From positions 35,215 to 99,214 of the forward strand of contig CAKOSE010000002.1 in the NCBI GenBank assembly GCA_934102055.1: DNA of 64,000 nt. The letters run 5' to 3'. Numbering within the stretch: the first letter of the stretch is position 1; every line of letters begins with the position of its first letter. Below the pieces are notes generated by a model. That model had not been told where the DNA came from and did not search any database. It was given only the letters and a program-made list of their open reading frames with translations. Made by a program: the position numbers and the translations under genes. This document shows positions 1-64,000 of this stretch, in pieces. The stretch comes from an uncultured Bacilli bacterium. GTDB taxonomy: Bacteria > Bacillota_I > Bacilli_A > RF39 > UBA660.

Positions 1-606
<606 letters not shown>

Positions 607-632
607 AATAAATTATAACACATATACTCATA

Positions 633-1160
633 CTATTCAATGTATTTTCCTAAAAACTTAGCAGCAATAACACCAGTTTTCATAGAAAAACTATCAATTT
701 CCCCCTCAAAAGACAAAATAATAACAGCACCAATCACATCACCATTACTAATAATTGGAGCAATAACATAACTAATATTTTCTACTATACCATCTATAAT
801 AGAAATATTAGAAATAGCCTTAGAACTAACAACAACTCTCTTTTGAATCATTTCATCAAGTTCCAAAGAAATAGTTTTATCAAAATAATTCTTTTTTAAA
901 TCACCAGACACCGCAACAATCTTATCCCTATCAACAATAATAACACTATTACCAATCTCAGAATAAATAGAATCAACATAATCCTTGTAAAAATCAGGTA
1001 AAGATGAAAGAGGAGAATACTTTTTCAAAACTATATTATCGCTATTTAAAAATATTTCAACTGATTCCCCATCCTTTATTCTAAGCGTTTTCCTTATCTC
1101 TTTTGGAATAACAATTCTACCCAAATCATCAATCCTGCGAATAACTCCCGTAGTCTTCAT
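633..1160 (-). CDS. spoVT: stage V sporulation protein T (AbrB-family regulator with GAF-like C-domain)
   Basis: 175 aa. N-terminus MKTTGVIRRIDDLGRIVIPKEIRKTLRI is the AbrB/SpoVT swapped hairpin. Collinear with B. subtilis SpoVT as I recall it, and pth-mfd-spoVT synteny is kept. Confidence 0.9.
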   Translation of the reverse strand: MKTTGVIRRIDDLGRIVIPKEIRKTLRIKDGESVEIFLNSDNIVLKKYSPLSSLPDFYKDYVDSIYSEIGNSVIIVDRDKIVAVSGDLKKNYFDKTISLELDEMIQKRVVVSSKAISNISIIDGIVENISYVIAPIISNGDVIGAVIILSFEGEIDSFSMKTGVIAAKFLGKYIE

Positions 1161-1314
1161 TCAGTAACCTCACTTTCACTAGTTTATTCTTCACAAAATG
1201 CAAAAAAATATTCTATTTTTCCAAAATAATTCATACTAATATTATAATATTTACTAGCAGACATATTGCATGGTAATTTTTACCAATTGTTGCGTTGAAA
1301 CCACAAAAAAAGAA

Positions 1315-4300
1315 CTATAAAAGTTCCCTTAATAAATCATTAAAATACATAACAACGTGCGAAGAAGCATCCTTATACATAAGCTTAATACCTAACATAT
1401 TATTCCTATAAGAAAAAATAAAATTCTTATTAATCCCTATTCCCTTAACAAAAAACTCCTCATAATTAATACTCTCAGAAATTTTCTTATCAAAAAATAC
1501 CTCTCTATATATATTATTATCAAAAACTCTTACAATTCCTATCCTACTAACAAAACTTTCAAACAATTGTTCATTCATATAAACAAACAAATCATCATCA
1601 ACAGGCCCAAACCTATCTTCAAGTTCCTTTTTCACCTCAAGCAAACTATCATAAGAATCAATAGTATTAATCTTCTTATGAATCTCAATCTTAACATCCT
1701 CGTCAGAAACATAACTATCCTTAATATGAGAAGAAATATTAATATTAAGAGGCTCATCAGAAGAATCAGGAATTTCTTCTCCTTTAAGTCTTAAAACTTC
1801 CTCATTAAGCATTTTAAGATACATATCCATACCAACAGTATCAATAAAACCAGCCTGTTCACTACCAAGAATATCACCAGCACCTCTGATAGATAAATCC
1901 CTAGAAGCAATAGCAAACCCACTTCCAAGAGAAGTAAACTCCTTAATTACTCTAAGTCTCTTCATAGCCTGTTCAGTCAAAACCTTACCCTTTTCATACA
2001 TCAAATAAGCATAAGCAAGCCTATCACTACGACCAACCCTACCACGAATTTGATAAAGTTGACTAAGACCAAACCTATCAGCATCAAGAACAATTAAACT
2101 ATTTACATTAGGAATATCTACCCCAGTCTCAATAATAGTAGTACAAAGAAGAACATCAAACCTACCATTAGTAAAATCATTCATAACATTCTCAAACTGA
2201 TCCTTATTCATCTTACCATGAGCAATTCCAAAAGAAATATCAGGAGCAAGAGTTTTTAAACTAGCAAGTTTCCCATCAATATCAAAAGTCCTATTATATA
2301 AAATAAAAACTTGTCCACCACGTCCAATCTCCTTATAAATAACTTCCCTAACAAGCTTCTTATCAAAAGGAACAACATACGTCGCAACAGACTTTCTATT
2401 TCTAGGAGGAGTCTCAATCAAAGACATATTCTTAATGCCCAAAACAGCCATCTGTAAAGTCCTAGGAATAGGAGTAGCAGTTAGTGTTAAAACATCAACA
2501 TTAGACTTAATTTCCTTAATTTTTTCCTTATGTGCAACACCAAAACGCTGTTCTTCATCAATAACCAAAAGCCCAAGATCCCTAAAAACAACATCATTAC
2601 TAAGACCACGATGAGTACAAAAAACAATATCAATAGAACCATCAAAAAGCCCCTTCAGAGTCTTAGCAATATCCTTAGAAGATACAAATCTATTAAGAAC
2701 ACCAATATTAACAGGATAATTCCTAAAACGATCCAAAGCAGATGTATACTGTTGATTACATAAAAGAGTAGTAGGACACAAATAAAGAACCTGCTTATTA
2801 TCCAAAACAGCCTTAAACATAGCCCTAAAAGCAACCTCAGTTTTACCATAACCCACATCACCACACAAAATCCTATCCATAGGAACAGAACTCTCCATAT
2901 CAGCTTTAATCTCAGAAATAGCCCTCAATTGATCAGAAGTAGCCTCATACTTAAACTCATTCTCAAAAAGTTGTTGAAGAGGAGTATCCTTGCTAAAAGC
3001 AAAACCCTTCCTAAGTTGCCTTTCAGCCTGAACCTTAATAAGACGACTAGCTTCATATTTAATCTTTTCTCTAATCCTTTGCTTAGTCTTAACCCAACTA
3101 GTACTATTAAGAGCATTAACATGAGGAACATAACCATCCTTACCATTATACTTACTAATAAGTTCAATTTTAGAAGCAGGAATATAAAGCTTATCTCCTT
3201 TAGCATACAAAATCTCTAAATAATCAGATAAAACTCCGCCTTTCTTAAGAACCTTAATACCATTATAAATACCTATACCATGAGTATTATGAACAACATA
3301 ATCTCCAACACTTATCCTAGATAAATCACGTATCCTAGATGTATTCCTAAATCTAGTTTTCTTATACTTAACACTCTTCTTACCAAAAAGTTCATGATCA
3401 GATAAAAAAACATATTTAGAAACCTCAAACCCAGAAGAAAGATCACTCCTAACAACATTAACCTTACCATCATATATTGCATCAAAATCAGTAATCACAT
3501 AAGGTAGAGAAATTCCCTCCAAAAACTCATTTATTCTACCAGTCGAAGTACATAAAACAACAGTCTTACATTCAGAAATAGAATCACTAATATACTTATT
3601 AATTAAAGAAAAATTCTCACCAAAAACAGGAACAGTAGAAACATCAAAAGAAACAAAAGATGACACATAATCAATATTAATAGGCATATCAAAATCAAAA
3701 TAATATAAACTATCAAAAGACCTAAAATTCCTTATATCAAAATAATTAACCCCAGTATCAATATTAAACTCATAATCGGAAACAACCATCCTATCATAAG
3801 AAAACTTAATTTGCTCATAATCCTTAAATATAACAATAGGATTACCTAAATAATCACACAAACAAGAATCAAAATACCCAAACCTTTCAGAAAAAGGAAT
3901 AATATTCACTAAAGACACATCAGAAACAGACTTTTGAGAAGAAACATCAAAAAATCTAATAGACTGAATATCATCTCCAAAAAACTCAACCCTAACAGGA
4001 TTATCACAATTAACAGGATAAACATCCAAAACAAATCCCCTAAGAGCAAAATCCCCCATTTGCGATACAACAGAACATCTATTATAACCAATATCACATA
4101 ATCTTTTTATAATATCATCATAAGAAAAAGAACCTCCAACAGAAAGATTAATACAGTTATTATTAAAACTATCAAGTGAAGGAAGTTTCTTTAAATAACC
4201 ACGCATATCAGTAAAAACAATTTTTTTACCACCAGAAGCAATATCATTAAGAACATTAATCCTATCAATTCTAGCTTCTGGACTAATAGAAATATCATTA

Positions 4301-4521
4301 CCTACAGAAATCTCATCATCCTCAAACAAAAGAACATCAGAATCACCACAATAATTATAAAGCTTTCTAGCCTCATATTCATTCGAAGTAACAACCAAAA
4401 AAGAACGATCCATCTTCTCAAAAAGATTCTTCAAAAAAATAACAAAAAAACCACCCGTAATATTAACAATACCTGTGTTATTTTTATATTCAAAATCAGC
4501 AATCTTCTTAAAAATATTCAT
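1315..4521 (-). CDS. mfd: transcription-repair coupling factor
   Basis: About 1068 aa with SF2 helicase motifs GDVGYGKTEVA and DEEQRFG plus a TRCF C-terminus. ATG 4521 follows an AGAGGTGG RBS; the track start at 4530 is an upstream GTG. Confidence 0.95.
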   Translation of the reverse strand: MNIFKKIADFEYKNNTGIVNITGGFFVIFLKNLFEKMDRSFLVVTSNEYEARKLYNYCGDSDVLLFEDDEISVGNDISISPEARIDRINVLNDIASGGKKIVFTDMRGYLKKLPSLDSFNNNCINLSVGGSFSYDDIIKRLCDIGYNRCSVVSQMGDFALRGFVLDVYPVNCDNPVRVEFFGDDIQSIRFFDVSSQKSVSDVSLVNIIPFSERFGYFDSCLCDYLGNPIVIFKDYEQIKFSYDRMVVSDYEFNIDTGVNYFDIRNFRSFDSLYYFDFDMPINIDYVSSFVSFDVSTVPVFGENFSLINKYISDSISECKTVVLCTSTGRINEFLEGISLPYVITDFDAIYDGKVNVVRSDLSSGFEVSKYVFLSDHELFGKKSVKYKKTRFRNTSRIRDLSRISVGDYVVHNTHGIGIYNGIKVLKKGGVLSDYLEILYAKGDKLYIPASKIELISKYNGKDGYVPHVNALNSTSWVKTKQRIREKIKYEASRLIKVQAERQLRKGFAFSKDTPLQQLFENEFKYEATSDQLRAISEIKADMESSVPMDRILCGDVGYGKTEVAFRAMFKAVLDNKQVLYLCPTTLLCNQQYTSALDRFRNYPVNIGVLNRFVSSKDIAKTLKGLFDGSIDIVFCTHRGLSNDVVFRDLGLLVIDEEQRFGVAHKEKIKEIKSNVDVLTLTATPIPRTLQMAVLGIKNMSLIETPPRNRKSVATYVVPFDKKLVREVIYKEIGRGGQVFILYNRTFDIDGKLASLKTLAPDISFGIAHGKMNKDQFENVMNDFTNGRFDVLLCTTIIETGVDIPNVNSLIVLDADRFGLSQLYQIRGRVGRSDRLAYAYLMYEKGKVLTEQAMKRLRVIKEFTSLGSGFAIASRDLSIRGAGDILGSEQAGFIDTVGMDMYLKMLNEEVLRLKGEEIPDSSDEPLNINISSHIKDSYVSDEDVKIEIHKKINTIDSYDSLLEVKKELEDRFGPVDDDLFVYMNEQLFESFVSRIGIVRVFDNNIYREVFFDKKISESINYEEFFVKGIGINKNFIFSYRNNMLGIKLMYKDASSHVVMYFNDLLRELL

Positions 4522-4533
4522 AAGAACCACCTC

Positions 4534-5085
4534 TTAATTATACTTATTCATAACCTTATCAAAAGAAAAATTACAAAAATCATTTAATACATCACAAGTT
4601 CTAGGCAAAATAGAATCTATAAGAGCAAGATCATCTTTACTAAATTTACCTAAAACATAATCAGTAGCCTCCCCATTACTACTAGAAATCCCAATCCTAA
4701 ACCTCTTAAACTCATTAGAACCCAAACACCTCTCTATATTCCTAAGACCATTATGTCCGCCACAAGAACCAAAAAGTCTAAGACGAAACTTTAAAAAAGG
4801 TAAATCTAAATCATCACTAACAACTAAAATATCATTAATATCAATTTTAAAATACTTAACAAAACTAGAAACAACCTCACCAGATAAATTCATAAAAGAC
4901 ATAGGTTTAAGCAAAATAATCTTTTCACCAGAAACAAAAATCTCCGTATAATTACCATTAAATTTAAACTTATCAATACAAGTGTCATGAAACCTAGCAA
5001 AATTATCCAAAATCATAAAACCAAGATTATGTCTAGTATTTTCATACTCCTTACCAGGATTACCAAGACCAACAATCATCTTCAT
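4534..5085 (-). CDS. pth: peptidyl-tRNA hydrolase
   Basis: 183 aa. MKMIVGLGNPG...TRHNLGF and GGHNGLRNI are Pth signatures. Confidence 0.95.
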   Translation of the reverse strand: MKMIVGLGNPGKEYENTRHNLGFMILDNFARFHDTCIDKFKFNGNYTEIFVSGEKIILLKPMSFMNLSGEVVSSFVKYFKIDINDILVVSDDLDLPFLKFRLRLFGSCGGHNGLRNIERCLGSNEFKRFRIGISSSNGEATDYVLGKFSKDDLALIDSILPRTCDVLNDFCNFSFDKVMNKYN

Positions 5086-5093
5086 AAAATCAC

Positions 5094-5879
5094 CTACTCA
5101 TCAACATTAACAACAATAACTTTTGAATTTTCTGTTTCAACTTTATAAGTTCTAGAAAAAAGATCAACAGAAATAACCTTTCCAGGCTCTCCAGAAACAA
5201 CAACTTTCTCATTAACTCTAGGAAGACCCTTCTTATACTCACAATAACAATCATTTTCATAAGTAAGACAACACATTAACCTACCACAAACTCCATTAAT
5301 CTTCTGAGGATTTAAAGCCAAATTTTGATTCTTAGCCATATTGATAGAAACACTATTCATATCATCTAAAAAAGAAGAACAACAAAGCTTTCTACCACAA
5401 GGGCCATATCCCCCAACAGTTTTAGCCTTATCCCTTATGCCAATTTGACGAAGTTCAATCCTAGTCTTATAAACATAAGCAAGTTTCTTAGCAAGATCAC
5501 GAAAATCAACTCTCTCATCTGCCAAAAAATTAAAAACAAGTTGTTTTCTGTCAAAAGTAAAGTAAGCACTCAAAATTTTCATTTCAAGTCCAAGTTCATA
5601 AACAAAATCCTTAGCATCTTCAAGAGCCTTTTTAGCATCATCAAGATTCCTTTCATTCATTACAACATCAGAATCACTAGCAATACGAATAACATCCCCA
5701 AGAGGAACATTAAGCTTAGACTCATCAACATTAACAATATCAGTAATAACCTCACAAAATTGTTCACCACGATCAGTAGAAACAATAACAAAATCACCTT
5801 TCTTAACAATTAAATCATTTATTAAAAAATAACTAATCTTCTTAGAATCATTAACCCTAACACCAATTACCTTTTTCAA
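5094..5879 (-). CDS. yaaT: PSP1-domain protein YaaT/RicT
   Basis: 261 aa. Cys-rich PSP1 core GPCGRKLCCSSF...CGRLMCCLTYE. Sits next to holB as in B. subtilis. Confidence 0.9.
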   Translation of the reverse strand: MKKVIGVRVNDSKKISYFLINDLIVKKGDFVIVSTDRGEQFCEVITDIVNVDESKLNVPLGDVIRIASDSDVVMNERNLDDAKKALEDAKDFVYELGLEMKILSAYFTFDRKQLVFNFLADERVDFRDLAKKLAYVYKTRIELRQIGIRDKAKTVGGYGPCGRKLCCSSFLDDMNSVSINMAKNQNLALNPQKINGVCGRLMCCLTYENDCYCEYKKGLPRVNEKVVVSGEPGKVISVDLFSRTYKVETENSKVIVVNVDE

Positions 5880-5885
5880 AATACA

Positions 5886-6779
5886 TCACTTTCCTTCCAA
5901 CGAAATAATAAAATTATCTAAAAACAAATTAATATTAACATTAAATCTTAACTTTTCAATAAAATCAGTAAAAACATCAACCTTCCTAAATAAATCATCA
6001 ACACTATTACATGAAGTAAAACAAGAAAAATCAAAACAATCAGAAAAATATCTATACTCTCCAAAAACTAAAAAATTAAGAACATCACAATAAAGATAAT
6101 AACCAAAAACCAAAAATTCCCTAACACAACTACTTAAATCATAAAAATTGTCTAAAGTTAAAACAAAAGAACCATTTTCTTCAAAATAATTATAAATACT
6201 AATAAATTTATTACTATAAATATCATAAAATTCATTAAAATCATCAATAGATTCATCTTTATCAAACAAATCTCTAAAAATATTATAAATTACATTACTA
6301 TCATTAACAAGCCTAATAACCTGGCACCTAGAAACAACAGTAGGTAAAACATCTCTAATACTATTACAAAGTAAAATTGCCACAACATCAGAATCAGGTT
6401 CCTCTAAAAACTTAAGCAAACTATTCGAAGCAGATTTATTCATCTTAAAAGCATCTCTAATAATATAAACTTGCTTCTTAGAATCATTAGATTTCATAGA
6501 AAAAGAACTTTTTAAAAAAACAACATCATTCTTCTTTATCCCCTTATCATTACCTATAACCTTAAAATTAGGATAATTACCATTATCTATAAGAAAACAA
6601 ATCTTTTCATCATATACCCCATTACAAATTATAAACTTAGCCAAATCAACAGACAAATCATATCCATAAGAAACATCATTAGTCTCAATTAAATATGCAT
6701 GAGATATTCTTCCGTTACCAAGACCATTCATAAAATAATTATAAAAATTTTTCTGCGATTCCTTATATTTATCTAACAT
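5886..6779 (-). CDS. holB: DNA polymerase III delta-prime subunit
   Basis: 297 aa with clamp-loader features ISHAYLIE, LKFLEEP and VSRCQ. Confidence 0.85.
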   Translation of the reverse strand: MLDKYKESQKNFYNYFMNGLGNGRISHAYLIETNDVSYGYDLSVDLAKFIICNGVYDEKICFLIDNGNYPNFKVIGNDKGIKKNDVVFLKSSFSMKSNDSKKQVYIIRDAFKMNKSASNSLLKFLEEPDSDVVAILLCNSIRDVLPTVVSRCQVIRLVNDSNVIYNIFRDLFDKDESIDDFNEFYDIYSNKFISIYNYFEENGSFVLTLDNFYDLSSCVREFLVFGYYLYCDVLNFLVFGEYRYFSDCFDFSCFTSCNSVDDLFRKVDVFTDFIEKLRFNVNINLFLDNFIISLEGK

Positions 6780-6781
6780 AA

Positions 6782-6976
6782 TTATCCACCACCAAAAAAC
6801 ACTAATAACAACAAAACAAGCATAATAAAACCCGGAACACCTAATAATCCAACTATAACAATAGTAGCAATATTAACAGGAATATAAAGATCAACCCCAA
6901 CAGCCATAGTATCAAAAATATATATGATAAAAGGTGCTATCAAAAAAGATTTCAAAATTCCATATAACTTTTTCAA
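6782..6976 (-). CDS. bofA: BofA-like pro-sigma-K processing inhibitor (small 2-TM protein)
   Basis: DLYIPVNIATIVIVGLLGVPG resembles BofA LHIPINLVTAAISGILGIPG. Position after recR matches B. subtilis. TTG 6976 follows GAGGTG; the track start is 6991. Confidence 0.75.
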   Translation of the reverse strand: MKKLYGILKSFLIAPFIIYIFDTMAVGVDLYIPVNIATIVIVGLLGVPGFIMLVLLLLVFFGGG

Positions 6977-7011
6977 AGGAAAACACCTCAAAAAAATATA
7001 TGATATTTCCC

Positions 7012-7614
7012 TTAATCTAAAACCTCTTTCCTATTTTTAAGAGCAGATTCAAGCGTCAAAGCATCAATATAATCCATATCAGCACCAATAGGAACACCAT
7101 TCGCAATTCGTGATATCACAACATCAACATCAGATAAAATCTTCTTAATATATAAAATAGTAGTATCAGCTTCAATACCTGATTTAATAGCAAAAATAAT
7201 TTCTTTAATACCACCATCTTTTACCCTAGAAACAAGACTAGCAATACTAATATCAGAAGGGCCAATATCATCAAAAGGAGAAATAAGTCCACCCAAAACA
7301 TGATAATAGCCATCAAAATTACCAATTTTTTCCAATAAAAATAAATCTTTAGAATTTTCAACAACAACTAGTACATCCGAATTTCTAGCCTTATCATCAC
7401 AAACAAAACACAAATCACCATCAGTTATACAATTACAAATTTTACATTTTCTAATATCACTCTTGACTCTTTTTAAACTATTCCTAAAATCATCAACATC
7501 TGAATTTTCAAAATCAAAAAGAACAGAAAAAGCCATTCTTTCTGCCGTTTTTTGTCCTATACCAGGAAATTTCTTAAAACTTTCTATCAAATCATTAAGA
7601 CAAACAGGATACAT
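7012..7614 (-). CDS. recR: recombination protein RecR
   Basis: 200 aa with a C4 zinc finger CKICNC...CFVC and a Toprim domain. Confidence 0.95.
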   Translation of the reverse strand: MYPVCLNDLIESFKKFPGIGQKTAERMAFSVLFDFENSDVDDFRNSLKRVKSDIRKCKICNCITDGDLCFVCDDKARNSDVLVVVENSKDLFLLEKIGNFDGYYHVLGGLISPFDDIGPSDISIASLVSRVKDGGIKEIIFAIKSGIEADTTILYIKKILSDVDVVISRIANGVPIGADMDYIDALTLESALKNRKEVLD

Positions 7615-7615
7615 A

Positions 7616-7918
7616 TTACATCAAACCAGGCATCATACTAGAATACTTACCCATTTTTTCAGACATTTTTTTATCAACTTTTGAAAAAGCATCATTAAGA
7701 GCTAAAACAATCATATCCTCAAGCATTGTAATATCATCAGAAATCAATTCCTTAGCAGTATCATCAATCTTAATACTAACAACCTCTTTAGTCCCCTTAA
7801 CTGAAACAGTAACAAGAGAACTCCTTCCCTCAAACGTAGCAGAATCAATCTCATTCTTTATATTAGTAATATCCTTTTGCATAGCTTGAGCTTGTTTCAT
7901 TAAAGCTTGCATATTCAT
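7616..7918 (-). CDS. ybaB: YbaB/EbfC nucleoid-associated protein
   Basis: 100 aa, MNMQALMKQAQAMQKDI. Conserved dnaX-ybaB-recR order. Confidence 0.9.
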   Translation of the reverse strand: MNMQALMKQAQAMQKDITNIKNEIDSATFEGRSSLVTVSVKGTKEVVSIKIDDTAKELISDDITMLEDMIVLALNDAFSKVDKKMSEKMGKYSSMMPGLM

Positions 7919-7930
7919 AACTATTCCTCC

Positions 7931-9586
7931 TTATTTTATTTCAACAATATCATTACCAAATACATCATTAGCAACACTAACAATATCAGATAAATCACTT
8001 GTCTCTTCAACAATTATATCATTATTTTCCTCATTTTGTTCAATATATTTATATATTTTCCCAGATTTAATGTCAGATACATACTTATTCCTTAACTCAA
8101 CCCATTCATCACTAAGAACAAAAGCCAAATTATAAAACTTACCCATAACCAAATTAAATAACAGTTCCAATTTTGCCAAATTTTGGCAAGCATTTTCAAC
8201 AATAGATGAATAATTAGCAGATAAAATAATATCCTTTTCCCCCACTACTTCAACATTAGAATCAAGAAAATACGACACTATAGAAGAAAATTCCTTATTA
8301 TGAACATAATCATTAAAACCTTGCCATTTGCTAATAATATCTTTTTTTAAATCCTTATTAGCCAAAGCAAAAGCATTATTAATAATAATATCAAAATTCT
8401 TATAAACAAAATTAAGTTCATTCCTATTATTTCTAGATTCTTCAATAAACCCATCCGAAGCAGATTTTTCTTCTTTTTTAACTTTAACTTCAACTTCATC
8501 AGATTTTATTTCTTCTTCATTATTAACACTTTTATTTTCACAAATTATTTCCCGGGAAATAATTTTAGAATTTTTCAATTTATTAATAATTTTCAAAACA
8601 CCAATTTCAAAACACAACAGAGGATTAACAGCAAATTTCAATTCATAATTAATAGAACTAAACCCTTCGACCAAAATCAAAACACTATCTAAAGAAGAAT
8701 CAGTAGCAATACTCTTATTTTTCAAAAACAAAAGCATTTGCTCAGTTATCAAATCAACACTTTTTCCATAATTTACCAATTCTTCTATAGAATAAAATGT
8801 ACCCTTAATATCTTTATTAACAATACTATTATAAATGTTTTCAATCACATCATCATTTACCAAACCAACAACATCATAAAATAAATTTTCATCTATTTTA
8901 TTAGAAAAAGAAACAAGTTTATCCAATAAACCAATAGAATCCCTTAAACCACCATTACAATAAGTAGCAATCAAATTTAAAACTTTATCATCAAAAACAA
9001 TATTTTCTTTTTCACATATGTTTTCCAAACAACGAACTATATCATCAACACCAATTCTTTTAAAATCATAACATTGACATCTAGAAATAATAGTTTCAGG
9101 AACCTTATCCAACTCAGTAGTAGCAAGAATAAAAATAACATGTTTAGGAGGTTCCTCTAAAGTTTTTAATAATGCATTAAAAGCACTAACAGATAACATA
9201 TGAACCTCATCAATTATATAAACCTTATATTTAGATACACTAGGCATCAAAACAGCCTTTTCACGAATAGCTCTGATCTCATCAACACCATTATTAGATG
9301 CTGCATCAATTTCAATTATATCTGGATTACTCTTAGAATTAAACAACTGACAACTAGAACATTCATTGCAAGGATTATATCCATCCAAATTAGAGCAATT
9401 AACAATTTTAGCAATTAACTTAGCAATAGTAGTTTTCCCAGTTCCACGCGGACCAGAAAACAAATAAGCATGAAAAAATCTATTGTTTATAACAGAATTT
9501 TTTATAATTTCAACAATATATTTTTGACCATATACTTCATCTAAACTTTTAGGTCTATATTTTCTATACAAAGCCACATAATTCAC
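7931..9586 (-). CDS. dnaX: DNA polymerase III gamma/tau subunit
   Basis: AAA+ motifs GPRGTGKTT, IIDEVHML and SRCQ. Start moved to GTG 9586, with a GGGGGTG RBS 5 nt upstream; homology begins at NYVALYRKYRP. The extra 41 codons in the track overlie the promoter and a parS site. Confidence 0.93.
   Translation of the reverse strand: MNYVALYRKYRPKSLDEVYGQKYIVEIIKNSVINNRFFHAYLFSGPRGTGKTTIAKLIAKIVNCSNLDGYNPCNECSSCQLFNSKSNPDIIEIDAASNNGVDEIRAIREKAVLMPSVSKYKVYIIDEVHMLSVSAFNALLKTLEEPPKHVIFILATTELDKVPETIISRCQCYDFKRIGVDDIVRCLENICEKENIVFDDKVLNLIATYCNGGLRDSIGLLDKLVSFSNKIDENLFYDVVGLVNDDVIENIYNSIVNKDIKGTFYSIEELVNYGKSVDLITEQMLLFLKNKSIATDSSLDSVLILVEGFSSINYELKFAVNPLLCFEIGVLKIINKLKNSKIISREIICENKSVNNEEEIKSDEVEVKVKKEEKSASDGFIEESRNNRNELNFVYKNFDIIINNAFALANKDLKKDIISKWQGFNDYVHNKEFSSIVSYFLDSNVEVVGEKDIILSANYSSIVENACQNLAKLELLFNLVMGKFYNLAFVLSDEWVELRNKYVSDIKSGKIYKYIEQNEENNDIIVEETSDLSDIVSVANDVFGNDIVEIK
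8547..8560. promoter_or_regulatory. Noc-binding-site (NBS) palindrome inside dnaX coding sequence
   Basis: ATTTCCCGGGAAAT is a perfect match to the B. subtilis NBS consensus. It is embedded in the 24-bp palindrome AAATTATTTCCCGGGAAATAATTT (8542-8565) and encodes IISREII of DnaX. Confidence 0.7.
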
Positions 9587-9613
9587 GGTTACACCCCCAA
9601 AAAAGATAATATT

Positions 9614-9624
9614 ATTATAGCACA
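9614..9624 (-). promoter_or_regulatory. extended -10 promoter element for dnaX
   Basis: Minus strand reads TGTGCTATAAT about 28 nt upstream of the GTG start. Confidence 0.5.
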
Positions 9625-9679
9625 CATGCAAAAACATCTTCAATAAAAATAAATACTTTTCAGTCATTAATATAAGTAA

Positions 9680-9695
9680 TGTTTCACGTGAAACA
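9680..9695. promoter_or_regulatory. parS site 1 (perfect)
   Basis: TGTTTCACGTGAAACA. Centre of a 32-bp perfect palindrome at 9672-9703. Confidence 0.85.
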
Positions 9696-9763
9696 TTACT
9701 TATTAACAATATAAATTACTTCACCTAACATTACACTTAAAAATAAATATTTATGCAATCTCA

Positions 9764-9779
9764 TGTTTCACGTGAAACA
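9764..9779. promoter_or_regulatory. parS site 2 (perfect)
   Basis: TGTTTCACGTGAAACA. 22-bp palindrome at 9761-9782. Shares TCATG...CATGATCAT flanks with site 5. Confidence 0.85.
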
Positions 9780-9845
9780 TGATCATTTCTCTTATAAAAA
9801 AATAACAAAATGCAGATCATATGAGAATATAAACATACCCAAATT

Positions 9846-9859
9846 ATTTCCCGGGAAAT
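9846..9859. promoter_or_regulatory. Noc-binding-site palindrome 2
   Basis: ATTTCCCGGGAAAT within a 26-bp perfect palindrome at 9840-9865. Confidence 0.75.
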
Positions 9860-9952
9860 AATTTGTTACACATTCAACACAAAAAAATAACATTTAAGAG
9901 CAAATACATCACCCTTTTCATATTATTGTGACTTATAAATTAACACAACATA

Positions 9953-9968
9953 TGTTTCACGTGAAACA
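9953..9968. promoter_or_regulatory. parS site 3 (perfect)
   Basis: TGTTTCACGTGAAACA. 22-bp palindrome at 9950-9971. Confidence 0.85.
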
Positions 9969-10157
9969 TATATATTGACATCATAAAAATAGCAATAAAA
10001 TTAAGTATATTAATGAAACAACATCTTCACTTTGTTCAAGACAGAAATATGCTTTTAAAATACAACCACAACATATTGGATAGTTATTAACAATCTATAC
10101 TCTAGTTACAAGAATAAACTTCAATTTTTCTATCAATTACACTATTTGTATAGTATA

Positions 10158-10175
10158 GTTTAGTTTAAACTAAAC
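10158..10175. repeat. 18-bp perfect palindrome GTTTAGTTTAAACTAAAC of unknown function
   Basis: Read directly. Lies in the widest gap of the parS array. Shares the 13-mer TAGTTTAGTTTAA with 22708-22720. Confidence 0.6.
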
Positions 10176-10235
10176 ATTTCACATTTTTCACAAATATAAT
10201 AATTGCAAACTAACATTATTTAACACTCTTAACAA

Positions 10236-10251
10236 TGTTTCACGTGAAACA
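10236..10251. promoter_or_regulatory. parS site 4 (perfect)
   Basis: TGTTTCACGTGAAACA. 18-bp palindrome at 10235-10252. Confidence 0.85.
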
Positions 10252-10306
10252 TAAAATTTCACTAATTTACAAATTATCAATTACATATACTCCAATATAT
10301 CAAATT

Positions 10307-10320
10307 ATTTCCCGGGAAAT
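10307..10320. promoter_or_regulatory. Noc-binding-site palindrome 3
   Basis: ATTTCCCGGGAAAT within a 32-bp perfect palindrome at 10298-10329. Confidence 0.75.
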
Positions 10321-10363
10321 AATTTGATACACACTAACTATATATATATTAAAAAGATGATCA

Positions 10364-10379
10364 TGTTTCACGTGAAACA
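10364..10379. promoter_or_regulatory. parS site 5 (perfect), doubling as the tadA terminator hairpin
   Basis: TGTTTCACGTGAAACA at the centre of a 40-bp perfect palindrome (10352-10391). The palindrome includes the tadA stop (10383-10385) and is followed by a T-run on the minus strand. Confidence 0.85.
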
Positions 10380-10382
10380 TGA

Positions 10383-10790
10383 TCATCTTTTATCAATAAA
10401 AAATTGTTTTAACATATCAGAATACTCATAATTCCCTACTACACTCTCAACATTAATATATTCACGATTTTTACTTAAATTATTATTATAATTAGAATTC
10501 AATAAATAAAAAACATTTCTGATACGTGCTTCCGCTAAAGCATTAATACACATCGCGCAAGGCTTTAACGTAACATAAATATCACACTCATTTAAATACC
10601 AAGAATTCAAATATTTACATGCATCAATAATACATAAAATCTCAGCATGATTTACTGCTATATTAGAGGTGTTTTTAGTATTATGAGCTTTAGCAATTAT
10701 AATACCATCCCGTACAATAACAGCACCAACAGGAACATTTCCCTCATTAAAAGCCTTCTCAGCCTCAGAAATAGCAACCTTCATATACAT
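10383..10790 (-). CDS. tadA: tRNA-specific adenosine deaminase
   Basis: 135 aa with CDA zinc motifs HAE and PCAMC. ATG 10790 lies 7 nt after GGAGG. The 47-codon N-terminal extension in the track is the SRP RNA gene read as protein. Confidence 0.88.
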   Translation of the reverse strand: MYMKVAISEAEKAFNEGNVPVGAVIVRDGIIIAKAHNTKNTSNIAVNHAEILCIIDACKYLNSWYLNECDIYVTLKPCAMCINALAEARIRNVFYLLNSNYNNNLSKNREYINVESVVGNYEYSDMLKQFFIDKR

Positions 10791-10803
10791 AATAAAACCT
10801 CCA

Positions 10804-10884
10804 AAAAAAAAGTGCACACACATAGAGGATTTTAAGGCTGCTATCTTCCGATCCTGACCTAGTTCAACCATATGTGTTGCACTA
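10804..10884 (-). ncRNA. ffs: signal recognition particle RNA, minimal (4.5S-like) hairpin form
   Basis: Minus strand GUGCAACACAUAUGGUUGAACUAGGUCAGGAUCGGAAGAUAGCAGCCUUAAAAUCCUCUAUGUGUGUGCAC followed by U9. Domain IV GGUCAGG-AUC-GGAA-GAU-AGCAGCC matches E. coli GGUCAGGUCCGGAAGGAAGCAGCC with a compensatory stem change. The ends pair as a 71-nt hairpin at 10812-10882. Confidence 0.88.
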
Positions 10885-10889
10885 ACAAA

Positions 10890-10919
10890 ATTATATACCA
10901 AAGAACAAATAAATGTCAA
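10890..10919 (-). promoter_or_regulatory. sigma-A type promoter of the SRP RNA
   Basis: Minus strand has TTGACA (10919-10914), an 18-nt spacer, then TATAAT (10895-10890). The hairpin starts about 8 nt downstream. Confidence 0.7.
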
Positions 10920-11027
10920 CATAGATATCACTTTTTTCTAAACTAGCAACAAATTATATATTTATTAACAATTGTAATTTAACAAAAATAAATAAAACTA
11001 AAAGTTAACCATATATTTATAAAAAAA

Positions 11028-11043
11028 TGTTTCACATGAAACT
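11028..11043. promoter_or_regulatory. parS-like site 6 (degenerate)
   Basis: TGTTTCACATGAAACT has two mismatches, one being CG to CA at the central CpG. Flanked by A/T runs. Confidence 0.5.
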
Positions 11044-11151
11044 ATAAAAAACAAAATATTCATCTTTTTTTACGGAAAAAATAGACTTATTAACAATTAG
11101 AAAGTGCTTATAAAAACTTGAATTTACAAATTTTTGAGCAAAAAAAAAGAA

Positions 11152-11167
11152 TGTTTCACGTGAAACA
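11152..11167. promoter_or_regulatory. parS site 7 (perfect), doubling as the gyrA terminator hairpin
   Basis: TGTTTCACGTGAAACA in a 20-bp palindrome (11150-11169) that overlaps the gyrA stop (11168-11170). Followed by CUUUUUUUUU on the minus strand. Confidence 0.85.
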
Positions 11168-13618
11168 TTACTCACTATCAACACTCTCTTCTTCTAAAAC
11201 GTCATCTACTTGCTTAGCTAATACTGTTACAGATGTAACAATTTGTCTATCTTTTAGATGCATCAATCTAACACCTTGAGTATTTCTTCTCAAAGTAGAA
11301 ACATTATTAACATCAAGCCTAATTACAGTACCCTCATCAGTAGTAATGATTATATCCTCATCACCAGAAACTGATTTAAATGCAACAATTAAACCATTCT
11401 TATCAGTAATATTAAGAGCTTTAACACCTTTACTACCACGATGAGTTAAACGATATTCATTAACATCTGTCTTTTTGCCATATCCCTTTTCAGTAACAAC
11501 TAGTATTAGTTCAGAGTTATTAACAATTTCTGCTCCGATTACCTTAGCATCAATTAAATCAATTCCCTTGACACCAGAGGCTCCTCGCCCCATAACACGA
11601 ACATCCGTTTCATTAAATCTAACCATTCTTCCAGCATTAGAAGCAATAATAACTTCATCATTACCACTAGTCTTCTTAACTCCTATTAACTCATCATTAT
11701 CCTTTAAGATAATAGCAATTTTACCATTCTTTCTAATAGAATCAAACTCACTGATATCAGTTCTTTTAACAAGTCCATTAACAGTAAAGAAAATTAAATA
11801 CTTACTTTCATCTTCCTTTTCAACAGGAATAATAGCATTAATAATCTCATCCTTTTCCAAAGGCAAGATATTAACAACAGGAACACCTTTAGATTGCCTG
11901 CTAAACTCAGGTAGCTCATAACATTTAATACGATATACCTTTCCACGATTACTGAAAAATAACAAATAATCATGGCTATAACAATTAACTAACTTTTCAA
12001 CAATATCTTCATCATTAGTAGACATACCCTTAATACCTACTCCACCACGATTTTGACTTCGATAAGTATCAGAATTCAATCTTTTAATATAACCATTTTT
12101 TGTCATAGAAACAATTATATCATCATTAGGTATCAAAGATTCATCCTCTATATAATCAATTGCAGTCATATCAATATTAGTACGACGTTCATCACCATAT
12201 TTATCAGCAATCTCCTTCATTTCACTCTTAATAATTTCATTAACCTTATCCTCACTACCAAGAATACTACGAAGTTCCTCAATTAATTTAAGTGTTTCCG
12301 CCAAATCTCTCTCAATCTTATCCCTTTCAAGACCAGTCAAACGTCTCAATTTAAGTTCCAAAATAGCATCAGCTTGTGTATCACTTATAGCATATAAATT
12401 TTTAAGCCTATCCTTAGCAATTACATCACTCTCACTCTCACGGATAATTTTAATAAAATCATCCAAATGATCAAGAGCAATTTTATAACCCTCTAAAATA
12501 TGTGCTTTTGCAAGAGCCTTATCCAAATCAAACCTAGTTCGACGAATAATAACTTCCTTTTGATGTTCAATATACTTAACAATAATATCTTTAAGACCTA
12601 AAAGCTTTGGAACGCCCTGATCTAACATAAGTAATATAATACCAAAAGTATTTTGAAGTTGAGTATGTTTATATAAATTATTTAACACAACATTAGCATT
12701 AGCATCTTTTTTAAGAGTAATAACAATCTTAACACCAAAATCACTACCATTTTCCTCATGATAATCAGCAATACCATCAAGAATCTTATCTCTTACCAAA
12801 GAAGCAATACGATTCTTCAAATCCATCGTATTAAGTCCATAAGGTATCTCAGAAATTACTATTTTACTTTTATGCCCACTCTCCTCAATAGAAGCCTTAC
12901 ATCTAACAGTAATTGTACCACGACCAGTTTCATAAGCCTTGCGAATACCACTATTACCAAGAATGATAGCACCAGTCGGAAAATCAGGACCCTTAATATG
13001 TTGCATCAATTCATCTAGTGTAATATCATTATTATCAATATAAGCAATACATCCATTAACAACTTCCCTCAAATTATGAGGAGGAATATTAGTAGCCATA
13101 CCAACTGCAATACCCATAGTACCATTAACCAAAATATTAGGAAATCTACTAGGTAAAACAACAGGTTCCTTCTCTTCCTCATCAAAATTTGGAATAAAAT
13201 CAACAGTATTCTTATTTAAATCCCTTAATAATTCCAAACTAATCTTTGACAAACGTGCTTCAGTATAACGCATAGCAGCAGCACCATCGCCATCCATATT
13301 ACCAAAGTTACCATGCCCATCAACAAGCATATAACGATAACTAAAATCCTGAGCCATTCTCACCATTGCTTCGTATATAGAACTATCTCCATGCGGATGA
13401 TATTTTCCCATAACATCCCCAACTATTCTAGCACACTTACGATGACCCTTATCAGGCATATAACCAGAATCAAACATCGAATACAAAATACGACGATGAA
13501 CTGGTTTTAATCCATCACGAAGATCAGGTAAAGCACGAGCCACTATAACACTCATAGAATAGTCCAAAAATGACTTTTTAACTTCATTTACAATATTATT
13601 TTCTTCTAATCTATCCAT
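11168..13618 (-). CDS. gyrA: DNA gyrase subunit A
   Basis: 816 aa. Catalytic-Tyr region [14 protein letters not shown] and a C-terminal beta-pinwheel. Confidence 0.97.
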
Positions 13619-13629
13619 TCTTAAACCTC

Positions 13630-16639
<3,010 letters not shown>

Positions 16640-16755
16640 AACCAAAAATTAAATAAAAAATTCCCCAAATTAGCATCAACTCCCAAAACCAGTACTCCAG
16701 TACTTACTATTACATTATACCATAATAACGCCGTAAAAAAAACGATTTTTACATT

Positions 16756-17211
16756 TTAATCGCTTTTTTTTCCACTTTTTCTACTCTTAGAAATAGTCTC
16801 TAGCATATTACATCTAAAAATCTGATTTTTAATAGAAAAATATGGACAATTAACAACAATAGATTCACCATTAATAAAATTAATTTTAGTTCTCTTACCA
16901 TACTTTTCTACATTTCTTATCTTCTTATAAGAAATCCACGAAACACTAGAAGAATTAATAGCTTCCGTAGGAAAAAATATCAAATCTCTAGTTTCCTCAA
17001 CAATAATTGGAGTCTTATAAATACTACCAAGCATGCTTTTAGAACCAAGTACTCTTCCCTCAAAACTACTACCAAAATATCTACAAGAGTTTTCCATAAT
17101 AGAATAAGGAACATCATTAACAACGTAATCATCATCTACTTCTATTACTCTAGTCTTATCATCATCAAAAGACATAATAGCAAGAGTCTCATCATTAATT
17201 TCATATTTCAT
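16756..17211 (-). CDS. comK: ComK-family competence transcription factor homologue
   Basis: Aligns by eye with B. subtilis ComK: YEINDETLAI/YEVNGATIAV, SCRYFGSSFEGR/SCRFFGSSYAGR, KTPIIVEE..LIFFPT/KPPIMVDP..IFLFPT, WISY/WISH. ATG 17211 follows AGGGGGTG. Confidence 0.8.
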   Translation of the reverse strand: MKYEINDETLAIMSFDDDKTRVIEVDDDYVVNDVPYSIMENSCRYFGSSFEGRVLGSKSMLGSIYKTPIIVEETRDLIFFPTEAINSSSVSWISYKKIRNVEKYGKRTKINFINGESIVVNCPYFSIKNQIFRCNMLETISKSRKSGKKSD

Positions 17212-17324
17212 AGAATTCACCCCCTAAAACAATAAATTTCGCAATAAAAAATATTGCAATTTCTAAATTAACACTTTCACATGTCGAAAAAGATAGAAAT
17301 TTGTAGAAAACAAAAGAAAAAATA

Positions 17325-17360
17325 AAAAATTAGACCTATTTTTATTATGTCTAATTTTTT
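17325..17360. terminator. bidirectional intrinsic terminator downstream of dnaN
   Basis: AAAAATTAGAC, a 13-nt loop, then GTCTAATTTTT. Confidence 0.6.
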
Positions 17361-17403
17361 GTTCTGTATTTTCATAACTAATTAAAAACTTTCTTATAAA
17401 ATA

Positions 17404-17438
17404 AAGAACTTATTAACAATTGTTGTTAATAAGTTCTT
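17404..17438. promoter_or_regulatory. inverted pair of DnaA-box-like 9-mers overlapping the dnaN stop
   Basis: 15-nt arms at 17404-17418 and 17424-17438 contain TTATTAACA (17410-17418) and TGTTAATAA (17424-17432), with a 5-nt spacer. Confidence 0.55.
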
Positions 17439-18544
17439 ATAGGTAATATCAAACATACAAGCTCTTCACTATCATCATTTTTAAGCAAAATAGGTTTAAT
17501 CTCACCAACAAATGTAATAATAACATTACGAGATTTAATAGTACGAAGAGCATCCATCATATACTTAGCACTAAAAGAAATCTTAATATCATTATCACAA
17601 GAAACATTCATTTTCTCCTCAACTTTACCTATTTCAAGAGACATTGAAGTAATCTTAAGAAGATTATTCTTTATTTCCATAGTAATTATATTATTATCAG
17701 TATCATTATTTAAAATACTAGCTCTATCAACCATATTATAAAATTCATTACAATCAAGTTTTAAATCAAAAATAGAATCACTAGGAATTAAATTCTTAGT
17801 ATTAGGATAAGTACCACTAATAAGCCTAGACTGAAATAAAATATCATTAAACTTAAATATAACCTTATTACTAAATAAATGCATTTCAATAACCTCATCA
17901 TCCCCAGAAGACAAAAGTTTCAAAAGTTCATTTAAATTCTTACTAGGAATAATAATATCAATACCATTATTAACACCATTTGTTAATAACTTCTTCCTAA
18001 GAGCAAGCCTATAAGAATCAGTAGCACTACATTCAAGATTATTTCCATCAATCTTAAAATTAACACCAGTTAAAACAACCCTAGCTTCATCCAAAGAACA
18101 AGCATAATTAGTTTGTAAAATCATAGATCTAAACTCATCAATACTTATACTAATAAATTCTGGAGATAAATCTAAATTAATATCAGGATATTCCCTAGCT
18201 TCAATACCATTCAAATTAAACTCACTATTCTCAGTAAAAATTATAATCTTATGATCATCTATAATTTCAATATTAATAAACTCAGAATCAAGTTTTCTAA
18301 TAATATCAAGAATATATTTTCCTTTAATAACTATACTACCAGTATTATCAATAATTAAATTATCCCCCTTAGAAATTACAGTCTGAATAGTAATATCATT
18401 ATCTGAAGCAGTAAGTACTAACCTATCTCTATGTAATTCAAACTTAATACCAGATAAAATAGGAATAATATTCTTTGTAGAAATTGCTTTAGAAACATTA
18501 TTTAAAGCTTCAAGTAAAACTACTCTTTTAATTTTTAATTTCAT
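17426..18544 (-). CDS. dnaN: DNA polymerase III beta sliding clamp
   Basis: 372 aa of three-domain clamp length, N-terminus MKLKIKRVVLLEALNNVSKAIS. dnaA-dnaN synteny. Confidence 0.95.
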   Translation of the reverse strand: MKLKIKRVVLLEALNNVSKAISTKNIIPILSGIKFELHRDRLVLTASDNDITIQTVISKGDNLIIDNTGSIVIKGKYILDIIRKLDSEFINIEIIDDHKIIIFTENSEFNLNGIEAREYPDINLDLSPEFISISIDEFRSMILQTNYACSLDEARVVLTGVNFKIDGNNLECSATDSYRLALRKKLLTNGVNNGIDIIIPSKNLNELLKLLSSGDDEVIEMHLFSNKVIFKFNDILFQSRLISGTYPNTKNLIPSDSIFDLKLDCNEFYNMVDRASILNNDTDNNIITMEIKNNLLKITSMSLEIGKVEEKMNVSCDNDIKISFSAKYMMDALRTIKSRNVIITFVGEIKPILLKNDDSEELVCLILPIRTY

Positions 18545-18687
18545 AAATATACCTTCTTTCTTTTTTTATTATTAATATATTAATTTTATTATTACTGTTA
18601 ATATTGTTAATAAGTCCTAAAAAGCCTTTAATATCAACAGATAATACCAACAATAATTGTTAATAACTATTAACAATTTTAACAATT
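18545..18687 (-). promoter_or_regulatory. oriC part 2 (dnaA-dnaN spacer): tandem DnaA boxes, TAA trios and AT-rich unwinding candidate
   Basis: Minus strand reads TTATTAACA (18613-18605), ATATTAACA (18604-18596), G, then TAA-TAA-TAA (18594-18586), then about 40 nt of almost pure A/T up to the dnaN start. Further boxes at 18658-18666 and 18667-18675. Confidence 0.7.
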
Positions 18688-20058
18688 CTATGTTAATTGC
18701 TTCTCAATATTGTTAATAGCATCATTTAAATCTCTATTAATTTTCATTTCCCTTTCAATCTTATTACAGGCATGAATAACAGTAGCATGATTTTTTCCAG
18801 AAAACTCAATTCCAATTCTTTCAAAAGATTCATCAGTAAGTTTTCTACACAAATACATAGCAACTTGTCTAGGAATAGCAAGGTTTGGAGTCCTTTTCTT
18901 AGATTTCATATCTTCAAAAGAAATATTATAGAAATTAGCAACAATCTTTTGGATACGCCGTATATTATTTTGATCTGTAACAGCGTCTTTTCTAGTAAAA
19001 TCACGTAAAGCTTCCATTGCAAACTCAAGAGAAATATCAGTAACACACATAATCGCAGAATAAGCAACTAATCTAGTAATAGACCCCTCAAGCTGCCTAA
19101 CATCATTACCAATATTCGATGCAATATAAGCAATAACTTCTTCATTAATAAAAATATTTTCACCTTTTAATTTTTTTCTAATAATTGCAATCTTAAGAGA
19201 ATAATCCGGAGGACTAATATCAACTTGTAACCCCCAAGCAAAGCGTGTCCTAAGTCTATCTTCAAGAACTTTCAAATCCTCAGGAGATCTATCCGAGGAA
19301 ACAATAATTTGCTTACTATCATTATATAAGTTATTAAATGTATGAAAAAACTCTTGCTGAGTTTTTTCTGCCCCACCCAAAAACTGAATATCATCAATCA
19401 AAAGAACATCAACATTTCTATATTTATTCTTAAAAAACTCTACATAATCTAGATTATTGCCACTATTTCCTTTTCTAGCAATGCCAGTAAAATCATTCAT
19501 AAAGTCATCACTAGTAACATAAAGAACTCTCTTTTTATATTTATTCTCAATATAATTTCCTATAGCATGCATAAGATGAGTTTTCCCAAGACCACTATTT
19601 CCGTATATAAACAAAGGATTATACATAGTACCAGGATTTTCAGCAACAGCAAGAGCAGCAGCTTGAGCAAATTTATTAGATTCACCAACTACAAAACTCT
19701 CAAAAGTATAATTCTTATTAAGATTAGAAACATGAACACCAACAAAAGAATTATTATCATCAGAAGAATCTTTATCTTGATTTTTATCACTTTCCAAAAA
19801 ATCAGAAACATTCTCCTTAAGTATATATATAATGTTATCAACAGGTTCTGTTAATAACTTATTAAAACTATCAATAATAACATCTCTATAAGTAGAATCT
19901 ATATGAGTTTTATAAAGAAGTAAAGGAACAACAATCCTAATATTGTTCTTATCAATACCAATAAAATCAATAGCCATAAACCAAGTCTGATAAGTAATAG
20001 GGTCAACAATATTACTAATATTATCTAAAACTTTTTGCCACAACAATTTATTGTTCAT
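18688..20058 (-). CDS. dnaA: chromosomal replication initiator DnaA
   Basis: 456 aa. AAA+ motifs GNSGLGKTHL and LLIDDIQFL, plus the C-terminal DnaA-box-binding domain. Confidence 0.97.
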   Translation of the reverse strand: MNNKLLWQKVLDNISNIVDPITYQTWFMAIDFIGIDKNNIRIVVPLLLYKTHIDSTYRDVIIDSFNKLLTEPVDNIIYILKENVSDFLESDKNQDKDSSDDNNSFVGVHVSNLNKNYTFESFVVGESNKFAQAAALAVAENPGTMYNPLFIYGNSGLGKTHLMHAIGNYIENKYKKRVLYVTSDDFMNDFTGIARKGNSGNNLDYVEFFKNKYRNVDVLLIDDIQFLGGAEKTQQEFFHTFNNLYNDSKQIIVSSDRSPEDLKVLEDRLRTRFAWGLQVDISPPDYSLKIAIIRKKLKGENIFINEEVIAYIASNIGNDVRQLEGSITRLVAYSAIMCVTDISLEFAMEALRDFTRKDAVTDQNNIRRIQKIVANFYNISFEDMKSKKRTPNLAIPRQVAMYLCRKLTDESFERIGIEFSGKNHATVIHACNKIEREMKINRDLNDAINNIEKQLT

Positions 20059-20327
20059 AATACCATCTCCCCATTTCTGATAAAAGTTAATAACCTGTAT
20101 TTAATTGTAATACATTTTTATTTTTTTGAAAAGATAAAAAACTTATTAACAGAGTTATTAACATACTTATTAACAAATCTTTTCCTTTGATTACATACTA
20201 TAAAATAGATTTTAACAAATTTCAAGTAAAAAGTTGTTAACAACATTAACAATTGTTAAAAAGAAAATTGTTAATTAACGTTAATATTGTTAATAAGTAT
20301 CATTTTAAACAACAACAAACAAAACTA
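20059..20327. promoter_or_regulatory. oriC part 1: DnaA-box cluster upstream of dnaA
   Basis: Three direct TTATTAACA copies in 12-bp register (20143, 20155, 20167), an inverted copy at 20288-20296, several 1-2 mismatch copies at 20085-20280, and an AT-rich tract at 20101-20140. Strand and composition switch occur here. Confidence 0.75.
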
Positions 20328-20357
20328 TTGACAAACACCCTACTTTTCATATACAAT
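20328..20357 (+). promoter_or_regulatory. sigma-A type promoter of rpmH-rnpA operon
   Basis: TTGACA (20328-20333), spacer, then TACAAT (20352-20357). Confidence 0.6.
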
Positions 20358-20388
20358 AAAACCGATCAATTGATTGGAGGTGCACAAC

Positions 20389-20514
20389 GTGAAAAAAGGA
20401 ACTTTTCAACCAAATAATAGAAGAATGAAGAAAAAACATGGTTTCTTCTCTCGTATGAAATCAGGTATTATTAATTCAAGAAGAAGAAAAGGTAGAAAAA
20501 GATTATCAAAATAA
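20389..20514 (+). CDS. rpmH: 50S ribosomal protein L34
   Basis: Below the ORF-track size cutoff. GTG start lies 8 nt after GGAGG. Translation VKKGTFQPNNRRMKKKHGFFSRMKSGIINSRRRKGRKRLSK matches the L34 pattern. Confidence 0.9.
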   Translation: MKKGTFQPNNRRMKKKHGFFSRMKSGIINSRRRKGRKRLSK

Positions 20515-20556
20515 TAATCCACTAGAAAAAGTGGATTTTTGATTATGGAGGTATCT

Positions 20557-20898
20557 ATGAAAAAACAAAATATAGTTAAAAATTCAAAAGATTTTAATAG
20601 AATAATAAAAAAAAAACAAGGAAAAGCAAGTAAATACTTCATCATAAATAAAGAACAAAATGAAGAAATAACAAAATTTGGAATAACATTTACAAAACAT
20701 ATAGGAAATGCAGTAACAAGAAATAAGCTAAAAAGAAGAATAAAAAATATAATAGATACAAATCCAAAAATATATAATGCAAAAACAACATACATAATCA
20801 TAGCAAAAAAGTCTACTTTAGAATTAACCTATCAAGAATTAGAAAAACAATTGATATATCTTTTTAATAAAATAAAAAACGAGGAGATTAGTAAATGA
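20557..20898 (+). CDS. rnpA: RNase P protein component
   Basis: 113 aa. FGITFTKHIGNAVTRNKLKRRIK is the RNR-type motif. ATG 20557 follows GGAGG; the track start is 20539. Confidence 0.9.
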   Translation: MKKQNIVKNSKDFNRIIKKKQGKASKYFIINKEQNEEITKFGITFTKHIGNAVTRNKLKRRIKNIIDTNPKIYNAKTTYIIIAKKSTLELTYQELEKQLIYLFNKIKNEEISK

Positions 20899-21824
20899 AA
20901 AAAAATAACAAAATATTAAAATTATTATTAATATTTATATTAATGATAACACTAACAGGATGTACTCAAACACTGAAAGACAAAGATGGTAAAATAGTTA
21001 AAAACGAAGAAACAGGACAAACAATAACAGAAAATATAATTTGTAAACCAACAGATGAACAAACAATAAAAATATATGAAGAAAACAAAGTAGATATAAA
21101 AGATTTGCCTGAATGTAATAAAATGAAAGTATATGGAGAATACGAAGGACTTTGGAATTCATTCTTTGTAAGACCTCTAGCATATGCAATAATAAAAATT
21201 GGATCACTAGTAGGCTCAACTGCTATATCAATAATAATTATAACACTAATAATAAGATTAGCACTTTTCCCAATGACAAAGAAAACACTATTACAATCTG
21301 AAAATATGAAAAAAGCACAACCAGAAATTCAAAGAATAGAAAAAAAATATGAAGGGAAAACAGATAATGAATCAATGACAAAAAAAGGACAAGAAATGAT
21401 GATGATTTACAAAAAATATGAGATAAAACCATTATCAGGATGTCTATTTGCATTTATTCAATTACCAATTTTATTAGCATTCTGGGAAGCAATTAATAGA
21501 GTACCCGCAATATTTGAAGAAAAATTTTTAGGATTAAACATGGGAACAACCCCATCTGCAGCAATGGCTGCCGGTGATTGGTATTACATATTTATATGTG
21601 CAATACTAATAATAGTAACATACTTCTCATATAAACTAAATCCATCCATGGCAGGAAATGAACAAATGGCAAAACAACAAAAAATGATGACAACAATAAT
21701 GACGATCTTTATAGGATTTATGTCATTTACATTACCAACAGCTATAGCATTTTACTGGATAACATCATCCTTATTTACAATATTCCAAAACTTTTTAATA
21801 AAAAGGAGGAAGAAACATGAATAA
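20895..21824 (+). CDS. yidC: membrane protein insertase YidC (lipoprotein type)
   Basis: 309 aa. Lipobox LTLTGC and the YidC/Oxa1 core. ATGA overlap with rnpA. Confidence 0.92.
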   Translation: MKKNNKILKLLLIFILMITLTGCTQTLKDKDGKIVKNEETGQTITENIICKPTDEQTIKIYEENKVDIKDLPECNKMKVYGEYEGLWNSFFVRPLAYAIIKIGSLVGSTAISIIIITLIIRLALFPMTKKTLLQSENMKKAQPEIQRIEKKYEGKTDNESMTKKGQEMMMIYKKYEIKPLSGCLFAFIQLPILLAFWEAINRVPAIFEEKFLGLNMGTTPSAAMAAGDWYYIFICAILIIVTYFSYKLNPSMAGNEQMAKQQKMMTTIMTIFIGFMSFTLPTAIAFYWITSSLFTIFQNFLIKRRKKHE

Positions 21825-22440
21825 ACAAACATTTCAAGGAAAAACACTAGAAGAAGCAATAATAAATGCAACCGAAGGTTTAAATGCCAAAGAAGATGAA
21901 CTAGTAATAGTAGAAAAAGAAGTGAAAAAATCTCTATTTAGTAAAAAAGTAGAAGTAGAAGCAATAACAAAAGAAGAACTAAACAAAGAAATAAAAAATT
22001 ATATCCAAAAACTAGTAAAAAACATGGGAATAAATGCAGTAATAGAAACAAAAACAAGAGAAGAAAGCCCAATATTTAATGTAGTAGCACCAGAGGCAGC
22101 AATACTAATAGGAAAAAGCGGCAGAACAATCGAAGCATTACAAAACATCACAAGACAAATGGTAAACACAGAACTAAATACAAATTATAAATTTATAATA
22201 GATGTAAACGATTACAAATCAAAAAGAAGATCGAGAATAGAAAAAACAGCAAAATATACAGCAAAAGAAGTAGCAAGAACAAAAGTAGAAGCAGCTCTAG
22301 AACCAATGAATTCATATGAAAGAAGAATAGTTCACAATATATTAAATAAATCAAAAGACGTAATAACAGAATCAAAAGGTGTTGAGCCAAATAGATATGT
22401 GACTATAAAACCTAAAGAAGAAAATAAATCTCAGAAATAA
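21817..22440 (+). CDS. jag: Jag/KhpB RNA-binding protein (Jag-N, KH, R3H)
   Basis: 207 aa with R3H motif SYERRIVHNIL. Conserved yidC-jag order. Confidence 0.9.
   Translation: MNKQTFQGKTLEEAIINATEGLNAKEDELVIVEKEVKKSLFSKKVEVEAITKEELNKEIKNYIQKLVKNMGINAVIETKTREESPIFNVVAPEAAILIGKSGRTIEALQNITRQMVNTELNTNYKFIIDVNDYKSKRRSRIEKTAKYTAKEVARTKVEAALEPMNSYERRIVHNILNKSKDVITESKGVEPNRYVTIKPKEENKSQK
22353..22424 (+). repeat. direct repeat, left copy (authentic jag 3' end)
   Basis: 72 nt matching 24581-24652 with 2 mismatches, both at synonymous third positions. Confidence 0.85.
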
Positions 22441-22484
22441 AAAAATGAAAAAATATAATACTTAGTTTAGTTATATTTATAGTT

Positions 22485-22512
22485 CTCCACTTTTTAGTGG
22501 AGTTTTTTTTTT
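22485..22512 (+). terminator. intrinsic terminator after jag
   Basis: CTCCAC, loop TTTTTA, GTGGAG, then T10. Confidence 0.8.
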
Positions 22513-22948
22513 ATAAATCTTTACAATTAAGTGGTTTTTTCACCAGTAGTAATTATGGCAGCAGCAATAATTGTTACAGGTGTCATAGCTATATTTGTTT
22601 TATATCCAAAAAAAGATGTATCAGTGGCTTTATATTCAACTTTTCCATCTTTTAATCTTTTACAATGAAAAATCTATCATAACATTTAATTGTTTCCAAA
22701 AATTATCTAGTTTAGTTTAATATATTATATAGTTCTATATGTTTGCTAAAATTTAGTTCCAGTTGACTTGATCTTTTTAACATATTTATCATCATAATTC
22801 TTACATATATATTATCAAAATAAAAAAAACTCCTGAAATTTACAATAATTTTTGTATGCTTTTTCAACAGTCTCATTATTCATTATTTAATTTTTTCGTT
22901 TTAAATATTCTTCATATGTTTGTAATAAATTTTAGTTTTCCTCTATAC

Positions 22949-23563
22949 TCATTTATCTTCTCTTTCATATAAATTTTTTCTTAATTTCTTCACTTCTTCT
23001 TGTTCACTATAAAAAAGATCATCCGATTGAGAGTATTGAGTTGGATCGGCTTGTAATATAAATGAAGGTTCAGTAATTATTGCAGATTTAAAAATACTAT
23101 ATAAAACTAAAACATCTGTTGTAAATTTATTATCATCAATAAACTTCTTATATAAAGATATATTGTAAAAATTTACCTCATTATTAATTTCATTATATTT
23201 TTCTTCAAAATCTTGAAAAGTATCAAACACACCTTTATAGAAATAAAAAATCAAATCTTTACAAGTTGCTAATAAATTGAAAAAGTCATTGACATTTTTA
23301 GAAATTATTCCACAAGCACCATCGCTACTTATATATCCAACAAGTTTATTATTTAGTAAACAATAAACCCCACCATCTCCACTTTCTCCAAAAGGATAAA
23401 TTTCATAATTACTTTCTTCATCACAAATTAAAATATCATTCTTTACATCAATATTATCTTCAAATCTGAAGTCACAATCTTCCCAAAGTGCTTTTTCTAA
23501 TAATGTATTTGATTTAATTTGTTCTTTATATAAATTTAATAATTCTGTATTATTCATTTTCAT
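22949..23563 (-). CDS. hypothetical protein, possibly SUKH/SMI1-KNR4-type immunity protein
   Basis: 204 aa intact ORF. PFGESGDGGVYCLL..VGYIS resembles the SUKH-family core pattern. Assignment is pattern-level only. Confidence 0.35.
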   Translation of the reverse strand: MKMNNTELLNLYKEQIKSNTLLEKALWEDCDFRFEDNIDVKNDILICDEESNYEIYPFGESGDGGVYCLLNNKLVGYISSDGACGIISKNVNDFFNLLATCKDLIFYFYKGVFDTFQDFEEKYNEINNEVNFYNISLYKKFIDDNKFTTDVLVLYSIFKSAIITEPSFILQADPTQYSQSDDLFYSEQEEVKKLRKNLYEREDK

Positions 23564-23699
23564 TTTTTTCCTTTCACATCTTACTTTAATGAATCAAATA
23601 TATAACTCTATCATCTTCATTATATCACACAATACATATTTTTAGATAATTTTATGATAATTGTTTAAAAATAATAAGCTTAAACGATACTTGGAATTA

Positions 23700-24059
23700 T
23701 TTCAAATATCATTTTTTCTATACTAATTTTATAATATATTATACGATAATTTTCTATTACAATAGGTCCATCGCCATAGGTTTTAGATACTTTTGTATAG
23801 GCAATTGCATTAACTGTTTTCCATTATATTTGCTTTTTTAATTCGTTTTGACTATCTTTAACTGACAATACATAATGACATTTTTATTCACTATTTCTTC
23901 TATTGTAATTGTTGATCCTTCTATTTCTAACAAATCAAGCAAATCTGATATTGCTGTTATTTCGTTTAATTTATCATCATCTTTCGCTTGTCCACTCAAT
24001 AAATATTTCCATAAATTTTTTTGAACCAATAGCCACAAAGGCATCAGAAAGACAATCAT
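23700..24059 (-). pseudogene. ISAs1-family (H-repeat) transposase remnant
   Basis: DKLNEITAISDLLDLLEIEGSTITIEE resembles the ISAs1 SNEITAIPxLLxLLxLxGxIVTIDA block. Downstream frames are broken. Confidence 0.45.
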
Positions 24060-24158
24060 GGAATCATGATAAAATATTTACAAATTATTAGTCTTGATTT
24101 ATAATTTCATTAGAGAACATGTTATTACAATGATTGTTGCCCAAGATGAGGAAAAGAA

Positions 24159-24572
24159 ATGAAAAATATTAATAATTATGCTGCAGAAAAATATGCTGAA
24201 CCTAATGATTTAAAATATAATTAAGGAAACACAAATAAATATAAAAAAATTGCCGAGGGTATTTATAGTTTCTTTGATGAATGGGAATGCCAAGATTTTT
24301 ATGTAACTTCACTTAAATTTGAACAGGAACCAGATTTGGGTGAAGGTAGCTCTCCAAAAAATATTTCTCAATACCCACTTGAAGATATTTTAGATAAATT
24401 CAATGTATCAATTTCTGATTCATATGATGAGTTAAATGAAAAAAGCGATATTACATGTTATCAAGAATTTTGCTCTTACAATCAAAAAGACATAGAAAAT
24501 TTGAGAGAAATAATTGGTAAACATGTCTATAATAAAACTGATGGTAAAAATTCTAAATTAATAATTGAATAA
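24159..24572 (+). pseudogene. hypothetical gene interrupted by in-frame TAA (24222-24224)
   Basis: ATG 24159 is in the same frame as the track ORF 24336-24572. The only block is codon 22, a TAA. Confidence 0.55.
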
Positions 24573-24580
24573 AAAAATTT

Positions 24581-24652
24581 AAAAGACGTAATAACAGAAT
24601 CAAAAGGTGTTGAACCAAATAGATATGTAACTATAAAACCTAAAGAAGAAAA
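24581..24652 (+). repeat. direct repeat, right copy (displaced jag 3' end, still encodes KDVITESKGVEPNRYVTIKPKEEN-stop)
   Basis: See 22353-22424. Confidence 0.85.
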
Positions 24653-24732
24653 CTAATCTTCTTTTTTCTTGCTCAAAAATAAAAACAATGATACTATATA
24701 ACTATAATAAAATAGTCAAAAGAGGTGAAAAC

Positions 24733-25680
24733 ATGAATGATATCGAAAAATACACCAATCCTTACACAAAAGACAAGTCATACATAATAAATCCACAACA
24801 AGAACCATTTCATAACAACAAAAACAAAGAACAATTAAAAGAAATATTAAGAAACACCATAAAAAAACTACAAAACCAAACAATAACTCAACAAGATAAA
24901 GAAAGCACAAAAAAAATAAAACAAGAAATAAATAATTCCATAAATCAGATCAAAATACTCTCAACCATAGTGAAAGAAAGCAGAGAAATAGATAACGAAG
25001 ATTATAATTCCATATTAAAAATGATAGAAAACTATTATTCACAATATCTTGTCTTAACAAAAACACTAAAACCACCAAAACAACAAGTAAAAAGTATAAA
25101 AAACCTTCAAATAACTAAATCAGATAATGATGTAAAAAACATATTAATATTTCTTAAAGATAAAAAAACATCAACTTTTTGCATAGAAAAAGATCTAGAA
25201 GGAAATGGAAAAAAAGATCTTCAAACAACATTTGAAAAAGCATTAAAATCAAACATAAAACTCCTCACAACAGATGCATTCGAAGATATAAGAAGTACAC
25301 GAAAAATAAAAAAAATCAAAAACAACTCCTTACCAAATAACAGAGATGAAAACTATCCCTGGGAAGTAAGAAGAAGAGACTCAACAAGAATGTCAATAAT
25401 GTTTTTAAGAACATGTCCAGAAAACTTAGAAAAGTTAAAGAAATTTTATAACCTACCTCATCTAGAAAGTGTAATTCTTATCGGAGGAATAATAAAAGTA
25501 GGAGATGAATATAACAAATTAGCACCATTAACAAAACAAATCGAAGACAACAGAGACTATATAAATTACTTAAATGAATTATTTAGCAATCCAACAACAG
25601 ATATCAGTATTTTAAACAAAATAATATCAGAAACAGAAACAATATACGAAACATTAAATTACTCACCTAAACAAAAATAA
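24733..25680 (+). CDS. hypothetical K/N-rich protein, weak RelE/HigB-like pattern at the C-terminus
   Basis: ATG 24733 follows AGAGGTGA; the track start is 24688. KIKKIKNN..PWEVRRRDSTRMSIMFLR..SVILIGGIIK loosely resembles Gp49/HigB KLKG..LWEIRVR.GSNIYRVF..VVLLNGFQKK. Confidence 0.55.
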   Translation: MNDIEKYTNPYTKDKSYIINPQQEPFHNNKNKEQLKEILRNTIKKLQNQTITQQDKESTKKIKQEINNSINQIKILSTIVKESREIDNEDYNSILKMIENYYSQYLVLTKTLKPPKQQVKSIKNLQITKSDNDVKNILIFLKDKKTSTFCIEKDLEGNGKKDLQTTFEKALKSNIKLLTTDAFEDIRSTRKIKKIKNNSLPNNRDENYPWEVRRRDSTRMSIMFLRTCPENLEKLKKFYNLPHLESVILIGGIIKVGDEYNKLAPLTKQIEDNRDYINYLNELFSNPTTDISILNKIISETETIYETLNYSPKQK

Positions 25681-25700
25681 TATCAAACAAGGAGATTACA

Positions 25701-26315
25701 ATGATTTATTATCAGCACTGATCTATAATAAAAATGATTATTATGATTTTACTATCGATTTAAATATATCAAACCAACAAGATATAAAATTTAAAAAAAA
25801 GTACAGACTATCTAACTTTTGAAAATGTAAAAATAAGAAATGACTTTAAAAAATATCAATTTACTCGTATTTATGAAGACGAAGGAATCAAAGAAATAAA
25901 CTATGGTGAGGATAATGATAACTATTGCTTTTCAATTGAAATAGTAGACAATAAAATAAATTCATATAAAGCTTTCAAAAATTTCTTTAAAGAAAACAAT
26001 ATAAACTCAGACATTAGTTATATCAATTATCTAAAAAACTACAATTACAAACAAACAAGTATTTTGTAAAGTTATGAAACACTAAGAAACAATGCCGTAG
26101 CATATTATGGAGCAGAAACATATTTTAATACATTAGGAAATGATATCACTTTAATAAAAGGTGATTATGATGGACTTGTGGTAGAACAAAAAATTTCTAA
26201 CTACGTTGTTTACTTATATAAAGACAACAAAACATATAGATTTACATTTTGGAAAGATTTAAACTTTAATAAAGCTGATATTGTTGACTTAATTAGCACA
26301 GTTATAATAGAATAA
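25701..26315 (+). pseudogene. decayed gene with two frameshifts and an in-frame TAA
   Basis: An AAGGAG RBS and ATG 25701 run into a stop after 6 codons. The open frame resumes out of phase, shifts again at the A8 run (about 25793), and has a TAA at 26067-26069. The tail reads ...YRFTFWKDLNFNKADIVDLISTVIIE-stop. Confidence 0.6.
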
Positions 26316-26341
26316 CTTATAAATACAAAAAGGAGGAAAAC

Positions 26342-27685
26342 ATGAACGATACAATAACAGCAATTTCAACTACCTTAGGACTTGGAGCAATATCAATCAT
26401 AAGAGTAAGTGGAAAAGATGCAATAGAAAAAGTAAATAATATCACAAACATAAACCTAACAGAAAAACAAACTCATACAGTAAATTATGGATATATCAAA
26501 GAAAATGAAAACATAATAGATGAAGTCTTAATTACAATAATGAAAGCCCCAAAAACATTTACAACCGAAGACATAGTAGAAATAAACTGCCACGGAGGTG
26601 TAGCAACCACAAAAAAAGTATTAGAACTATTATTAAAACAAGGATTACGATTAGCAGAACCTGGAGAATTTACAAAAAGAGCTTTTCTAAATGGAAGAAT
26701 AGACTTAACAAAATCACAAGCAGTAAACGATCTAATAAATGCAAAAACAGACAAAGCAAGGCAAATAGTAATAAACAACCTAACAGGAACCACAACAAAC
26801 AAAATCAAGAAACTAAGAGAAAAACTAATAAACATCATCAGTAATATAGAAGTAAATATAGATTATCCAGAATACCAAGACATAGAAGAAATGACAACAA
26901 CAAAAATAAATAAAGAAATAACTACAATCGAACAAGAACTAGAACAAATAATAGAAAACTCAAAAAACAGTAAACTAATAACAAACGGAATAAACATAGC
27001 AATAGTAGGAAGACCAAACGTAGGAAAAAGTAGTATTTTAAATAAACTAATCAACGAAGAAAAAGCAATAGTAACAAATATTCCAGGAACAACCAGAGAC
27101 ATAGTCGAAGCCAGCCTAACCCTTGAAGGAATACCACTTAACCTAATAGATACCGCAGGAATTAGAGAAACAAACGATATAGTAGAACAACTTGGAGTAA
27201 AAAAATCAAAAAAAGCACTAGAAAACTCAGATCTAGTACTGCTAGTCTTAAATAACAATGAAAAACTAACACACGAAGACAAACAACTTCTAGAAGAAAC
27301 AAAAAATAAACAAAGAATAATCGTGATAAATAAAACAGATCTAAAAACAAATATAGATCTAAAAGAAACAAACATAGTGAAAACAAACACTCAAGAAGAA
27401 CAAGGTCTAGAACCATTAAAAGAAAAAATAAAAGAACTATTCAAACTAGATAAAATAAAAACAAATGACTTTTACTACGTCTCAACAATAGAACAATTAC
27501 AAAAAATAGAAAACTGTAAACAAAACATAACAAGTATAAAAGAAGGTCTAAAAAACAATCAACCAGTAGATATAATAGAAATAGATCTAAAAATAATATG
27601 GCAAACTCTAGGAGAAGTAATCGGAGAAACATATACTGAAGAATTACTAGATAACCTATTTAAAAACTTCTGTGTTGGAAAATAA
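26342..27685 (+). CDS. mnmE: tRNA modification GTPase MnmE
   Basis: 447 aa. G-domain GRPNVGKSS and DTAG, with the C-terminal CVGK. Confidence 0.96.
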   Translation: MNDTITAISTTLGLGAISIIRVSGKDAIEKVNNITNINLTEKQTHTVNYGYIKENENIIDEVLITIMKAPKTFTTEDIVEINCHGGVATTKKVLELLLKQGLRLAEPGEFTKRAFLNGRIDLTKSQAVNDLINAKTDKARQIVINNLTGTTTNKIKKLREKLINIISNIEVNIDYPEYQDIEEMTTTKINKEITTIEQELEQIIENSKNSKLITNGINIAIVGRPNVGKSSILNKLINEEKAIVTNIPGTTRDIVEASLTLEGIPLNLIDTAGIRETNDIVEQLGVKKSKKALENSDLVLLVLNNNEKLTHEDKQLLEETKNKQRIIVINKTDLKTNIDLKETNIVKTNTQEEQGLEPLKEKIKELFKLDKIKTNDFYYVSTIEQLQKIENCKQNITSIKEGLKNNQPVDIIEIDLKIIWQTLGEVIGETYTEELLDNLFKNFCVGK

Positions 27686-27687
27686 TT

Positions 27688-27723
27688 AAAGGAAAGTATA
27701 AATTTAAAACTATACTTTCCTTT
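27688..27723. terminator. bidirectional terminator between mnmE and the XRE gene
   Basis: AAAGGAAAGTATA, a 10-nt loop, then TATACTTTCCTTT. The right arm encodes the XRE C-terminus. Confidence 0.7.
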
Positions 27724-28150
27724 TTCTTCCTAAAACTCTATCAATAGAGATATCCTTATAAAACAATGATATACTATACAAAAAACTAGTAGGAATCAAA
27801 TACCTAGCATTTTCATAGTGAGCATAAGCAGAAGAACTAGTATTAAGAAATTTAGCAATATCTTGCTGAGTAAATCCCCTGCTTTTGCGAATAAGTTTAA
27901 GATTATTAGCAATAACATGAAGATCAACTACAAGTGGAAAATAATATTCATTAGTAGTTGATAACCCAAATAAATAATCTAAACTAAATCCAAAATAATT
28001 AGCATATTTAATAAGTTGCCTTAAAGGAATAGTATCCTTACCTGTTTCCCATCCTGAAATAGTAGAATAAGTAACATTAAATAAATTAATCAAATCTTTC
28101 TGTTTTAAGTTCAACATCTCTCTAGAAGATCTAAAGTTTTGAACAATCAT
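27710..28150 (-). CDS. XRE-family regulator with two tandem HTH domains
   Basis: 146 aa. Two Cro/C1 HTH units: LKQKDLINLFNVTYSTISGWETGK and FTQQDIAKFLNTSSSAYAHYENAR. Confidence 0.85.
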   Translation of the reverse strand: MIVQNFRSSREMLNLKQKDLINLFNVTYSTISGWETGKDTIPLRQLIKYANYFGFSLDYLFGLSTTNEYYFPLVVDLHVIANNLKLIRKSRGFTQQDIAKFLNTSSSAYAHYENARYLIPTSFLYSISLFYKDISIDRVLGRKRKV

Positions 28151-28223
28151 AGTAGAATCACCAAAATAATTGTCACATTAAATTGTAAAATATTGTTTAT
28201 TCTCGGGGAAATAGACCGAATTG

Positions 28224-28232
28224 TGATATAAT
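28224..28232 (+). promoter_or_regulatory. extended -10 element (TGATATAAT) for the 28346 operon
   Basis: Read directly in the divergent XRE intergenic region. Confidence 0.45.
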
Positions 28233-28345
28233 GATATTAAAGTAAGGAGGTATGTAAATATCAATGTGAAAAATTCAAAAGAACAATTAGAAAAAAAGGA
28301 TACTAAAATCCAACAAAAAGATAGTTATAAAAAGGAGGTAGTATA

Positions 28346-30148
28346 ATGAATAATAACAAAGAGTTATTTTCCAAATTAGATCAAGAAATATCAGATACTG
28401 ATTTATATTTTCTTTCAGGTGATTTTACAAGTGCAGTTAATGCATTTTCCTATTTAAAAAATAGTTATAACTTGACAGAACAAGAACTAATATCATATAT
28501 TGAGGAAAAGAGGAAAGAACTTGGAATTGATGAAAAACAAAGAAATAATAAAGAAAATTTTACTACTGAAATAAATCCCAACTATGAAGGGATAAGTAAA
28601 ATTAACCTTTCCTCTGCTCCTATGCGAAATAACCCTAAACGTGATGACAGAGCAGTACATCTAACTGATAAAAATGGTAATAGTATGAAAACAAGTAGGT
28701 TAATGATGGGTTACAATAAACAAAACATAGAACTAGAAAATGGCGATTATCTTAATATAGATGAATTTATGAATGCCTTAAAACAATATTTATCAGAACA
28801 ATCAGAAAATACTAACATAGTTGCAAAAAAAACCGGAAAAGTAGTATCCATAGAGGATTTTGAAAAACAAATAAGAACAGAATTAAAAGCCACTTCTACA
28901 TTAATTATAGGAAAAGGATCCAAGAAAATAAAACACACAAAAAATGTAGGTATATCAATAAAAGATAAAAAAATAACCGAAGTTATCAAAAAAGGTATAT
29001 TGTTTTTGAAAAAGGATGGTTTAGAGTTAGAACATGGAAACTATATCTATATAGGAGAAATAAAGGCAGCTCTCGACAAATATATGATGCAACAAGTACA
29101 ACCAGCTCCTTCTATAGACCCATCAAGTGCAGCAAAACAAACCCCACCAACTCCATCTCCAAACCCAGTTATTTCATCTCCAAACCCAGTTATTTCATCT
29201 CCAAACCCAATTATTTCATCTCCAAAACCAGAGGAACAACCAAGACATCCAGAAAATAAACCAGAAACTGCTAAAAGAAAAAACAAAGCCAAAAAAATAA
29301 TAATAGCAACTATAACAGGAATAACTATACTAGCATTAAGTGTTGGAATAAATCTTGACAAACTAACACACAAACAGATAAACGATTATTGGAAAGTAAC
29401 AGGGCAAACAAAAATATCTATGGAAATAGATGAACAAGACCAACAAACTATAGATAAGATATTAGAAAAAGAATTAGGAGACAATATAAATGTAAAATCT
29501 GGAGTAAACTATTACGAGTCAAGTGATTATAAATATGGAGGAGCCAATTCTCAAGAATCATTCGGAAACCCTGAAAGACCAGCCGGAACCTATAAACTAA
29601 GTTCTATTTCAATAATTGATCCGGACAAAGGAGAAATAGAAGGAGTAAGTTATACTGAAAATACCAATTTATATAATTTTACAAAACAAGTGTGTGAAGA
29701 AAAAAACCTGTCTTTAAACGACGTAGAAGTAATGTTACACATTGATGGCCCAGTCAGTGGTTGGATAAATGCCAAAGATTTATCATCAGCAAAATCCGAT
29801 TCTTTAGTAGAAATAAATCATCAAGACGAATATCATATACACGAAAAAAATATGGGAGCAAAGTTAACAACAGAATTTAAAACAGCAAAAGGAGAAATGG
29901 TTACTATCAAAGTAAAAGATGAAAATGGAAATAACTATCAAGCAGGAACAGAAGTTAAAGGATCAGATGGAAAAATATACACAATAGAATATGAAAATGA
30001 AACTGAAAATCTTGTTATAAAACCAAAACTATTTGAACAACTTCACATCCCAGCAATAAAACTTGGTCCACAACTAACCAAATTATCAGAAGAATTAAAA
30101 CTATTTAAAGAACAAAACTGGCAAGAAGAACAACAAAAACAAAGATAA
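28346..30148 (+). CDS. bitopic membrane protein, unknown function (cytoplasmic N-domain, Pro-rich linker, 1 TM, extracellular C-domain)
   Basis: 600 aa with a strong AAGGAGG RBS. TM segment is KKIIIATITGITILALSVGINL. Internal duplicated motif IELENGDYLNIDEFMNALKQYL / LELEHGNYIYIGEIKAALDKYM. PNPVISS repeats. Confidence 0.8.
   Translation: MNNNKELFSKLDQEISDTDLYFLSGDFTSAVNAFSYLKNSYNLTEQELISYIEEKRKELGIDEKQRNNKENFTTEINPNYEGISKINLSSAPMRNNPKRDDRAVHLTDKNGNSMKTSRLMMGYNKQNIELENGDYLNIDEFMNALKQYLSEQSENTNIVAKKTGKVVSIEDFEKQIRTELKATSTLIIGKGSKKIKHTKNVGISIKDKKITEVIKKGILFLKKDGLELEHGNYIYIGEIKAALDKYMMQQVQPAPSIDPSSAAKQTPPTPSPNPVISSPNPVISSPNPIISSPKPEEQPRHPENKPETAKRKNKAKKIIIATITGITILALSVGINLDKLTHKQINDYWKVTGQTKISMEIDEQDQQTIDKILEKELGDNINVKSGVNYYESSDYKYGGANSQESFGNPERPAGTYKLSSISIIDPDKGEIEGVSYTENTNLYNFTKQVCEEKNLSLNDVEVMLHIDGPVSGWINAKDLSSAKSDSLVEINHQDEYHIHEKNMGAKLTTEFKTAKGEMVTIKVKDENGNNYQAGTEVKGSDGKIYTIEYENETENLVIKPKLFEQLHIPAIKLGPQLTKLSEELKLFKEQNWQEEQQKQR
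29159..29221 (+). repeat. 21-bp tandem repeat, 3 units (encodes PNPVISS x3)
   Basis: CCAAACCCAGTTATTTCATCT twice, then CCAAACCCAATTATTTCATCT. Confidence 0.9.
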
Positions 30149-30164
30149 TAAAGGAGGAAAAAAC

Positions 30165-30404
30165 ATGAACATACAAATAGGAGAAATAATCGAATTAGAA
30201 GGCGGGAAAGAATTTATATGCTTTTCCAAAGCAGAAAAAAATGGAGATACCTACATATATTTAATGAGTAACTTCAAACCATTAGAAATAAAATTTGCAA
30301 GACTTTTAAACACAACTCCAGATGAACTAAAAATCGAAATAATAAATAATCAAGAAGAAAAAGAACAAGTTCTAGAATTATTTAAAAACATGCACCAAAT
30401 ATAA
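30165..30404 (+). CDS. small hypothetical protein
   Basis: 79 aa. AAGGAGG RBS. Starts 16 nt after the preceding gene. Confidence 0.6.
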   Translation: MNIQIGEIIELEGGKEFICFSKAEKNGDTYIYLMSNFKPLEIKFARLLNTTPDELKIEIINNQEEKEQVLELFKNMHQI

Positions 30405-30445
30405 AAAGTTACATCATTAAAAATATTGCAATGTAATAAACAAAT

Positions 30446-30480
30446 AAAACTAACAATCACTTAAAAATTGTTAGTTTTTT
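30446..30480. terminator. bidirectional terminator between the 30165 ORF and the AraC gene
   Basis: AAAACTAACAAT, loop, then ATTGTTAGTTTT. Confidence 0.65.
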
Positions 30481-30927
30481 CATTACAAATTTATCAGGTT
30501 TAGCCCTATTCAAATAATTTTCCTTCCTAAGAACAAAATCCCTAAGAATATAAACATTATTAGAAATAATCTCCTCTTCCTTAACAGAAACTAATTCTCT
30601 ACTAATAAAAAAATTTCTATAAACAGAAGGAGAAACCCCAACAACCTTCTTAAACACCTCAGAAAAATACTCCAAAGAATAAAAACCATTATCAAGACCA
30701 ATTTTAAGCAAAGAAAAATTATTATTTCTAACCTCTTCCAAACTATTATATATTCTAATATTATTAACATAACTAGTAATAGAAACACCCATCTCATGCT
30801 TAAAAAGTTTCATAATATAATATCTATTATAAAAAAATTCCCTTTCAATATCACTAATACTAATCTTTCTATCAATGTTTTTATCAATAAAACAAATAAT
30901 ATTACAAACAAGTTTATTAGAAAACAT
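30457..30927 (-). CDS. AraC-family HTH regulator (DNA-binding domain only)
   Basis: 156 aa. GFYSLEYFSEVFKKVVGVSPSVYR is the typical second AraC HTH. Confidence 0.85.
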   Translation of the reverse strand: MFSNKLVCNIICFIDKNIDRKISISDIEREFFYNRYYIMKLFKHEMGVSITSYVNNIRIYNSLEEVRNNNFSLLKIGLDNGFYSLEYFSEVFKKVVGVSPSVYRNFFISRELVSVKEEEIISNNVYILRDFVLRKENYLNRAKPDKFVMKKLTIFK

Positions 30928-31021
30928 TTAATCACCAAAACAATTATATCACAAAACACCACAATTGTTTAAATAAATCCAATAAAACCCAGTATAATAA
31001 AACATGAAAGGAGCAAAAAAC

Positions 31022-32260
31022 ATGAAATATTCAAGTTGGATGTCTAAAAAAGACATAAAAAAGAACCTAAACCAAACACAAAGTCAGAAAGGAGGAATAA
31101 TACCACTTATATATGAAAACGATCAAGCATATGGAATTGATATAGCAAACACCATAGTAATAGGATCATCTGGATCAGGAAAAACACAAAACATAATACT
31201 TCCAACCATAAAAAGCATTATAAAAAACAATGAATCATTCATAATAAATGATCAAAAAGGAGAAATGAAACAAGCAACAGAAACCCTATTAAAAGAACAA
31301 AAATATAATGTAATTGATCTATCGTTCGAAAACCCACAAACAAAACACAAATGGAATCCATTCGAATTACCAAAAAAACTATACAAAGAAAACAAAAAAG
31401 AAGAAGCTTTAAACATAATAGAAGAAACAATGACTATCCTATTCCAAGAACCAGCACCACCAATTGATCCATTTTGGACCTTATCCGCAAGAGACTTAGC
31501 AACAGGAACAGTCTTATATCTACTTGAAAATAACAAAGAAGTAACATTAAAAGAAATATACAAAACAGCGCAAACAATCACAAAAAAAACACTAGAAGAA
31601 CTAGATAAGCTAGGATCAACCTACTGCTTCCTATCAGGAACCCTAGTAGCACCAGAAGAAACAAAAAATTCAATCCTAACAGTATTTAATCAAACAATCA
31701 AAGATTACATCACAAAAGATAATACTAACAATATAATATCAATAACAAACTTCGATATAACAAAAATAAAAACAGAAAAAACAGCCCTATTCATAAACGA
31801 TAATAATAAAGAAATAACTAATGTACTAATACCAGTCCTAATAAGTCAAATAGTAAAAACAGTAGAAATATATAACCAAAAAGAAAATAAACTAAACATA
31901 GTAATAAAAGACTTTGACGACTTAGTAACAATGAAAAACTACTCAAAAATACTAATGAAATCAAAAAAATATAACATAAACAATCTAATAACAATACAAG
32001 GTCTAATAACAATAGAAAACAAATATAACAAAGAAGACATAAGACTAGTAGCAATAAATATGACAAACTTAATATACTTATATTCACAAGATCTGAGAGT
32101 ATTAAGAGAAATATCTCTTGTGTGTGGAAACGAATCAAGATGTGAACCACTAGCAACAATCGAAGAACTACAAAGAATAAACCAAAACGAAGCAATAATC
32201 AAAATACCAAGATTAAATCCAATAAAAATAGATTTAATACCGGATTATGAAGTAAAATGA
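31022..32260 (+). CDS. soluble VirD4/TraG-like (type IV coupling protein family) NTPase lacking TM segments
   Basis: Walker A GSSGSGKTQNIILPT. FIINDQKGEM...YNVIDLSF..KWNPF and DPFWTLSARDLATGTVLYL follow the T4CP pattern. ATG 31022 follows AAAGGAG. Confidence 0.7.
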   Translation: MKYSSWMSKKDIKKNLNQTQSQKGGIIPLIYENDQAYGIDIANTIVIGSSGSGKTQNIILPTIKSIIKNNESFIINDQKGEMKQATETLLKEQKYNVIDLSFENPQTKHKWNPFELPKKLYKENKKEEALNIIEETMTILFQEPAPPIDPFWTLSARDLATGTVLYLLENNKEVTLKEIYKTAQTITKKTLEELDKLGSTYCFLSGTLVAPEETKNSILTVFNQTIKDYITKDNTNNIISITNFDITKIKTEKTALFINDNNKEITNVLIPVLISQIVKTVEIYNQKENKLNIVIKDFDDLVTMKNYSKILMKSKKYNINNLITIQGLITIENKYNKEDIRLVAINMTNLIYLYSQDLRVLREISLVCGNESRCEPLATIEELQRINQNEAIIKIPRLNPIKIDLIPDYEVK

Positions 32261-33939
32261 GAAAATATATATCAAAAATAAAACCACAAATAGCAGTATA
32301 TACATTTTTATTAATAATAACAACAATAATAAATGTAGTGATCCCAACAATCAATGCAAATCTATTAACAAATTTAACCAAATTCAACATAAAACTAGCA
32401 TTCATATTTGCTATATCATTATTACTAATTACAATTATAAAAGTGATATTTAATAAACTAAGTAATCATTTTTCAATGAAAATAAGAGAAAAAATACTTT
32501 ATAATATAAGATTAGATATGATAAAACAAATATTTAAAATGAAAATAAAAAACTTTGATAAAACACCATCTGGATTCTTTCAAGAAAGAATAAAACAAGA
32601 TCCGATTGTCATAAACAATGGGTTTAGTATAGTACAGTATAGTTTATTCTCTATAATAAAAGAACTAGCAATGTTAATATATGTATTCTATTTAAATATA
32701 TATATAGGATCAGTATTTGTGGTAGGAATTATCATAGTCTATTTATATGAAAAAATAGCATATGAAAAATACGAACAAGTAAATAAAGAAATAATGGAAA
32801 CAGCAGATAAAACTGGAACAATATTAAATGAAACATTAAAAGGAATGAAAGAAATAAAATTGCTCAATATAACACAAAAATTTACTAATTTAGTTGGAGA
32901 ATCATTAAATAAAAGAAATAAATTAGAAACTAAATCATCAGATATAAGAATATCAATATATAATACAACAGAAATAATGGAAGCAATAATAACATTTGCA
33001 GTTTTAGCATTAGGTATTTACTTAGTAAAAATAAACCTTCTAACTTTAACAGGATTTCTAATCATATTTATGTATAAAACAGATATATTTGGTATAGTAT
33101 TAAGTTACACATCCCTAAAAGAATATTTAGTAAAATATAAAGTTTCAAAAGAAAGAATAAAAGAAATATATAATGAAGAACAATATCCAGTAGAAACATT
33201 TGGTTCAAAAACTATCCAAAACGCAAAAGGAATAATAGAATTTAAAAATGTAAAGTTTTCCTACACAAAAAAACAAATCCTAAAAGGCATTACCTTTAAA
33301 GTAAAAGAAAATGAAAATATCGCAATAGTAGGAAAAAGTGGAAGTGGCAAAAGTACAATATTTAATTTATTAACAAAAAGTTATACCGATTATGAAGGAA
33401 TAATAACATTGGATGGAATAGATATAAAAGAATTAACTCAAGAATCATTAAGAAATAATATATCTATAATCACACAAAGCCCTTATATATTTAATCTAAC
33501 AATAAAAGAAAATCTAAAATTAATAGATAGAAAAATAACCGATAAACAAATGAAAGAAGCATGTAAAAAAGCAAAAATCCATGACTATATAGAAAGTTTA
33601 CCAAAGGGATATGACACTCTTCTAGGAGAAGGAGGAACAACCCTTTCAGGAGGACAAAAACAAAGATTAGCGATAGCAAGAGCATTACTAAAACAAAGCA
33701 AAATATTATTATTTGATGAAGCAACTTCTGCATTAGATAATATAACGCAGAAAGAAATAAATGAACAAATAAAAGATATGTCAAAAGATCACACAATAAT
33801 AACAATAGCACATAGACTATCAACAATAATAGATTCAGATAATATATATCTATTAGAAAAGGGAACAATTATAGGTTCAGGAACCCATAAACAATTAATA
33901 AAAAATAACAAAAAATATCAAGAATTATATAAAAAATAA
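32257..33939 (+). CDS. ABC exporter, fused permease-ATPase
   Basis: 560 aa with an N-terminal 6-TM region. Walker A GKSGSGKST, signature LSGGQKQRLAIARA, Walker B ILLFDEATS. ATGA overlap with the upstream gene. Confidence 0.93.
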   Translation: MRKYISKIKPQIAVYTFLLIITTIINVVIPTINANLLTNLTKFNIKLAFIFAISLLLITIIKVIFNKLSNHFSMKIREKILYNIRLDMIKQIFKMKIKNFDKTPSGFFQERIKQDPIVINNGFSIVQYSLFSIIKELAMLIYVFYLNIYIGSVFVVGIIIVYLYEKIAYEKYEQVNKEIMETADKTGTILNETLKGMKEIKLLNITQKFTNLVGESLNKRNKLETKSSDIRISIYNTTEIMEAIITFAVLALGIYLVKINLLTLTGFLIIFMYKTDIFGIVLSYTSLKEYLVKYKVSKERIKEIYNEEQYPVETFGSKTIQNAKGIIEFKNVKFSYTKKQILKGITFKVKENENIAIVGKSGSGKSTIFNLLTKSYTDYEGIITLDGIDIKELTQESLRNNISIITQSPYIFNLTIKENLKLIDRKITDKQMKEACKKAKIHDYIESLPKGYDTLLGEGGTTLSGGQKQRLAIARALLKQSKILLFDEATSALDNITQKEINEQIKDMSKDHTIITIAHRLSTIIDSDNIYLLEKGTIIGSGTHKQLIKNNKKYQELYKK

Positions 33940-33980
33940 ATAAATAGATCTAGTAGTACCAACGATAACATTTAACATAA

Positions 33981-34014
33981 AAAAGTAGATTAGTCTTTTT
34001 GGCAATCTACTTTT
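33981..34014 (+). terminator. intrinsic terminator after the ABC gene
   Basis: AAAAGTAGATT, a 12-nt loop, then AATCTACTTTT. Confidence 0.6.
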
Positions 34015-34095
34015 ATCAGATCCGACTAGGTCTTTTCTATTGTTAAAACAAAAAAAATATGCTATACTACATACGATTTAAAAGAGGTGGTATAA

Positions 34096-35952
34096 ATGAA
34101 TTATGACATAATAGTAGTCGGAGGAGGCCATGCTGGATGCGAAGCAGCTCTTGCATCAGCAAGATTAAATAACAAAACATTATTAATAACAGGAAACAAA
34201 AACAACATAGCAGACGCTCCATGTAATCCCTCAATAGGTGGCCCAGCCAAAGGAATAGTAGTAAGAGAAATAGATGCTCTAGGCGGAGAAATGGCAAAAA
34301 ACACAGACAAATCTATTCTCCAAATAAAAAAACTAAACACAAGAAAAGGTCCAGCAGTCTGGGCATTACGAGCACAAATAGACAAAGAAGAATATCAAAA
34401 AAATATGATAGAAACCATAGAACAACAAGAAAACCTAGAAATAAAAGAAACCCTAGTAGAACATCTAATAACAAAAAACAACAAAATACAAGGAGTAATA
34501 ACAAGAGAAAAAGAACAAATATTATCAAAAGCAGTAATCCTAACAACAGGAACTTATCTAAACTCAAATATCTTAATCGGAAACACAAAGAAAAAAGAAG
34601 GTCCACATGGGGAAGAAACAGAACTTAATCTAAGTAAAGATCTAGAAAAACTAGGATTTCCACTAAAAAGACTAAAAACAGGAACCCCTCCGAGAATAAA
34701 AAGAGATACCATAGACTTCACAAAAACCCAAGAAGAAAAAGGATCTCCTACTCCCCTAACCTTCTCATATCAAAATAAAATAATGTATAAACCAGAAAAC
34801 CAAGAAAGTTGTTATCTAATCTATACCACAAAACAAACACATGAAATAATAAACAAAAACCTAAAAAAATCAGCAATGTATGGAGGCTATGCCGAAGGAA
34901 TAGGACCTCGTTACTGCCCTTCCATTGAAGATAAAATAGTAAGATTTAATGACAAAGAAAGACACCAATTATTTCTAGAACCAGAAACAAAAAAATATGA
35001 CACAATATATGTCCAAGGATTCTCAACAAGTATGCCCAAAGACATCCAAGAACAAATGATAAAATCCTTACCAGGTCTAGAAAATGCAAAAATATTAAAA
35101 TATGCCTATGCCATAGAGTACGATGCCATAGATCCAAGGACATTAAAAAGAACTCTTGAAACAAAAATAATAGAAAATCTATACACAGCAGGACAAATAA
35201 ACGGAACAAGTGGTTATGAAGAAGCAGCATGTCAAGGACTAATCGCAGCAATAAATGCAAGTCAAAAATTACAAAATAAAGAGCCATTAATCCTAAGAAG
35301 AGACGAAGCTTACATAGGAGTCCTAATAGATGATCTAATAACAAAAGGAGTACAAGATCCATATAGATTATTAACATCACGAGCAGAATATCGTCTTCTT
35401 CTAAGAGACGATAACGCAGACCAAAGACTATCAAAATACGGAATAGAACTAGGACTATTAAACAAACAACAAGAAAATATGTATAAAGAAAAACAACAAA
35501 ATATAAAAAAACTTTTAAAAGAACTAAATAAAGAAATAACACCAAAACAAGAAACAAACAAAATCCTAGAATCCCAAAAGATAAACAAAATAACAGACAA
35601 AATATCCCTACATAATCTCTTAAAAAGACCAGAAGTAACAGTAGATAAACTAAAACCATTCCTAAAAGAAAACTATACACAAGAAGTAAAAGAAGAAATA
35701 GAAATAATGATAAAATACGAAGGATACATAAAAAAATCAAAAGAAGAAGCAAAAAAACAAGCAGAATACGAAAACATCACACTAAAAGAAAACATAGACT
35801 ACTCAAAAATACCAAACTTAGCCCTAGAAGCACGAGAAAAACTAAACAAAATAAAACCAAACTCTCTAGGACAAGCAATGAGAATAAGCGGAGTAAATCC
35901 AAGCGACATATCAAGCATAATGATATATCTAAAAAGAGGTAAAAATGAATAA
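34096..35952 (+). CDS. mnmG: tRNA uridine 5-carboxymethylaminomethyl modification enzyme MnmG
   Basis: 618 aa. FAD motif [12 protein letters not shown]. Confidence 0.97.
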
Positions 35953-36637
35953 AGAAACATTTAAACAAGAGCTAAAAAAACTAAATATAGAAATAACAAG
36001 AGAACAAGAACAAATGCTAGAAAAATACTATAATTTACTAATAGAAACAAACAAAACAACAAACCTAACAAGAATAACAAACAAAGAAGAAGTCTATCTA
36101 AAACACTTTTACGATTCATTAACAATATCAAAAGTAATAAATCTAACAAACCAAAAAATAATAGACATAGGAACAGGCGCAGGTTTTCCAGGAATAGTTC
36201 TAAAAATAATATATAAAGATCTAAATATAACACTGTTAGACTCATCAAAAAAAAGAATAGACTTTCTAAATAAAGTAATAAAAGAACTAAATCTAACAAA
36301 CATAAAAACAATTCACGAAAGAATAGAAAACTATAAAGAAGAACAATTTGATATAGTAACATCACGAGCAGTAGCAAAAACAAATATGCTCCTAGAACTA
36401 TCATGTAATCTAGCAAAAATAAACGGTTACTACATATTCCTAAAAGGAAACCTAGAAGAAGAACTAACTGAATCACAAAACGCTATAAAAAAATTAAACT
36501 TAAAACTAATCCAAAAAGAACAATTTCATCTTCCTATAGAAAACAGTAAAAGAACAATAATAAAAATACAAAAACAAAAAAACTCTCCAAAAGAATATCC
36601 AAGAAATTTTGCAAAAATAAAGAAAAACCCATTGTAA
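35945..36637 (+). CDS. rsmG: 16S rRNA m7G527 methyltransferase RsmG
   Basis: 230 aa. SAM motif [10 protein letters not shown]. Overlaps the mnmG end. Confidence 0.95.
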
Positions 36638-36700
36638 AATTTCTTTTTTTATTGTAAAATGATAATATAGAAGAAGTATAAAAAGAATAGAGGGATAAAT

Positions 36701-37765
36701 ATGAACTTAGAAAAAGAAATTTTTGACATATCCTTACAAGATATAATTCCAAATAGATTTCAACCAAGAGAAATGTTTGATGATGAAGCACTAAAAGAAT
36801 TATCACAATCAATAAAAGAACACGGAGTAATTCAACCAATTATAGTAAGAAAAGTTGGAGACAAATACGAAATAATCGCCGGAGAAAGAAGATTCAGAGC
36901 ATCACAATTAGCAGGAAAAACAACAATACCTGCCCTAGTAAGAGACATAGATGATAAAGAAGCCGCAAAAGTTGCCTTGCTAGAAAATCTTCAAAGAAGT
37001 AACCTTACTCCAATCGAAGAAGCAAAAACATACCAAACAATTCTGAAATTGGATAATATTACACAAGATGAGTTAGCGCAAAATCTAGGAAAGTCACAAT
37101 CAACAATAGCAAACAAACTAAGACTATTAACTCTAGATGAAGAAGTACAGACTGCCCTACTAAACTCACAAATATCAGAAAGACACGCAAGGAGCTTGCT
37201 AGGACTAGATCTAAATACTCAAAAAGAACTATTACACAAAATAATAAACGAAAAACTAACAGTAAAAGCCCTAGATGAAGAAATAATGAGAAGAACAGGT
37301 AAAATACCAGAAGAAAAAGTAGTACCAGACATGCAAGAAGGGAGCATAAATCAAATGACCAATAATCCTCAAGCAGTAGAAGTACCACAAATAAATCAAG
37401 TACCAAATATTATGCAAGCGCCTATGCCAAATAACATAAATCAAGTACAAGAAAAACAAAAAGAACCAGAAATTAATAAACAACAAGAACCAATAGAACA
37501 TAAAGAAAACATATTTGATAGACTAAGAGTAAAAGAAGAACCAGAACAAGAACCACAAGAAAATAATCAAACAGTAATAGGAAATAACAATCAACAACAA
37601 CAAGAACCAAGAAACTTTGGTAACATCTATGATTTAAGATTTGCAATAAATAACTTTAGACAAGCAATTCAAAACACAGAAAAATTTGGTTTCAAAGTAA
37701 ATGCACAAGAATATGATCATCCAGACAAATACCAAATAGTAATAGAAATAGACAAAAAGAACTAA
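36701..37765 (+). CDS. noc: nucleoid occlusion protein Noc (ParB paralogue) with a long Q/N/P/E-rich insertion
   Basis: GERRFRAS box. Recognition region GKSQSTIANKLRLL...ISERHAR matches B. subtilis Noc (GKGQSTIANKLRLL...ITERHAR). rsmG-noc-soj-spo0J order, and perfect NBS sites are present in the window. Confidence 0.8.
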   Translation: MNLEKEIFDISLQDIIPNRFQPREMFDDEALKELSQSIKEHGVIQPIIVRKVGDKYEIIAGERRFRASQLAGKTTIPALVRDIDDKEAAKVALLENLQRSNLTPIEEAKTYQTILKLDNITQDELAQNLGKSQSTIANKLRLLTLDEEVQTALLNSQISERHARSLLGLDLNTQKELLHKIINEKLTVKALDEEIMRRTGKIPEEKVVPDMQEGSINQMTNNPQAVEVPQINQVPNIMQAPMPNNINQVQEKQKEPEINKQQEPIEHKENIFDRLRVKEEPEQEPQENNQTVIGNNNQQQQEPRNFGNIYDLRFAINNFRQAIQNTEKFGFKVNAQEYDHPDKYQIVIEIDKKN

Positions 37766-37785
37766 AGCTCACAAAGAGCTTTTTT
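37764..37785 (+). terminator. intrinsic terminator after noc
   Basis: AAAGCTC, loop ACAAA, GAGCTTT, then TTT. Confidence 0.65.
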
Positions 37786-37862
37786 AAATTACAAAAAAGC
37801 CCTTTAAAAAACAAAAAAATTTTGATAAAATAGTAATAGCAAAAAGGAATAGGTGGTAACGA

Positions 37863-38648
37863 ATGGGAAAAGTAATATCATTAATAAATCAAAAAGGCGG
37901 AGTAGGAAAAACAACAACAAGTATAAACTTATCTGCATCACTAGCTCTGCTAGGAAAAAAAATACTATTAATAGATTTAGATCCACAATGTAATGCAACA
38001 ACAGGAATAGGATTAAACAAAGGAGACATAGAAAAAAGTATTTATAACGTCTTTAATGGAACATCAACAATCGAAGAAGCAATAATAAAAACAAAATATA
38101 AAAACTTATATGTTCTTCCAGCAAATATAAATTTAGCAGGAATAGATATTGAACTAGACCAAACAGAAACACTAGAATCAGTATCAAAATCAGAAAGATT
38201 AAAAGAACACATAAATAAAATAAAAAACACTTACGATTACATAATAATAGATTGTCCACCAGCACTAGGAATAATAACAACAAATGCTTTAACAGCCTCA
38301 GATTCAGTAATTATTCCAGTACAATGTGAATTTTTTGCACTAGAAGGAATAACACAACTATTAAAAGCTATTATGTACACACAAGCAAATCTAAACCCAA
38401 ATCTAACAATAGAAGGAGTATTATTAACAATGTTAGATGCAAGAACAAATCTAGGTTTAGAAGTAGTAGAAGAAATAAGAAGTTACTTTAAAGACAAAGT
38501 ATATAACACAATAATACCAAGATTAATTAGACTAACAGAAGCACCATCGCACGGAAAACCAATAGTAGCATATGATCCAAAATCAAGAGGATCAGAAGCA
38601 TATCTAAATTTAGCCAAAGAGGTGATCAAAGGAAATGGAACAAACTAA
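37863..38648 (+). CDS. soj: chromosome partitioning ATPase ParA/Soj
   Basis: 261 aa. Deviant Walker A NQKGGVGKTT. Confidence 0.96.
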   Translation: MGKVISLINQKGGVGKTTTSINLSASLALLGKKILLIDLDPQCNATTGIGLNKGDIEKSIYNVFNGTSTIEEAIIKTKYKNLYVLPANINLAGIDIELDQTETLESVSKSERLKEHINKIKNTYDYIIIDCPPALGIITTNALTASDSVIIPVQCEFFALEGITQLLKAIMYTQANLNPNLTIEGVLLTMLDARTNLGLEVVEEIRSYFKDKVYNTIIPRLIRLTEAPSHGKPIVAYDPKSRGSEAYLNLAKEVIKGNGTN

Positions 38649-39513
38649 AAGAAGAGCCCTAGGAAGAGGACTAGAAGAACTATTCAACATAGAAGACATA
38701 AATTACAATAAAATGGAAGAAAAAATAATGGAAACAGTAGATGAAGAAGAAATAAAAGAAATACCATTATCAAAACTAAGAGTAAATCCATATCAACCAA
38801 GAAAAACATTTAATGAAGATGCCCTAAAAGAACTAGCAGAATCAATAAAAGAACACGGAGTAATTCAACCAATAATAGTAAAGAAAAGCATAAAAGACTA
38901 CGAAATAGTCGCTGGAGAAAGAAGATTTAGAGCATCGAAATTAGCAGGAAAAGAAACAATTCCATGTATAATAAGAAACTTCACAGATGAACAAATGATG
39001 GAAATAGCAGTGCTGGAAAACCTTCAAAGAGAAAACCTAAACTCAATCGAAGAAGCCATGGCTTACGAATCATTAATGAAAAACCTAAATCTAACACAAG
39101 AACAAGTAGCAAAAAAAGTAGGAAAAAGCCGTAGCTATATAACAAACTTACTAGGATTACTAAACTTACCACAACCAGTAAAAGATCTTGTAAAACAAGG
39201 AAAACTTACACAAAGTCATGCAAGAACTCTATCAAAACTAGAAGATCAAACAAAAATAATAGATCTTGCAAATAAAATAATAAACGAAAATCTAAACGTC
39301 AGACAAATCGAAGAAACAACAAGACAAAAAGAATACACAAAAAAAGAACATCAACAAAGAAAAACAAATCCAAAAGAATACGAAACCCTAGAAAGAGAAC
39401 TAGAAAACTATCTAGGAACAAAAGTAACGATAAAACCAAGAAAAATAGAAATAAACTACGAAAATACAAATGATTTAAACAGAATATTAGAAATAATAAA
39501 CTTTAATAAATAG
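38635..39513 (+). CDS. spo0J: chromosome partitioning protein ParB/Spo0J
   Basis: 292 aa. GERRFRAS box. ParB-type recognition region GKSRSYITNLLGLL...LTQSHAR. Confidence 0.95.
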   Translation: MEQTKRRALGRGLEELFNIEDINYNKMEEKIMETVDEEEIKEIPLSKLRVNPYQPRKTFNEDALKELAESIKEHGVIQPIIVKKSIKDYEIVAGERRFRASKLAGKETIPCIIRNFTDEQMMEIAVLENLQRENLNSIEEAMAYESLMKNLNLTQEQVAKKVGKSRSYITNLLGLLNLPQPVKDLVKQGKLTQSHARTLSKLEDQTKIIDLANKIINENLNVRQIEETTRQKEYTKKEHQQRKTNPKEYETLERELENYLGTKVTIKPRKIEINYENTNDLNRILEIINFNK

Positions 39514-39522
39514 GTGATAAAA

Positions 39523-40314
39523 ATGTTAAACGATTTCTTTAAATTCATAGTAGCAAAAGACATACACTTAGTACTAATCTACATATTGCTAGGATACATA
39601 ATATATCAGTTAATAAAAGGATTAATTTCAAAAAACACAAAAAGGCTAAAGAAAAAACGACAAAAAACAATGCAAAAATTAGTAGAAAACATAGTAAAAT
39701 ACGCAGTAATAATTCTAGTAGCAGTAGCAGTCCTAAATACATTAGGAGTAAATGTAACATCCATCGCAGCAGGACTAGGAATAGCATCAGTAATACTAAG
39801 CTTAGCTCTAAAAGACGTAATGGAAGACGTCCTATCAGGAATATCAATAGTTTTTGAAGATCAATTCGATATAGGAGACCTAGTCCAAATAAATGGTTTT
39901 ACAGGAAGAGTAATAGATTTAGGGCTAAAAAGTACAAAAATAAAAAGTTTCGAAAACACAGTAAAAATCCTAGCAAACAGAAACATAAACGAAGTAATAA
40001 ACTACTCAAAAGCAAGTCCAAATCTAATAATAGATCTCCCTATTCCATATGAAATAACACAAAAACAAACAGACAAAGTAATAGAAAAAATAATCAAAAG
40101 AATAGAAAAAGATCTAACAACCCTAAAAGGAAACATAGAACTATGGGGTCTTCAAGAATTCAAAGATTCAAGCATAAGCTATAGACTATTTATCCCAGTA
40201 GAAACAGATAGCCAGTTTAGTGCAAGAAGACAAATAAATAGGATAATAAAAGAAGAATATGACAAAGAAAATATATCTGTACCATTCAATATAATAGAGG
40301 TAAAAAATGGATAA
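39523..40314 (+). CDS. MscS-family mechanosensitive channel
   Basis: MscS beta-domain GDLVQINGFTGRVIDLGLKSTKIKSFENTVKILANRNI. ATG 39523 follows AGGTGA. Confidence 0.88.
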   Translation: MLNDFFKFIVAKDIHLVLIYILLGYIIYQLIKGLISKNTKRLKKKRQKTMQKLVENIVKYAVIILVAVAVLNTLGVNVTSIAAGLGIASVILSLALKDVMEDVLSGISIVFEDQFDIGDLVQINGFTGRVIDLGLKSTKIKSFENTVKILANRNINEVINYSKASPNLIIDLPIPYEITQKQTDKVIEKIIKRIEKDLTTLKGNIELWGLQEFKDSSISYRLFIPVETDSQFSARRQINRIIKEEYDKENISVPFNIIEVKNG

Positions 40315-40492
40315 AAATTACACAATAGGAACAAAAGTAATAATGAAAAAACAACACCCCTGTGGAACCAATCTATGGGAAATAACACGACTAGGAGCAG
40401 ATATAAAACTAAAATGTTTAAATTGTGGTAGATTAGTAATGATTCCAAGAATAGAGTTTAATAAAAAATTAAAAAAAATAATCGAGGAGTAA
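40307..40492 (+). CDS. DUF951 small zinc-ribbon-like protein (B. subtilis YyzM type)
   Basis: 61 aa. MKKQHPCGTNLWEITRLGADIKLKCLNCGRLVMIPRIEFNKKLKK matches the DUF951 pattern. Confidence 0.8.
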   Translation: MDKNYTIGTKVIMKKQHPCGTNLWEITRLGADIKLKCLNCGRLVMIPRIEFNKKLKKIIEE

Positions 40493-40496
40493 AGAT

Positions 40497-42092
40497 ATGG
40501 CAAAAAAGAAAAAAAACAAAAAACTAAAACTACATCCAGTAACAAGTTTTATCATACTCATATTAGCAACAATACTATTAAGTGCAATACTTTCAATATT
40601 TAACATATCAGCATCATATGATAGTATCAATCAAGATACAAACGAACTAGAACAAACAATAGTAACAGTAAAAAACATGTTATCATACGATGGAATAAAA
40701 TCAATAATAAGTAACGCATCTACAAATTTCATAAGTTTCACAACAGTAAGTACACTAATAATAACACTAATGGGAATAGCAGTAGCAGAAGAAACAGGAC
40801 TAATCCAAGTATTCCTAAAAAGAAAACTCGCGAAAATAAATCCAAAAATAATAACATTTCTCCTATTCCTGTTAGCAGTATTTTCAAGTATAGTAAACGA
40901 AGTAGGATACGCAGTGCTAATACCATTAGGTGCCCTTCTATTTCTATTTAACGGAAGAAATCCACTGGCAGGAATAATGACAGCATTCGCCGGTGTAGCA
41001 TTCGGTTACAGTGTAAGTTTCTTCGTAGGAAGTACAGATATGTCATTAATACCATATACAATAAGTGCTGCACATCTAATAGATGAAACATTCTATGTAA
41101 GAATGACATCAAATCTATATATAATGATCTTCTCATGTATAGTAATATCTATAGTAGGAACAATCATAACAGAAAAATATATAGTAAAAAAAGTAGGAAG
41201 ATACGTTCACAAGAAAAAAGACGATCTAGATCAAACAAAAGAAATAGAATACTTAGACTTGCAATATGAAGAACAAAAGAAAATAAAATCTGAAGAACAA
41301 GAGAAAAAAGGACTAAAATATGCCCTAGTAGCAGCACTAATCATAACAGCAATATTCGCATATATGATAGTACCAGGACTACCATTCTCAGGAGCCCTAC
41401 TAGATAGTACAGAAAAATCATATGCATATCAATTATTCGGAGCAAATTCATATCTAGAATCAGGATTTACATATATGCTAGCACTATTCCTAATAGTAAC
41501 AGGAATAGCATATGCAATCGGGGCAAAATCAATAAAAAATGACAAAGAACTAATGAAAAAATTAACAAACAAACTAAGTACCCTAGGAATACTACTAGTA
41601 ATGATATTCTTTGCCTCACAATTCATAGCAATATTTAAAGAAACAAACATAGGAACCATAATAGTAGTATTCCTATCTAATATACTAAAATCAATTCCAT
41701 TATCAGGAACATTACTAATAATAGTAGCAATCATAGTAATAGCAATATCAAATCTATTCGTACCAAGTACAATGACAAAGTGGATAATAATATCTCCTAT
41801 TCTGGTACCAGCTATGATGCAACTAAATATGTCTCCACAATATTCACAATTCATCTTTAGAGCAGCAGAATCAATGACAAATGGAGTAACACCACTCCTA
41901 GCATATTTTGTAGTATATATAGGGTACCTAAACATCTATAACAAAGAAGAAAACAAAGTATACGGAGTAAGAGACGGATTAAAATACATGATGCCATATC
42001 TAATAGCACTTTCAGTAGCATGGATAGCAATCATTCTGTTGTGGTATCTAATAGGATTACCATTAGGACCAGGAGCATACCCAGTATTATAA
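40497..42092 (+). CDS. AbgT-family transporter
   Basis: 531 aa polytopic protein with an AbgT-type N-terminus (basic start, then LHPVTSFIILILATILLSAILS). Confidence 0.75.
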   Translation: MAKKKKNKKLKLHPVTSFIILILATILLSAILSIFNISASYDSINQDTNELEQTIVTVKNMLSYDGIKSIISNASTNFISFTTVSTLIITLMGIAVAEETGLIQVFLKRKLAKINPKIITFLLFLLAVFSSIVNEVGYAVLIPLGALLFLFNGRNPLAGIMTAFAGVAFGYSVSFFVGSTDMSLIPYTISAAHLIDETFYVRMTSNLYIMIFSCIVISIVGTIITEKYIVKKVGRYVHKKKDDLDQTKEIEYLDLQYEEQKKIKSEEQEKKGLKYALVAALIITAIFAYMIVPGLPFSGALLDSTEKSYAYQLFGANSYLESGFTYMLALFLIVTGIAYAIGAKSIKNDKELMKKLTNKLSTLGILLVMIFFASQFIAIFKETNIGTIIVVFLSNILKSIPLSGTLLIIVAIIVIAISNLFVPSTMTKWIIISPILVPAMMQLNMSPQYSQFIFRAAESMTNGVTPLLAYFVVYIGYLNIYNKEENKVYGVRDGLKYMMPYLIALSVAWIAIILLWYLIGLPLGPGAYPVL

Positions 42093-42107
42093 CAAGGAGG
42101 AAAAAAC

Positions 42108-43205
42108 ATGAGTTTAAAAGCAGGAATAGTAGGACTCCCAAACGTAGGAAAATCAACACTCTTTAATGCAATAACAAAAAAAGATATATTAATAGCAAAT
42201 TATCCATTCGCAACAATAGATCCAAACATAGGAATAGTAAATGTTCCAGATGAAAGACTAATAAAACTAGCTCAAATGTATAATCCAAAAGAAATAAAAC
42301 CAGCAAGTTTTGAATTTGTAGATATCGCAGGAATTGTAAAAGGAGCATCTGAAGGCGAAGGACTAGGAAACAAATTCCTATCACACATAAGAGAAGTCGA
42401 TGCAATATGTGAAGTAGTAAGATGTTTTGATAACAAAGAAATAACTCACGTCGAAGGAAATGTAGATCCAATAAGAGACGTAGAAATAATAAACCTAGAA
42501 TTAGCCCTAGCAGATCTAGAAATAATCTCTAATAGAATAGATAAAATAAAGAAAAAAGCCCAAACAACAAAAGATAAAGAAGCTCTAATCGAGCTAACAG
42601 CACTTGAAAAATCCAAAGAAGCCTTAGAAAAAAATATTCCATTAAGATTAATAAAATATGATGAAGAAGAACTATTCTCATTAAAATCATTCAATCTACT
42701 AACACTAAAACCACATATATACCTAGCAAACGTAAGTGAAGATGAAATAAACAACGACAATAAATATGTAAAAACACTAGAAGAATATGCATCAAAAGAA
42801 AATTCAAAAGTAATCAAAGTATCAGCAAAAATAGAATCAGAACTAGCAGAACTAGAAGAAGACGATAAAAACGAAATGCTAAAAGAACTAGGAATAGAAA
42901 AAAGTGGACTAGATAAACTAGTAGAAACAACCTATTCCCTACTAGGACTAAAAACATACTTCACAGCAGGACCACAAGAAGTAAGAGCATGGACTTACAA
43001 AGACGGAATGAATGCAAAAGAATGTGCAGGAATCATCCACACAGACTTTGAAAAAGGCTTCATAAAAGCAGAAATAATAGCATACAAAGACATGTTAGAA
43101 GCAGGAACAGAACAAAAAGTAAAAGAACTAGGAAAACTAAGACTAGAAGGAAAAGATTACCTAATGCAAGACGGAGATATATGTCATTTTAGATTTAACC
43201 TATAG
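42108..43205 (+). CDS. ychF: redox-regulated ATPase YchF
   Basis: 365 aa. [16 protein letters not shown] and a TGS-like C-terminus. Confidence 0.96.
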
Positions 43206-43225
43206 AACTGAAAAGTTCTTTTTTT
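43204..43225 (+). terminator. intrinsic terminator after ychF
   Basis: AGAACT, loop GAAA, AGTTCT, then T6. Confidence 0.8.
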
Positions 43226-43280
43226 AAACAAAAAAATATGCTATAATCAAATTAACTAAAATAATAAGGAGAAGTTAATT

Positions 43281-45281
43281 ATGAAAAAAAGTAAAGCATT
43301 CACCCTAGTCGAAGTCCTAGTAGTAATAGTAATACTAGCCCTACTAGCACTCTTAATAATACCAAACATAACTAAATACACAGAAAAAGCAAAAGATAAA
43401 TATAACGACTCACTAAAAGACGAATTACTACTCGCAGGAAAAGACTTTTACACAAACAACAGATCAAGAATACCCACAAGCATAAGCCCATATCTAAACG
43501 ACTACGTATCACTAAAAGAACTAGCATCACAAAACTACATATCAAAAGAATTCCTAGACAAAAACAAAAACAATTGTATGGACAAAAGTTACGTAGCAAT
43601 AACAAGAAAAGAAGGTACAAATAAATACAATTACAACGTTTGTTTAATATGTGGAGGACAAAAAGTTGAGTGGGATGATCAATATTGTAGTGCCTCAAAA
43701 ATATCCCAAGTATCTTGTGAGCAACAAATATCAAATTTATCTGAAAACAAAGAAAAAGGAAATGTAGAAATAAACTATTATCATGGCGATGAATACATAG
43801 ATATAACAATAAAACCTCCAAAACATGACAATCAAACAGTAATAGTAAACGGAACACTAAAACTTAAAAAAGCAGCACAACCAGGACAAGTTTCTTATAA
43901 GTTAATAAATAAAGCAACAAACAAAATTATAAAAACAGGTAATATAAATAAAAATACTCCTATTGCACTTATTGATAACCAAATAGAAGGACAAGAACCA
44001 CAAGAATACAGATTATCTTTTTCTCAAAATAACAAACAACTAAATCTAAAAAATGGAAGCATTGATATAGAACTAAACATAAAAACTAACATAGAATACA
44101 ATTTCGATTATAAAAAAAAGGCCCAAGAATTCTAAGTCCCTGTAACAGGAGACTATACAATAGAGCTTTGGGGAGCAGCAGGAAACTATAAACAAACTAC
44201 AATAGATAAAGTAGGAAAAGGAGCATACACAAAAGGAATAATTACTTTACAAGAAAGAGAAAAACTATATATTTATACAGGTAAAAATGCAACAGATAAC
44301 GATAAAGATGAAGATGCCTATAAAAAAGAATCCTTTAATGCTGGAAGTACTGCACAAGGAATAATAAAATATCCAAAAAATTCTAATAATCTTACAGGAT
44401 ACCATAACTCATCATCTGGAGGAGGGGCAACAGATGTAAGATTAAAAAAAGAAACAAATTGGAACGATGAAAAAAGCTTACAATCTAGAATAATGGTAGC
44501 AGCAGGAGGTGGCGGAACTCAGTATTATTATTCAACATCAGGAACAGAACAAAAAGTCCTAGGAATCGGAGGAGCCGGTGGAGGTCTAATGGGCTATCCA
44601 GGTTCACAAAAATTTATAACAGGACTTAGTAGAAGTAACATTCACATTCTTGAAAATTATGGAAAAACAACAAATGTAACGGGATACAATCAAGAATTTG
44701 CATTTGTCTCGGGTGGTTCTCAAACATCAGGAGGTCTTGCAAATAAATGTATAAAAAATTCAAAAGAATGTGACTCAGAATCAAAGGGAAGCAATGGGTC
44801 CTTCGGAATCGGCGGAAATGGTTCAAAAAATGAAGCTGGAGGCGGAGGCGGAGGCGGCTACTACGGCGGAGGTGGTGGTGGTGTAGCACACTTTACTGAA
44901 GCTGAATCAGGACTTTGCCACTCTTCCGGAGCAGGAGGCTCATCTTACATATCTGGTCATACAGGAAGTATCTCATATATAAACAAAAACAATTCATCAT
45001 GTAAAGAAATAGTAAAAGATCATAATCCATCTACTTACGAAGGAACAACAAAAAAAGAATGTTCATACTATGATAATACTTACATCTTTAAAAATACAAC
45101 AATGGTAGATGGACAAGGTTATGTATGGAAAAATAAAAGAACAACAAAAAAATCATTAGATAAACCAAATACAGGTTCAGGAAAAGCCAAAATAACATCA
45201 CAAAATCAAAGTACAACAAGTACATTAAAACTAACTTCAAAAACAATAGATTGTACAGTAAAAAGAGTACAAAGCAAGTAG
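43281..45281 (+). pseudogene. prepilin-type N-terminal signal + glycine-rich-domain protein, one frame of 666 codons interrupted by a single in-frame TAA (44133-44135)
   Basis: N-terminus MKKSKA/FTLVEVLVVIVILALL is the class III signal with E+5. I translated 44136-44492 and found no stop, in the same frame as both track ORFs. The junction reads FDYKKKAQEF-stop-VPVTGDYTIELWGAAG. Downstream: SSGGGATDVRL, VAAGGGG, GGGGGGYYGGGGGG. Confidence 0.75.
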
Positions 45282-45302
45282 AAATACTTGCTTTATTCAT
45301 TA

Positions 45303-45332
45303 TTGACAATACTAAAACAACAAGGTTATAAT
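45303..45332 (+). promoter_or_regulatory. near-consensus sigma-A promoter for the ATP-grasp gene
   Basis: TTGACA (45303-45308), an 18-nt spacer, then TATAAT (45327-45332). Preceded by hairpin 45271-45294, which overlaps the upstream stop. Confidence 0.65.
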
Positions 45333-45355
45333 AAAACTAAATAAAGGAGAAGATT

Positions 45356-46384
45356 ATGAAAAGTACAAAAATAATGATAGAAAAAATAAAAGAAATAAAC
45401 TTCAAAAGAATGGATCAATTAGCAAAATATATAGCAGAACAAAATAACAAAACTCCAGGATACGTAAAAAGAGATATGTTTAAAAACTTCTTAAAATATA
45501 AAATAGGATACACAGACTATTTCAAGAGTGATTATATAAATCTAACAACAAAACAAAAAGAAGACTTCGTAACATCAAGAAACTTCTTCAACATCTTAGC
45601 ATACCTAAACCCAAGAGAATATAGAATAGTAACAAAAGATAAACTAATCTTTAACCAAATATTTAAAGACTATATAAAAAGAGATTTTATAGATATAAGA
45701 ACCTCTTCCGAAGAAGATATAAAAAAATTCATTAAAGGAAAAAAACACGTTTTTGCAAAACCAAACACAGACTTCGGAGGACATAACATAGAAAAAATAA
45801 CAGTCAAAGACATAACAGATCTAAAAGAATTCAAAAATAAACTAATCCAAAACAAACAATATCTCCTAGAAGATGAAATAATCCAAAACAAAGAAGTAAA
45901 TAAAATAAATCCAAATGCAGTAAACACATTTAGAATAATAACCCTATATAAAGATGGAAAGGCTCATGTCCTAGCAAACTCATTTAGAATAAGCCTAGAC
46001 GAAAACCCTGCTATTCAATGTTGGGACGCATATATGAGACTAAATGAAGACGGAACCCCAGCCTGCAAATTCGTAGACGATGCCGGAAAAATATTCGACA
46101 CCCATCCCCTAACAGGATTTGATTTTAACACCATAAAAAAAATACCATACGTAAAAGAATCATATGAAATGGTAAAACAAGCAGCCCTACTAATTCCAGA
46201 AATAAGATATATAGGTTGGGATGTAGCACTAACAGAAAAAGGTCCAGTAGTAATCGAAGGAAACGAATATCCAAGCTATGGACTAATCCAAAACTATTTA
46301 TTAAACAAAGATAATCCAGGGCACCTAAAACAAATAAAAGATGTTCTAGGAGAAGAATTTAAAAATATAAAATTAAACAATTAA
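45356..46384 (+). CDS. ATP-grasp protein (sugar-transfer-associated ATP-grasp type)
   Basis: 342 aa. HVFAKPNTDFGGHNIEK, NAVNTFRIITL and IGWDVALTEKGPVVIEGNEYPS fit the ATPgrasp_ST pattern as I recall it. Confidence 0.7.
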   Translation: MKSTKIMIEKIKEINFKRMDQLAKYIAEQNNKTPGYVKRDMFKNFLKYKIGYTDYFKSDYINLTTKQKEDFVTSRNFFNILAYLNPREYRIVTKDKLIFNQIFKDYIKRDFIDIRTSSEEDIKKFIKGKKHVFAKPNTDFGGHNIEKITVKDITDLKEFKNKLIQNKQYLLEDEIIQNKEVNKINPNAVNTFRIITLYKDGKAHVLANSFRISLDENPAIQCWDAYMRLNEDGTPACKFVDDAGKIFDTHPLTGFDFNTIKKIPYVKESYEMVKQAALLIPEIRYIGWDVALTEKGPVVIEGNEYPSYGLIQNYLLNKDNPGHLKQIKDVLGEEFKNIKLNN

Positions 46385-46393
46385 GAGATAATT

Positions 46394-46645
46394 ATGAACG
46401 AAGAAATAGAAAAAATAAAACAAAGAAACAAACGAGTATAATTAGATAAAAACTAGGGAACAAGTAAAACAATAAGAACTTTTATATGTATATTAACCTA
46501 CATAATAGTACTAATATATTCATATATAATAAAAAGTACAAGTAGTATTTTTCTAAGTTCATTAGTACCAGTAATAGGTTTCGCCTTATCTACCCTATCC
46601 TTAAAATATATAAGAAAACTATGGGAAAAACAAAACAAAAACTAG
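46394..46645 (+). pseudogene. small 2-TM protein gene with two in-frame stops (TAA 46439, TAG 46454)
   Basis: Single frame: MNEEIEKIKQRNKRV-stop-LDKN-stop-GTSKTIRTFICILTYIIVLIYSYIIKSTSSIFLSSLVPVIGFALSTLSLKYIRKLWEKQNKN-stop. Confidence 0.6.
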
Positions 46646-46738
46646 ACAAAAACAAAATTTATTGTTATAATACAAAACGAGTATTAAATTACTCCTTGCT
46701 TCATCAGAAGCCATAAGACCAAAAGGAGGTGTAAAAGT

Positions 46739-47026
46739 ATGAAAAAGTACGAAATAATGTTCATCGTAAAACCAACACTAGAAGAAGCATCAATCAAAAA
46801 AGCATACGAAGATATGAAAAAAGTACTAACAGATAACAATGCTAACATACTTGAAGAAAAAGAAATGGGACAAAGAGATTTAGCTTATGAAATAAAAAAG
46901 CATAAAACAGGTTACTATTATCTTTTAACAGTTGAAGCTCCAAGAGAAGCAATCAGCGAATTCAATCGTATAGTTAACATTAGTGACACAGTTATCCGTG
47001 CATTAGTAACAAAAATGGAAAATTAA
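46739..47026 (+). CDS. rpsF: 30S ribosomal protein S6
   Basis: 95 aa, MKKYEIMFIVKP. rpsF-ssb-rpsR operon. Confidence 0.97.
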   Translation: MKKYEIMFIVKPTLEEASIKKAYEDMKKVLTDNNANILEEKEMGQRDLAYEIKKHKTGYYYLLTVEAPREAISEFNRIVNISDTVIRALVTKMEN

Positions 47027-47036
47027 GAGGTAAAAA

Positions 47037-47540
47037 ATGAATAAAGTATTTTTAATAGGAAGATTAGTAAGAGATCCAGAATTAAGATATACATCTTCAA
47101 ACATACCAGTTGCAACATTCTCTCTAGCAGTAAACAGAAACTTTGCTGGACAAAACGGAGAAAGAGAAACAGATTTCATTAACATAGTTGTTTGGAGAAA
47201 ACAAGCAGAAAACTGTAAAAATTATATAAATCAAGGCAGTCAAGTTGCTATAGACGGACGTATTCAAACAAGAAGTTATGATGATCAAAATGGTCAAAAA
47301 AGATATGTAACAGAAGTAGTAGCAGATAATGTTCAATTTTTAGATACAAAAGCATCAAGAGAACAAAGAGAACAAAACATTAACGCAAATCCATATGGTA
47401 TAGAAACACAACAAGAAAACGTTAATCCGTATAATTTTGACAAACAACAAACAAATAACAAAGCAAGATCTATTCCAGAAGATCCATTTAAAGACTTCGG
47501 ATCAGAAATAAAAATTGAAGAAAACGACTTGCCATTCTAA
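47037..47540 (+). CDS. ssb: single-stranded DNA-binding protein
   Basis: 167 aa. OB fold MNKVFLIGRLVRDPELRYT and an acidic tip ending DLPF. Confidence 0.97.
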   Translation: MNKVFLIGRLVRDPELRYTSSNIPVATFSLAVNRNFAGQNGERETDFINIVVWRKQAENCKNYINQGSQVAIDGRIQTRSYDDQNGQKRYVTEVVADNVQFLDTKASREQREQNINANPYGIETQQENVNPYNFDKQQTNNKARSIPEDPFKDFGSEIKIEENDLPF

Positions 47541-47559
47541 TCTATAAGGAGGAAAAAAC

Positions 47560-47775
47560 ATGGCAGAATTCTATAAAAAAAGAAAAAAAAGATGTTACAT
47601 GTGTGAAGGAAAAGAAATCAACTATAAAGACGTTGATATCCTAAAAAAATATATAAATGAAAGAGGAAAAATTCTTCCAAGACGTGTAACTGGAGCATGT
47701 GCTAAACATCAAAGATATATAGCAGGAGAAATCAAAAAAGCACGTGTAATTGGTCTATTACCATTCGTAAAATAA
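47560..47775 (+). CDS. rpsR: 30S ribosomal protein S18
   Basis: 71 aa. [24 protein letters not shown]. Confidence 0.97.
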
Positions 47776-47865
47776 ACAATTTTGTTTATTTTTTTTCTTA
47801 TCCAAAAAAAATGACATATCCCTATTTTTTTGATATAATATTTAAAGAAACAAGGGAGGAGTACT

Positions 47866-48828
47866 ATGGGACTAAAAGAATTAAAAAAACAAATATCAAA
47901 AGAAATGTTTCACTCCAAAGAAGTATTCTTAACAGCACACAAAGAAATAGATCTAGATGCCTTTGCATCTATGGTAGGATTTTCATTAATATCAAAAAAA
48001 TATAAAAACAAAACTTATCTAATAATAGACGATAAAGAAATAGAACCCGCAACCAAACAAGCACTAAATTCCGTAAAATCAAAAATAAATATAATAACAT
48101 CAAAAAAGGCAAAAGGATTAATCACAAAAAAATCTATTCTCTATATACTAGATACCAATAAACCAAAACTAATATGTTGCGAAAATCTCCTAGAAAACTT
48201 TAAAGAAGTAACAGTAATAGATCATCACACAAAAAGCCAAGAAACACTAAAATCAAAAAAATTATATATAGACGAAAAATCAACTTCTACCTGCGAAATA
48301 GTAGCAAATTTATTAAATAAATTCAGAATAAAAGTACCAAAACAATACGCAACATTAATGCTCGGAGGAATAGCACTAGATACAAACAACTTCATGTACA
48401 AAATGACAAGAAAAGCATTTTATTATTGTTACTATCTATCAACAAAAGGAGCAGACGTAAACGAAGCTCAAAGCTTTTTAAAACAAGACCTAGAAGAATA
48501 CGTAAATAGATCAAAAATGGTAGGGAATACAAAAATAGACGGAGAAATAGCCCTAGCAACAGGACAAAAAGGAAAAATATACACAAGACAAGAACTGGCA
48601 AAAACAGCAGATTTACTCCTACAATTCAAAGGAATAAAAACATCATTTGCAATAGGATACCTAGAAAAAAACAAAGTAGGAATAAGCACTAGATCGATCA
48701 AAAAAATAGATGCAGGAAAACTAATGGAAGAATTCGGAGGCGGAGGAAACAAAACCGAAGCCGCAGCAATAATAGAAAACACAACCATAAAAAAAATTGA
48801 AGAACAAATATATCAAAAAATAAAATAA
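47866..48828 (+). CDS. stand-alone DHH/DHHA1 phosphoesterase (GdpP catalytic-domain-like, no TM/PAS/GGDEF part)
   Basis: 320 aa. DLD, VIDHH and ALDTNNF motifs. DHHA1 reads [12 protein letters not shown]. Occupies the rpsR-rplI slot held by gdpP (yybT) in B. subtilis. Confidence 0.8.
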
Positions 48829-48838
48829 GGAGGCTAAC

Positions 48839-49276
48839 ATGAAAGTAATATTTATAAAGGATCTAAAAAACCAAGGCAAAAAAGGAGAAATAAAAGAAGT
48901 TAAAGATGGATATGCAAAAAATTTCTTAATAAAAAATGGATATGCAATAAAAGAAACAAAAGAAAGCCTAAGAATATTAGATAGAGATAACAAAAAAGCC
49001 CAAGAACTAGATGAACAACATAAAAAAGAAGCCCAAGAATTAAAACAAAAACTAGAACAAGAAAAAATCTCATTTCAAGTAAAAACAGGACAAAATGATA
49101 AAGTATTTGGAAGCATATCAGCAAAACAAATAAAAGATAAACTAGATGAAAAATATAAAATAGACAAAAAACAAATATTAATAAAAAACCAAATAACATC
49201 ATTAGGTTTTCACGAGGTAGAAATACACTTGTATAAAGATATAATAGCAAAAATAAAAGTAGAAGTAAAAAAGTAG
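48839..49276 (+). CDS. rplI: 50S ribosomal protein L9
   Basis: 145 aa. [30 protein letters not shown]. Confidence 0.97.
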
Positions 49277-50638
49277 GTGCATAATTTGAAAAAAGAAATA
49301 CCAAATAACATAGAAGCAGAACAATCCGTACTAGGAGCAATGCTACTTTCAAAATATGCCTTAGAAAAAGCCGTAGAAACCTTAACAAACGAAAGTTTCT
49401 TTTTAGATAAACATGCAAAAATATTCAACGCATTAAAAAATCTCCAAAACAAAAAAGTAGCAGTAGATATAACTACTCTAACAACAGAACTAAAAGATGA
49501 AAACACACTAAATGAAATTGGTGGTGTAGAATACCTATCAGATATTCTAGATAATACTCCTACTGCAGCAAATATAGATCATTATATAAAAATAGTCGAA
49601 GACAAAAGCATCCTAAGAAACCTAATAGAAGAAGCAACAGAAATAGCAACTCTAGGATATACAAACGAATTTTCCATAAATGAAACCCTAGACAAAGCAG
49701 AAAGTAAAATTTTAAATGTTGTAAAAAATAGAAAATCAAGCGACATAAAACAAATGCCCGAAGTACTAGCAGAATTTCAAGAAAACCTAGAAAAACTAGC
49801 AAACAACAAAGGAAAAATAAGTGGACTTCCATCAGGATTCTATGATTTGGATAACTTAACAGACGGATTTCATAAAAACGAACTAGTAATTCTAGCAGCA
49901 CGTCCAGCTATGGGAAAAACAGCCCTAGCACTAAATATAGCAACAAACATAGCATTAAAATCAAAAAAATCAGTAATAATATTTACACTAGAAATGCGTG
50001 CTGAACAATTAATATCACGTATGATATCATCACTTGGACAAGTAGATGCAAAAAAACTACAAAATGGTTCATTAGATAGCAAAGACTGGCAAAGAGTAAA
50101 CGAAGCAGTAAGTCAATTATCTGAAACAAATATCTATATAGATGATTCCCCAGGAGTAACAATCGGAGATATAAAAGCAAAAGCAAGAAGAATAGCAAGC
50201 CAAGATGAAAACCTAGGAATAATCCTAATAGACTACTTAACACTAATAGGAAGCATGGGAAAATACGCTGGAAACAGACAACAAGAAGTATCAGAAATCT
50301 CAAGAGCATTAAAAACACTAGCTCTAGAACTACAAATCCCAGTAGTAACCCTAGCACAATTATCAAGAACACCAGAACTAAGAGAAAACAAAAGACCAGT
50401 ACTAAGTGATCTAAGAGAATCCGGCTCAATCGAACAAGATGCTGATATAGTTGCATTTATTTATAGAGATGACTATTACAACGAAAACTCAAAAATAGAC
50501 GACAACATGAGTAAAACAGAAATAATAGTAAGAAAAAATAGAAGTGGTAAAATAGGAACAGCAGAAGTCCTATTCAAAAAAAATACCCTATCATTCATGA
50601 ATTATAGAAATGAAGAAAAAAGAGGTGAAACCAGTTGA
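49277..50638 (+). CDS. dnaB: replicative DNA helicase (DnaB family, DnaC in Bacillus naming)
   Basis: 453 aa. EAEQSVLGAML and Walker A ARPAMGKTA. Start is GTG 49277 or TTG 49286 (after GGTG). Confidence 0.95.
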   Translation: MHNLKKEIPNNIEAEQSVLGAMLLSKYALEKAVETLTNESFFLDKHAKIFNALKNLQNKKVAVDITTLTTELKDENTLNEIGGVEYLSDILDNTPTAANIDHYIKIVEDKSILRNLIEEATEIATLGYTNEFSINETLDKAESKILNVVKNRKSSDIKQMPEVLAEFQENLEKLANNKGKISGLPSGFYDLDNLTDGFHKNELVILAARPAMGKTALALNIATNIALKSKKSVIIFTLEMRAEQLISRMISSLGQVDAKKLQNGSLDSKDWQRVNEAVSQLSETNIYIDDSPGVTIGDIKAKARRIASQDENLGIILIDYLTLIGSMGKYAGNRQQEVSEISRALKTLALELQIPVVTLAQLSRTPELRENKRPVLSDLRESGSIEQDADIVAFIYRDDYYNENSKIDDNMSKTEIIVRKNRSGKIGTAEVLFKKNTLSFMNYRNEEKRGETS

Positions 50639-52104
50639 ATAAAGCAAAAATAGTCTTCCTAACAATTCTAGCACTAGCAATAAGCATAATAACAATCATA
50701 CTAGAAAGCACTTCATATGTTTACTACGAAGCCCAAAACGTATATAGAGTTTATCTAAACGGAACATCTCTAGGGATAATAGAAAGCAAAGACGAACTAG
50801 AAAAATACGTAAACAAACAACAAGAAGCCTTAAAAGAAAAATACAACGTAGATAACGTATATATACCACAAGGACTAAAAATAACAAAAGAAACAACATA
50901 TAATCAAAACACAGAAAACGTAGAGAGTATCTATAACAAAATAGCCAACCAAGAGGACTTCACAATAAATGGATACACAATAACAATAACAGATCTAAAA
51001 GAATCAGAAAAAGATCAAAAAGGAACAGTAAATACACAAAAAATAAAAGAATATCTCTATATACTAGATGAAAGTATCCTAAAAGAAGCAATAAACGACG
51101 TAGTAAACTCATTCGTAGATGAAAAAGAATACGAAAACTACCTAAATGAAATAAAAAAAGATCAAACAGCCCTAGGAGAAACCATAGAAAACGTCTATGT
51201 AAAAGAACAAATATCAATCAAAAAAGGAAGAATACCTGCAAACCAAAAAATATACCAAACAAGACAAGAACTCGCAAAATACCTACTATTCGGTACAAAT
51301 GAAAAAAACAAAACATACACAGTAAAAGAAGGAGACAGTGTTAAATCAATCTCAAACAAAAACAAAATGTCAACAGAAGAATTCCTAATAGCAAACCAAG
51401 ACATATCAGATGAAAATGCCCTTCTTTACAAAGGACAAGAAGTAGTAATAAGTTATATCAATCCAAGAATTACAATAGTAGAAGAAACACATTCAGTAAA
51501 AAAAGAATCCATCAGATATAAAACAATAGAAAAAACAGACGAAAACCTAATGCCAGGACACTATGAAATAATCCAAAGTGGAAAAAAAGGTGAAAGTAAA
51601 ATAACAAGAAAAATAGAAAAACAAAACGGAAAAATAACAGAAGCCCTAATCATTTCAAGTGAAGTCTTAAAAGAACCAATAAACAAAATAGTAAAAACAG
51701 GAAGCAGTGTCGATTGGGCTTGGCCAACAGTAAGTAATTACACCATAACAGAACACTTTGGATATGTACTCCGTAGTGATATTGGAGAAAGCACAGCAAG
51801 ATCACACGACGGAATAGATATCGCAGGACTAGGATGTGGTTCACCAATATATGCAGCAAATTCAGGAACAGTAATATATGCCGGATGGGGTTCAGGATTT
51901 GGTAACGAAATAGAAATAAATCACGGCAAAGGAATAGTAACAACCTATGCCCATCTAAATAGTATATACGTTTCAGTAGGACAAACAGTCAAAAAAGGAC
52001 AAAGAATCGGAGCAATGGGTAACACAGGATACTCATTCGGTTGTCATTTACATTACCAATTAACAAAAAATGGCACACTATACGATCCAATGGCACTTTA
52101 CTAA
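50635..52104 (+). CDS. membrane-anchored LysM + G5 + M23 peptidase
   Basis: 489 aa. N-terminal TM. LysM YTVKEGDSVKSISNK. G5 block ...GHYEIIQSGKKGESKITRKIEKQNGK. M23 HDGIDIA...GNTGYSFGCHLHYQL. TTG start after AGAGGTGA. Confidence 0.9.
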   Translation: MNKAKIVFLTILALAISIITIILESTSYVYYEAQNVYRVYLNGTSLGIIESKDELEKYVNKQQEALKEKYNVDNVYIPQGLKITKETTYNQNTENVESIYNKIANQEDFTINGYTITITDLKESEKDQKGTVNTQKIKEYLYILDESILKEAINDVVNSFVDEKEYENYLNEIKKDQTALGETIENVYVKEQISIKKGRIPANQKIYQTRQELAKYLLFGTNEKNKTYTVKEGDSVKSISNKNKMSTEEFLIANQDISDENALLYKGQEVVISYINPRITIVEETHSVKKESIRYKTIEKTDENLMPGHYEIIQSGKKGESKITRKIEKQNGKITEALIISSEVLKEPINKIVKTGSSVDWAWPTVSNYTITEHFGYVLRSDIGESTARSHDGIDIAGLGCGSPIYAANSGTVIYAGWGSGFGNEIEINHGKGIVTTYAHLNSIYVSVGQTVKKGQRIGAMGNTGYSFGCHLHYQLTKNGTLYDPMALY

Positions 52105-52105
52105 C

Positions 52106-52846
52106 ATGAGAATAACAATATTAGCAAGTGGATCAAAAGGCAATTCAACACTAATAGAAACAAACACAAAAAACATCTTAATAGACGTTGGATTGCCCCT
52201 ATCAAACCTAGAAAAAAGATTAGAAAGAAGTATGCCTAAAATAGATATCCTCATAATAACCCATACCCATATAGATCACATCAAAGGAATAAAATCACTA
52301 TTAAAAAAACAAAATCCAATAATATATACCCTAGAAAACAACCTAGAAGAAAAAATAGAACAAACACACCTAATAACACACGAAAAAACATACGAAGAAG
52401 AAAACCTAACAATAAACCTATTTGAACTATCACATGATACCCCCTGTCTAGGAGTATATCTAAAAGAAGAAGAAAACGAATTAATATATATAACAGACAC
52501 AGGATATATAAAAGAAAAACTACTAAAAAAATATCCAAACAAAACAATATATATAATAGAAAGCAACTACGAAGAAGAAATGCTAATGAACGGTTCCTAT
52601 CCATTCTATCTAAAACAAAGAATAAGAAGTGATAAAGGACACATATCAAATGAAGATACATGTAGATACCTAACAAAACTAATAGGAAACAAAACAAAAT
52701 ACATATGTCTAGCCCATCTAAGCGAAGAAAACAACGACAAAGACATAGTAAAAGAAAAAGTAACAAATACAATAAACAAACTAAATAACAAACCAGAACA
52801 CATAATAATATGCAGTCAAACAGAAAAAAAAGAAATAATACTATGA
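52106..52846 (+). CDS. yycJ: MBL-fold hydrolase YycJ/WalJ
   Basis: MRITILASGSKGNSTLIE and HTHIDHIKG. ATG 52106 avoids overlap with the upstream gene; the track start is 52070. Confidence 0.88.
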   Translation: MRITILASGSKGNSTLIETNTKNILIDVGLPLSNLEKRLERSMPKIDILIITHTHIDHIKGIKSLLKKQNPIIYTLENNLEEKIEQTHLITHEKTYEEENLTINLFELSHDTPCLGVYLKEEENELIYITDTGYIKEKLLKKYPNKTIYIIESNYEEEMLMNGSYPFYLKQRIRSDKGHISNEDTCRYLTKLIGNKTKYICLAHLSEENNDKDIVKEKVTNTINKLNNKPEHIIICSQTEKKEIIL

Positions 52847-52853
52847 GGTAAAT

Positions 52854-53309
52854 ATGATAAAAATAATTTGTCTAGGAAAAATAAAAGAAAAGTACATCCA
52901 AGAAGCAATCCAAGATTACAAAAAAAGACTATCAAAATACACAAAACTAGAAATAATAGAACTAAAAGATGAAAACGATCAAATACCCAAACAAGCACTA
53001 CAAAAAGAATACGAACAAATAAAAAAACACATATCAGAAAAAGATAACCTAATATTACTAGATCCAAAAGGAAAAACATATACATCAGAAGAACTAGCAA
53101 ACATCATAAACAAAGAACTAACATATAACAGTAATATAACATTTCTAATAGGATCATCAAACGGTTTTGATAAAAAACTAAAAGATCAAATAAACAAAAA
53201 AATATCATTCTCTACCCTAACATTTCCACATGGATTATTCAGAATAATCTTACTAGAACAACTCTACAGAAGTTTTAAAATATTAAATAACGAAACATAT
53301 CATAAATAG
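52854..53309 (+). CDS. rlmH: 23S rRNA pseudouridine1915 N3-methyltransferase RlmH
   Basis: 151 aa SPOUT protein. IGSSNGF...LSFSTLTFPHGLFRIILLEQLYRSF. Confidence 0.93.
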   Translation: MIKIICLGKIKEKYIQEAIQDYKKRLSKYTKLEIIELKDENDQIPKQALQKEYEQIKKHISEKDNLILLDPKGKTYTSEELANIINKELTYNSNITFLIGSSNGFDKKLKDQINKKISFSTLTFPHGLFRIILLEQLYRSFKILNNETYHK

Positions 53310-53327
53310 GAATAACTCCTATTTTTT
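53306..53327 (+). terminator. intrinsic terminator after rlmH
   Basis: ATAGGA, loop ATAAC, TCCTAT, then T-run. Confidence 0.6.
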
Positions 53328-53366
53328 CTATCAAAAAAATGATATAATTCATATGGAGGTAATAAA

Positions 53367-54029
53367 ATGATAACAGAAAAATGGGACATGATACTAGCAA
53401 ACGAATACAAAAAAGAATACTTCATAACCCTATTAAAAACACTACAAAAAGAATATCAAACAAAAACAATATATCCAAAAAAACACGAAGTCTTTAGAGC
53501 AATGCGTCTAACAGATTATGATGATATAAAAGTAGTAATTCTAGGACAAGATCCCTATCATGGCGAAGGAGAAGCCGAAGGCCTATCATTCTCAGTAAAA
53601 GACGGAATAAGAAAACCACCATCACTAAAAAATATATTCAAAGAACTAGAAAACGATCTAGGATACAAAGAACCTCAATCAGGATCACTAGTAAAATGGG
53701 CAAAAGAAGGAGTACTTCTCCTAAACTCATTACTAACAGTAGAAAAAGATAAACCATTATCACACAAAACACTAGGTTGGGAAAGATTCACAGACGAAGT
53801 AATAAAAAAAATAAACGAAAAACAAACCCCAGTAGTATTCATCCTATGGGGAGCATATGCAAGAAGTAAAAAAGCCTATATAACAAACAAAAACCATTAC
53901 ATAATAGAATCAACCCACCCATCACCATTTTCAGCAAGAAATGGCTTCTTTGGTAGTAAACCATTCTCAAAAACAAACAACTTTTTAATATCAAAAAAAA
54001 TTAGTCCAGTTAACTTCAAACTAGACTAA
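53367..54029 (+). CDS. ung: uracil-DNA glycosylase
   Basis: 220 aa. GQDPYH and HPSP motifs. Confidence 0.96.
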   Translation: MITEKWDMILANEYKKEYFITLLKTLQKEYQTKTIYPKKHEVFRAMRLTDYDDIKVVILGQDPYHGEGEAEGLSFSVKDGIRKPPSLKNIFKELENDLGYKEPQSGSLVKWAKEGVLLLNSLLTVEKDKPLSHKTLGWERFTDEVIKKINEKQTPVVFILWGAYARSKKAYITNKNHYIIESTHPSPFSARNGFFGSKPFSKTNNFLISKKISPVNFKLD

Positions 54030-54526
54030 TTTTTAAATATCTCATACTCCTCAAGCTTCCTAACCTTAAAAGACTTACGATCACCAAACTTAAGAACCCT
54101 AAACAACTTATTTAAATAACCCTTAAGAAATATCTCATTATAATTAAGAACATTAGCATTATAATAATCCTTAAGTCCATCAAGATCCTCTTCAAGAACA
54201 TTAAGTTCCTTTATCTTATCCCTAAACTTAGAAATCTTCTTTTCCTTAACATACTTATTTATATCAAAACTAACATTAAACAAAGCATTTTCCTTCTCAT
54301 AAATAGAAAAATCATCACTATACTCAAACTTATCCTTAATCTTCTTACTATTAATATCCTTAAGAAGCTCATTCACAAGATTTAGCTTCTTATCAAGAAC
54401 ATCACTAATATTCTCCTCAGCAATACATATAGATCTATTAATATCCTTAAGTTTAGAATACTTAAAAAATAAATAACCAGCAACAATCACTAACAAAAGT
54501 AAAATAGTTCCAAATATATATATCAT
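54026..54526 (-). CDS. membrane-anchored protein, LemA-like (tentative)
   Basis: 166 aa. N-terminal TM followed by a coiled region loosely following the LemA pattern. Confidence 0.45.
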   Translation of the reverse strand: MIYIFGTILLLLVIVAGYLFFKYSKLKDINRSICIAEENISDVLDKKLNLVNELLKDINSKKIKDKFEYSDDFSIYEKENALFNVSFDINKYVKEKKISKFRDKIKELNVLEEDLDGLKDYYNANVLNYNEIFLKGYLNKLFRVLKFGDRKSFKVRKLEEYEIFKN

Positions 54527-54588
54527 AAAATCACCTATCTTCTGAGAACAATTATATCATAAAAAAAAGAACTTTAAAATAAAAATTC

Positions 54589-54906
54589 TTAAATAACTTT
54601 ATAGTTGATCTCTTCATCAAAAACAATAAAATCCAAATAAATAGTCAAAAGTAAATACCACTTTCCAGTCTTAGGATCACTAATCACAACATGATCCCTA
54701 GCAGCCTGTTCAACAACCCCAGTAAATATCCTATCACGCCACTCATTAGCATCAGGAAAAGTCATATAAAAACTAGCAACCTTCCCCTTATTAAGCCTAA
54801 GTATATTCTCAACATAAGACTGTTCCATAGGTAAATCAGATCCAGAAGGAGCACCACTACTATAATCACTAGAAAAACTATTAGGATTAAAATAACTATT
54901 ATTCAA
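54589..54906 (-). CDS. gerQ: spore coat protein GerQ (YwdL) homologue
   Basis: MEQSYVENILRLNKGKVASFYMTF...RDHVVISDPKTGKWYLLLTIYLDFIVFDEEI matches the GerQ core. TTG 54906 follows AGGTGA; the alternative is GTG 54915. Confidence 0.75.
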   Translation of the reverse strand: MNNSYFNPNSFSSDYSSGAPSGSDLPMEQSYVENILRLNKGKVASFYMTFPDANEWRDRIFTGVVEQAARDHVVISDPKTGKWYLLLTIYLDFIVFDEEINYKVI

Positions 54907-55004
54907 AAAAATCACCTCTAATAAAAGTTATGAAAAAACAAAAAAAATATACTAGAAAAAACATAATAAAAATTATATAATATAATAAGAAAGAAGGAAT
55001 ATAT

Positions 55005-55559
55005 ATGAAAATATCGGTAGGAGTCTCAGTAAGACACGTACACCTAACAAAAGAAGATTACAGTTTATTATTTGATGAACCACTAGAAATAAAAAGTCCG
55101 ATCAATCAACCAGGACAGTTCGCTGCAAAACAAAAAGTAACACTAAAAAACGGAGAAAGAACAATCGAAAACGTAAGAATAATAGGACCACAAAGACCAT
55201 ACACACAAGTAGAAATTTCAAGAACAGACGCATATCATTTAAAATTGAATCCACCAGTAAGACCATCAGGAAAACTAGAAGACGCAGAAACAATAACAAT
55301 AATTGGCCCAAAAGGAGAAATAACAAGAAAAGCAGCAATCATTGCAGATAGACACATCCACATAACACCAGAACAAAGAAAAGAAAAAAACCTAACAAAA
55401 GACATCTACAACGTAGAAATAAAAGGAGAAAAAGGTGGAATAATCTATAACGTTCACATAGTAGAAAAAGAAGCATCATATTTCGAAATGCATATAGACG
55501 CAGACGATGCAAATGCACATAACTTAAAACAAAACGATGAAGTAGAGATCATAAACTAA
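55005..55559 (+). CDS. pduL: phosphate propanoyltransferase/phosphotransacylase PduL
   Basis: 184 aa. Duplicated PduL signature VGVSVRHVHLTKEDYSLLF and IIADRHIHITPE. Confidence 0.88.
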   Translation: MKISVGVSVRHVHLTKEDYSLLFDEPLEIKSPINQPGQFAAKQKVTLKNGERTIENVRIIGPQRPYTQVEISRTDAYHLKLNPPVRPSGKLEDAETITIIGPKGEITRKAAIIADRHIHITPEQRKEKNLTKDIYNVEIKGEKGGIIYNVHIVEKEASYFEMHIDADDANAHNLKQNDEVEIIN

Positions 55560-55562
55560 TCT

Positions 55563-55742
55563 CTACCTTTTCTTATCTCTATAATCCTCAATTAAATCAA
55601 GAATCTCCTCATCAGGATCATCATATTCATCAAAAGAAATACCAATTTCATACAAATCATAATCATTCAAAAGCCCAACATCACTCATAAGATAATACAA
55701 ATACTCACGATTAATGTCCTCTTCTCTATTCCTTTTTATCAT
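55563..55742 (-). CDS. small acidic hypothetical protein (59 aa), start overlaps the PBP stop
   Basis: Below the track cutoff. MIKRNREEDINREYLYYLMSDVGLLNDYDLYEIGISFDEYDDPDEEILDLIEDYRDKKR. Its ATG lies inside the last codons of the upstream gene. Confidence 0.45.
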   Translation of the reverse strand: MIKRNREEDINREYLYYLMSDVGLLNDYDLYEIGISFDEYDDPDEEILDLIEDYRDKKR

Positions 55743-57678
55743 AACTATCCTCCTTTATAATAGGTTCAGTACCCTTTAAGTAATAAAGCACTTTTTTATT
55801 TTCGCTACTTTCACTAACAACATTACCCGTAATAGGATTAACGAGCACCCCTACTACATCATTAGGTAAACTATACCAAGAAGCATCATGATTCTTAAAA
55901 TACTTCTCCATACTAGTAATCCAAGAACTCTTATTACCAGAAATAACCTCTGAAGATATATTAGAACTATCATCATACCCAGCCCAAGATGCAAAAACAA
56001 TTTCTGGATTATATCCCACAACCCAAGAATCAGTATCAGTACTTCCTGTTTTTATAGCATATTTCTTAGTAATGCTAGGAATCATACTATAACAAGTTGG
56101 ATAAGTATAACTAACCAAATTAGGATCATAAGTACTAGTAAGAAGTTCACTAATCATAAAAGTAATATCACTATTAAAAATAGGATCCTCCTTCTTTTTT
56201 TTATATTCATACAAAACGTTACCCTTCTTATCTACAACCTTAGAAATAAGATGAGGTTTAACCTTATATCCACCATTAGCCATAGCAGAATAAGCCCCTG
56301 CAAGTTCCATGATATTAACCTCATAAGTACCAAGAGCAAGAGAAGGAGATTTCTCCATTTTAGAAGTAATGCCAGCTTTTCTCAAAGTATTATAAAGCTC
56401 ATCCTCTCCAAGAAACAAATGAGTCTTAACAGCATAAATATTATCAGAATATGCAATAGCAGCACTAAGAGCAATTTCCTTATTAGCATAAATATTCCCA
56501 TAATTCTTAGGAGAATAAGTTTTTTTACTATCAAAATAAAAACTAGTCTCTTTACTAAGAAAAGTACTACTAGGAGTAAATCCATTCTCAATAGCCTTAT
56601 AATAAAGAAAAGGTTTAACAGTAGAACCAGGTTGTCTCAAAGAACTAATTACCCTATTATACTGACTCTTCCCATAATTCATTCCTCCAATTAAAGCAAT
56701 AACACCCCCACTCTTAGGCTCCATCATAACCTTAGCAGTCTCAACCTTATCATCGACAGAAGCCTTCTTTAAACCATTTTCTAAAGCCTTTTGAGCATCA
56801 AGATCTAAAGTAGTATAAATCTTAATATTACCAGTATCCAAATAACTCTTAGGAATACCGCTCAAAGAATTAAGCTCATTCATAACAGCATCATTATAAT
56901 ATATAAGAGAAGTCAAATCATTCCCAAAATCATTATTCTTAAACACCAGCTTTTCACTAAAAGCAGAATTCATCTCCTTTTCACTTATATACTTATTATT
57001 ATACATTCTCTCAAGAACAACTTTTTGTCGTTTCTTAGAAAGATCATAATTATCAATAGGAGAATAATTAGCAGGACTATTAGGAATACCTGCTAAAATA
57101 GCAGCTTCTCCCAAAGACAAATCCTTAACATCTTTATTAAAATAATACTTAGAAGCATTACTAATCCCATACATACCATGCCCATAATTAATAGTATTCA
57201 AATATCCTTCAAGAATCTCATCTTTACTATAATGAGCCTCAAGTTCATAAGTAAGCCACATCTCCTTCCATTTTCTATTCCATGACTTTTCAAAATCAAG
57301 AAACAAATTCTTAGCATATTGCTGAGTAATAGAAGAAGCCCCCTGCTCTATACCACCAGAAGAAATATTAACAATCATAGCCTTAGCAATTCTTGGATAA
57401 TCAAAACCAAAATGTCTATAAAAATTCTTATCCTCAGTACTTATAGTAGCATTAATAACATAATCATTCATATCCTTTAAAGAAACCCAAGAATCATTAC
57501 CATTACCTTGAAAAACAAGCTTAGACTTATTATCATACACAGAAAAAGCATTAGCACTCTTAATATCAAGTTTAGGAGTCAAAAAAGCATATAAAAACCC
57601 AAACAAATTAAACAAAACAAAAACAAGTATAACAGAAATAATACATTTAACAGATATCTTCCAAACCTTAACTCTCAT
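55726..57678 (-). CDS. class A penicillin-binding protein (glycosyltransferase + transpeptidase)
   Basis: GT51 motifs EDKNFYRHFGFD and GASSITQQ. Transpeptidase motifs STVKP, SDN and KTGS. ATG 57678 lies 8 nt after AAGGAG; the track start is 57720. Confidence 0.95.
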   Translation of the reverse strand: MRVKVWKISVKCIISVILVFVLFNLFGFLYAFLTPKLDIKSANAFSVYDNKSKLVFQGNGNDSWVSLKDMNDYVINATISTEDKNFYRHFGFDYPRIAKAMIVNISSGGIEQGASSITQQYAKNLFLDFEKSWNRKWKEMWLTYELEAHYSKDEILEGYLNTINYGHGMYGISNASKYYFNKDVKDLSLGEAAILAGIPNSPANYSPIDNYDLSKKRQKVVLERMYNNKYISEKEMNSAFSEKLVFKNNDFGNDLTSLIYYNDAVMNELNSLSGIPKSYLDTGNIKIYTTLDLDAQKALENGLKKASVDDKVETAKVMMEPKSGGVIALIGGMNYGKSQYNRVISSLRQPGSTVKPFLYYKAIENGFTPSSTFLSKETSFYFDSKKTYSPKNYGNIYANKEIALSAAIAYSDNIYAVKTHLFLGEDELYNTLRKAGITSKMEKSPSLALGTYEVNIMELAGAYSAMANGGYKVKPHLISKVVDKKGNVLYEYKKKKEDPIFNSDITFMISELLTSTYDPNLVSYTYPTCYSMIPSITKKYAIKTGSTDTDSWVVGYNPEIVFASWAGYDDSSNISSEVISGNKSSWITSMEKYFKNHDASWYSLPNDVVGVLVNPITGNVVSESSENKKVLYYLKGTEPIIKEDSYDKKE

Positions 57679-57778
57679 AAAAAAAGCTCCTTTTCTAAGT
57701 TTAGTATGAAAAAAATCCAAAAAAATATGTGAAATAATAAAAAACTATGCTATAATGACCAAGAAATGGTGTGATGTA

Positions 57779-58111
57779 ATGAGTAAAACAAATATATCTA
57801 TAAAAGTAAATGATTATATCATAACAACAAAAGCAATCAAAAAAGATGACATAATCACATGTATAGACAATAATGACAAAAAAACAAAAATAAAATTAAA
57901 CACACAAGACCTAATCCTAACAAGAGAAAATAACGAAATAACAATAGATATAGACTTCAAAAATAAAAACATAAAATACTACTTAAAAGAACATAATAAA
58001 TACATAACAACAACCATAAAAATAAAAGAACTAAAACAAACAAAAAACAATCTAAAAATAAGATATATAAACGAAAAACAAGAATTTACTCTAGAAGTAG
58101 ACATAAAGTAA
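57779..58111 (+). CDS. hypothetical protein, possibly DUF1934 (YwiB-like)
   Basis: 110 aa with a beta-rich repetitive pattern. The extended -10 TGCTATAAT at 57748-57756 excludes the track start at 57755. Confidence 0.5.
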   Translation: MSKTNISIKVNDYIITTKAIKKDDIITCIDNNDKKTKIKLNTQDLILTRENNEITIDIDFKNKNIKYYLKEHNKYITTTIKIKELKQTKNNLKIRYINEKQEFTLEVDIK

Positions 58112-58253
58112 ATAAAAAAAACATAATTTCACATTATTTTCGTTGACTATTCATAACAAACAAGTTATTATTAAATATCGATAGGGAACCTATCTATAAT
58201 AAAAGAAACAATATCATAAATTAACATATAATGATTTAAGAAAGGGTGTAAAT

Positions 58254-58682
58254 ATGGCAAAAAAATTAACAAAAGAAGAATTAGAACTAATGTCGTATAA
58301 CGACATAGCAAACATCTTATTAAAAGAAAAACCAAAACAATCAACACTAGATATATTTAGTAAAATAGTAGAAATGTTAGAGCTACCGAAAAACGTATTA
58401 GAAAACAAAATAGGAGAGTTCTATACAGCACTTACAAACGATAAAAGATTCATCTTACTAGAAGATGGAAAATGGGATTTAAAACAAAACCATAAAACAG
58501 AAAACATAACACTAGAGGACGATCTAGAAGACTATGAAGAAGAATTAGAAGACTACGAAGAAGAACCAGAAATAGAACCAGAAGAAAACTATAGAGACGA
58601 AACAGATGACGACATATCTGACGTAACAGAAGAATATAAAAACCTAGTCATAGTAAACGAAGCTGAACTAGAAGAAAATTAA
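58254..58682 (+). CDS. rpoE: RNA polymerase delta subunit
   Basis: 142 aa. HARE-HTH N-domain (ELELMSYNDIANILLKE...RFILLEDGKWDLK) and a poly-acidic C-tail. Confidence 0.9.
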   Translation: MAKKLTKEELELMSYNDIANILLKEKPKQSTLDIFSKIVEMLELPKNVLENKIGEFYTALTNDKRFILLEDGKWDLKQNHKTENITLEDDLEDYEEELEDYEEEPEIEPEENYRDETDDDISDVTEEYKNLVIVNEAELEEN

Positions 58683-58691
58683 GGTGATATT

Positions 58692-59753
58692 ATGATAGAA
58701 AGACTAGAAAGCATAGAAGAAAAGTATAACGAAATAACAAAAGAACTAACAAAACAAGAAACGCTAAACAATGTAAAACTATTGACAGAACTTTCAAAAA
58801 AACAGAGTAGTCTTGAAGAAACGGTAACACTTTATAAAAAATACAAAGACATAAAAGATCAAATAAAAGAAGACACAGAACTATTAAAAGATCCAGAGCT
58901 AAAAGAAATAGCAAAAGAAGAATTACAAAATTTAGAACAAGAAAGTGAGTTAATAACACAAAAATTAGAAGTATTACTATTGCCAAAAGACGAAAATGAC
59001 GAAAAAAATATAATAATGGAACTAAGAGGAGCAGCAGGAGGAGACGAAGCAAACATCTTCGCCGGAGATCTATTTAGAATGTATCAAAGATATGCAGAAA
59101 AACAAAACTGGAAAGTAGAAATAATAAACGCCGAAGAATCATCAAGCGGAGGCTTCTCACAAATAGAATGCCTAATCAAAGGAGATAGTGTTTACTCAAA
59201 ACTAAAATACGAAAGCGGAGCACACAGAGTCCAAAGAATACCACAAACAGAATCCGGAGGAAGAATCCATACATCAACTGCAACAGTAATAGTAATGCCA
59301 GAAGAAGAAAACGTAGAAATAGAAGTAAAACCAGAAGATATAAAAGTAGATGTTTATAGATCAGGTGGAGCAGGAGGACAATCAGTAAACACAACAGACT
59401 CAGCAGTAAGAATGACACATATCCCAACAGGAATAGTAGTAACCTGCCAAAACGAAAGAAGTCAGCTTCAAAACAAAGAAAAAGCACTACAAATATTAAA
59501 ATCAAAAATATACGAAGAACAAAAAAGAAAACAAGAAGAAGAATCTGGAAACGAAAGAAGAAGTAAAATAGGAACCGGAGATAGATCAGAAAAAATAAGA
59601 ACATATAACTACCCACAAAACAGAGTAACAGATCATAGAATAGGATTAACACTTAATAAACTAGACAGAATAATCGAAGGAGACCTAGAAGAAATAATCG
59701 AAGCACTAATAAGTGAAGATCAAAAAAGAAAGTTACAAGAAAATGAAGATTAA
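58692..59753 (+). CDS. prfA: peptide chain release factor 1
   Basis: 353 aa. GGQ motif SGGAGGQSVNTTDSAVR. Confidence 0.96.
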   Translation: MIERLESIEEKYNEITKELTKQETLNNVKLLTELSKKQSSLEETVTLYKKYKDIKDQIKEDTELLKDPELKEIAKEELQNLEQESELITQKLEVLLLPKDENDEKNIIMELRGAAGGDEANIFAGDLFRMYQRYAEKQNWKVEIINAEESSSGGFSQIECLIKGDSVYSKLKYESGAHRVQRIPQTESGGRIHTSTATVIVMPEEENVEIEVKPEDIKVDVYRSGGAGGQSVNTTDSAVRMTHIPTGIVVTCQNERSQLQNKEKALQILKSKIYEEQKRKQEEESGNERRSKIGTGDRSEKIRTYNYPQNRVTDHRIGLTLNKLDRIIEGDLEEIIEALISEDQKRKLQENED

Positions 59754-60567
59754 TGATATACTAACAAACGAAAACATCGAAAACAAAAAACTTGCCCTAG
59801 AGCAAGTTTTAAACTTGTCAAAACCAGAACTTCTCTTGAATAAAAATAAAGAATTAACAAAGAAAAACTACAAAGAATATAAAAGAATAATAAAAAAATT
59901 AAACAAAGGCTTACCAATTCAGTATATAACCAAAAAAGCAAACTTCTATGGAAAAGAATACTACGTAAACAAAAACACACTAATACCAAGACCAGAAACA
60001 GAAATCCTAGTCCATAAAACAAACCAACTAATAGAAAAACACATGAACAATAAAAACATAAACATATTAGAAATAGGAACAGGTTCAGGAATAATAGCAA
60101 TAACACTAAAAAAACTAAACAAAAACTACAACATAACAGCAACAGACATCTCAAAAAAAGCCATAAAAGTAGCAAAAAAAAATGCAAAAACCCATAACAC
60201 AACAATAACCTTCAAAAAAACAGATCTATACAAAGGAATAAACCAAAAATATGATATCATAATAAGCAACCCTCCATACATAGAAGAAAACTCACAAAAT
60301 ATAGAAAAAATAGTAAAAGACAACGAACCAAAACAAGCACTATTCGGAGGAAAAGACGGACTAGACTATTACAGAAGAATACTAAAAGACATAACCAAAA
60401 TAATAAACAAAAACCACATAATAGCACTAGAAATTGGAGAAAACCAAGGACAAAAAATAAAAAAAATAATAAAAAAATATCTCCCAAAAGACAAAATAAT
60501 CATAAAAAAAGACTACAATAATTACGATAGATATATCTATATAATATCCAAAGACCAAGAAAAATAA
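59743..60567 (+). CDS. prmC: release factor glutamine N5-methyltransferase PrmC
   Basis: GTGSG SAM motif and ISNPPYI. ATG 59743 overlaps the prfA stop; the track start is 59713. Confidence 0.92.
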   Translation: MKINDILTNENIENKKLALEQVLNLSKPELLLNKNKELTKKNYKEYKRIIKKLNKGLPIQYITKKANFYGKEYYVNKNTLIPRPETEILVHKTNQLIEKHMNNKNINILEIGTGSGIIAITLKKLNKNYNITATDISKKAIKVAKKNAKTHNTTITFKKTDLYKGINQKYDIIISNPPYIEENSQNIEKIVKDNEPKQALFGGKDGLDYYRRILKDITKIINKNHIIALEIGENQGQKIKKIIKKYLPKDKIIIKKDYNNYDRYIYIISKDQEK

Positions 60568-60627
60568 TTGATTTTTTTCTTTTTTTATGATAAAATCTAT
60601 ATAAATTTATTCAAAGGGGGACTAATC

Positions 60628-61779
60628 GTGAAAAAACAAAACCAAATAATTGAAGTAGTACTAGATAAAACAAATCAAAAAGTAGAAACATTCATAGTAA
60701 ATGGAAAAGAATATAAAAGAAAAGATAAAGAAACATATAAAGAATTCCTAACAAGAATCTCTAAAAAAAGAAGAAACAAAGAAATATTTAAAAATAACTA
60801 TAACAAAGAAACAATAAAAGTATATACACAAGAAGAATATAAAAGAAAAGATCAAAAAACAATAAAAAACATAAAACTATATCAAAACAACATAAATAGA
60901 TGTAAAAAAGCAGTCCTAAACGGTTCTCAAATAAAACTAAAACACTCAGAATATAACCTAGGAAAACAAATATCTGCAACACAAGATATAGGAAATAAAA
61001 AAGCAAACCAAGAAGATTCAGTATTAATCTTAGAACATCCCAAAAACAAAAACTTCAAACTACTAGCAGTAGCAGACGGTATAGGAGGAAGAGAACAAGG
61101 AGAATTAGCAAGTAATAACGTCATGAAAAAACTAATTAAATGGTTTGAAAACCAAAACCAAAAAACATATATAAATATAGCAAGAGGAACATTAGCATTA
61201 GATAAATTAATGAAAAACATCTTAGACGACGTAGAAATAAGTACACAAGCAGGAACAACCCTATCACTTGCACTAGTAGGACAAACAGAAACCCTAATAG
61301 CAAACATTGGAGATTCAAGAGTATATACCCTAAAAGAACAAGAACTAATAAAGCAAACAAAAGACGATTCATACGTACAAATGTTATATGATAAAAAAGA
61401 AATCCCATCCGAAGAACTAATGAGATATCATAAACAAAGCAACATAATAACAAAAGCAATAAAAAAAGGAACCCCAAACAAACTAACATATAAAATAATA
61501 GACAACAACTCATACGAAAGAATAATCCTAACAACAGATGGAGTAACAGACTGCCTATCACAAAAAGAAATCCAAACAATAGCACAAGTCGCAGACAAAG
61601 AAACAATAACAAAAGATCTAGTAGACTGTGCAAAAATAAATTATAGTACCTTACAAAGTCTAAAAAATAACACAAATAAACAAGTAGTAAAACACATAGA
61701 AACAAACGAAAACAAATATCAAAAACAAATCCCCGGAGGAAAAGATAACCTATCCGCAGTAGCATATTCAAAAAAATAA
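60628..61779 (+). CDS. PP2C-family Ser/Thr phosphatase with a novel roughly 140-aa N-terminal extension
   Basis: PP2C motifs NQEDS, VADGIGG, ANIGDSRVY and LTTDGVTD. GTG 60628 follows AAAGGGGGA. Confidence 0.88.
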   Translation: MKKQNQIIEVVLDKTNQKVETFIVNGKEYKRKDKETYKEFLTRISKKRRNKEIFKNNYNKETIKVYTQEEYKRKDQKTIKNIKLYQNNINRCKKAVLNGSQIKLKHSEYNLGKQISATQDIGNKKANQEDSVLILEHPKNKNFKLLAVADGIGGREQGELASNNVMKKLIKWFENQNQKTYINIARGTLALDKLMKNILDDVEISTQAGTTLSLALVGQTETLIANIGDSRVYTLKEQELIKQTKDDSYVQMLYDKKEIPSEELMRYHKQSNIITKAIKKGTPNKLTYKIIDNNSYERIILTTDGVTDCLSQKEIQTIAQVADKETITKDLVDCAKINYSTLQSLKNNTNKQVVKHIETNENKYQKQIPGGKDNLSAVAYSKK

Positions 61780-61825
61780 TGAATAAAACAAAAGAATAAG
61801 TATCATTACCCTTATAGGTGATAAA

Positions 61826-62359
61826 ATGAAAAAACTTATTCTTTTATTATTAGCAGGACTAATCCTAATCGGAGTAATAAATAATTACAAAGAAGACTAT
61901 TACATAATCCCAGATCAATCAATCAGAATAAGAATAATACCAAACAGCAATAGTCTAAAAGATCAATACCTAAAAAAACAAGTAAAAACCAATCTAGAAA
62001 TAGAACTACAAAACAATCTAAAAAACACAGAAACCATAGAAAACACAAGAAAAATAATAAAAAATAACCTAGACAACTACAATAAAAAAATAAAAGAAGT
62101 CTTAACAAATGAAAACACATCACAAAAATTCACAATAGACTACGGTTACCATCACTTCCCAGAAAAAACATATAAAGGAGTAAAATACGAAGAAGGAGAA
62201 TACGAATCACTACTAGTAACTATAGGAAAAGGACAAGGAGATAACTGGTGGTGTGTACTATTTCCACCAATTTGTTCCCTAGAAGAAGACGAACACTCAA
62301 ATGAAAATATAGAATATAGTTTTTATATAAAAGAAATGTTTGATAAATATATAAAATAA
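61826..62359 (+). CDS. spoIIR: stage II sporulation protein R
   Basis: 177 aa. Signal/TM, IRIRIIPNSNS..DQ.LK, and GQGDNWWCVLFPPIC. Confidence 0.9.
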   Translation: MKKLILLLLAGLILIGVINNYKEDYYIIPDQSIRIRIIPNSNSLKDQYLKKQVKTNLEIELQNNLKNTETIENTRKIIKNNLDNYNKKIKEVLTNENTSQKFTIDYGYHHFPEKTYKGVKYEEGEYESLLVTIGKGQGDNWWCVLFPPICSLEEDEHSNENIEYSFYIKEMFDKYIK

Positions 62360-62394
62360 CATCTCTTTTTTTTATGCAAAAATCCCCAAACAAA

Positions 62395-62423
62395 TTGACA
62401 AACACATGTCATAGTGCTACAAT
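62395..62423 (+). promoter_or_regulatory. near-consensus sigma-A promoter with extended -10
   Basis: TTGACA (62395-62400), a 17-nt spacer, then TGC-TACAAT (62415-62423). Confidence 0.65.
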
Positions 62424-62458
62424 AAATGCCAAACCAAAAAGCAAAGGGGGAGCTTTTT

Positions 62459-64000
62459 ATGAAAAAAAATAAACAATTCAAAGCAGAAACAATAATTGAC
62501 GAAACAGGAAAAGCACTATTCTTAATAATAAATGGAAAAAAATATAAAAGAAAAAAACACGAAACAAACCAAGAACTTTTCCTAAGAGTAGGACTAAACA
62601 AAAGAAACAAAGCAGATGTTGCAAAATACTATAAACCAGAAGAATTAATAGTATATACACAAGAAACATATAACAAAATAATGCAAAAAGAAAAACCAAA
62701 AAAACTATCAAATAAAACAAAAGCTAGTCCTAGTTTAAAACAAAGAGTAGGAGCAGTAACAGTAGCAGCAGTAATGATGCTATCTGCATATATTGGTCCT
62801 AACCTTGCAAAAGCATACAAAGACAGTAAAGTATACGCAACAAAAACAGAACAAGATGCAAAAGTAAGTAACCAAAAACTAAATAAATTATATGAAAAAC
62901 TAAAAAAGACAGAAAATGGAGAAACAATAGTAAAACAACTAAAAGAAACAGATAAATTCCAAAAAGATTTCAACAAAAGAATGCAAAACTATCCAGATGA
63001 AAATGGTAACGTACTATTTCTAAAAGCTAGAGAAGTAGCAGCAGTACAAGACATATCAAATGCAGAAGACACAGATTTCATTTCATTAGACGATAATGAA
63101 CCAAGAGTTTGTGATTATTTAGAGGCAGCAACTTACACAACAATAGGAGTATATGTTTCAGAAGAAAGTATAGGAGAACATACTTTAATCCATGATAAAG
63201 AAACAAGCCAAGAAATGAAAAAAGAAGCAGATTATGCTATAGCAACAATGAAAGGAAATACAAAAACCGAAGAAATAAATAATCATTATGCTAAATTCAA
63301 CAAAACAGGATTCACATATGGAGCAGTCGGATCTAATGTAGCCTTTCTAGGATACGCCTCAAACGCAGTAATATCCCAAAATGGAGCAGCAAGTAATGAA
63401 TTAGAAAAAATAACAACCACAGCAACTAAAGATAACAAAGGATTAAATAACCAAAACTCACACGCAAACGCAGCATCAAAATCTGCAACACCAGACCAAA
63501 AAAGATTAATAAATAAAGTTCTAAAAGAACTTGATAAAAATAATATAAATGTAAATATAAAATCAAGAGATGATTTCAGCATGGAAACAACAGAAAAAGG
63601 AAAAAAAGTAAAAGAACAAATAACCATTAATGCCGATGGGACATATAGTTATACAGAAGATAATAGAACAAACACAATAACCTACAGAATATCACGAGAA
63701 GAAGCAATAAAACGTTTTGGATTAAAAATAGTAAAAGAAGCCGAAAAGGAAGCAGATAAAAAAGCAGGAATAGACGAAAAAAATAAACAAGAAGAACAAC
63801 AGGGGCAAGAATTAGAAAAACAAGCAACAGCAGCATATAATGCCGGAAGGGATGATGCTCTTGCAGGCAAGCCAAATCAATATCCAAACAATCAAAGCTA
63901 TTGTCGAGGATACAATGAAACCAAGGAAACAATGAACGAACAAAAAGAAGAAATAATCGAAGACAAAACAAACACAGACACAACATATGAGGATTATCAA
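62459..64000 (+). CDS. bitopic membrane protein, unknown function, 3'-truncated by the window edge
   Basis: Absent from the track because there is no stop. I read 514 open codons from ATG 62459, which follows AAAGGGGGA. The N-terminal module is paralogous to the PP2C N-terminus. TM segment is VGAVTVAAVMMLSAYIG. Confidence 0.8.
   Translation, partial: MKKNKQFKAETIIDETGKALFLIINGKKYKRKKHETNQELFLRVGLNKRNKADVAKYYKPEELIVYTQETYNKIMQKEKPKKLSNKTKASPSLKQRVGAVTVAAVMMLSAYIGPNLAKAYKDSKVYATKTEQDAKVSNQKLNKLYEKLKKTENGETIVKQLKETDKFQKDFNKRMQNYPDENGNVLFLKAREVAAVQDISNAEDTDFISLDDNEPRVCDYLEAATYTTIGVYVSEESIGEHTLIHDKETSQEMKKEADYAIATMKGNTKTEEINNHYAKFNKTGFTYGAVGSNVAFLGYASNAVISQNGAASNELEKITTTATKDNKGLNNQNSHANAASKSATPDQKRLINKVLKELDKNNINVNIKSRDDFSMETTEKGKKVKEQITINADGTYSYTEDNRTNTITYRISREEAIKRFGLKIVKEAEKEADKKAGIDEKNKQEEQQGQELEKQATAAYNAGRDDALAGKPNQYPNNQSYCRGYNETKETMNEQKEEIIEDKTNTDTTYEDYQ

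Follow-up and report, generated by a model that had tools for sequence, protein, structure and literature searches.

Predicted Noc-binding sites interleaved with a parS array in an origin-proximal hub of an uncultured gut Bacilli bacterium

Noc is the textbook nucleoid-occlusion factor of Gram-positive bacteria, and its mechanism combines dispersed Noc-binding sites (NBS) with a CTP-gated N-terminal membrane helix. The N-terminal helix is predicted in all Noc homologues examined and is necessary for function (Adams 2015, PMC4331003). A Noc truncated by 10 residues keeps NBS and CTP binding, and engineered truncations of 10 or 26 residues lose membrane binding and nucleoid occlusion (PMC4331003, PMC8429893). 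The positions that switch ParB to Noc specificity were defined as Q173, K179, K184 and R201, and a single lysine, at either 179 or 184, is enough for the switch (Jalal et al. 2020, PMC7383237). In S. aureus, where the consensus site is the same as the one described below, Noc restrains replication initiation and gives minor peaks beside dnaA (Pang 2017, PMC5540599). The core ATTTCCCGGGAAAT / TATTTCCCGGGAAATA of the B. subtilis Noc-NBS system (Wu 2009; Adams 2015, PMC4331003; Jalal 2020, PMC7383237; Jalal 2021, PMC8429893) is also the core found here.

We analyzed a window of 64,000 nucleotides, the whole stretch of DNA presented above, together with the draft genome to which it belongs (1,090,521 bp, 91.7% complete). 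The initial annotation had described three identical 24-bp palindromes, one of them inside dnaX, with a core equal to the B. subtilis Noc-binding sequence, and both statements hold. Exact copies of AAATTATTTCCCGGGAAATAATTT lie at 8542-8565, 9841-9864 and 10302-10325 (0 expected from shuffles), and all three carry the exact 14/16-bp NBS palindrome. The 14-bp core agrees with the B. subtilis consensus as quoted from Wu 2009 in a passage of PMC3020112, and the 22-bp NBS duplex GGATATTTCCCGGGAAATATCC used in PMC7383237 contains it as well. The features of the hub are the following.

7931..9577, minus strand: dnaX (DNA polymerase III tau/gamma), contains NBS-1
8542..8565: NBS-1, 24-bp perfect palindrome within dnaX, in the hypervariable DnaX linker; encodes IISREII
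9680..9695: parS 1, exact TGTTTCACGTGAAACA
9764..9779: parS 2, exact
9841..9864: NBS-2, 24-bp palindrome, dnaX-tadA intergenic; parS at 9764 and 9953 on either side
9953..9968: parS 3, exact
10236..10251: parS 4, exact
10302..10325: NBS-3, 24-bp palindrome (32 bp with its flanks); parS at 10236 and 10364 on either side
10364..10379: parS 5, exact; a 40-bp palindrome at the tadA stop is centred on it
10383..10790, minus strand: tadA-like deaminase, with the hub on both its flanks
11028..11043: degenerate parS, 2 mismatches
11152..11167: parS 7, exact; abuts the gyrA stop
18688..20058, minus strand: dnaA, origin marker, ~8.5-10 kb from the hub

The window contains no further match to the 24-mer at up to 3 mismatches, and the 14-mer at up to 2 mismatches returns just the same three positions. 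Allowing at most 1 mismatch, the core maps to these three positions and no others in the whole draft, in which CCCGGG occurs 4 times. The six exact parS copies and the one with 2 mismatches all lie within 9680-11167, and parS was not found elsewhere in the draft at up to 1 mismatch. The NBS at 9841 and 10302 alternate with parS copies across the ~800 bp of non-coding DNA that separate dnaX from tadA (for dnaX, the true start is a GTG giving VALYRKYRP). The three NBS span 1.8 kb of a hub bordered by gyrA, tadA and dnaX. The origin region is marked by the ORF order dnaA-dnaN-recF-gyrB-gyrA and by clustered DnaA-box-like motifs, with dnaA ~9 kb from the hub. An Rfam scan of the window gave SRP RNA as its sole match.

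With six exact parS in 1.5 kb, a ParA, and a ParB that carries the ParA-interaction motif, the locus has the composition of a chromosomal ParABS centromere. It is like those of B. subtilis Spo0J and Caulobacter ParB (CTP clamp model, PMC7053999, PMC8494293) in its dense, perfect, origin-proximal parS and in having ParB, Soj and SMC, the last of which is present in the draft genome. Unlike those centromeres, the array is interleaved with the predicted sites of a second, paralogous clamp. The difference from B. subtilis NBS is equally pronounced: there the sites number dozens, are degenerate and are scattered over the chromosome, whereas here three perfect copies fall within 1.8 kb inside the parS hub. 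Scattering of many sites through the half to two-thirds of the chromosome nearest the origin, by which a Noc-NBS system is recognized, was not found.

Within the genus the arrangement is highly conserved. Among 14 species, 48 of 48 NBS lie in the gyrA-tadA-dnaX hub, two seeming outliers being contig-edge fragments of the same hub, and a genome in 3 contigs (G011, 96% complete) has perfect hub NBS alone, as in our draft. In the sequence logo the 24-mer is identical in 31 of 47 sites, with an information content of 1-2.8 bits inside the 24 bp and ~0 outside; the parS signal stops at 18 bp. With two exceptions, the parS closest to an intergenic NBS is 23-101 bp away, and these distances, judged by eye for helical phasing, have no clear period. 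The NBS inside dnaX, whose conservation among orthologues had been proposed as a check, is kept in 10 of the 14 genomes. It reads ...KIISREIIC... in frame, as the initial annotation had translated it, and IISREII forms an invariant island in an otherwise unalignable linker, the neighboring protein columns being just 0.1-0.3 conserved. The 4 species without the dnaX NBS also lack the peptide. Moreover, the site uses rare codons (TCC accounts for 4.2% of Ser codons, CGG for 0.46% of Arg codons). The copy is a clean case of DNA-level selection over protein sequence and codon usage in an essential gene. The DnaX proteins compared are only 55-75% identical, yet the same 24-mer recurs at the same positions. 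Since, in addition, the signal is lost beyond 24 bp, the question that the initial annotation had raised, a longer recognition site or recent copying, is answered in favor of a longer, selected site. Comparative evidence thus indicates that purifying selection acts throughout the genus on the layout, on the 24-bp extended site and on the copy within dnaX. In this extension to 24 bp the recognition element of the genus differs from B. subtilis NBS.

The initial annotation had also predicted a Noc-type ParB paralogue in the window whose recognition region departs from that of Spo0J at the specificity-switch positions, and such a protein is indeed encoded beside soj and spo0J:

36701..37765, plus strand: Noc-type ParB paralogue P0001, 354 aa; Q/K/T/R, GERRFRA, ENLQR, Noc-type C-terminal domain
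37863..38648, plus strand: Soj/ParA ATPase P0003
38635..39513, plus strand: Spo0J/ParB P0002, 292 aa; N-terminal motif RRALGRGLEELF; R173/L179/N184/S201

The gene order rsmG(gidB)-noc-soj-spo0J (ORFs 35945-36637, 36701-37765, 37863-38648 and 38635-39513) is the same in relatives, and P0002, whose gene adjoins that of Soj, starts with MEQTKRRALGRGLEELF. The specificity quartet is Q-K-T-R in P0001 versus R-L-N-S in P0002, so that the contrast at 173, 179 and 201 is Q/K/R against R/L/S. More than 120 of the best 150 cluster representatives follow the consensus Q-K-[N/S/T/A]-R; K184 is not kept in the clade, where T (as in P0001), N or S takes its place. All 16 orthologues compared share the CTP motifs IIAGERRFRAS and LLENLQRS without change. 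Among solved structures the best matches of P0001 are Noc (7ng0, 1e-60), its N-terminal and DNA-binding domains being 50-54% identical to solved Noc structures. Foldseek also places Noc at the top (7nfu), the fold matching 6sdk as well, and the DNA-binding domain superposes on the Noc-NBS complex 6y93 with a TM of 0.87. Residues 291-354 match canonical Noc C-terminal domains (BLASTP, E = 9e-10 and 6e-9) and are modeled by AlphaFold2 as a helix and two strands at a pLDDT of ~80. The NCBIfam model for Noc, TIGR04285, aligns to P0001 in two stretches and scores 301.7 bits, under its 315-bit cut-off; P0002 scores 248.5, and the two paralogues share 50% identity over their N-terminal and DNA-binding domains. 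P0001 thus has in common with B. subtilis Noc Q173, K179, R201, the CTP motifs, the C-terminal domain and the rsmG-noc-soj-spo0J synteny, and differs from it in lacking an N-terminal helix, in the replacement of K184 and in an inserted disordered linker.

The N-terminal amphipathic membrane-targeting helix (aa 1-10/15) is absent from P0001. The start of the protein is marked by a ribosome-binding site, AGAGGGA, ahead of the ATG and by a stop codon in the same frame 10 codons before that ATG; the same start, MNLEKEIF, is seen again in orthologues, and in the AlphaFold2 model nothing helical precedes strand 1. This protein type accounts for every one of the best 150 representatives of clusters at 50% identity, and in ~145 of them the distance from the start to FQPR is 17-24 aa. 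P0001 begins where the engineered 26-residue Noc truncation begins, just ahead of strand 1 (PMC4331003, PMC8429893). A form that elsewhere is made in the laboratory is natural here and conserved in a large clade, with a new linker. This linker is disordered, ~100 aa long in P0001 (about aa 200-307) and 100-450 aa in the clade, where it carries short motifs; P0001 has one conserved short motif, ENIFDRLRV (269-277). From the hub-restricted sites and the lack of an N-terminal membrane helix, an arrangement shared by a very large uncultured clade, we infer that P0001, although Noc-type in predicted specificity, probably does not act in nucleoid occlusion of the classical kind.

We extended the comparison to the family with 201 genomes at least 90% complete from 98 genera, counting exact NBS 16-mers against a reversed control pattern. 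Exact NBS are present at 1-10 per genome in 156 of the 201 genomes (81 of 98 genera) and absent from the remaining 45, and the control pattern gave 0. Many of the listed genomes have most of their sites on one contig within ~25 kb; in others the sites are split between contigs. Tight NBS-parS pairs (gap of 10-40 bp) occur in 37 of the 201 genomes (control 0). At the level of exact matches, the 16-bp core and, wherever positions were inspected, its apparent confinement to the origin region extend through a family comprising more than 100 genera. Four genomes of the same class whose Noc has the N-terminal peptide contain 13-23 NBS with 1-2 mismatches over many contigs (control counts 0-3 in three of them and 11 in G038); G000 and G011 have perfect hub NBS plus noise at the control level, and nothing more.

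Overall, we suggest, with a probability of roughly 75%, that the palindromes are loading sites for the organism's own Noc and form, together with the 6-7 parS, a single origin-proximal hub for two clamps. By homology with described systems, Noc dimers would nucleate on NBS via the HTH, bind CTP (GERRxRA and ENLQR are intact), close as clamps and slide to flanking DNA. A second nucleoprotein complex overlapping that of ParB and parS would result, and it may extend to oriC ~9 kb off; the 8-10 kb of spreading seen for S. aureus Noc (PMC5540599) would bridge this distance. Given the small number of sites, their perfect match and clustering, and the missing helix, this Noc most likely marks the origin or centromere instead of acting in nucleoid occlusion across the chromosome. 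The output might, speculatively, be a coupling of origin segregation to division, no MinD having been found in the draft genome where FtsZ is present, a role in regulating replication initiation like that of Noc in S. aureus, or a reinforcement of the partition complex. Any such output would probably run via the long disordered linker and its ENIFD[KR]LR[VI] motif.

The two-paralogue CTP-clamp centromere hub is best read as a putative new variant of the Noc-NBS system. A literature search on Mollicutes, RF39 and Tenericutes for clusters of NBS and parS, or for a helix-less Noc, returned nothing relevant, and in the searchable literature we found no natural chromosomal centromere described as serving two ParB-family specificities. 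A very large clade of uncultured gut Bacilli (at least 98 sampled genera) thus appears to retain the NBS specificity switch with neither dispersed NBS nor the N-terminal helix. It offers a naturally occurring test of whether a single hub can accommodate two paralogous CTP clamps as they load and slide, raises the question of what Noc does before, or without, membrane tethering, and provides an evolutionary snapshot that bears on the ParB-to-Noc specificity switch of Jalal et al. One could go further and take the hub for the ancestral ParB-to-Noc transition state, either kept or re-created, with a duplicated ParB gaining NBS specificity at a stage when its sites were mutated parS copies in the centromere, ParB and Noc clamps co-loaded and coexisting over the same few kilobases, and the N-terminal helix and dispersed sites following later, in Bacillales. 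We regard this history as possible but rather doubtful; in our tree, a polytomy with short branches, the P0001 clade does not fall among the canonical Nocs sampled.

Nucleoid occlusion of the classical kind might alternatively operate in miniature, if an internal linker motif (ENIFDRLRV, or KFFNxL in relatives) tethered the DNA and thereby blocked the Z-ring over unsegregated origins. On a 1-Mb chromosome, origin-proximal sites alone may suffice for this, and the genome has FtsZ but no detected Min system. In the orthologue alignment ENIFD[KR]LR[VI] is a conserved island within an otherwise hypervariable linker, and AlphaFold2 gives it a 4-residue helix at 271-274 of P0001. The wider clade has related F-centred motifs, KFFN[LFM] and NIF[DE]xLR, which resemble the N-terminal membrane peptides of canonical Noc from the same class, LFNIL and NIFSG. 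Hence membrane binding may persist from another position, and B. subtilis Noc lacking its first 10 residues can be rescued by a heterologous amphipathic helix (PMC4331003). However, the motif is short and lies amid acidic residues, so that docking of a protein is an equally plausible role for it; the hydrophobic moment of KENIFDRLRVK is 0.20, in a test that does not single out the linker motif. No internal anchor is found among known Nocs, and the autoinhibitory packing of alpha-1 on the N-terminal domain of Geobacillus Noc (PMC8429893) has no counterpart in P0001. We consider this alternative unlikely.

Far less probable is a coincidental resemblance to NBS, with the palindromes bound by another factor or acting as hairpins (dnaX/tadA operators or terminators). 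Being perfect palindromes they do fold as hairpins, one weak terminator-like call covers NBS-2, and neighboring parS palindromes are located at gene ends. Such folding is trivial for any palindrome, though, and the promoter and terminator scan stayed at background level, which led us to reject a hairpin or terminator role. It is the exact sequence, beyond its pairing potential, that is conserved in more than 80 genera, against 0 control matches in 201 genomes, and one copy lies within coding sequence. Furthermore, NBS accompany the predicted NBS-specific paralogue and disappear along with its specificity residues: G019, where E173, G201 and GGRR mark the protein encoded in the Noc slot, has an NBS count of 0. 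This co-variation supports the predicted pairing of Noc with NBS. In two incomplete assemblies (G003 and G012) NBS are present and Noc was not found.

A recent, functionless local duplication or gene conversion is the least credible account, for although no difference separates the three copies and two of them have a few adjoining bases in common (GTTACACA, GATACACA), conservation does not reach past 24 bp, only the closest relative shows the additional similarity in the flanks, and the recurrence of the 24-mer among species with diverged DnaX rejects it. Because the genome-wide map of the 14-mer and 24-mer that the initial annotation had proposed yields no NBS beyond the three, neither flankless sites elsewhere nor a merely local duplication, each of which it had named as telling against its reading, is what we found.

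Returning to the interleaved sites as predicted Noc loading sites, we looked at their immediate surroundings. NBS copies 2 and 3 have G[T/A]TACACA in common. A DnaA box beside every NBS was considered and rejected: a TTATNCACA-like box lies within 22 nt of 6 of 61 sites in relatives (background ~1.5% per window), so an abutting DnaA box is not a general NBS feature. Some genera carry NBS-TTATCCACA-parS units.

The 24-bp palindrome AAATTATTTCCCGGGAAATAATTT, a predicted Noc-binding site (NBS), occurs in the window exactly three times (starts 8542, 9841 and 10302; NBS-1, NBS-2 and NBS-3), as the initial annotation stated, and no fourth match was found there at up to 3 mismatches (chance expectation 0). 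[quoted passage not shown] Genome-wide mapping extended this: throughout the draft genome (1,090,521 bp in 42 contigs, 28% G+C, 91.7% complete; window at C2:35215-99214) the 14-mer (up to 1 mismatch) and the 16-mer (up to 2 mismatches) match only these three sites, and CCCGGG is found just 4 times. The ParB site parS (TGTTTCACGTGAAACA) is present in 6 exact copies and 1 copy with 2 mismatches, all within 9680-11167, and no parS lies outside this interval in the draft genome at up to 1 mismatch. The relevant features of the window are:

7931-9577, minus strand, dnaX, after which come ybaB and recR
10383-10790, minus strand, tadA
10803-10888, minus strand, SRP RNA
11168-13618, minus strand, gyrA
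18688-20058, minus strand, dnaA, then dnaN, recF and gyrB in gene order
35945-36637, rsmG, upstream of the P0001 gene
36701-37765, P0001, a ParB paralogue of 354 aa
37863-38648, Soj
38635-39513, Spo0J/ParB (P0002)

The proposed interleaving of the two arrays is seen in the dnaX-tadA gap, ~800 bp of non-coding DNA in which NBS-2 and NBS-3 alternate with parS. NBS-1 lies inside dnaX, ~1.1 kb away, where the frame reads KIISREIIC and thus includes the IISREII peptide noted earlier. This layout places the hub about 8.5-10 kb from dnaA/oriC. A possible DnaA-box variant, TTATTAACA, has 24 copies in the window versus 3 expected; 8, all on the plus strand, are in or around the hub and the rest cluster round dnaN and dnaA (8520-11525 and 17410-20296). 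An 18-bp perfect palindrome (GTTTAGTTTAAACTAAAC, 10158-10175) occupies the widest gap of the hub. The parS palindromes extend to different lengths from copy to copy, 18-40 bp (e.g. 10352-10391 and 11140-11170). Two of them coincide exactly with the stop codons of tadA and gyrA and have T-runs after them on the transcribed strand, so parS could also serve as the stem of an intrinsic terminator.

We compared the hub with those of its relatives, MAGs of uncultured Bacilli from gut and rumen that carry various labels (Mycoplasma sp., Tenericutes or Erysipelotrichaceae). Within the genus (14 genomes, with DnaX 55-93% identical), every one of the 48 NBS is in the gyrA-tadA-dnaX hub, interleaved with 5-9 parS; two seeming outliers are hub fragments at contig edges. 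The five additional conserved bp on each side had been ascribed to either a longer recognition site or recent copying. The 24-mer is identical in 31 of 47 genus sites, information content is 1-2.8 bits over the 24 bp and ~0 just beyond, and conservation spans only 16 bp in NBS of other genera (18 bp in parS). Together, these figures identify the flanks as a selected, genus-level site extension and not as recent copying. Conservation of the dnaX copy, which the initial annotation proposed to check, holds for 10 of the 14 genus genomes but not for the other 4; one other genus has the exact 16-mer in dnaX. The linker of DnaX that contains this copy has many indels and a column conservation of just 0.1-0.3, yet IISREII is invariant wherever the site exists and an unrelated peptide replaces it elsewhere. 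Its Ser-Arg codons, TCC-CGG, are rare in the genome (4.2% of Ser and 0.46% of Arg codons). The rare codons and the invariant peptide in a variable linker indicate that selection here acts on DNA. In a family sample of 201 genomes, each at least 90% complete, exact NBS 16-mers (1-10 per genome) were found in 156 genomes (81/98 genera; reversed control, 0), and NBS-parS pairs 10-40 bp apart in 37 genomes versus 0 in the control. In many family genomes with listed positions most NBS share one contig, within ~25 kb; in others they are spread over contigs.

As judged from sequence and an AlphaFold2 model, P0001 is of Noc type by several tests, in line with its initial assignment. The closest solved structures are Noc (7ng0, 1e–60; 7ol9, 2e–53), with Spo0J behind; the top Foldseek match of the model is Noc 7nfu (54% identity), its DNA-binding domain aligns with the Noc-NBS complex 6y93 at a TM of 0.87, and the last ~45 residues are homologous to the canonical Noc C-terminal domain. 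Noc specificity is set by Q173, K179, K184 and R201, a single lysine at 179 or 184 being sufficient (Jalal et al. 2020, PMC7383237). In that numbering the quartet reads Q-K-T-R in P0001 versus R-L-N-S in P0002, so the predicted difference at the specificity switch is real. Both CTP motifs, GERRFRA and ENLQR, are intact, and neither varies among 16 orthologues.

Two defining Noc features nevertheless fail. P0001 scores 301.7 bits against the NCBIfam Noc profile TIGR04285, below the 315 cut-off, and the N-terminal membrane-targeting amphipathic helix, according to Adams et al. 2015 (PMC4331003) predicted in every Noc homologue they examined and necessary for function, is absent. Several observations agree on this absence. 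A ribosome-binding site, AGAGGGA, precedes the ATG at 36701, and a TAG stands in frame 10 codons upstream; the N-terminus MNLEKEIF..PNRFQPR, with stops upstream, is common to all genus and family orthologues; and the model contains no helix preceding strand 1. When the P0001 N-terminal and DNA-binding domains were compared with 1.84 billion cluster representatives, nearly all of the best 150 matches were long (median 497 aa, maximum 821), started 17-24 residues before FQPR and carried Q-K-[N/S/T/A]-R. In a maximum-likelihood tree ParB and Noc separate, and the canonical Nocs (those of B. subtilis, Geobacillus and two same-class genomes) group together with 98/95 support; the long anchor-less Nocs fall outside this group in a polytomy with short branches.

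Site distribution also differs from that of canonical systems. B. subtilis NBS are scattered around the chromosome (PMC8429893), whereas those of our draft genome cluster in the hub. Same-class genomes encoding an N-terminal Noc peptide (MASLFNIL.., MGLFDFLG.., MNIFSG..) have 13-23 NBS-like sites at 1-2 mismatches on many contigs (control, 0-3 in three of four genomes and 11 in the fourth, G038), which is the classical dispersed pattern; our draft genome and genome G011 have perfect hub sites only, plus noise at control level. In G019, a genome of the same family with 0 NBS, the Noc-slot protein after rsmG (527 aa; L081, G019:C27, 1480-3060) has E173 and G201, and GGRR instead of GERR; its specificity and CTP motifs have decayed along with the loss of the sites.

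Alongside the observed identity, uniqueness, parS clustering and conservation of the sites, and the cognate-type paralogue, homology suggests that Noc would nucleate on NBS, bind CTP, close into a clamp and slide. Three reloading sites within the parS array would then give rise to another nucleoprotein complex, one that overlaps the ParB complex. Its output could, speculatively, be origin-limited division control, replication control (as in S. aureus) or centromere reinforcement. FtsZ and SMC are both encoded; no MinD was found above cut-off in this 91.7% complete draft, the sole match being Soj (93.8 bits). Any such role would probably act through the linker (aa ~206-307), which is predicted to be disordered (pLDDT about 30) and differs greatly from orthologue to orthologue in both length and sequence, apart from a single invariant island, ENIFD[KR]LR[VI] (aa 269-277; 37505-37531). 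The main rival explanation is that this motif is a relocated membrane anchor, which would make the system origin-only nucleoid occlusion; related motifs centred on F, KFFN[LFM] among them, recur in clade linkers and resemble canonical N-terminal peptides. By hydrophobic moment, the P0001 motif does not stand out. In the literature searched, we found neither an account of NBS restricted to a parS hub nor one of a naturally occurring Noc that lacks the N-terminal helix; the hub and its anchor-less Noc are a variation on the known Noc-NBS/ParABS theme.

The P0001 linker is rich in Q/N/P/E, and those of the wider clade have the further recurrent motifs NPGFM[DN][IV]..IE..A.DI and [DN]LDSLL. Some genera carry repeated 41-bp units of NBS, DnaA box (TTATCCACA or TTATNCACA) and parS (G147:C5:33740-34035, G084:C1:48477-49748, G206:C4:25037-25687), in which the DnaA box shares the final two T of the 24-bp NBS and directly adjoins the 18-bp parS. 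In locus L028 (G020:C24, 4933-5107), just downstream of gyrA, a 66-bp unit is repeated three times in tandem, each holding an NBS and, 27 bp from it, a parS-like site. Two other genera have an NBS within rsmG, ~280 bp upstream of noc (L085, G017:C37, 1957; L086, G018:C10, 1044); this copy may be an autoregulatory or a second loading site.

Follow-up and report, generated by a model that had tools for sequence, protein, structure and literature searches.

A putative two-protein "centromere" between gyrA and dnaX in an uncultured Bacilli bacterium and its gut and rumen relatives

Results and discussion

Two kinds of palindrome between gyrA and dnaX

The window, by which we mean the whole stretch of 64,000 nucleotides analysed, carries gyrA, an SRP RNA gene, tadA and dnaX on the same strand, and two types of 16-bp palindrome, parS and the Noc-binding site (NBS), lie among them. 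The features of the locus are listed below, sites being given without strand.

7931-9586, minus strand: dnaX (DNA polymerase III gamma/tau; NF004046, 476 bits), which bounds the gap and carries NBS 1
8546-8561: NBS 1, perfect TATTTCCCGGGAAATA in dnaX codons 342-347, encoding ISREI
9614-9643, minus strand: dnaX promoter-like site (TTGAAG, 18-nt spacer, TG, TATAAT; consensus match only)
9679-9696: parS 1, perfect 18-mer ATGTTTCACGTGAAACAT, core of a 32-bp perfect palindrome (9672-9703)
9763-9780: parS 2, perfect 18-mer
9840-9865: NBS 2, 26-bp perfect palindrome CAAATTATTTCCCGGGAAATAATTTG with its 16-bp core at 9845-9860
9952-9969: parS 3, perfect 18-mer
10235-10252: parS 4, perfect 18-mer
10301-10326: NBS 3, the 26-bp palindrome CAAATTATTTCCCGGGAAATAATTTG again, 16-bp core at 10306-10321
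10363-10380: parS 5, perfect 18-mer at the core of a 40-bp perfect palindrome (10352-10391); the palindrome and the tadA stop codon overlap
10383-10793, minus strand: tadA (tRNA adenosine deaminase-like), enclosed by the array
10803-10888, minus strand: SRP RNA gene (ffs/scr; Rfam), enclosed by the array
11028-11043: degenerate parS TGTTTCACATGAAACT, 2 mismatches
11151-11168: parS 6, perfect 18-mer, adjoining the gyrA stop codon
11168-13618, minus strand: gyrA, the boundary of the array towards oriC

A motif scan of the 64 kb recovered six perfect copies of TGTTTCACGTGAAACA (9680, 9764, 9953, 10236, 10364 and 11152), all six extended to the 18-mer, and the degenerate copy at 11028. These are the positions given in an earlier note on this DNA, whose spacings of 84, 189, 283 and 128 bp are also correct, as is its identification of the 16-mers as canonical parS in a window that encodes soj and spo0J. 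With up to two mismatches 0.00 matches are expected, and none of 100 dinucleotide shuffles reached seven. The note had seen no other copy, inside spo0J or elsewhere, and indeed no further parS was found in the 64 kb even at three mismatches, spo0J (38635-39513) included. An extra 8.4 kb of the same contig, bringing the total examined to ~72 kb, held neither parS nor NBS.

The parS array is therefore real, but it is composite: three interleaved NBS had been missed, and a Noc-type paralogue is encoded beside soj-spo0J. The perfect NBS (extended form AAAWTATTTCCCGGGAAATAWTTT) lie at 8546, within dnaX, and at 9845 and 10306, in the ORF-free gap, whereas 0.28 matches are expected at up to three mismatches; no other NBS was found in the window at up to two mismatches. 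All three fall within 1.8 kb, and parS and NBS share 2.6 kb.

The gap between the tadA stop and the dnaX GTG start (9587-10382, 796 bp) lacks a credible ORF, as claimed: its ORFs are of 35 aa at most, the majority overlapping the palindromes themselves, and an Rfam search found no RNA family in it. Five parS lie in this gap. The array is not simply centred on it as previously described, but runs from the gyrA stop to dnaX codon 342 (8546-11168), enclosing the SRP RNA gene and tadA, without tandem repetition. The dnaX promoter-like site is downstream of every gap site. The SRP RNA gene has a sigma-70 promoter match (12/12) at 10919-10890 and in all 10 relatives tested it immediately precedes tadA.

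Some of these palindromes have the look of transcription terminators. On the minus strand, the gyrA-sense strand, parS 6 is followed by C and nine T, an intrinsic-terminator shape as read from the letters, the degenerate copy by A and seven T, and parS 5 by TTTTAAT; on the plus strand there is a single terminator-like match, at 9761-9782. In relatives, the first parS often comes 6-60 bp after gyrA. Sites adjoining gyrA and tadA probably double as terminators, and parS 5 may serve tadA in this way. The whole array might consist of structural palindromes in which no ParB family protein takes part, whether intrinsic terminators, cruciform-forming sequences or a REP/MITE-like repeat, and terminator geometry, present in three of the seven parS-like palindromes, could account for part of their conservation. 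However, a T-run in the sense direction is missing from four of the six perfect sites, and one site of the array lies inside a coding region (dnaX). Nor does a terminator require two invariant palindromes, an 18-mer that matches the experimentally defined parS exactly and another sequence that is exactly NBS. The array is not a dispersed repeat either, because no copies occur elsewhere in 72 kb: the generic repeat of similar density elsewhere, which the earlier note had allowed for, does not appear in this DNA, where the site 16-mers are confined to the locus. Plasmid and phage collections gave no matches. We regard a purely structural origin as very improbable.

Conservation of the array in related genomes

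The comparison of the dnaX-tadA locus in relatives, an idea of the earlier note, revealed arrays at one syntenic position in many genomes. Where the order dnaA-dnaN-recF-gyrB-gyrA-tadA-dnaX is conserved, arrays (parS, NBS or mixed) occupy the gyrA–SRP RNA–tadA–dnaX locus in 11 related species genomes. In some, units of 62, 126 or 167 bp are tandemly repeated, and the repeats run head to tail in L002, L007 and L054. The two site types alternate in two relatives, and in L007 and L002 both are held in one tandemly duplicated unit; other arrays contain parS only (L003, L009, L011, L054, L005 and L015). A blind scan of 241 million metagenome records, using DNA only (perfect parS, 35-65 nt, perfect NBS), yielded 84 stretches in 80 loci, all of them adjoining gyrA, tadA or dnaX; the GC content of these genomes is 21-33%. 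Altogether, more than 90 loci have the array in conserved synteny, with housekeeping genes on either side. Judged from these sequences, about 90 related uncultured bacteria of gut and rumen share a predicted two-protein "centromere" between gyrA and dnaX. That same-site arrays share a syntenic locus in so many relatives speaks strongly for a ParB-loading centromere under selection and against a generic repeat.

Sites are maintained across genomes with DnaX only 35-40% identical, while the spacers are unalignable, and invariance is confined to the sites. Mismatch spectra (0/1/2/3 mismatches) were 299/73/15/9 for parS and 226/32/5/10 for NBS; there were 305 pure parS, 232 pure NBS and five hybrids, and the base flanking parS was A at 99% of sites. 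Of the clade's 53 complete dnaX genes, 16 have the internal site at the same position (codons 341-397). It is read in two frames, as ISREI or as YFPGN, and genomes whose arrays are parS-only have a parS there. These patterns indicate that the array is under selection at the DNA level.

Could the array be what is left of a partition locus from an integrated plasmid or phage? Tight arrays of the parS 18-mer do exist on 11 IMG/VR viral contigs (four sites at 26-bp spacing in L174, six sites in L178). The mixed parS-NBS pattern, however, had no match in 2.9 million viral contigs, the synteny is one of housekeeping genes, the locus has neither mobile-element genes nor a GC anomaly, and the presumed binders are the chromosomal noc-soj-spo0J genes. 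We give this scenario almost no credence.

A simpler scenario is a plain parS centromere, in which Spo0J alone acts and the NBS-like palindromes are unbound, or a chance part of a genome-wide scatter of Noc sites. In several relatives NBS are indeed also scattered every 5-10 kb, and they occur singly outside the arrays in L003 (+3446, +5197 and +9440 from the dnaX start) and, upstream of pth, in L092 and L154; the parS-only arrays fit this scenario as well. Against it, the window has its three NBS clustered and none in the other 70 kb, parS and NBS are duplicated together as one unit in two relatives, and the perfect pairs found by the blind scan lie at the gyrA-dnaX locus only. Adjacent pairs are also mixed more often than same-type (348 versus 180), a count biased by the search pattern. 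We consider it unlikely that Spo0J acts alone.

Two ParB-family proteins as presumed binders

The presumed binders are encoded side by side in the window.

36701-37765, plus strand: Noc-type ParB paralogue, 354 aa, presumed NBS binder
37863-38648, plus strand: soj (parA)
38635-39513, plus strand: spo0J (parB), presumed parS binder

NBS and parS differ at two positions per half-site (PMC7383237). The residues that determine specificity are R173/T179/A184/G201 in ParB and Q/K/K/R in Noc, and K at 179 or 184 is sufficient (PMC7383237). The Noc-type paralogue has Q-K-T-R, which is NBS-type (read as GKSQSTIANKLRLLT...ISERHAR), and the window Spo0J has R-L-N-S, with uncommon residues at three of the four positions. 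Best matches to solved structures agree with this division (Noc 209 bits versus Spo0J 184 for the paralogue; Spo0J 225 versus Noc 168 for the window Spo0J). Spo0J further has an N-terminal RRALGRGLEELF peptide, a GERRFRA motif and R at helix-turn-helix position 173.

The paralogue combines a Noc-like C-terminal domain with CTP-binding motifs, and scores 301.7, just below the NCBI Noc cutoff of 315. A conserved N-terminal amphipathic helix is needed for Noc function (PMC4331003); this membrane helix, a defining Noc feature, is absent from the paralogue. Residues 206-310 form a disordered linker with the motif HKENIFDRLRV. The function of the paralogue cannot be deduced from Bacillus.

Taken together, we think it probable that 8546-11168 is a composite chromosomal centromere, in which parS for Spo0J/ParB are interleaved with NBS for the Noc-type paralogue. 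The six parS would be loading sites for Spo0J/ParB, and the three NBS for the paralogue. By homology with B. subtilis ParB and Noc, we infer that each dimer would nucleate at its own palindrome and take CTP, whereupon the clamp would close and slide to neighbouring DNA. Loading sites packed so densely into 1.5-2.6 kb, mostly untranscribed spacer, would give a single dense, mixed nucleoprotein complex, whose ParB part would engage Soj and load SMC. Since the membrane helix of Bacillus Noc is missing, the Noc-type part would probably act without classical membrane tethering and would instead serve as a second adaptor in the mixed complex through its long disordered linker and conserved motif.

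Origin proximity and a DnaA-box-like motif

18545-20388: putative oriC region with dnaA; TTATTAACA boxes at 18605, 18658, 20143, 20155, 20167 and 20288
8520-11525, all plus strand: eight TTATTAACA(AT) boxes, at 8520, 8814, 9700, 10084, 10962, 11087, 11304 and 11517

The earlier note placed the array 9-10 kb from oriC. Gene order and DnaA-box-like clusters around dnaA agree with this, but the third-codon strand skew has no switch at dnaA in the lineage. The skew contradicts origin proximity, for which gene context and the DnaA-box-like motifs are the sole basis. There are 24 copies of TTATTAACA where 3.1 are expected, with clusters upstream of dnaA and between dnaA and dnaN, exactly the positions of Firmicute DnaA boxes. 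From position only, TTATTAACA would be the DnaA box.

This raises the possibility of a replication-control locus, where DnaA boxes and ParB/Noc sites together regulate initiation and segregation is not the main function. The routes could be DnaA titration, control of Soj by Spo0J, or a role like that reported in S. aureus, where Noc governs replication initiation (PMC5540599). Besides the clusters at dnaA and the eight same-strand copies at the array, this idea gains from the frequent occurrence of TTATTAACA 13 bp from a parS in near relatives. However, the positional assignment of the box weakens it, clade-wide enrichment near sites is only ~2-fold (0.54 versus 0.24 per kb), and more distant relatives retain parS/NBS arrays that lack TTATTAACA. 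Replication control is also compatible with a centromere; as the main function, it seems to us improbable.

Comparison with known systems

The composite centromere proposed here has a close parallel in the Spo0J/ParB-parS system of B. subtilis (with Soj and SMC), which shares the identical 16-bp parS, a soj-spo0J operon downstream of rsmG and noc, and a ParB bearing both the CTP motif GERRxRA and a ParA-stimulating peptide at its N-terminus. B. subtilis, however, has about ten single parS, dispersed origin-proximally, one of them inside spo0J, whereas the window has six perfect parS in 1.5 kb, none in spo0J, and interleaved NBS. Likewise, the Noc-NBS system of B. subtilis and S. aureus shares the identical 16-bp NBS, the order rsmG-noc-soj-spo0J and NBS-type residues, but in the window NBS are stacked with parS, and the protein has a disordered linker of 100-200 aa instead of the amphipathic helix.

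The earlier note likened the array to a plasmid centromere, which overstated its novelty in that respect, as other phyla too have tight chromosomal parS clusters (PMC7083940). Corynebacterium glutamicum has ten parS in 35 kb, 73 kb from oriC (PMC7083940), Pseudomonas aeruginosa four near oriC, and Streptomyces 20 or more (PMC4368675, PMC7333895); such grouped, mostly intergenic consensus parS form a ParB/SMC loading zone (PMC7083940, PMC4368675, PMC7333895). What does stand is the density, ~20x that of C. glutamicum (one site per 160-280 bp versus one per 3.5 kb). Unlike those clusters, arrays of the relatives grow by tandem duplication, and the cluster described here incorporates a further type of site, for another ParB-family protein. 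In the literature we found no description of a mixed parS/NBS arrangement.

Plasmid iteron-type centromeres (F sopC; P1 and other type Ia parS arrays) also have many close ParB-family palindromes, and the head-to-tail arrays of L002, L007 and L054 resemble them. The sopC centromere consists of 12 tandem 43-bp units. In contrast, the window locus is chromosomal, among housekeeping genes, with chromosomal parAB 27 kb away and an array that is not tandem, and we know of no plasmid centromere that mixes sites for two paralogous ParB proteins. Finally, RacA-ram anchoring and DnaA-box clusters in B. subtilis are examples of extra classes of protein-binding sites that anchor or regulate the origin region. 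The likeness is one of functional analogy only, in an organism that has sporulation genes and a DnaA-box-like motif enriched in the array.

A mixed array of parS and Noc-binding sites

All genes of this part of the window lie on the - strand, and an ORF-free gap separates tadA from dnaX.

Genes and intervals between dnaA and recR
18688-20058, - strand: dnaA
17426-18544, - strand: dnaN
16756-17220, - strand: 154-aa ORF of no known family in the dnaN-recF interval (no match in NCBIfam)
15539-16645, - strand: recF
13630-15546, - strand: gyrB
11168-13618, - strand: gyrA
10803-10888, - strand: SRP RNA gene (Rfam)
10383-10793, - strand: tadA
9587-10382: the gap
7931-9586, - strand: dnaX
7616-7918, - strand: ybaB
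7012-7614, - strand: recR

The 154-aa ORF lies where Firmicutes usually carry a small S4-domain gene. In a pattern search of the 64-kb window, the Firmicute parS consensus TGTTNCACGTGAAACA was matched by six perfect copies and by one with two mismatches. The perfect form, TGTTTCACGTGAAACA, is found at 9680, 9764, 9953, 10236, 10364 and 11152, and the degenerate one at 11028; shuffles that preserve the dinucleotide composition of the window gave 0.00 chance matches for TGTTTCACGTGAAACA. All six perfect sites extend to ATGTTTCACGTGAAACAT, and no additional parS was found at up to three mismatches anywhere in the 64 kb, the interior of spo0J included. The earlier note had described this set of sites, their extension to an 18-mer and the lack of a site inside spo0J, and each of these observations is confirmed. 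It had also described an ORF-free stretch with five sites, and this too holds: the gap, which runs over 796 bp from the tadA stop to the GTG start of dnaX, contains five parS copies and no ORF longer than 35 aa, the short ORFs mostly overlapping palindromes. No Rfam match was obtained in it at the gathering threshold or at E<=1 (the SRP RNA is the only real match, and miRNA matches on the palindromes are meaningless). We therefore reject a small RNA, a riboswitch or an ORF as the content of the gap. Every site of the array lies in unique sequence, and Tandem Repeats Finder (TRF) reported nothing relevant, so that we also reject an origin of this array from tandem repeats or from a CRISPR-like element.

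The gap also contains a 33-nt direct repeat, at 9840 and 10301, whose core is the 26-bp palindrome CAAATTATTTCCCGGGAAATAATTTG. The centre of this palindrome is TATTTCCCGGGAAATA, which in B. subtilis is the site bound by Noc (NBS, 16 bp). Three perfect NBS are present (8546, 9845 and 10306), with no further copy at up to two mismatches in the window; in the 72 kb available for this species, which include an 8.4-kb rightward extension (contig L169), all NBS are confined to 1.8 kb. The copy at 8546-8561 is located within dnaX, at codons 342-347, in a variable region past the ATPase domains. Each half-site of NBS differs from that of parS at two positions, and the two sites are strictly told apart by ParB and Noc (PMC7383237, PMC7333895). 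Because the NBS is thus a distinct class of site, the locus is a mixed array, with six or seven parS and three NBS over 8546-11168, of which the earlier note had missed the NBS half.

Such palindromes could be a dispersed repeat of the REP or MITE type, and the earlier note had pointed to a similar density of the palindrome elsewhere as the observation that would speak for a generic element. No parS or NBS copy lies outside 8546-11168 in the 72 kb, which excludes this explanation within that distance.

Alternatively, the palindromes may be intrinsic terminators, and three of them probably serve gyrA and tadA in this way. The sixth parS (11151-11168) abuts the gyrA stop and is followed, on the gyrA-sense strand, by C and nine T; the degenerate copy (11028-11043) has A and seven T directly after it; and the fifth sits at the centre of a perfect palindrome of 40 bp (10352-10391) overlapping the tadA stop. 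All three have the geometry of terminators. This geometry is however absent at 9679, 9952 and 10235, and a terminator scan flagged only 9761-9782, on the + strand. Moreover, termination does not call for two unvarying sequences that match parS and NBS exactly. A 12/12 sigma-70 consensus (TTGACA, 18-nt spacer, TATAAT) is present at 10890-10919, directly upstream of the SRP RNA gene, which is itself enclosed by the array, and a TG-extended promoter-like site lies at 9643-9614, between the array and dnaX. As the palindrome of the fifth parS overlaps the tadA stop and the promoter-like site precedes dnaX, four parS and two further palindromes occupy the spacer between a terminator-like hairpin and the dnaX promoter.

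Arrays at the same place in related genomes

A search seeded with DnaX was made in 185,579 species genomes, with one genome per species. The closest relatives are distant (DnaX at most 41% identical, GyrA 62 to 68%), and all DnaX matches belong to MAGs named 'uncultured Bacilli bacterium', from guts and rumens, of 22 to 31% GC. The exact window sequence is present in ENA human-gut (Hadza) metagenome assemblies. Comparing the spacer in related genomes, as the earlier note had proposed, we found that the dnaA-to-mfd synteny is conserved and that arrays occur at the matching place, usually in the gyrA-tadA spacer.

Arrays in loci of relatives
L003: six perfect parS
L054: five perfect parS, 167-bp tandem period
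L009, L011: four perfect parS in each
L005, L015: parS with a period of about 44 bp
L007: six parS alternating with six perfect NBS, 126-bp unit
L002: at least seven NBS alternating with near-parS, 62-bp unit

In the 69 remaining Bacillota dnaX loci (1.0 Mb), perfect copies total four for parS and three for NBS, and arrays are absent. Scattered NBS are also present in some relatives.

A blind scan of 241 million metagenome records was then based on the pattern of a perfect parS, 35 to 65 nt and a perfect NBS, with no constraint on genes; by design, each locus of this sample has at least one parS-NBS pair. All 80 loci recovered adjoin gyrA, tadA or dnaX, in genomes of 21 to 33% GC, and one of them (L146) is from the window's own species, with an identical layout. 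The 92 arrays analyzed have a median of six sites (four parS and two NBS), at most 18, and a median span of 520 bp. The SRP RNA gene is directly upstream of tadA in 10 of 10 loci tested, beside or within the array region; it was also the only result of a k-mer enrichment search across the arrays.

The earlier note had remarked that the array looks like a plasmid centromere. This likeness is real in one respect, since eleven viral contigs carry tight arrays of the identical parS 18-mer (for instance, four at 26-bp spacing at 5982-6075 of L174 and six at 6137-6460 of L178, two IMG/VR contigs); they are unrelated phage or plasmid-like contigs and have neither NBS nor genes of the clade. An origin of the array as the centromere of a mobile element is nevertheless excluded: the array is embedded in conserved housekeeping synteny, the window contains no tandem repeat, plasmid and phage collections gave no match to it, and the parS-NBS pattern found none in 2.9 million viral contigs. 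Iteron centromeres of plasmids and phages are further characterized by a mobile replicon, an adjacent parAB of their own and head-to-tail repeats, none of which applies to the window array.

Midway along the gap (10160-10177) is a perfect palindrome of 18 bp, GTTTAGTTTAAACTAAAC, seen elsewhere solely in L146. A third class of site is rejected, as GTTTAGTTTAAACTAAAC is restricted to this species and no other GC-containing 14-bp palindrome recurs in the arrays.

Conservation of the sites

The mismatch spectra are strongly skewed towards perfect sites: the parS of the 92 arrays number 299, 73, 15 and 9 at 0, 1, 2 and 3 mismatches, and the NBS of the clade loci 226, 32, 5 and 10. Classified by type, 305 sites are pure parS, 232 are pure NBS and five are hybrids; two discrete classes are what a pair of homodimers with different specificities would be expected to give. 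In 99% of parS sites the outer flanking base is A, and NBS are flanked by AAAW. The spacers cannot be aligned even between genomes with 62 to 72% DnaX identity, the sites alone forming invariant columns.

A site internal to dnaX, at codons 341-397, is present in 16 of 53 complete genes of the clade. The NBS 16-mer is read there as ISREI in 11 genes and as YFPGN in 3, VSRET being also seen among the internal sites, and in two genomes whose arrays consist of parS only, the internal sites are parS. As the frames differ and the type of site varies, constraint on the protein cannot account for this site. The evidence argues that the sites are maintained in the relatives by selection on the DNA itself.

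Two ParB-family proteins

Across dnaA from the array are encoded RsmG, a ParB paralogue (36701-37765), Soj and Spo0J (38635-39513). Spo0J contains an N-terminal RRALGRGLEELF peptide, the CTP box (AGERRFRA, for GERRxRA), GKSRS and an R at specificity position 173. Its best match among solved structures is B. subtilis Spo0J (6sdk, 225 bits, versus 168 bits for Noc). With its HTH, CTP box, ParA-stimulating N-terminal peptide and adjacent ParA (soj, 37863-38648), it has the features expected of the cognate ParB of a chromosomal ParABS centromere.

The paralogue behaves in the opposite way, with 209 bits against Noc and 184 against Spo0J in the solved-structure search. At the specificity residues, Noc has Q-K-K-R and ParB has R-T-A-G, and a lysine at either 179 or 184 suffices (PMC7383237). 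The HTH of the paralogue, GKSQSTIANKLRLLT...ISERHAR, gives Q173, K179, T184 and R201, which is the combination of an NBS-type protein (Q173, K179 and/or K184, R201). Among ten aligned homologues of the clade, Q, K and R do not vary, and at position 184 nine have T and one has N. Against the NCBIfam model of Noc (TIGR04285, nucleoid_noc), the paralogue scores 301.7 bits, below the cutoff of 315, and Spo0J 248.5. Its C-terminal domain appears to resemble that of B. subtilis Noc.

The N-terminus is different. Adams et al. predicted an amphipathic helix at this end in all the Noc proteins that they examined, and Noc deprived of it does not function (PMC4331003). The paralogue starts with MNLEKEIFDISL, only 4 to 5 residues ahead of the first beta-strand of the ParB N-domain (residue 7 in the AlphaFold model), and there is no in-frame upstream extension. 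The membrane-targeting helix (aa 1-10/15) is thus missing, as it is in all ten clade homologues aligned, and the N-terminus has a net charge of -2. Residues 206-310 form a long P/Q/N-rich disordered linker of about 100 aa, reaching about 200 aa in relatives, with a motif, HKENIFDKLRV, conserved throughout the clade (HKENIFDRLRV in the window protein). A membrane helix relocated to this motif was considered and rejected, given a low hydrophobic moment (0.3), no clear amphipathicity and an AF2 confidence below 50. Both ParB-family proteins retain the CTP-binding box. The paralogue is therefore predicted to be an NBS-binding, CTP-dependent clamp of the ParB family, yet it lacks one defining feature of Noc.

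Relative to the known Noc-NBS system, the palindrome and the specificity residues are shared, whereas the membrane helix is lacking and the score is below the TIGR04285 cutoff. NBS of that system are dispersed over the origin-proximal chromosome and absent near the terminus; in the 72 kb analyzed here they are restricted to 1.8 kb, and in some relatives scattered copies are present too. Clustered chromosomal parS are already known, with ten in 35 kb in C. glutamicum (PMC7083940); NBS are known so far only as dispersed sites.

Position relative to oriC and strand skew

The earlier note had placed the array 9 to 10 kb from oriC. The window has no copy of the canonical DnaA box, TTATCCACA. TTATTAACA, on the other hand, is present in 24 copies (3.1 expected), clustering within 17410-20296: three copies at 12-bp spacing and an inverted one are upstream of dnaA, and two are between dnaA and dnaN. 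These two places are the classical positions of oriC in Firmicutes. Because TTATCCACA is missing and TTATTAACA(AT) clusters around dnaA, TTATTAACA(AT) / TTATTAACAAT is probably the DnaA box of this organism. The array is 7 to 10 kb from dnaA/dnaN and these clusters, and the box positions support an oriC at dnaA, at that distance.

Eight copies of TTATTAACA(AT), all on the + strand, are also found around the array (8520-11525). In near relatives the box is often 13 bp from a parS, but the clade-wide enrichment near sites is only about 2-fold. These copies hint at DnaA binding within the centromere, and control of replication is possible as an added function of the locus.

The strand skew does not agree with this placement of oriC. 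Genes of the - strand have a coding-strand GC3 skew of +0.57 to +1.0 and an AT3 skew of -0.4 to -0.67, and most genes of the + strand have -0.25 to -0.8 and +0.3 to +0.7, respectively, with the exception of yidC, beside dnaA (GC3 +0.13). Third-codon skew therefore tracks the physical strand on both sides of dnaA and in the 8.4 kb beyond the window, the + strand being C/A-rich throughout, and no switch of GC3/AT3 polarity is found at dnaA in the 72 kb. Two near relatives (L086 and L083) likewise have no switch, and a more distant one (L143) switches at dnaA. By the usual skew rule, the whole 72 kb is one replichore; a moved origin or unidirectional replication are possible readings. The distance to oriC is thus supported only in part: gene order and the TTATTAACA clusters speak for it, and the skew contradicts it.

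A possible two-protein centromere

How could such an array work? By homology with ParB and Noc of B. subtilis (PMC8429893, PMC7333895), each dimer would nucleate on its own palindrome, bind CTP, close as a clamp and slide away. With nine or ten loading sites packed into 2.6 kb, loading would be locally very fast and would build a single mixed complex, which ParB would couple to Soj and SMC. The helix-less Noc-type protein would most likely add a second interface through its linker. What is observed is the presence of two classes of site, their restriction to the locus, their conservation together with turnover, and the matching specificity residues in two proteins. We consider it likely that the array is a composite centromere; any specific role for the Noc-type protein is much less assured.

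More tentatively, and with somewhat less than even confidence, we propose a centromere shared by the whole clade of uncultured low-GC Bacilli from gut and rumen, in which parS and NBS alternate at gyrA-ffs-tadA-dnaX and are loaded by ParB and by a neighbouring Noc-type paralogue with switched specificity and no membrane helix. The paralogue would be a living intermediate between ParB and Noc, or else a Noc re-purposed as part of a centromere, and in the lineage of the window this arrangement coincides with a skew that does not switch at dnaA, so that replication is perhaps not bidirectional from a canonical oriC. If true, the intermediate would indicate a route in which specificity changed first, with two base changes creating NBS next to existing parS, and the membrane helix was gained afterwards. 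The literature searched, whose coverage is incomplete, describes neither interleaved parS/NBS arrays nor a Noc without the helix; this amounts to no more than an absence of evidence.

A 2020 review (PMC7333895) counts the reasons for the multiplication and clustering of parS among the open questions, and work on how Noc evolved from ParB has to date been limited to mutating the two end states (PMC7383237). The locus is a natural system that bears on both. Tandem duplication renews the arrays rapidly, and the 16-mers remain perfect; the two classes, parS and NBS, persist next to each other and distinct; and the Noc-type protein has a new DNA specificity without the membrane-binding module. Its interest for the ParB/Noc field lies in this natural intermediate or re-purposed Noc, and in centromere arrays that evolve rapidly under strict constraint. 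In practice, a paired parS and NBS between gyrA and dnaX may mark this poorly characterized gut and rumen group in metagenomes.

Other features

Genes for SpoIIR, a GerQ-like protein, a PP2C phosphatase and MreB are present (window 61826-62359 and about 54589-54915; L169 17823-18812), and for this reason the organism looks, from its gene content, like a walled, possibly spore-forming rod and not like a wall-less Mollicute. In the relative on the Hadza gut contig L083, a group of genes between mnmE and mnmG (1857-7197) encodes HTH regulators, proteins of no known function and a TraG/TrwB-type coupling protein; the group is possibly an element that integrated near the origin.

Follow-up and report, generated by a model that had tools for sequence, protein, structure and literature searches.

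Genes and signals at the locus

The window, a 64,000-nt stretch of DNA from an uncultured Bacilli bacterium, encodes near its right end a PP2C phosphatase, the sporulation protein SpoIIR, and a membrane protein (Table 1). The PP2C open reading frame (60628 to 61779) encodes 383 aa from a GTG start, and gene calls made independently on 11 metagenome contigs chose the same start. The membrane-protein frame at 62459 leaves the window, as the earlier note had reported; its full length of 545 aa was obtained from L001 (10634 to 12271).

Table 1. Positions of genes, domains, and signals in the window
Feature	Coordinates	Strand	Details
PP2C sigma-A-type promoter (predicted)	60568..60596	+	TTGATT-17-TAAAAT, TG extension; consensus scan
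PP2C Shine-Dalgarno sequence AAAGGGGGA	60613..60621	+	Type used by the membrane-protein gene
Module copy 1	60628..60858	+	PP2C residues 1-77; A3 profile E=1.4e-34
Conserved linker (..NIKLYQNNINRCKKAVLNGSQIKLKHSEYNLG..), module to catalytic domain	60859..60981	+	Present in all PP2C relatives read
Stp1-like PP2C catalytic domain	60982..61779	+	Residues ~119-383 plus stop; PF13672, NF033484
spoIIR forespore-type (sigma-F/G-like) promoter candidate	61780..61808	+	TGAATA-N18-CATTA
spoIIR, 177 aa	61826..62359	+	PF09551 2.8e-37, 128.5 bits (cutoff 25)
Membrane-gene sigma-A-type promoter (predicted)	62395..62423	+	TTGACA-17-TACAAT, TG extension, 11/12 match; kept in 7/7 lineages
Conserved leader (AATGCCAAaCCAAAAA) and Shine-Dalgarno sequence AAAGGGGGA of membrane gene	62425..62451	+	Cross-lineage comparison
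Module copy 2	62459..62689	+	Membrane-protein residues 1-77, putatively cytoplasmic; profile E=1.9e-35
Single hydrophobic transmembrane segment VGAVTVAAVMMLSAYIGPNL	62747..62806	+	Residues ~97-116, read in translation
Polymorphic ectodomain	62807..64000	+	Continues past the window to residue 545

The identification of the first protein as a PP2C phosphatase held. It matches PF13672 (2e-12; 47.5 bits, cutoff 24) and PF00481 (40.1 bits, cutoff 20.3) above the Pfam cutoffs and NF033484, the Stp1/IreP equivalog model (cutoff 230), at 3e-40; the window protein scores 138.2 bits and its L014 orthologue 121.7 bits against that model, making it Stp1-like rather than an equivalog. The best solved relatives are chains named "Phosphorylated protein phosphatase" (5f1m and others, 1.3e-18), PstP, and Stp1 (2pk0). 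The motifs NQED, VADGIGG, TTDGVTD, and GGKDN were read in translation, the first three inside the 5f1m alignment (query residues 105 to 318). The metal-coordinating motifs are intact, and the protein is apparently an active Ser/Thr phosphatase. A single-sequence AF2 model of the whole protein was unusable (pLDDT 40).

The catalytic domain is thus of the Stp1/PrpC/PstP (PPM) kind, with the metal-binding motifs present, but the protein differs from those phosphatases in its ~118-residue N-terminal extension (module plus conserved linker), its distance from the equivalog cutoff (138 bits versus 230), and its unusually fast evolution. The usual partner gene of Stp1/PrpC/PstP-type phosphatases encodes a Hanks kinase. 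None adjoins the window PP2C, and a search for a Hanks-type (PASTA) kinase found no protein-kinase family in the neighbors or the window ORFs scanned. PADLOC returned only a 29-bit PP2C-domain match to the candidate model PDC-M21C and nothing for the membrane proteins or for P0008, a soluble protein described below. Relatives sharing the linker include ~300-aa forms that start at it and forms with unrelated N-terminal domains.

In the membrane protein, the earlier note had placed a transmembrane helix after the module, and a hydrophobic segment was indeed read there; one stands at the equivalent position in all membrane-protein orthologues. We infer that the module lies on the cytoplasmic side. 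The ectodomain matched no family, including no known adhesin or receptor family. Within the species, alleles are 42 to 68% identical at residues ~240 to 520, while the N-terminal ~200 residues and the C terminus are 88 to 100% identical. The central ectodomain is swapped between strains with flanks that are 93 to 97% identical, allele types are common to several species, and a cassette replacement separates L010 from L014; the ectodomain is a swapped, recombining polymorphic cassette. Polymorphic surface-protein loci likewise exchange a central ectodomain cassette between strains, but the cassette here sits on a protein whose conserved cytoplasmic tag is also carried by a phosphatase.

Compared with their neighbors, both the PP2C and the membrane protein evolve far more rapidly. 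The PP2C is 45% identical between species whose PrfA is 94% identical, and its catalytic domain has a dN/dS of 0.58. The fast evolution of both proteins, together with ectodomain cassette exchange, points to strong diversifying pressure.

The two genes have separate promoters. TTGACA-17-TAAAAT/TATAAT stands at the same place 5′ of the PP2C gene in L014, L015, L016, L017, and L018, and the leader and GAAGGGGGA of the membrane gene are conserved across L010, L014, L015, L017, L018, and L019. Conserved sigma-A-type promoters on both genes make their co-expression plausible. The gene between them was correctly named as spoIIR by its Pfam match; its score against the SpoIIR model TIGR02837 is 135.5 bits, below the equivalog cutoff of 151.9. 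Its promoter motif recurs with the same spacing in six of the six lineages compared, and its sigma-factor assignment is one that we take from the Bacillus consensus.

The shared N-terminal domain

The first ~77 residues of the PP2C and of the membrane protein are homologous. Aligned without gaps, they are identical at 28 of 74 positions, the 27 counted in the earlier note plus the start codon. The local Smith-Waterman score is 136, compared with 36.3 ± 6.7 for 5,000 composition-preserving shuffles (z=15; 0/5000 as high). BLASTP with compositional matrix adjustment gave E=1e-10 (32/78 identical), and blastn aligned the DNA at 73.8% identity over 206 nt (E=7e-27). Although both N-termini are lysine-rich and the genome has a GC content of 28.6%, a chance or compositional likeness of two K/N/E-rich N-termini is effectively ruled out by the shuffles, the adjusted BLASTP and blastn values, and conservation of the module in other genomes. 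The shared module therefore stands where it was first described, and its similarity is significant when corrected for composition.

At ~75 residues, the module is a small, genuine domain listed in no library, in keeping with the earlier note's remark that it was not recognizable. A Pfam scan of seven members gave a best E value of 0.02 and no family common to two members; an NCBIfam scan gave no match to the module, and PHROGs gave only generic PP2C-domain matches outside it. A PDB profile search with the module was not significant (best E values, 0.024 to 0.13). An AF2 model built from a four-sequence alignment has moderate confidence (pLDDT 71) and predicts the order strand-strand-strand-helix-helix-strand-helix; with it, Foldseek found no structural neighbor (best E values, 1.1 against PDB and 0.18 against BFVD). 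Across 12 diverged copies the hydrophobic and turn pattern is conserved.

An exhaustive HMMER profile scan of 1.84 billion representatives returned five matches, one of them spurious, and restricts the module to a single clade of gut Bacilli that are uncultured, AT-rich, and spore-forming. Among the GTDB species genomes scanned just one has the module, the viral contigs searched have none, and word-index homology searches with the module brought back only fragments of the PP2C and the membrane protein. P0006, a 3,490-aa repeat protein (E=1e-6), was rejected as a member; its score is repeat-inflated (5 to 8 bits per repeat) and was lost with a broader profile. The 600-aa protein at 28346, which had been said to carry a weakly similar motif, does not contain the module: no match was found at E≤10 with a two- or seven-sequence profile and filters off, its "ELENGDYLNIDEF" repeats have no profile match to the module, and it resembles the membrane protein only in being broadly bitopic. 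Nor does any profile match tie the module to the "VVNGKYYD..G" repeats in the 638-aa protein downstream.

Within the clade, the module has three hosts: the membrane protein, in its cytoplasmic tail; the PP2C, which has zero, one, or two copies; and P0008, an unrelated soluble protein. Across the lineages compared, the single-pass membrane protein is the host that is most constant, with the module in its N-terminal tail and orthologous modules in L010, L014, and L019. There are thus three host architectures and a tandem pair, the two modules (m1 and m2) of the L014 PP2C, which are related at z=21. The P0008 module is 75% identical to that of the L014 membrane protein; the two may belong to different genomes, since P0008 comes from another sample than the L014 allele.

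Copying of the module between genes

Module copies cluster by genome rather than by host protein in two lineages, that of the window and L017. A neighbor-joining tree groups the copies by genome with bootstrap values of 100% for the L017 pair, 96% for the L014 pair, and 60% for the window pair. The window PP2C module scores z=12 to 15 against the membrane-protein modules of four lineages and z=0.7 to 7.5 against other PP2C N-termini; the L017 PP2C scores z=31 against the L017 membrane protein. The pairing of phosphatase and membrane protein proposed earlier thus recurs in L017 but is not universal: the L019 PP2C has no module, that of L014 has two diverged modules, and the N-termini of the L015 and L018 PP2Cs are not detectably related to each other, to the module, or to the membrane protein's N terminus. 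With hhalign, the L015 and L018 N-termini showed no link to the module (P, 0.17 to 0.28, no better than reversed controls).

All 27 of the 27 identical residues in the window pair share a codon, where 6.1 differences are expected (P~4e-4). The dS of this pair is 0.22 to 0.30, lower than that between window and L014 (sister species) orthologues, which is 0.54 to 0.74 for prfA, prmC, spoIIR, and the PP2C catalytic domain and 1.12 for the second membrane gene. The window copies diverge fast, with a dN/dS of ~1.6 to 2.4 on only ~41 synonymous sites, unlike sequences under selection to stay identical; between species the module has a dN/dS of ~1. In the L017 pair dS is saturated (2.3) yet dN is 0.41 (ratio, 0.18), and both copies have therefore long been under purifying selection.

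The shared ribosome-binding site described in the earlier note was recovered. AAAGGGGGA occurs exactly twice in the 64 kb, at 60613 to 60621 and 62443 to 62451, where 0.23 occurrences are expected. PP2C genes with a G-run Shine-Dalgarno sequence are found only in the window and L017 lineages, in which the PP2C module matches that of the membrane protein. The PP2C gene in these lineages thus bears the membrane gene's type of site, so the membrane gene's 5′ end was probably the donor in both. Only the type of ribosome-binding site makes this distinction; the overall identity of the upstream 70 nt is no guide to whether a lineage is matched or unmatched. The module has been placed on other proteins more than once, namely the window PP2C, independently the L017 PP2C, the L014 PP2C in tandem, and P0008, and copying between the PP2C and membrane genes apparently took place on more than one occasion.

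Possible roles of the module

The apparent copying of a domain between the same two genes more than once hints at a physical link between their products. The reading that we favor, with a probability of about 0.4, is that the module may be a homotypic docking tag tethering the phosphatase to the polymorphic membrane protein. Module copies would self-associate as cytoplasmic tags, and a soluble enzyme whose tag matches the membrane protein's tail would be recruited to it. Recruitment would place the apparently active Ser/Thr phosphatase at the membrane, beneath a variable, surface-exposed ectodomain. "Docking" and "sensor-like," as used in the earlier note, are interpretive terms. Counted in favor of docking were homology beyond the composition control, the narrow family, genome-wise clustering, the shared ribosome-binding site, intact catalytic motifs, identical codons, low dS, the several host architectures, the 75% match of the P0008 module, and the two sigma-A-type promoters. 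Weighed against it were matching that is not universal (L014, L015, L018, L019, and many ~300-aa relatives without the module), a moderate monomer model (pLDDT 71, four sequences) with no structural neighbor, a membrane topology deduced from the translation, the fast divergence of the window copies, and the origin of P0008 in a different sample.

Known systems resemble parts of this arrangement. RsbU and SpoIIE are PP2Cs whose regulation or localization is directed by a variable N-terminal head, and the N-terminal domain of RsbU binds RsbT. The concept is the same here, but the window PP2C matched neither RsbU_N nor PF07228 in the Pfam scan at E≤1, and its head is a copy of a domain on the neighboring membrane protein. 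TubC-type docking domains of NRPS/PKS systems are also small N-terminal modules, with strands followed by helices and matching partners. The N-terminal docking domain of the NRPS Kj12C (6ewu) was the best PDB sequence match, at a nonsignificant E=0.13 over profile positions 7 to 64; it was, however, absent among the Foldseek matches, and hosts and biology differ. The actinobacterial fhaA-fhaB-pstP cluster has, near a PP2C gene, one for a single-pass FHA membrane protein whose N-terminal domain is small and cytoplasmic. The bitopic membrane protein described here similarly has an N-terminal module and lies near a PP2C gene, but Pfam scans found no FHA family here, and the phosphatase of that cluster does not carry the same domain.

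Instead of binding each other, the modules could bind the same fast-evolving cytoplasmic ligand or protein, with the phosphatase and the membrane protein as parallel clients. Possible partners of this sort include Hanks-type kinases, phosphoproteins, and products of phages or mobile elements. The presence of one module on three unrelated C-terminal parts fits this account, as does the arms-race-like evolution of both the module (dN/dS ~1) and the PP2C catalytic domain (0.58). In related PP2Cs, moreover, the conserved linker is preceded by N-terminal domains of quite different kinds, which suggests interchangeable targeting heads. No candidate partner was found, with no kinase in the window ORFs scanned and no defense match beyond the weak PP2C-domain one, and a common partner explains genome-wise clustering no better than self-association does. 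We regard it as unlikely.

It is also improbable that the shared module is a neutral by-product of 5′-end duplication or gene conversion between genes 1.8 kb apart, forming a dispensable cap with no functional coupling. Judged from same-locus orthologues and ~300-aa relatives that have no module, some lineages have a working PP2C without it. The unmatched N-termini in L014, L015, and L018, a ribosome-binding site apparently copied along with the coding part, and a dN/dS high enough to fit weak constraint agree with this. The event has, however, happened independently two or more times and was also the source of P0008 and the tandem pair; the L017 pair has been under long purifying selection, and the hydrophobic and turn pattern is kept in the 12 diverged copies.

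That pattern also argues against a K/R-rich head (pI ~10) binding DNA, RNA, or acidic lipids nonspecifically, since the hydrophobic core and turns are conserved and the charges are not. The window copies are indeed basic (pI 9.8 to 10.0; 18 to 22 K+R in 74 residues), but the whole proteome is K-rich (10%), and by eye neither the homologous modules of the L014 PP2C nor those of the L017 type stand out as basic. We consider this very unlikely.

Also very unlikely is the sporulation link raised in the earlier note, by which the PP2C and the membrane protein would act with SpoIIR in forespore-to-mother-cell signaling. The organism does have the sporulation genes SpoIIR, GerQ, and SpoVT, and the three genes remain neighbors in L017 and L022 as well, despite a changed gene order. 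The whole prfA-prmC...murA region is syntenic, however, which accounts for the position of spoIIR here as inherited adjacency. The three genes have separate conserved promoters of which only that of spoIIR is forespore-type, so the link is only positional. SpoIIR evolves slowly (dN/dS 0.24) and its two neighbors fast. The Stp1-like PP2C also lacks SpoIIE-type features, with no PF07228 match at E≤1 and no hydrophobic segment, and hence no membrane domain, seen in its 383 aa. A literature search for spoIIR plus PP2C returned nothing relevant. The suggested link was not borne out.

Returning to the docking tag, a more elaborate form of it is speculative and distinctly doubtful: a fast-diversifying self-recognition tag might couple the recombining surface ectodomain to the PP2C. 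This would be an undescribed two-protein transmembrane signaling or surveillance module, with its specificity reset by fresh copying of the membrane gene's tag onto the gene for the phosphatase. If so, such a two-protein module might serve to recognize strains or be caught up in an arms race, with phages for instance.

The module defines a domain family that is missing from current libraries, with a narrow scope of one clade. The locus is compact and testable, consisting of two genes and a 75-residue domain in poorly known, uncultured, spore-forming gut Bacilli. If the tag docks, a soluble Ser/Thr phosphatase would be wired to different membrane proteins by the copying of a short 5′ gene segment, and the locus would offer a natural example of specificity reset through intragenomic copying.

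Genes of the locus and of the window

The window is the oriC-proximal portion of a Firmicutes-type chromosome (28.6% GC): gyrA, gyrB, recF, dnaN, and dnaA form one side, and the opposite side has yidC, jag, mnmE, mnmG, rsmG, noc, soj, and spo0J. The window also includes spoVT, mfd, and the gene for the delta subunit of RNA polymerase.

Coordinates of features in the window and on compared contigs
Feature	Sequence	Coordinates	Strand	Remarks
Small SRP RNA	Window	10803-10888	-	RF00169, 60.6 bits
Replication-origin region	Window	11168-21824		gyrA, gyrB, recF, dnaN, dnaA on -, ending 20058
yidC, jag	Window	from 20895	+	gene orientation changes at ~20.1-20.9 kb
Apparent inserted block	Window	27710-33939		between mnmE and mnmG
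Pilin-like protein	Window	43281-44135		N-terminal methylation motif
ALK/LTK-type glycine-rich domain protein	Window	44493-45281		after pilin-like gene
Sugar-transfer-associated ATP-grasp protein	Window	45356-46384		after glycine-rich-domain gene
PP2C	Window	60628-61779	+	383 aa; GTG start, seven bases after AAAGGGGGA
spoIIR	Window	61826-62359	+	PF09551, 2.8e-37
Leader of membrane-protein gene	Window	62425-62440		AATGCCAATCCAAAAAAGAAGGGGGA
Membrane-protein ORF	Window	from 62459, past window end	+	N-terminal module
Second membrane protein	L001	12293-14209		directly past window end
Second membrane protein	L014	7708-9471
Second membrane protein	L019	8179-10257
P0008 locus	L009	915-1671
Two PP2C paralogues flanking spoIIR	L021	2606-4943		another lineage

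PP2C residues ~119 to 383 form an Stp1-like domain that passed in Pfam and scored 138 bits with NCBIfam NF033484 (cutoff, 230). The nearest solved sequences are "Phosphorylated protein phosphatase" chains (5f1m and others), PstP, and Stp1 (2pk0), and metal-binding motifs were found. In PHROG, the catalytic part matches families 5650 and 17277. A linker is conserved in this subfamily (..C....L.G.Q...H.EY.LG), which in other organisms carries at least two further unrelated N-terminal domains, one with recurring "FTS.NGAR"-like motifs and another beginning MKKIYEAKG.EK (P0054, P0061, P0071, P0074, P0077, P0079, P0081, and P0092; P0078, P0106, P0109, and P0111); the linker may serve generally as a site where exchangeable heads are attached. 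One L021 paralogue has an N-terminal head; the other starts at the linker and, within the contig's reach, occupies the place of the membrane-protein gene.

The same locus was found on eleven independent metagenome contigs, the majority of human gut origin, which gave a full membrane protein of 545 aa: the module, a single hydrophobic segment (residues ~97 to 116), and ~430 residues matching no family or PDB entry. The second membrane protein is conserved and single-pass, with an N/Y-rich N-terminus and tandem ~33-residue cysteine-bracketed repeats, PPKYYCAVVNGKYYDxKGNxVSKxxYxxAC (by eye, four in the window species, two in L014, and six in L019); it has no match in Pfam, NCBIfam, or PDB.

NCBI labels one orthologous PP2C "Bacilli bacterium." Contigs L007 and L008 (CAVFIB01, a GTDB species-representative MAG with the locus) are titled "Bacteroidaceae bacterium"; their locus DNA is 91 to 95% identical to that of the window's species. 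The latter resembles Firmicutes/Bacilli in gene content (SpoIIR, SpoVT, GerQ, and the low-GC RNA polymerase delta subunit), and the title is probably wrong. The apparent inserted block, which may be a mobile-element remnant, encodes two regulators (one double HTH_3, one AraC-type), the bitopic 28346 protein of 600 aa (internal repeat ELENGDYLNIDEFMNALKQYL / ELEHGNYIYIGEIKAALDKYM), a VirD4/TraD-like coupling-protein homologue of 418 aa, and an ABC transporter. A mechanical 182-aa ORF (10383-10931) is probably not a gene because the SRP RNA overlaps it.

The N-terminal module as a domain family

The N-termini of the PP2C and membrane proteins align without gaps, as the earlier note had described, with 28/74 identities. 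The similarity withstands correction for composition (Smith-Waterman score, 136 versus 36.3 ± 6.7 in 5,000 shuffles, z = 15; composition-adjusted BLASTP, E = 1e-10), and chance can practically be dismissed. The module DNA is 73.8% identical across 206 nt, and AAAGGGGGA, the ribosome-binding site that the earlier note saw at both genes, occurs within the 64 kb only at these two. The 28346 protein, also proposed as a relative, gave no profile match even at E ≤ 10.

The module is a real domain family of narrow distribution, absent from current libraries: Pfam, NCBIfam, and PHROG hold no match, in line with the earlier note. A PDB-sequence profile search returned nothing significant (best collinear match, NRPS docking domain 6ewu, E = 0.13). 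An AF2 model from a four-sequence alignment (pLDDT 71, pTM 0.55) has the predicted order strand-strand-strand-helix-helix-strand-helix, with no Foldseek neighbor in PDB or BFVD. When 1.84 billion representatives were scanned exhaustively with HMMER, five matched: a membrane-protein allele (P0005), a piece of the PP2C N-terminus, a membrane-protein orthologue (P0007), a soluble 255-aa protein (P0008) in which the module is joined to an unrelated C-terminal part, and a false match inflated by repeats. Of the GTDB species genomes scanned, a single one has the module, and none of the viral contigs searched does. After the P0008 gene come two small membrane proteins, tandem paralogues with 66% identity across 65 residues; neither matches a family, and both have a conserved "IPVIIILLGTLDLGKAVM.G.DKK.KEAQK" segment.

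Divergence and copying across lineages

The block PBP1-rpoE-prfA-prmC-PP2C-spoIIR-membrane protein-second membrane protein-HAD-murA is kept in L014, L015, L018, and L019, and L017 and L022 have the order spoIIR-PP2C-membrane protein. Between the window and L014, protein identity is 94% for PrfA, 76% for PrmC, and 75% for SpoIIR and the second membrane protein, versus 45% for PP2C and 47% for the module-bearing membrane protein. L010 and L014 share 93 to 97% DNA identity on both flanks of 1.1 kb of ectodomain that has no detectable DNA similarity. Ectodomain types cross species: L010 shares 56% identity with L017, and L014 shares 67% with L015 and L018, versus only 34% between L010 and L014. 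Two window-species alleles are 42 to 68% identical over residues ~240 to 520 and 88 to 100% identical in the N-terminal ~200 residues and the C-terminus.

The PP2C N-terminus carries one module in the window (z = 15 against its own membrane protein), one of different flavor in L017 (z = 31), and two tandem diverged modules, m1 and m2, in L014 (z = 2.7 to 5.9, weak; m1 versus m2, z = 21, independent profile E = 1.6e-5). In L015 and L018 it has no detectable relation to the module or match to the membrane protein, and in L019 only the membrane protein carries a module, of canonical type. With hhalign, the canonical type matched the diverged PP2C type (probability 95%, P = 1.7e-8) and, less firmly, the L017 type (77%, P = 2e-5; reversed control, 5e-3).

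Module copies group by genome rather than by host protein. Against membrane-protein modules of four lineages and P0008, the window PP2C module scores z = 12 to 15, far above its scores against other PP2C N-termini (0.7 to 7.5). Neighbor-joining bootstraps were 100% for the L017 pair, 96% for L014 m1 and m2, and 60% for the window pair. A G-run ribosome-binding site precedes the membrane gene in every lineage compared and the PP2C gene only in the window and L017 lineages; the others have AGGAAG or GTAGGTGG types. In the window pair, 27/27 identical residues are encoded by the same codon in both genes, where local codon usage predicts 6.1 differences (P ~ 4e-4), and dS is 0.22 to 0.30 with dN ~0.5, rough estimates from ~41 synonymous sites; between window and L014 orthologues, dS lies at 0.54 to 0.74 for prfA, prmC, spoIIR, and the catalytic domain of PP2C and reaches 1.12 for the second membrane gene. 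From this clustering, ribosome-binding-site type, codon sharing, and dS pattern, we read the membrane gene 5′ end as having been repeatedly copied onto the PP2C gene, with the latest event in the window lineage once it had separated from L014.

Possible role of the module

We favor, at a probability of about 40%, a homotypic cytoplasmic docking tag: matching modules on PP2C and the membrane-protein tail would bind each other, placing an apparently active phosphatase at a polymorphic membrane protein. Against this, some lineages have unmatched modules or none, and the window copies diverge fast. A third partner common to both modules is a less likely explanation, and neutral gene conversion of a dispensable N-terminal cap is similarly doubtful; the L017 module pair is old yet constrained (dS saturated, dN/dS 0.18). 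A basic head binding nucleic acid or lipid is improbable.

A sporulation pair linked to SpoIIR, as the earlier note had ventured, is slightly more improbable still. The membrane gene has a TTGACA-17-TAyAAT promoter with a TG extension and conserved leader in 7/7 lineages, and the PP2C gene has TTGACA/TTGATT-17-TAAAAT/TATAAT in 6/7, the exception being L019, where the gene overlaps prmC. A separate conserved motif, TGAATA-N18-CATTA, belongs to spoIIR. By their motifs, these are three putative transcription units, and the PP2C and membrane genes look sigma-A driven, so the link to sporulation is positional only. The leader, between the -10 box and ribosome-binding site, is conserved in L010 and L014 to L019, across which the downstream coding sequences have diverged to 30 to 50% identity; this suggests a regulatory role.

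The window PP2C belongs, as a variant, with known PP2Cs bearing accessory N-terminal heads, and the pattern of intragenomic copying between a phosphatase and its adjoining membrane protein is unusual.
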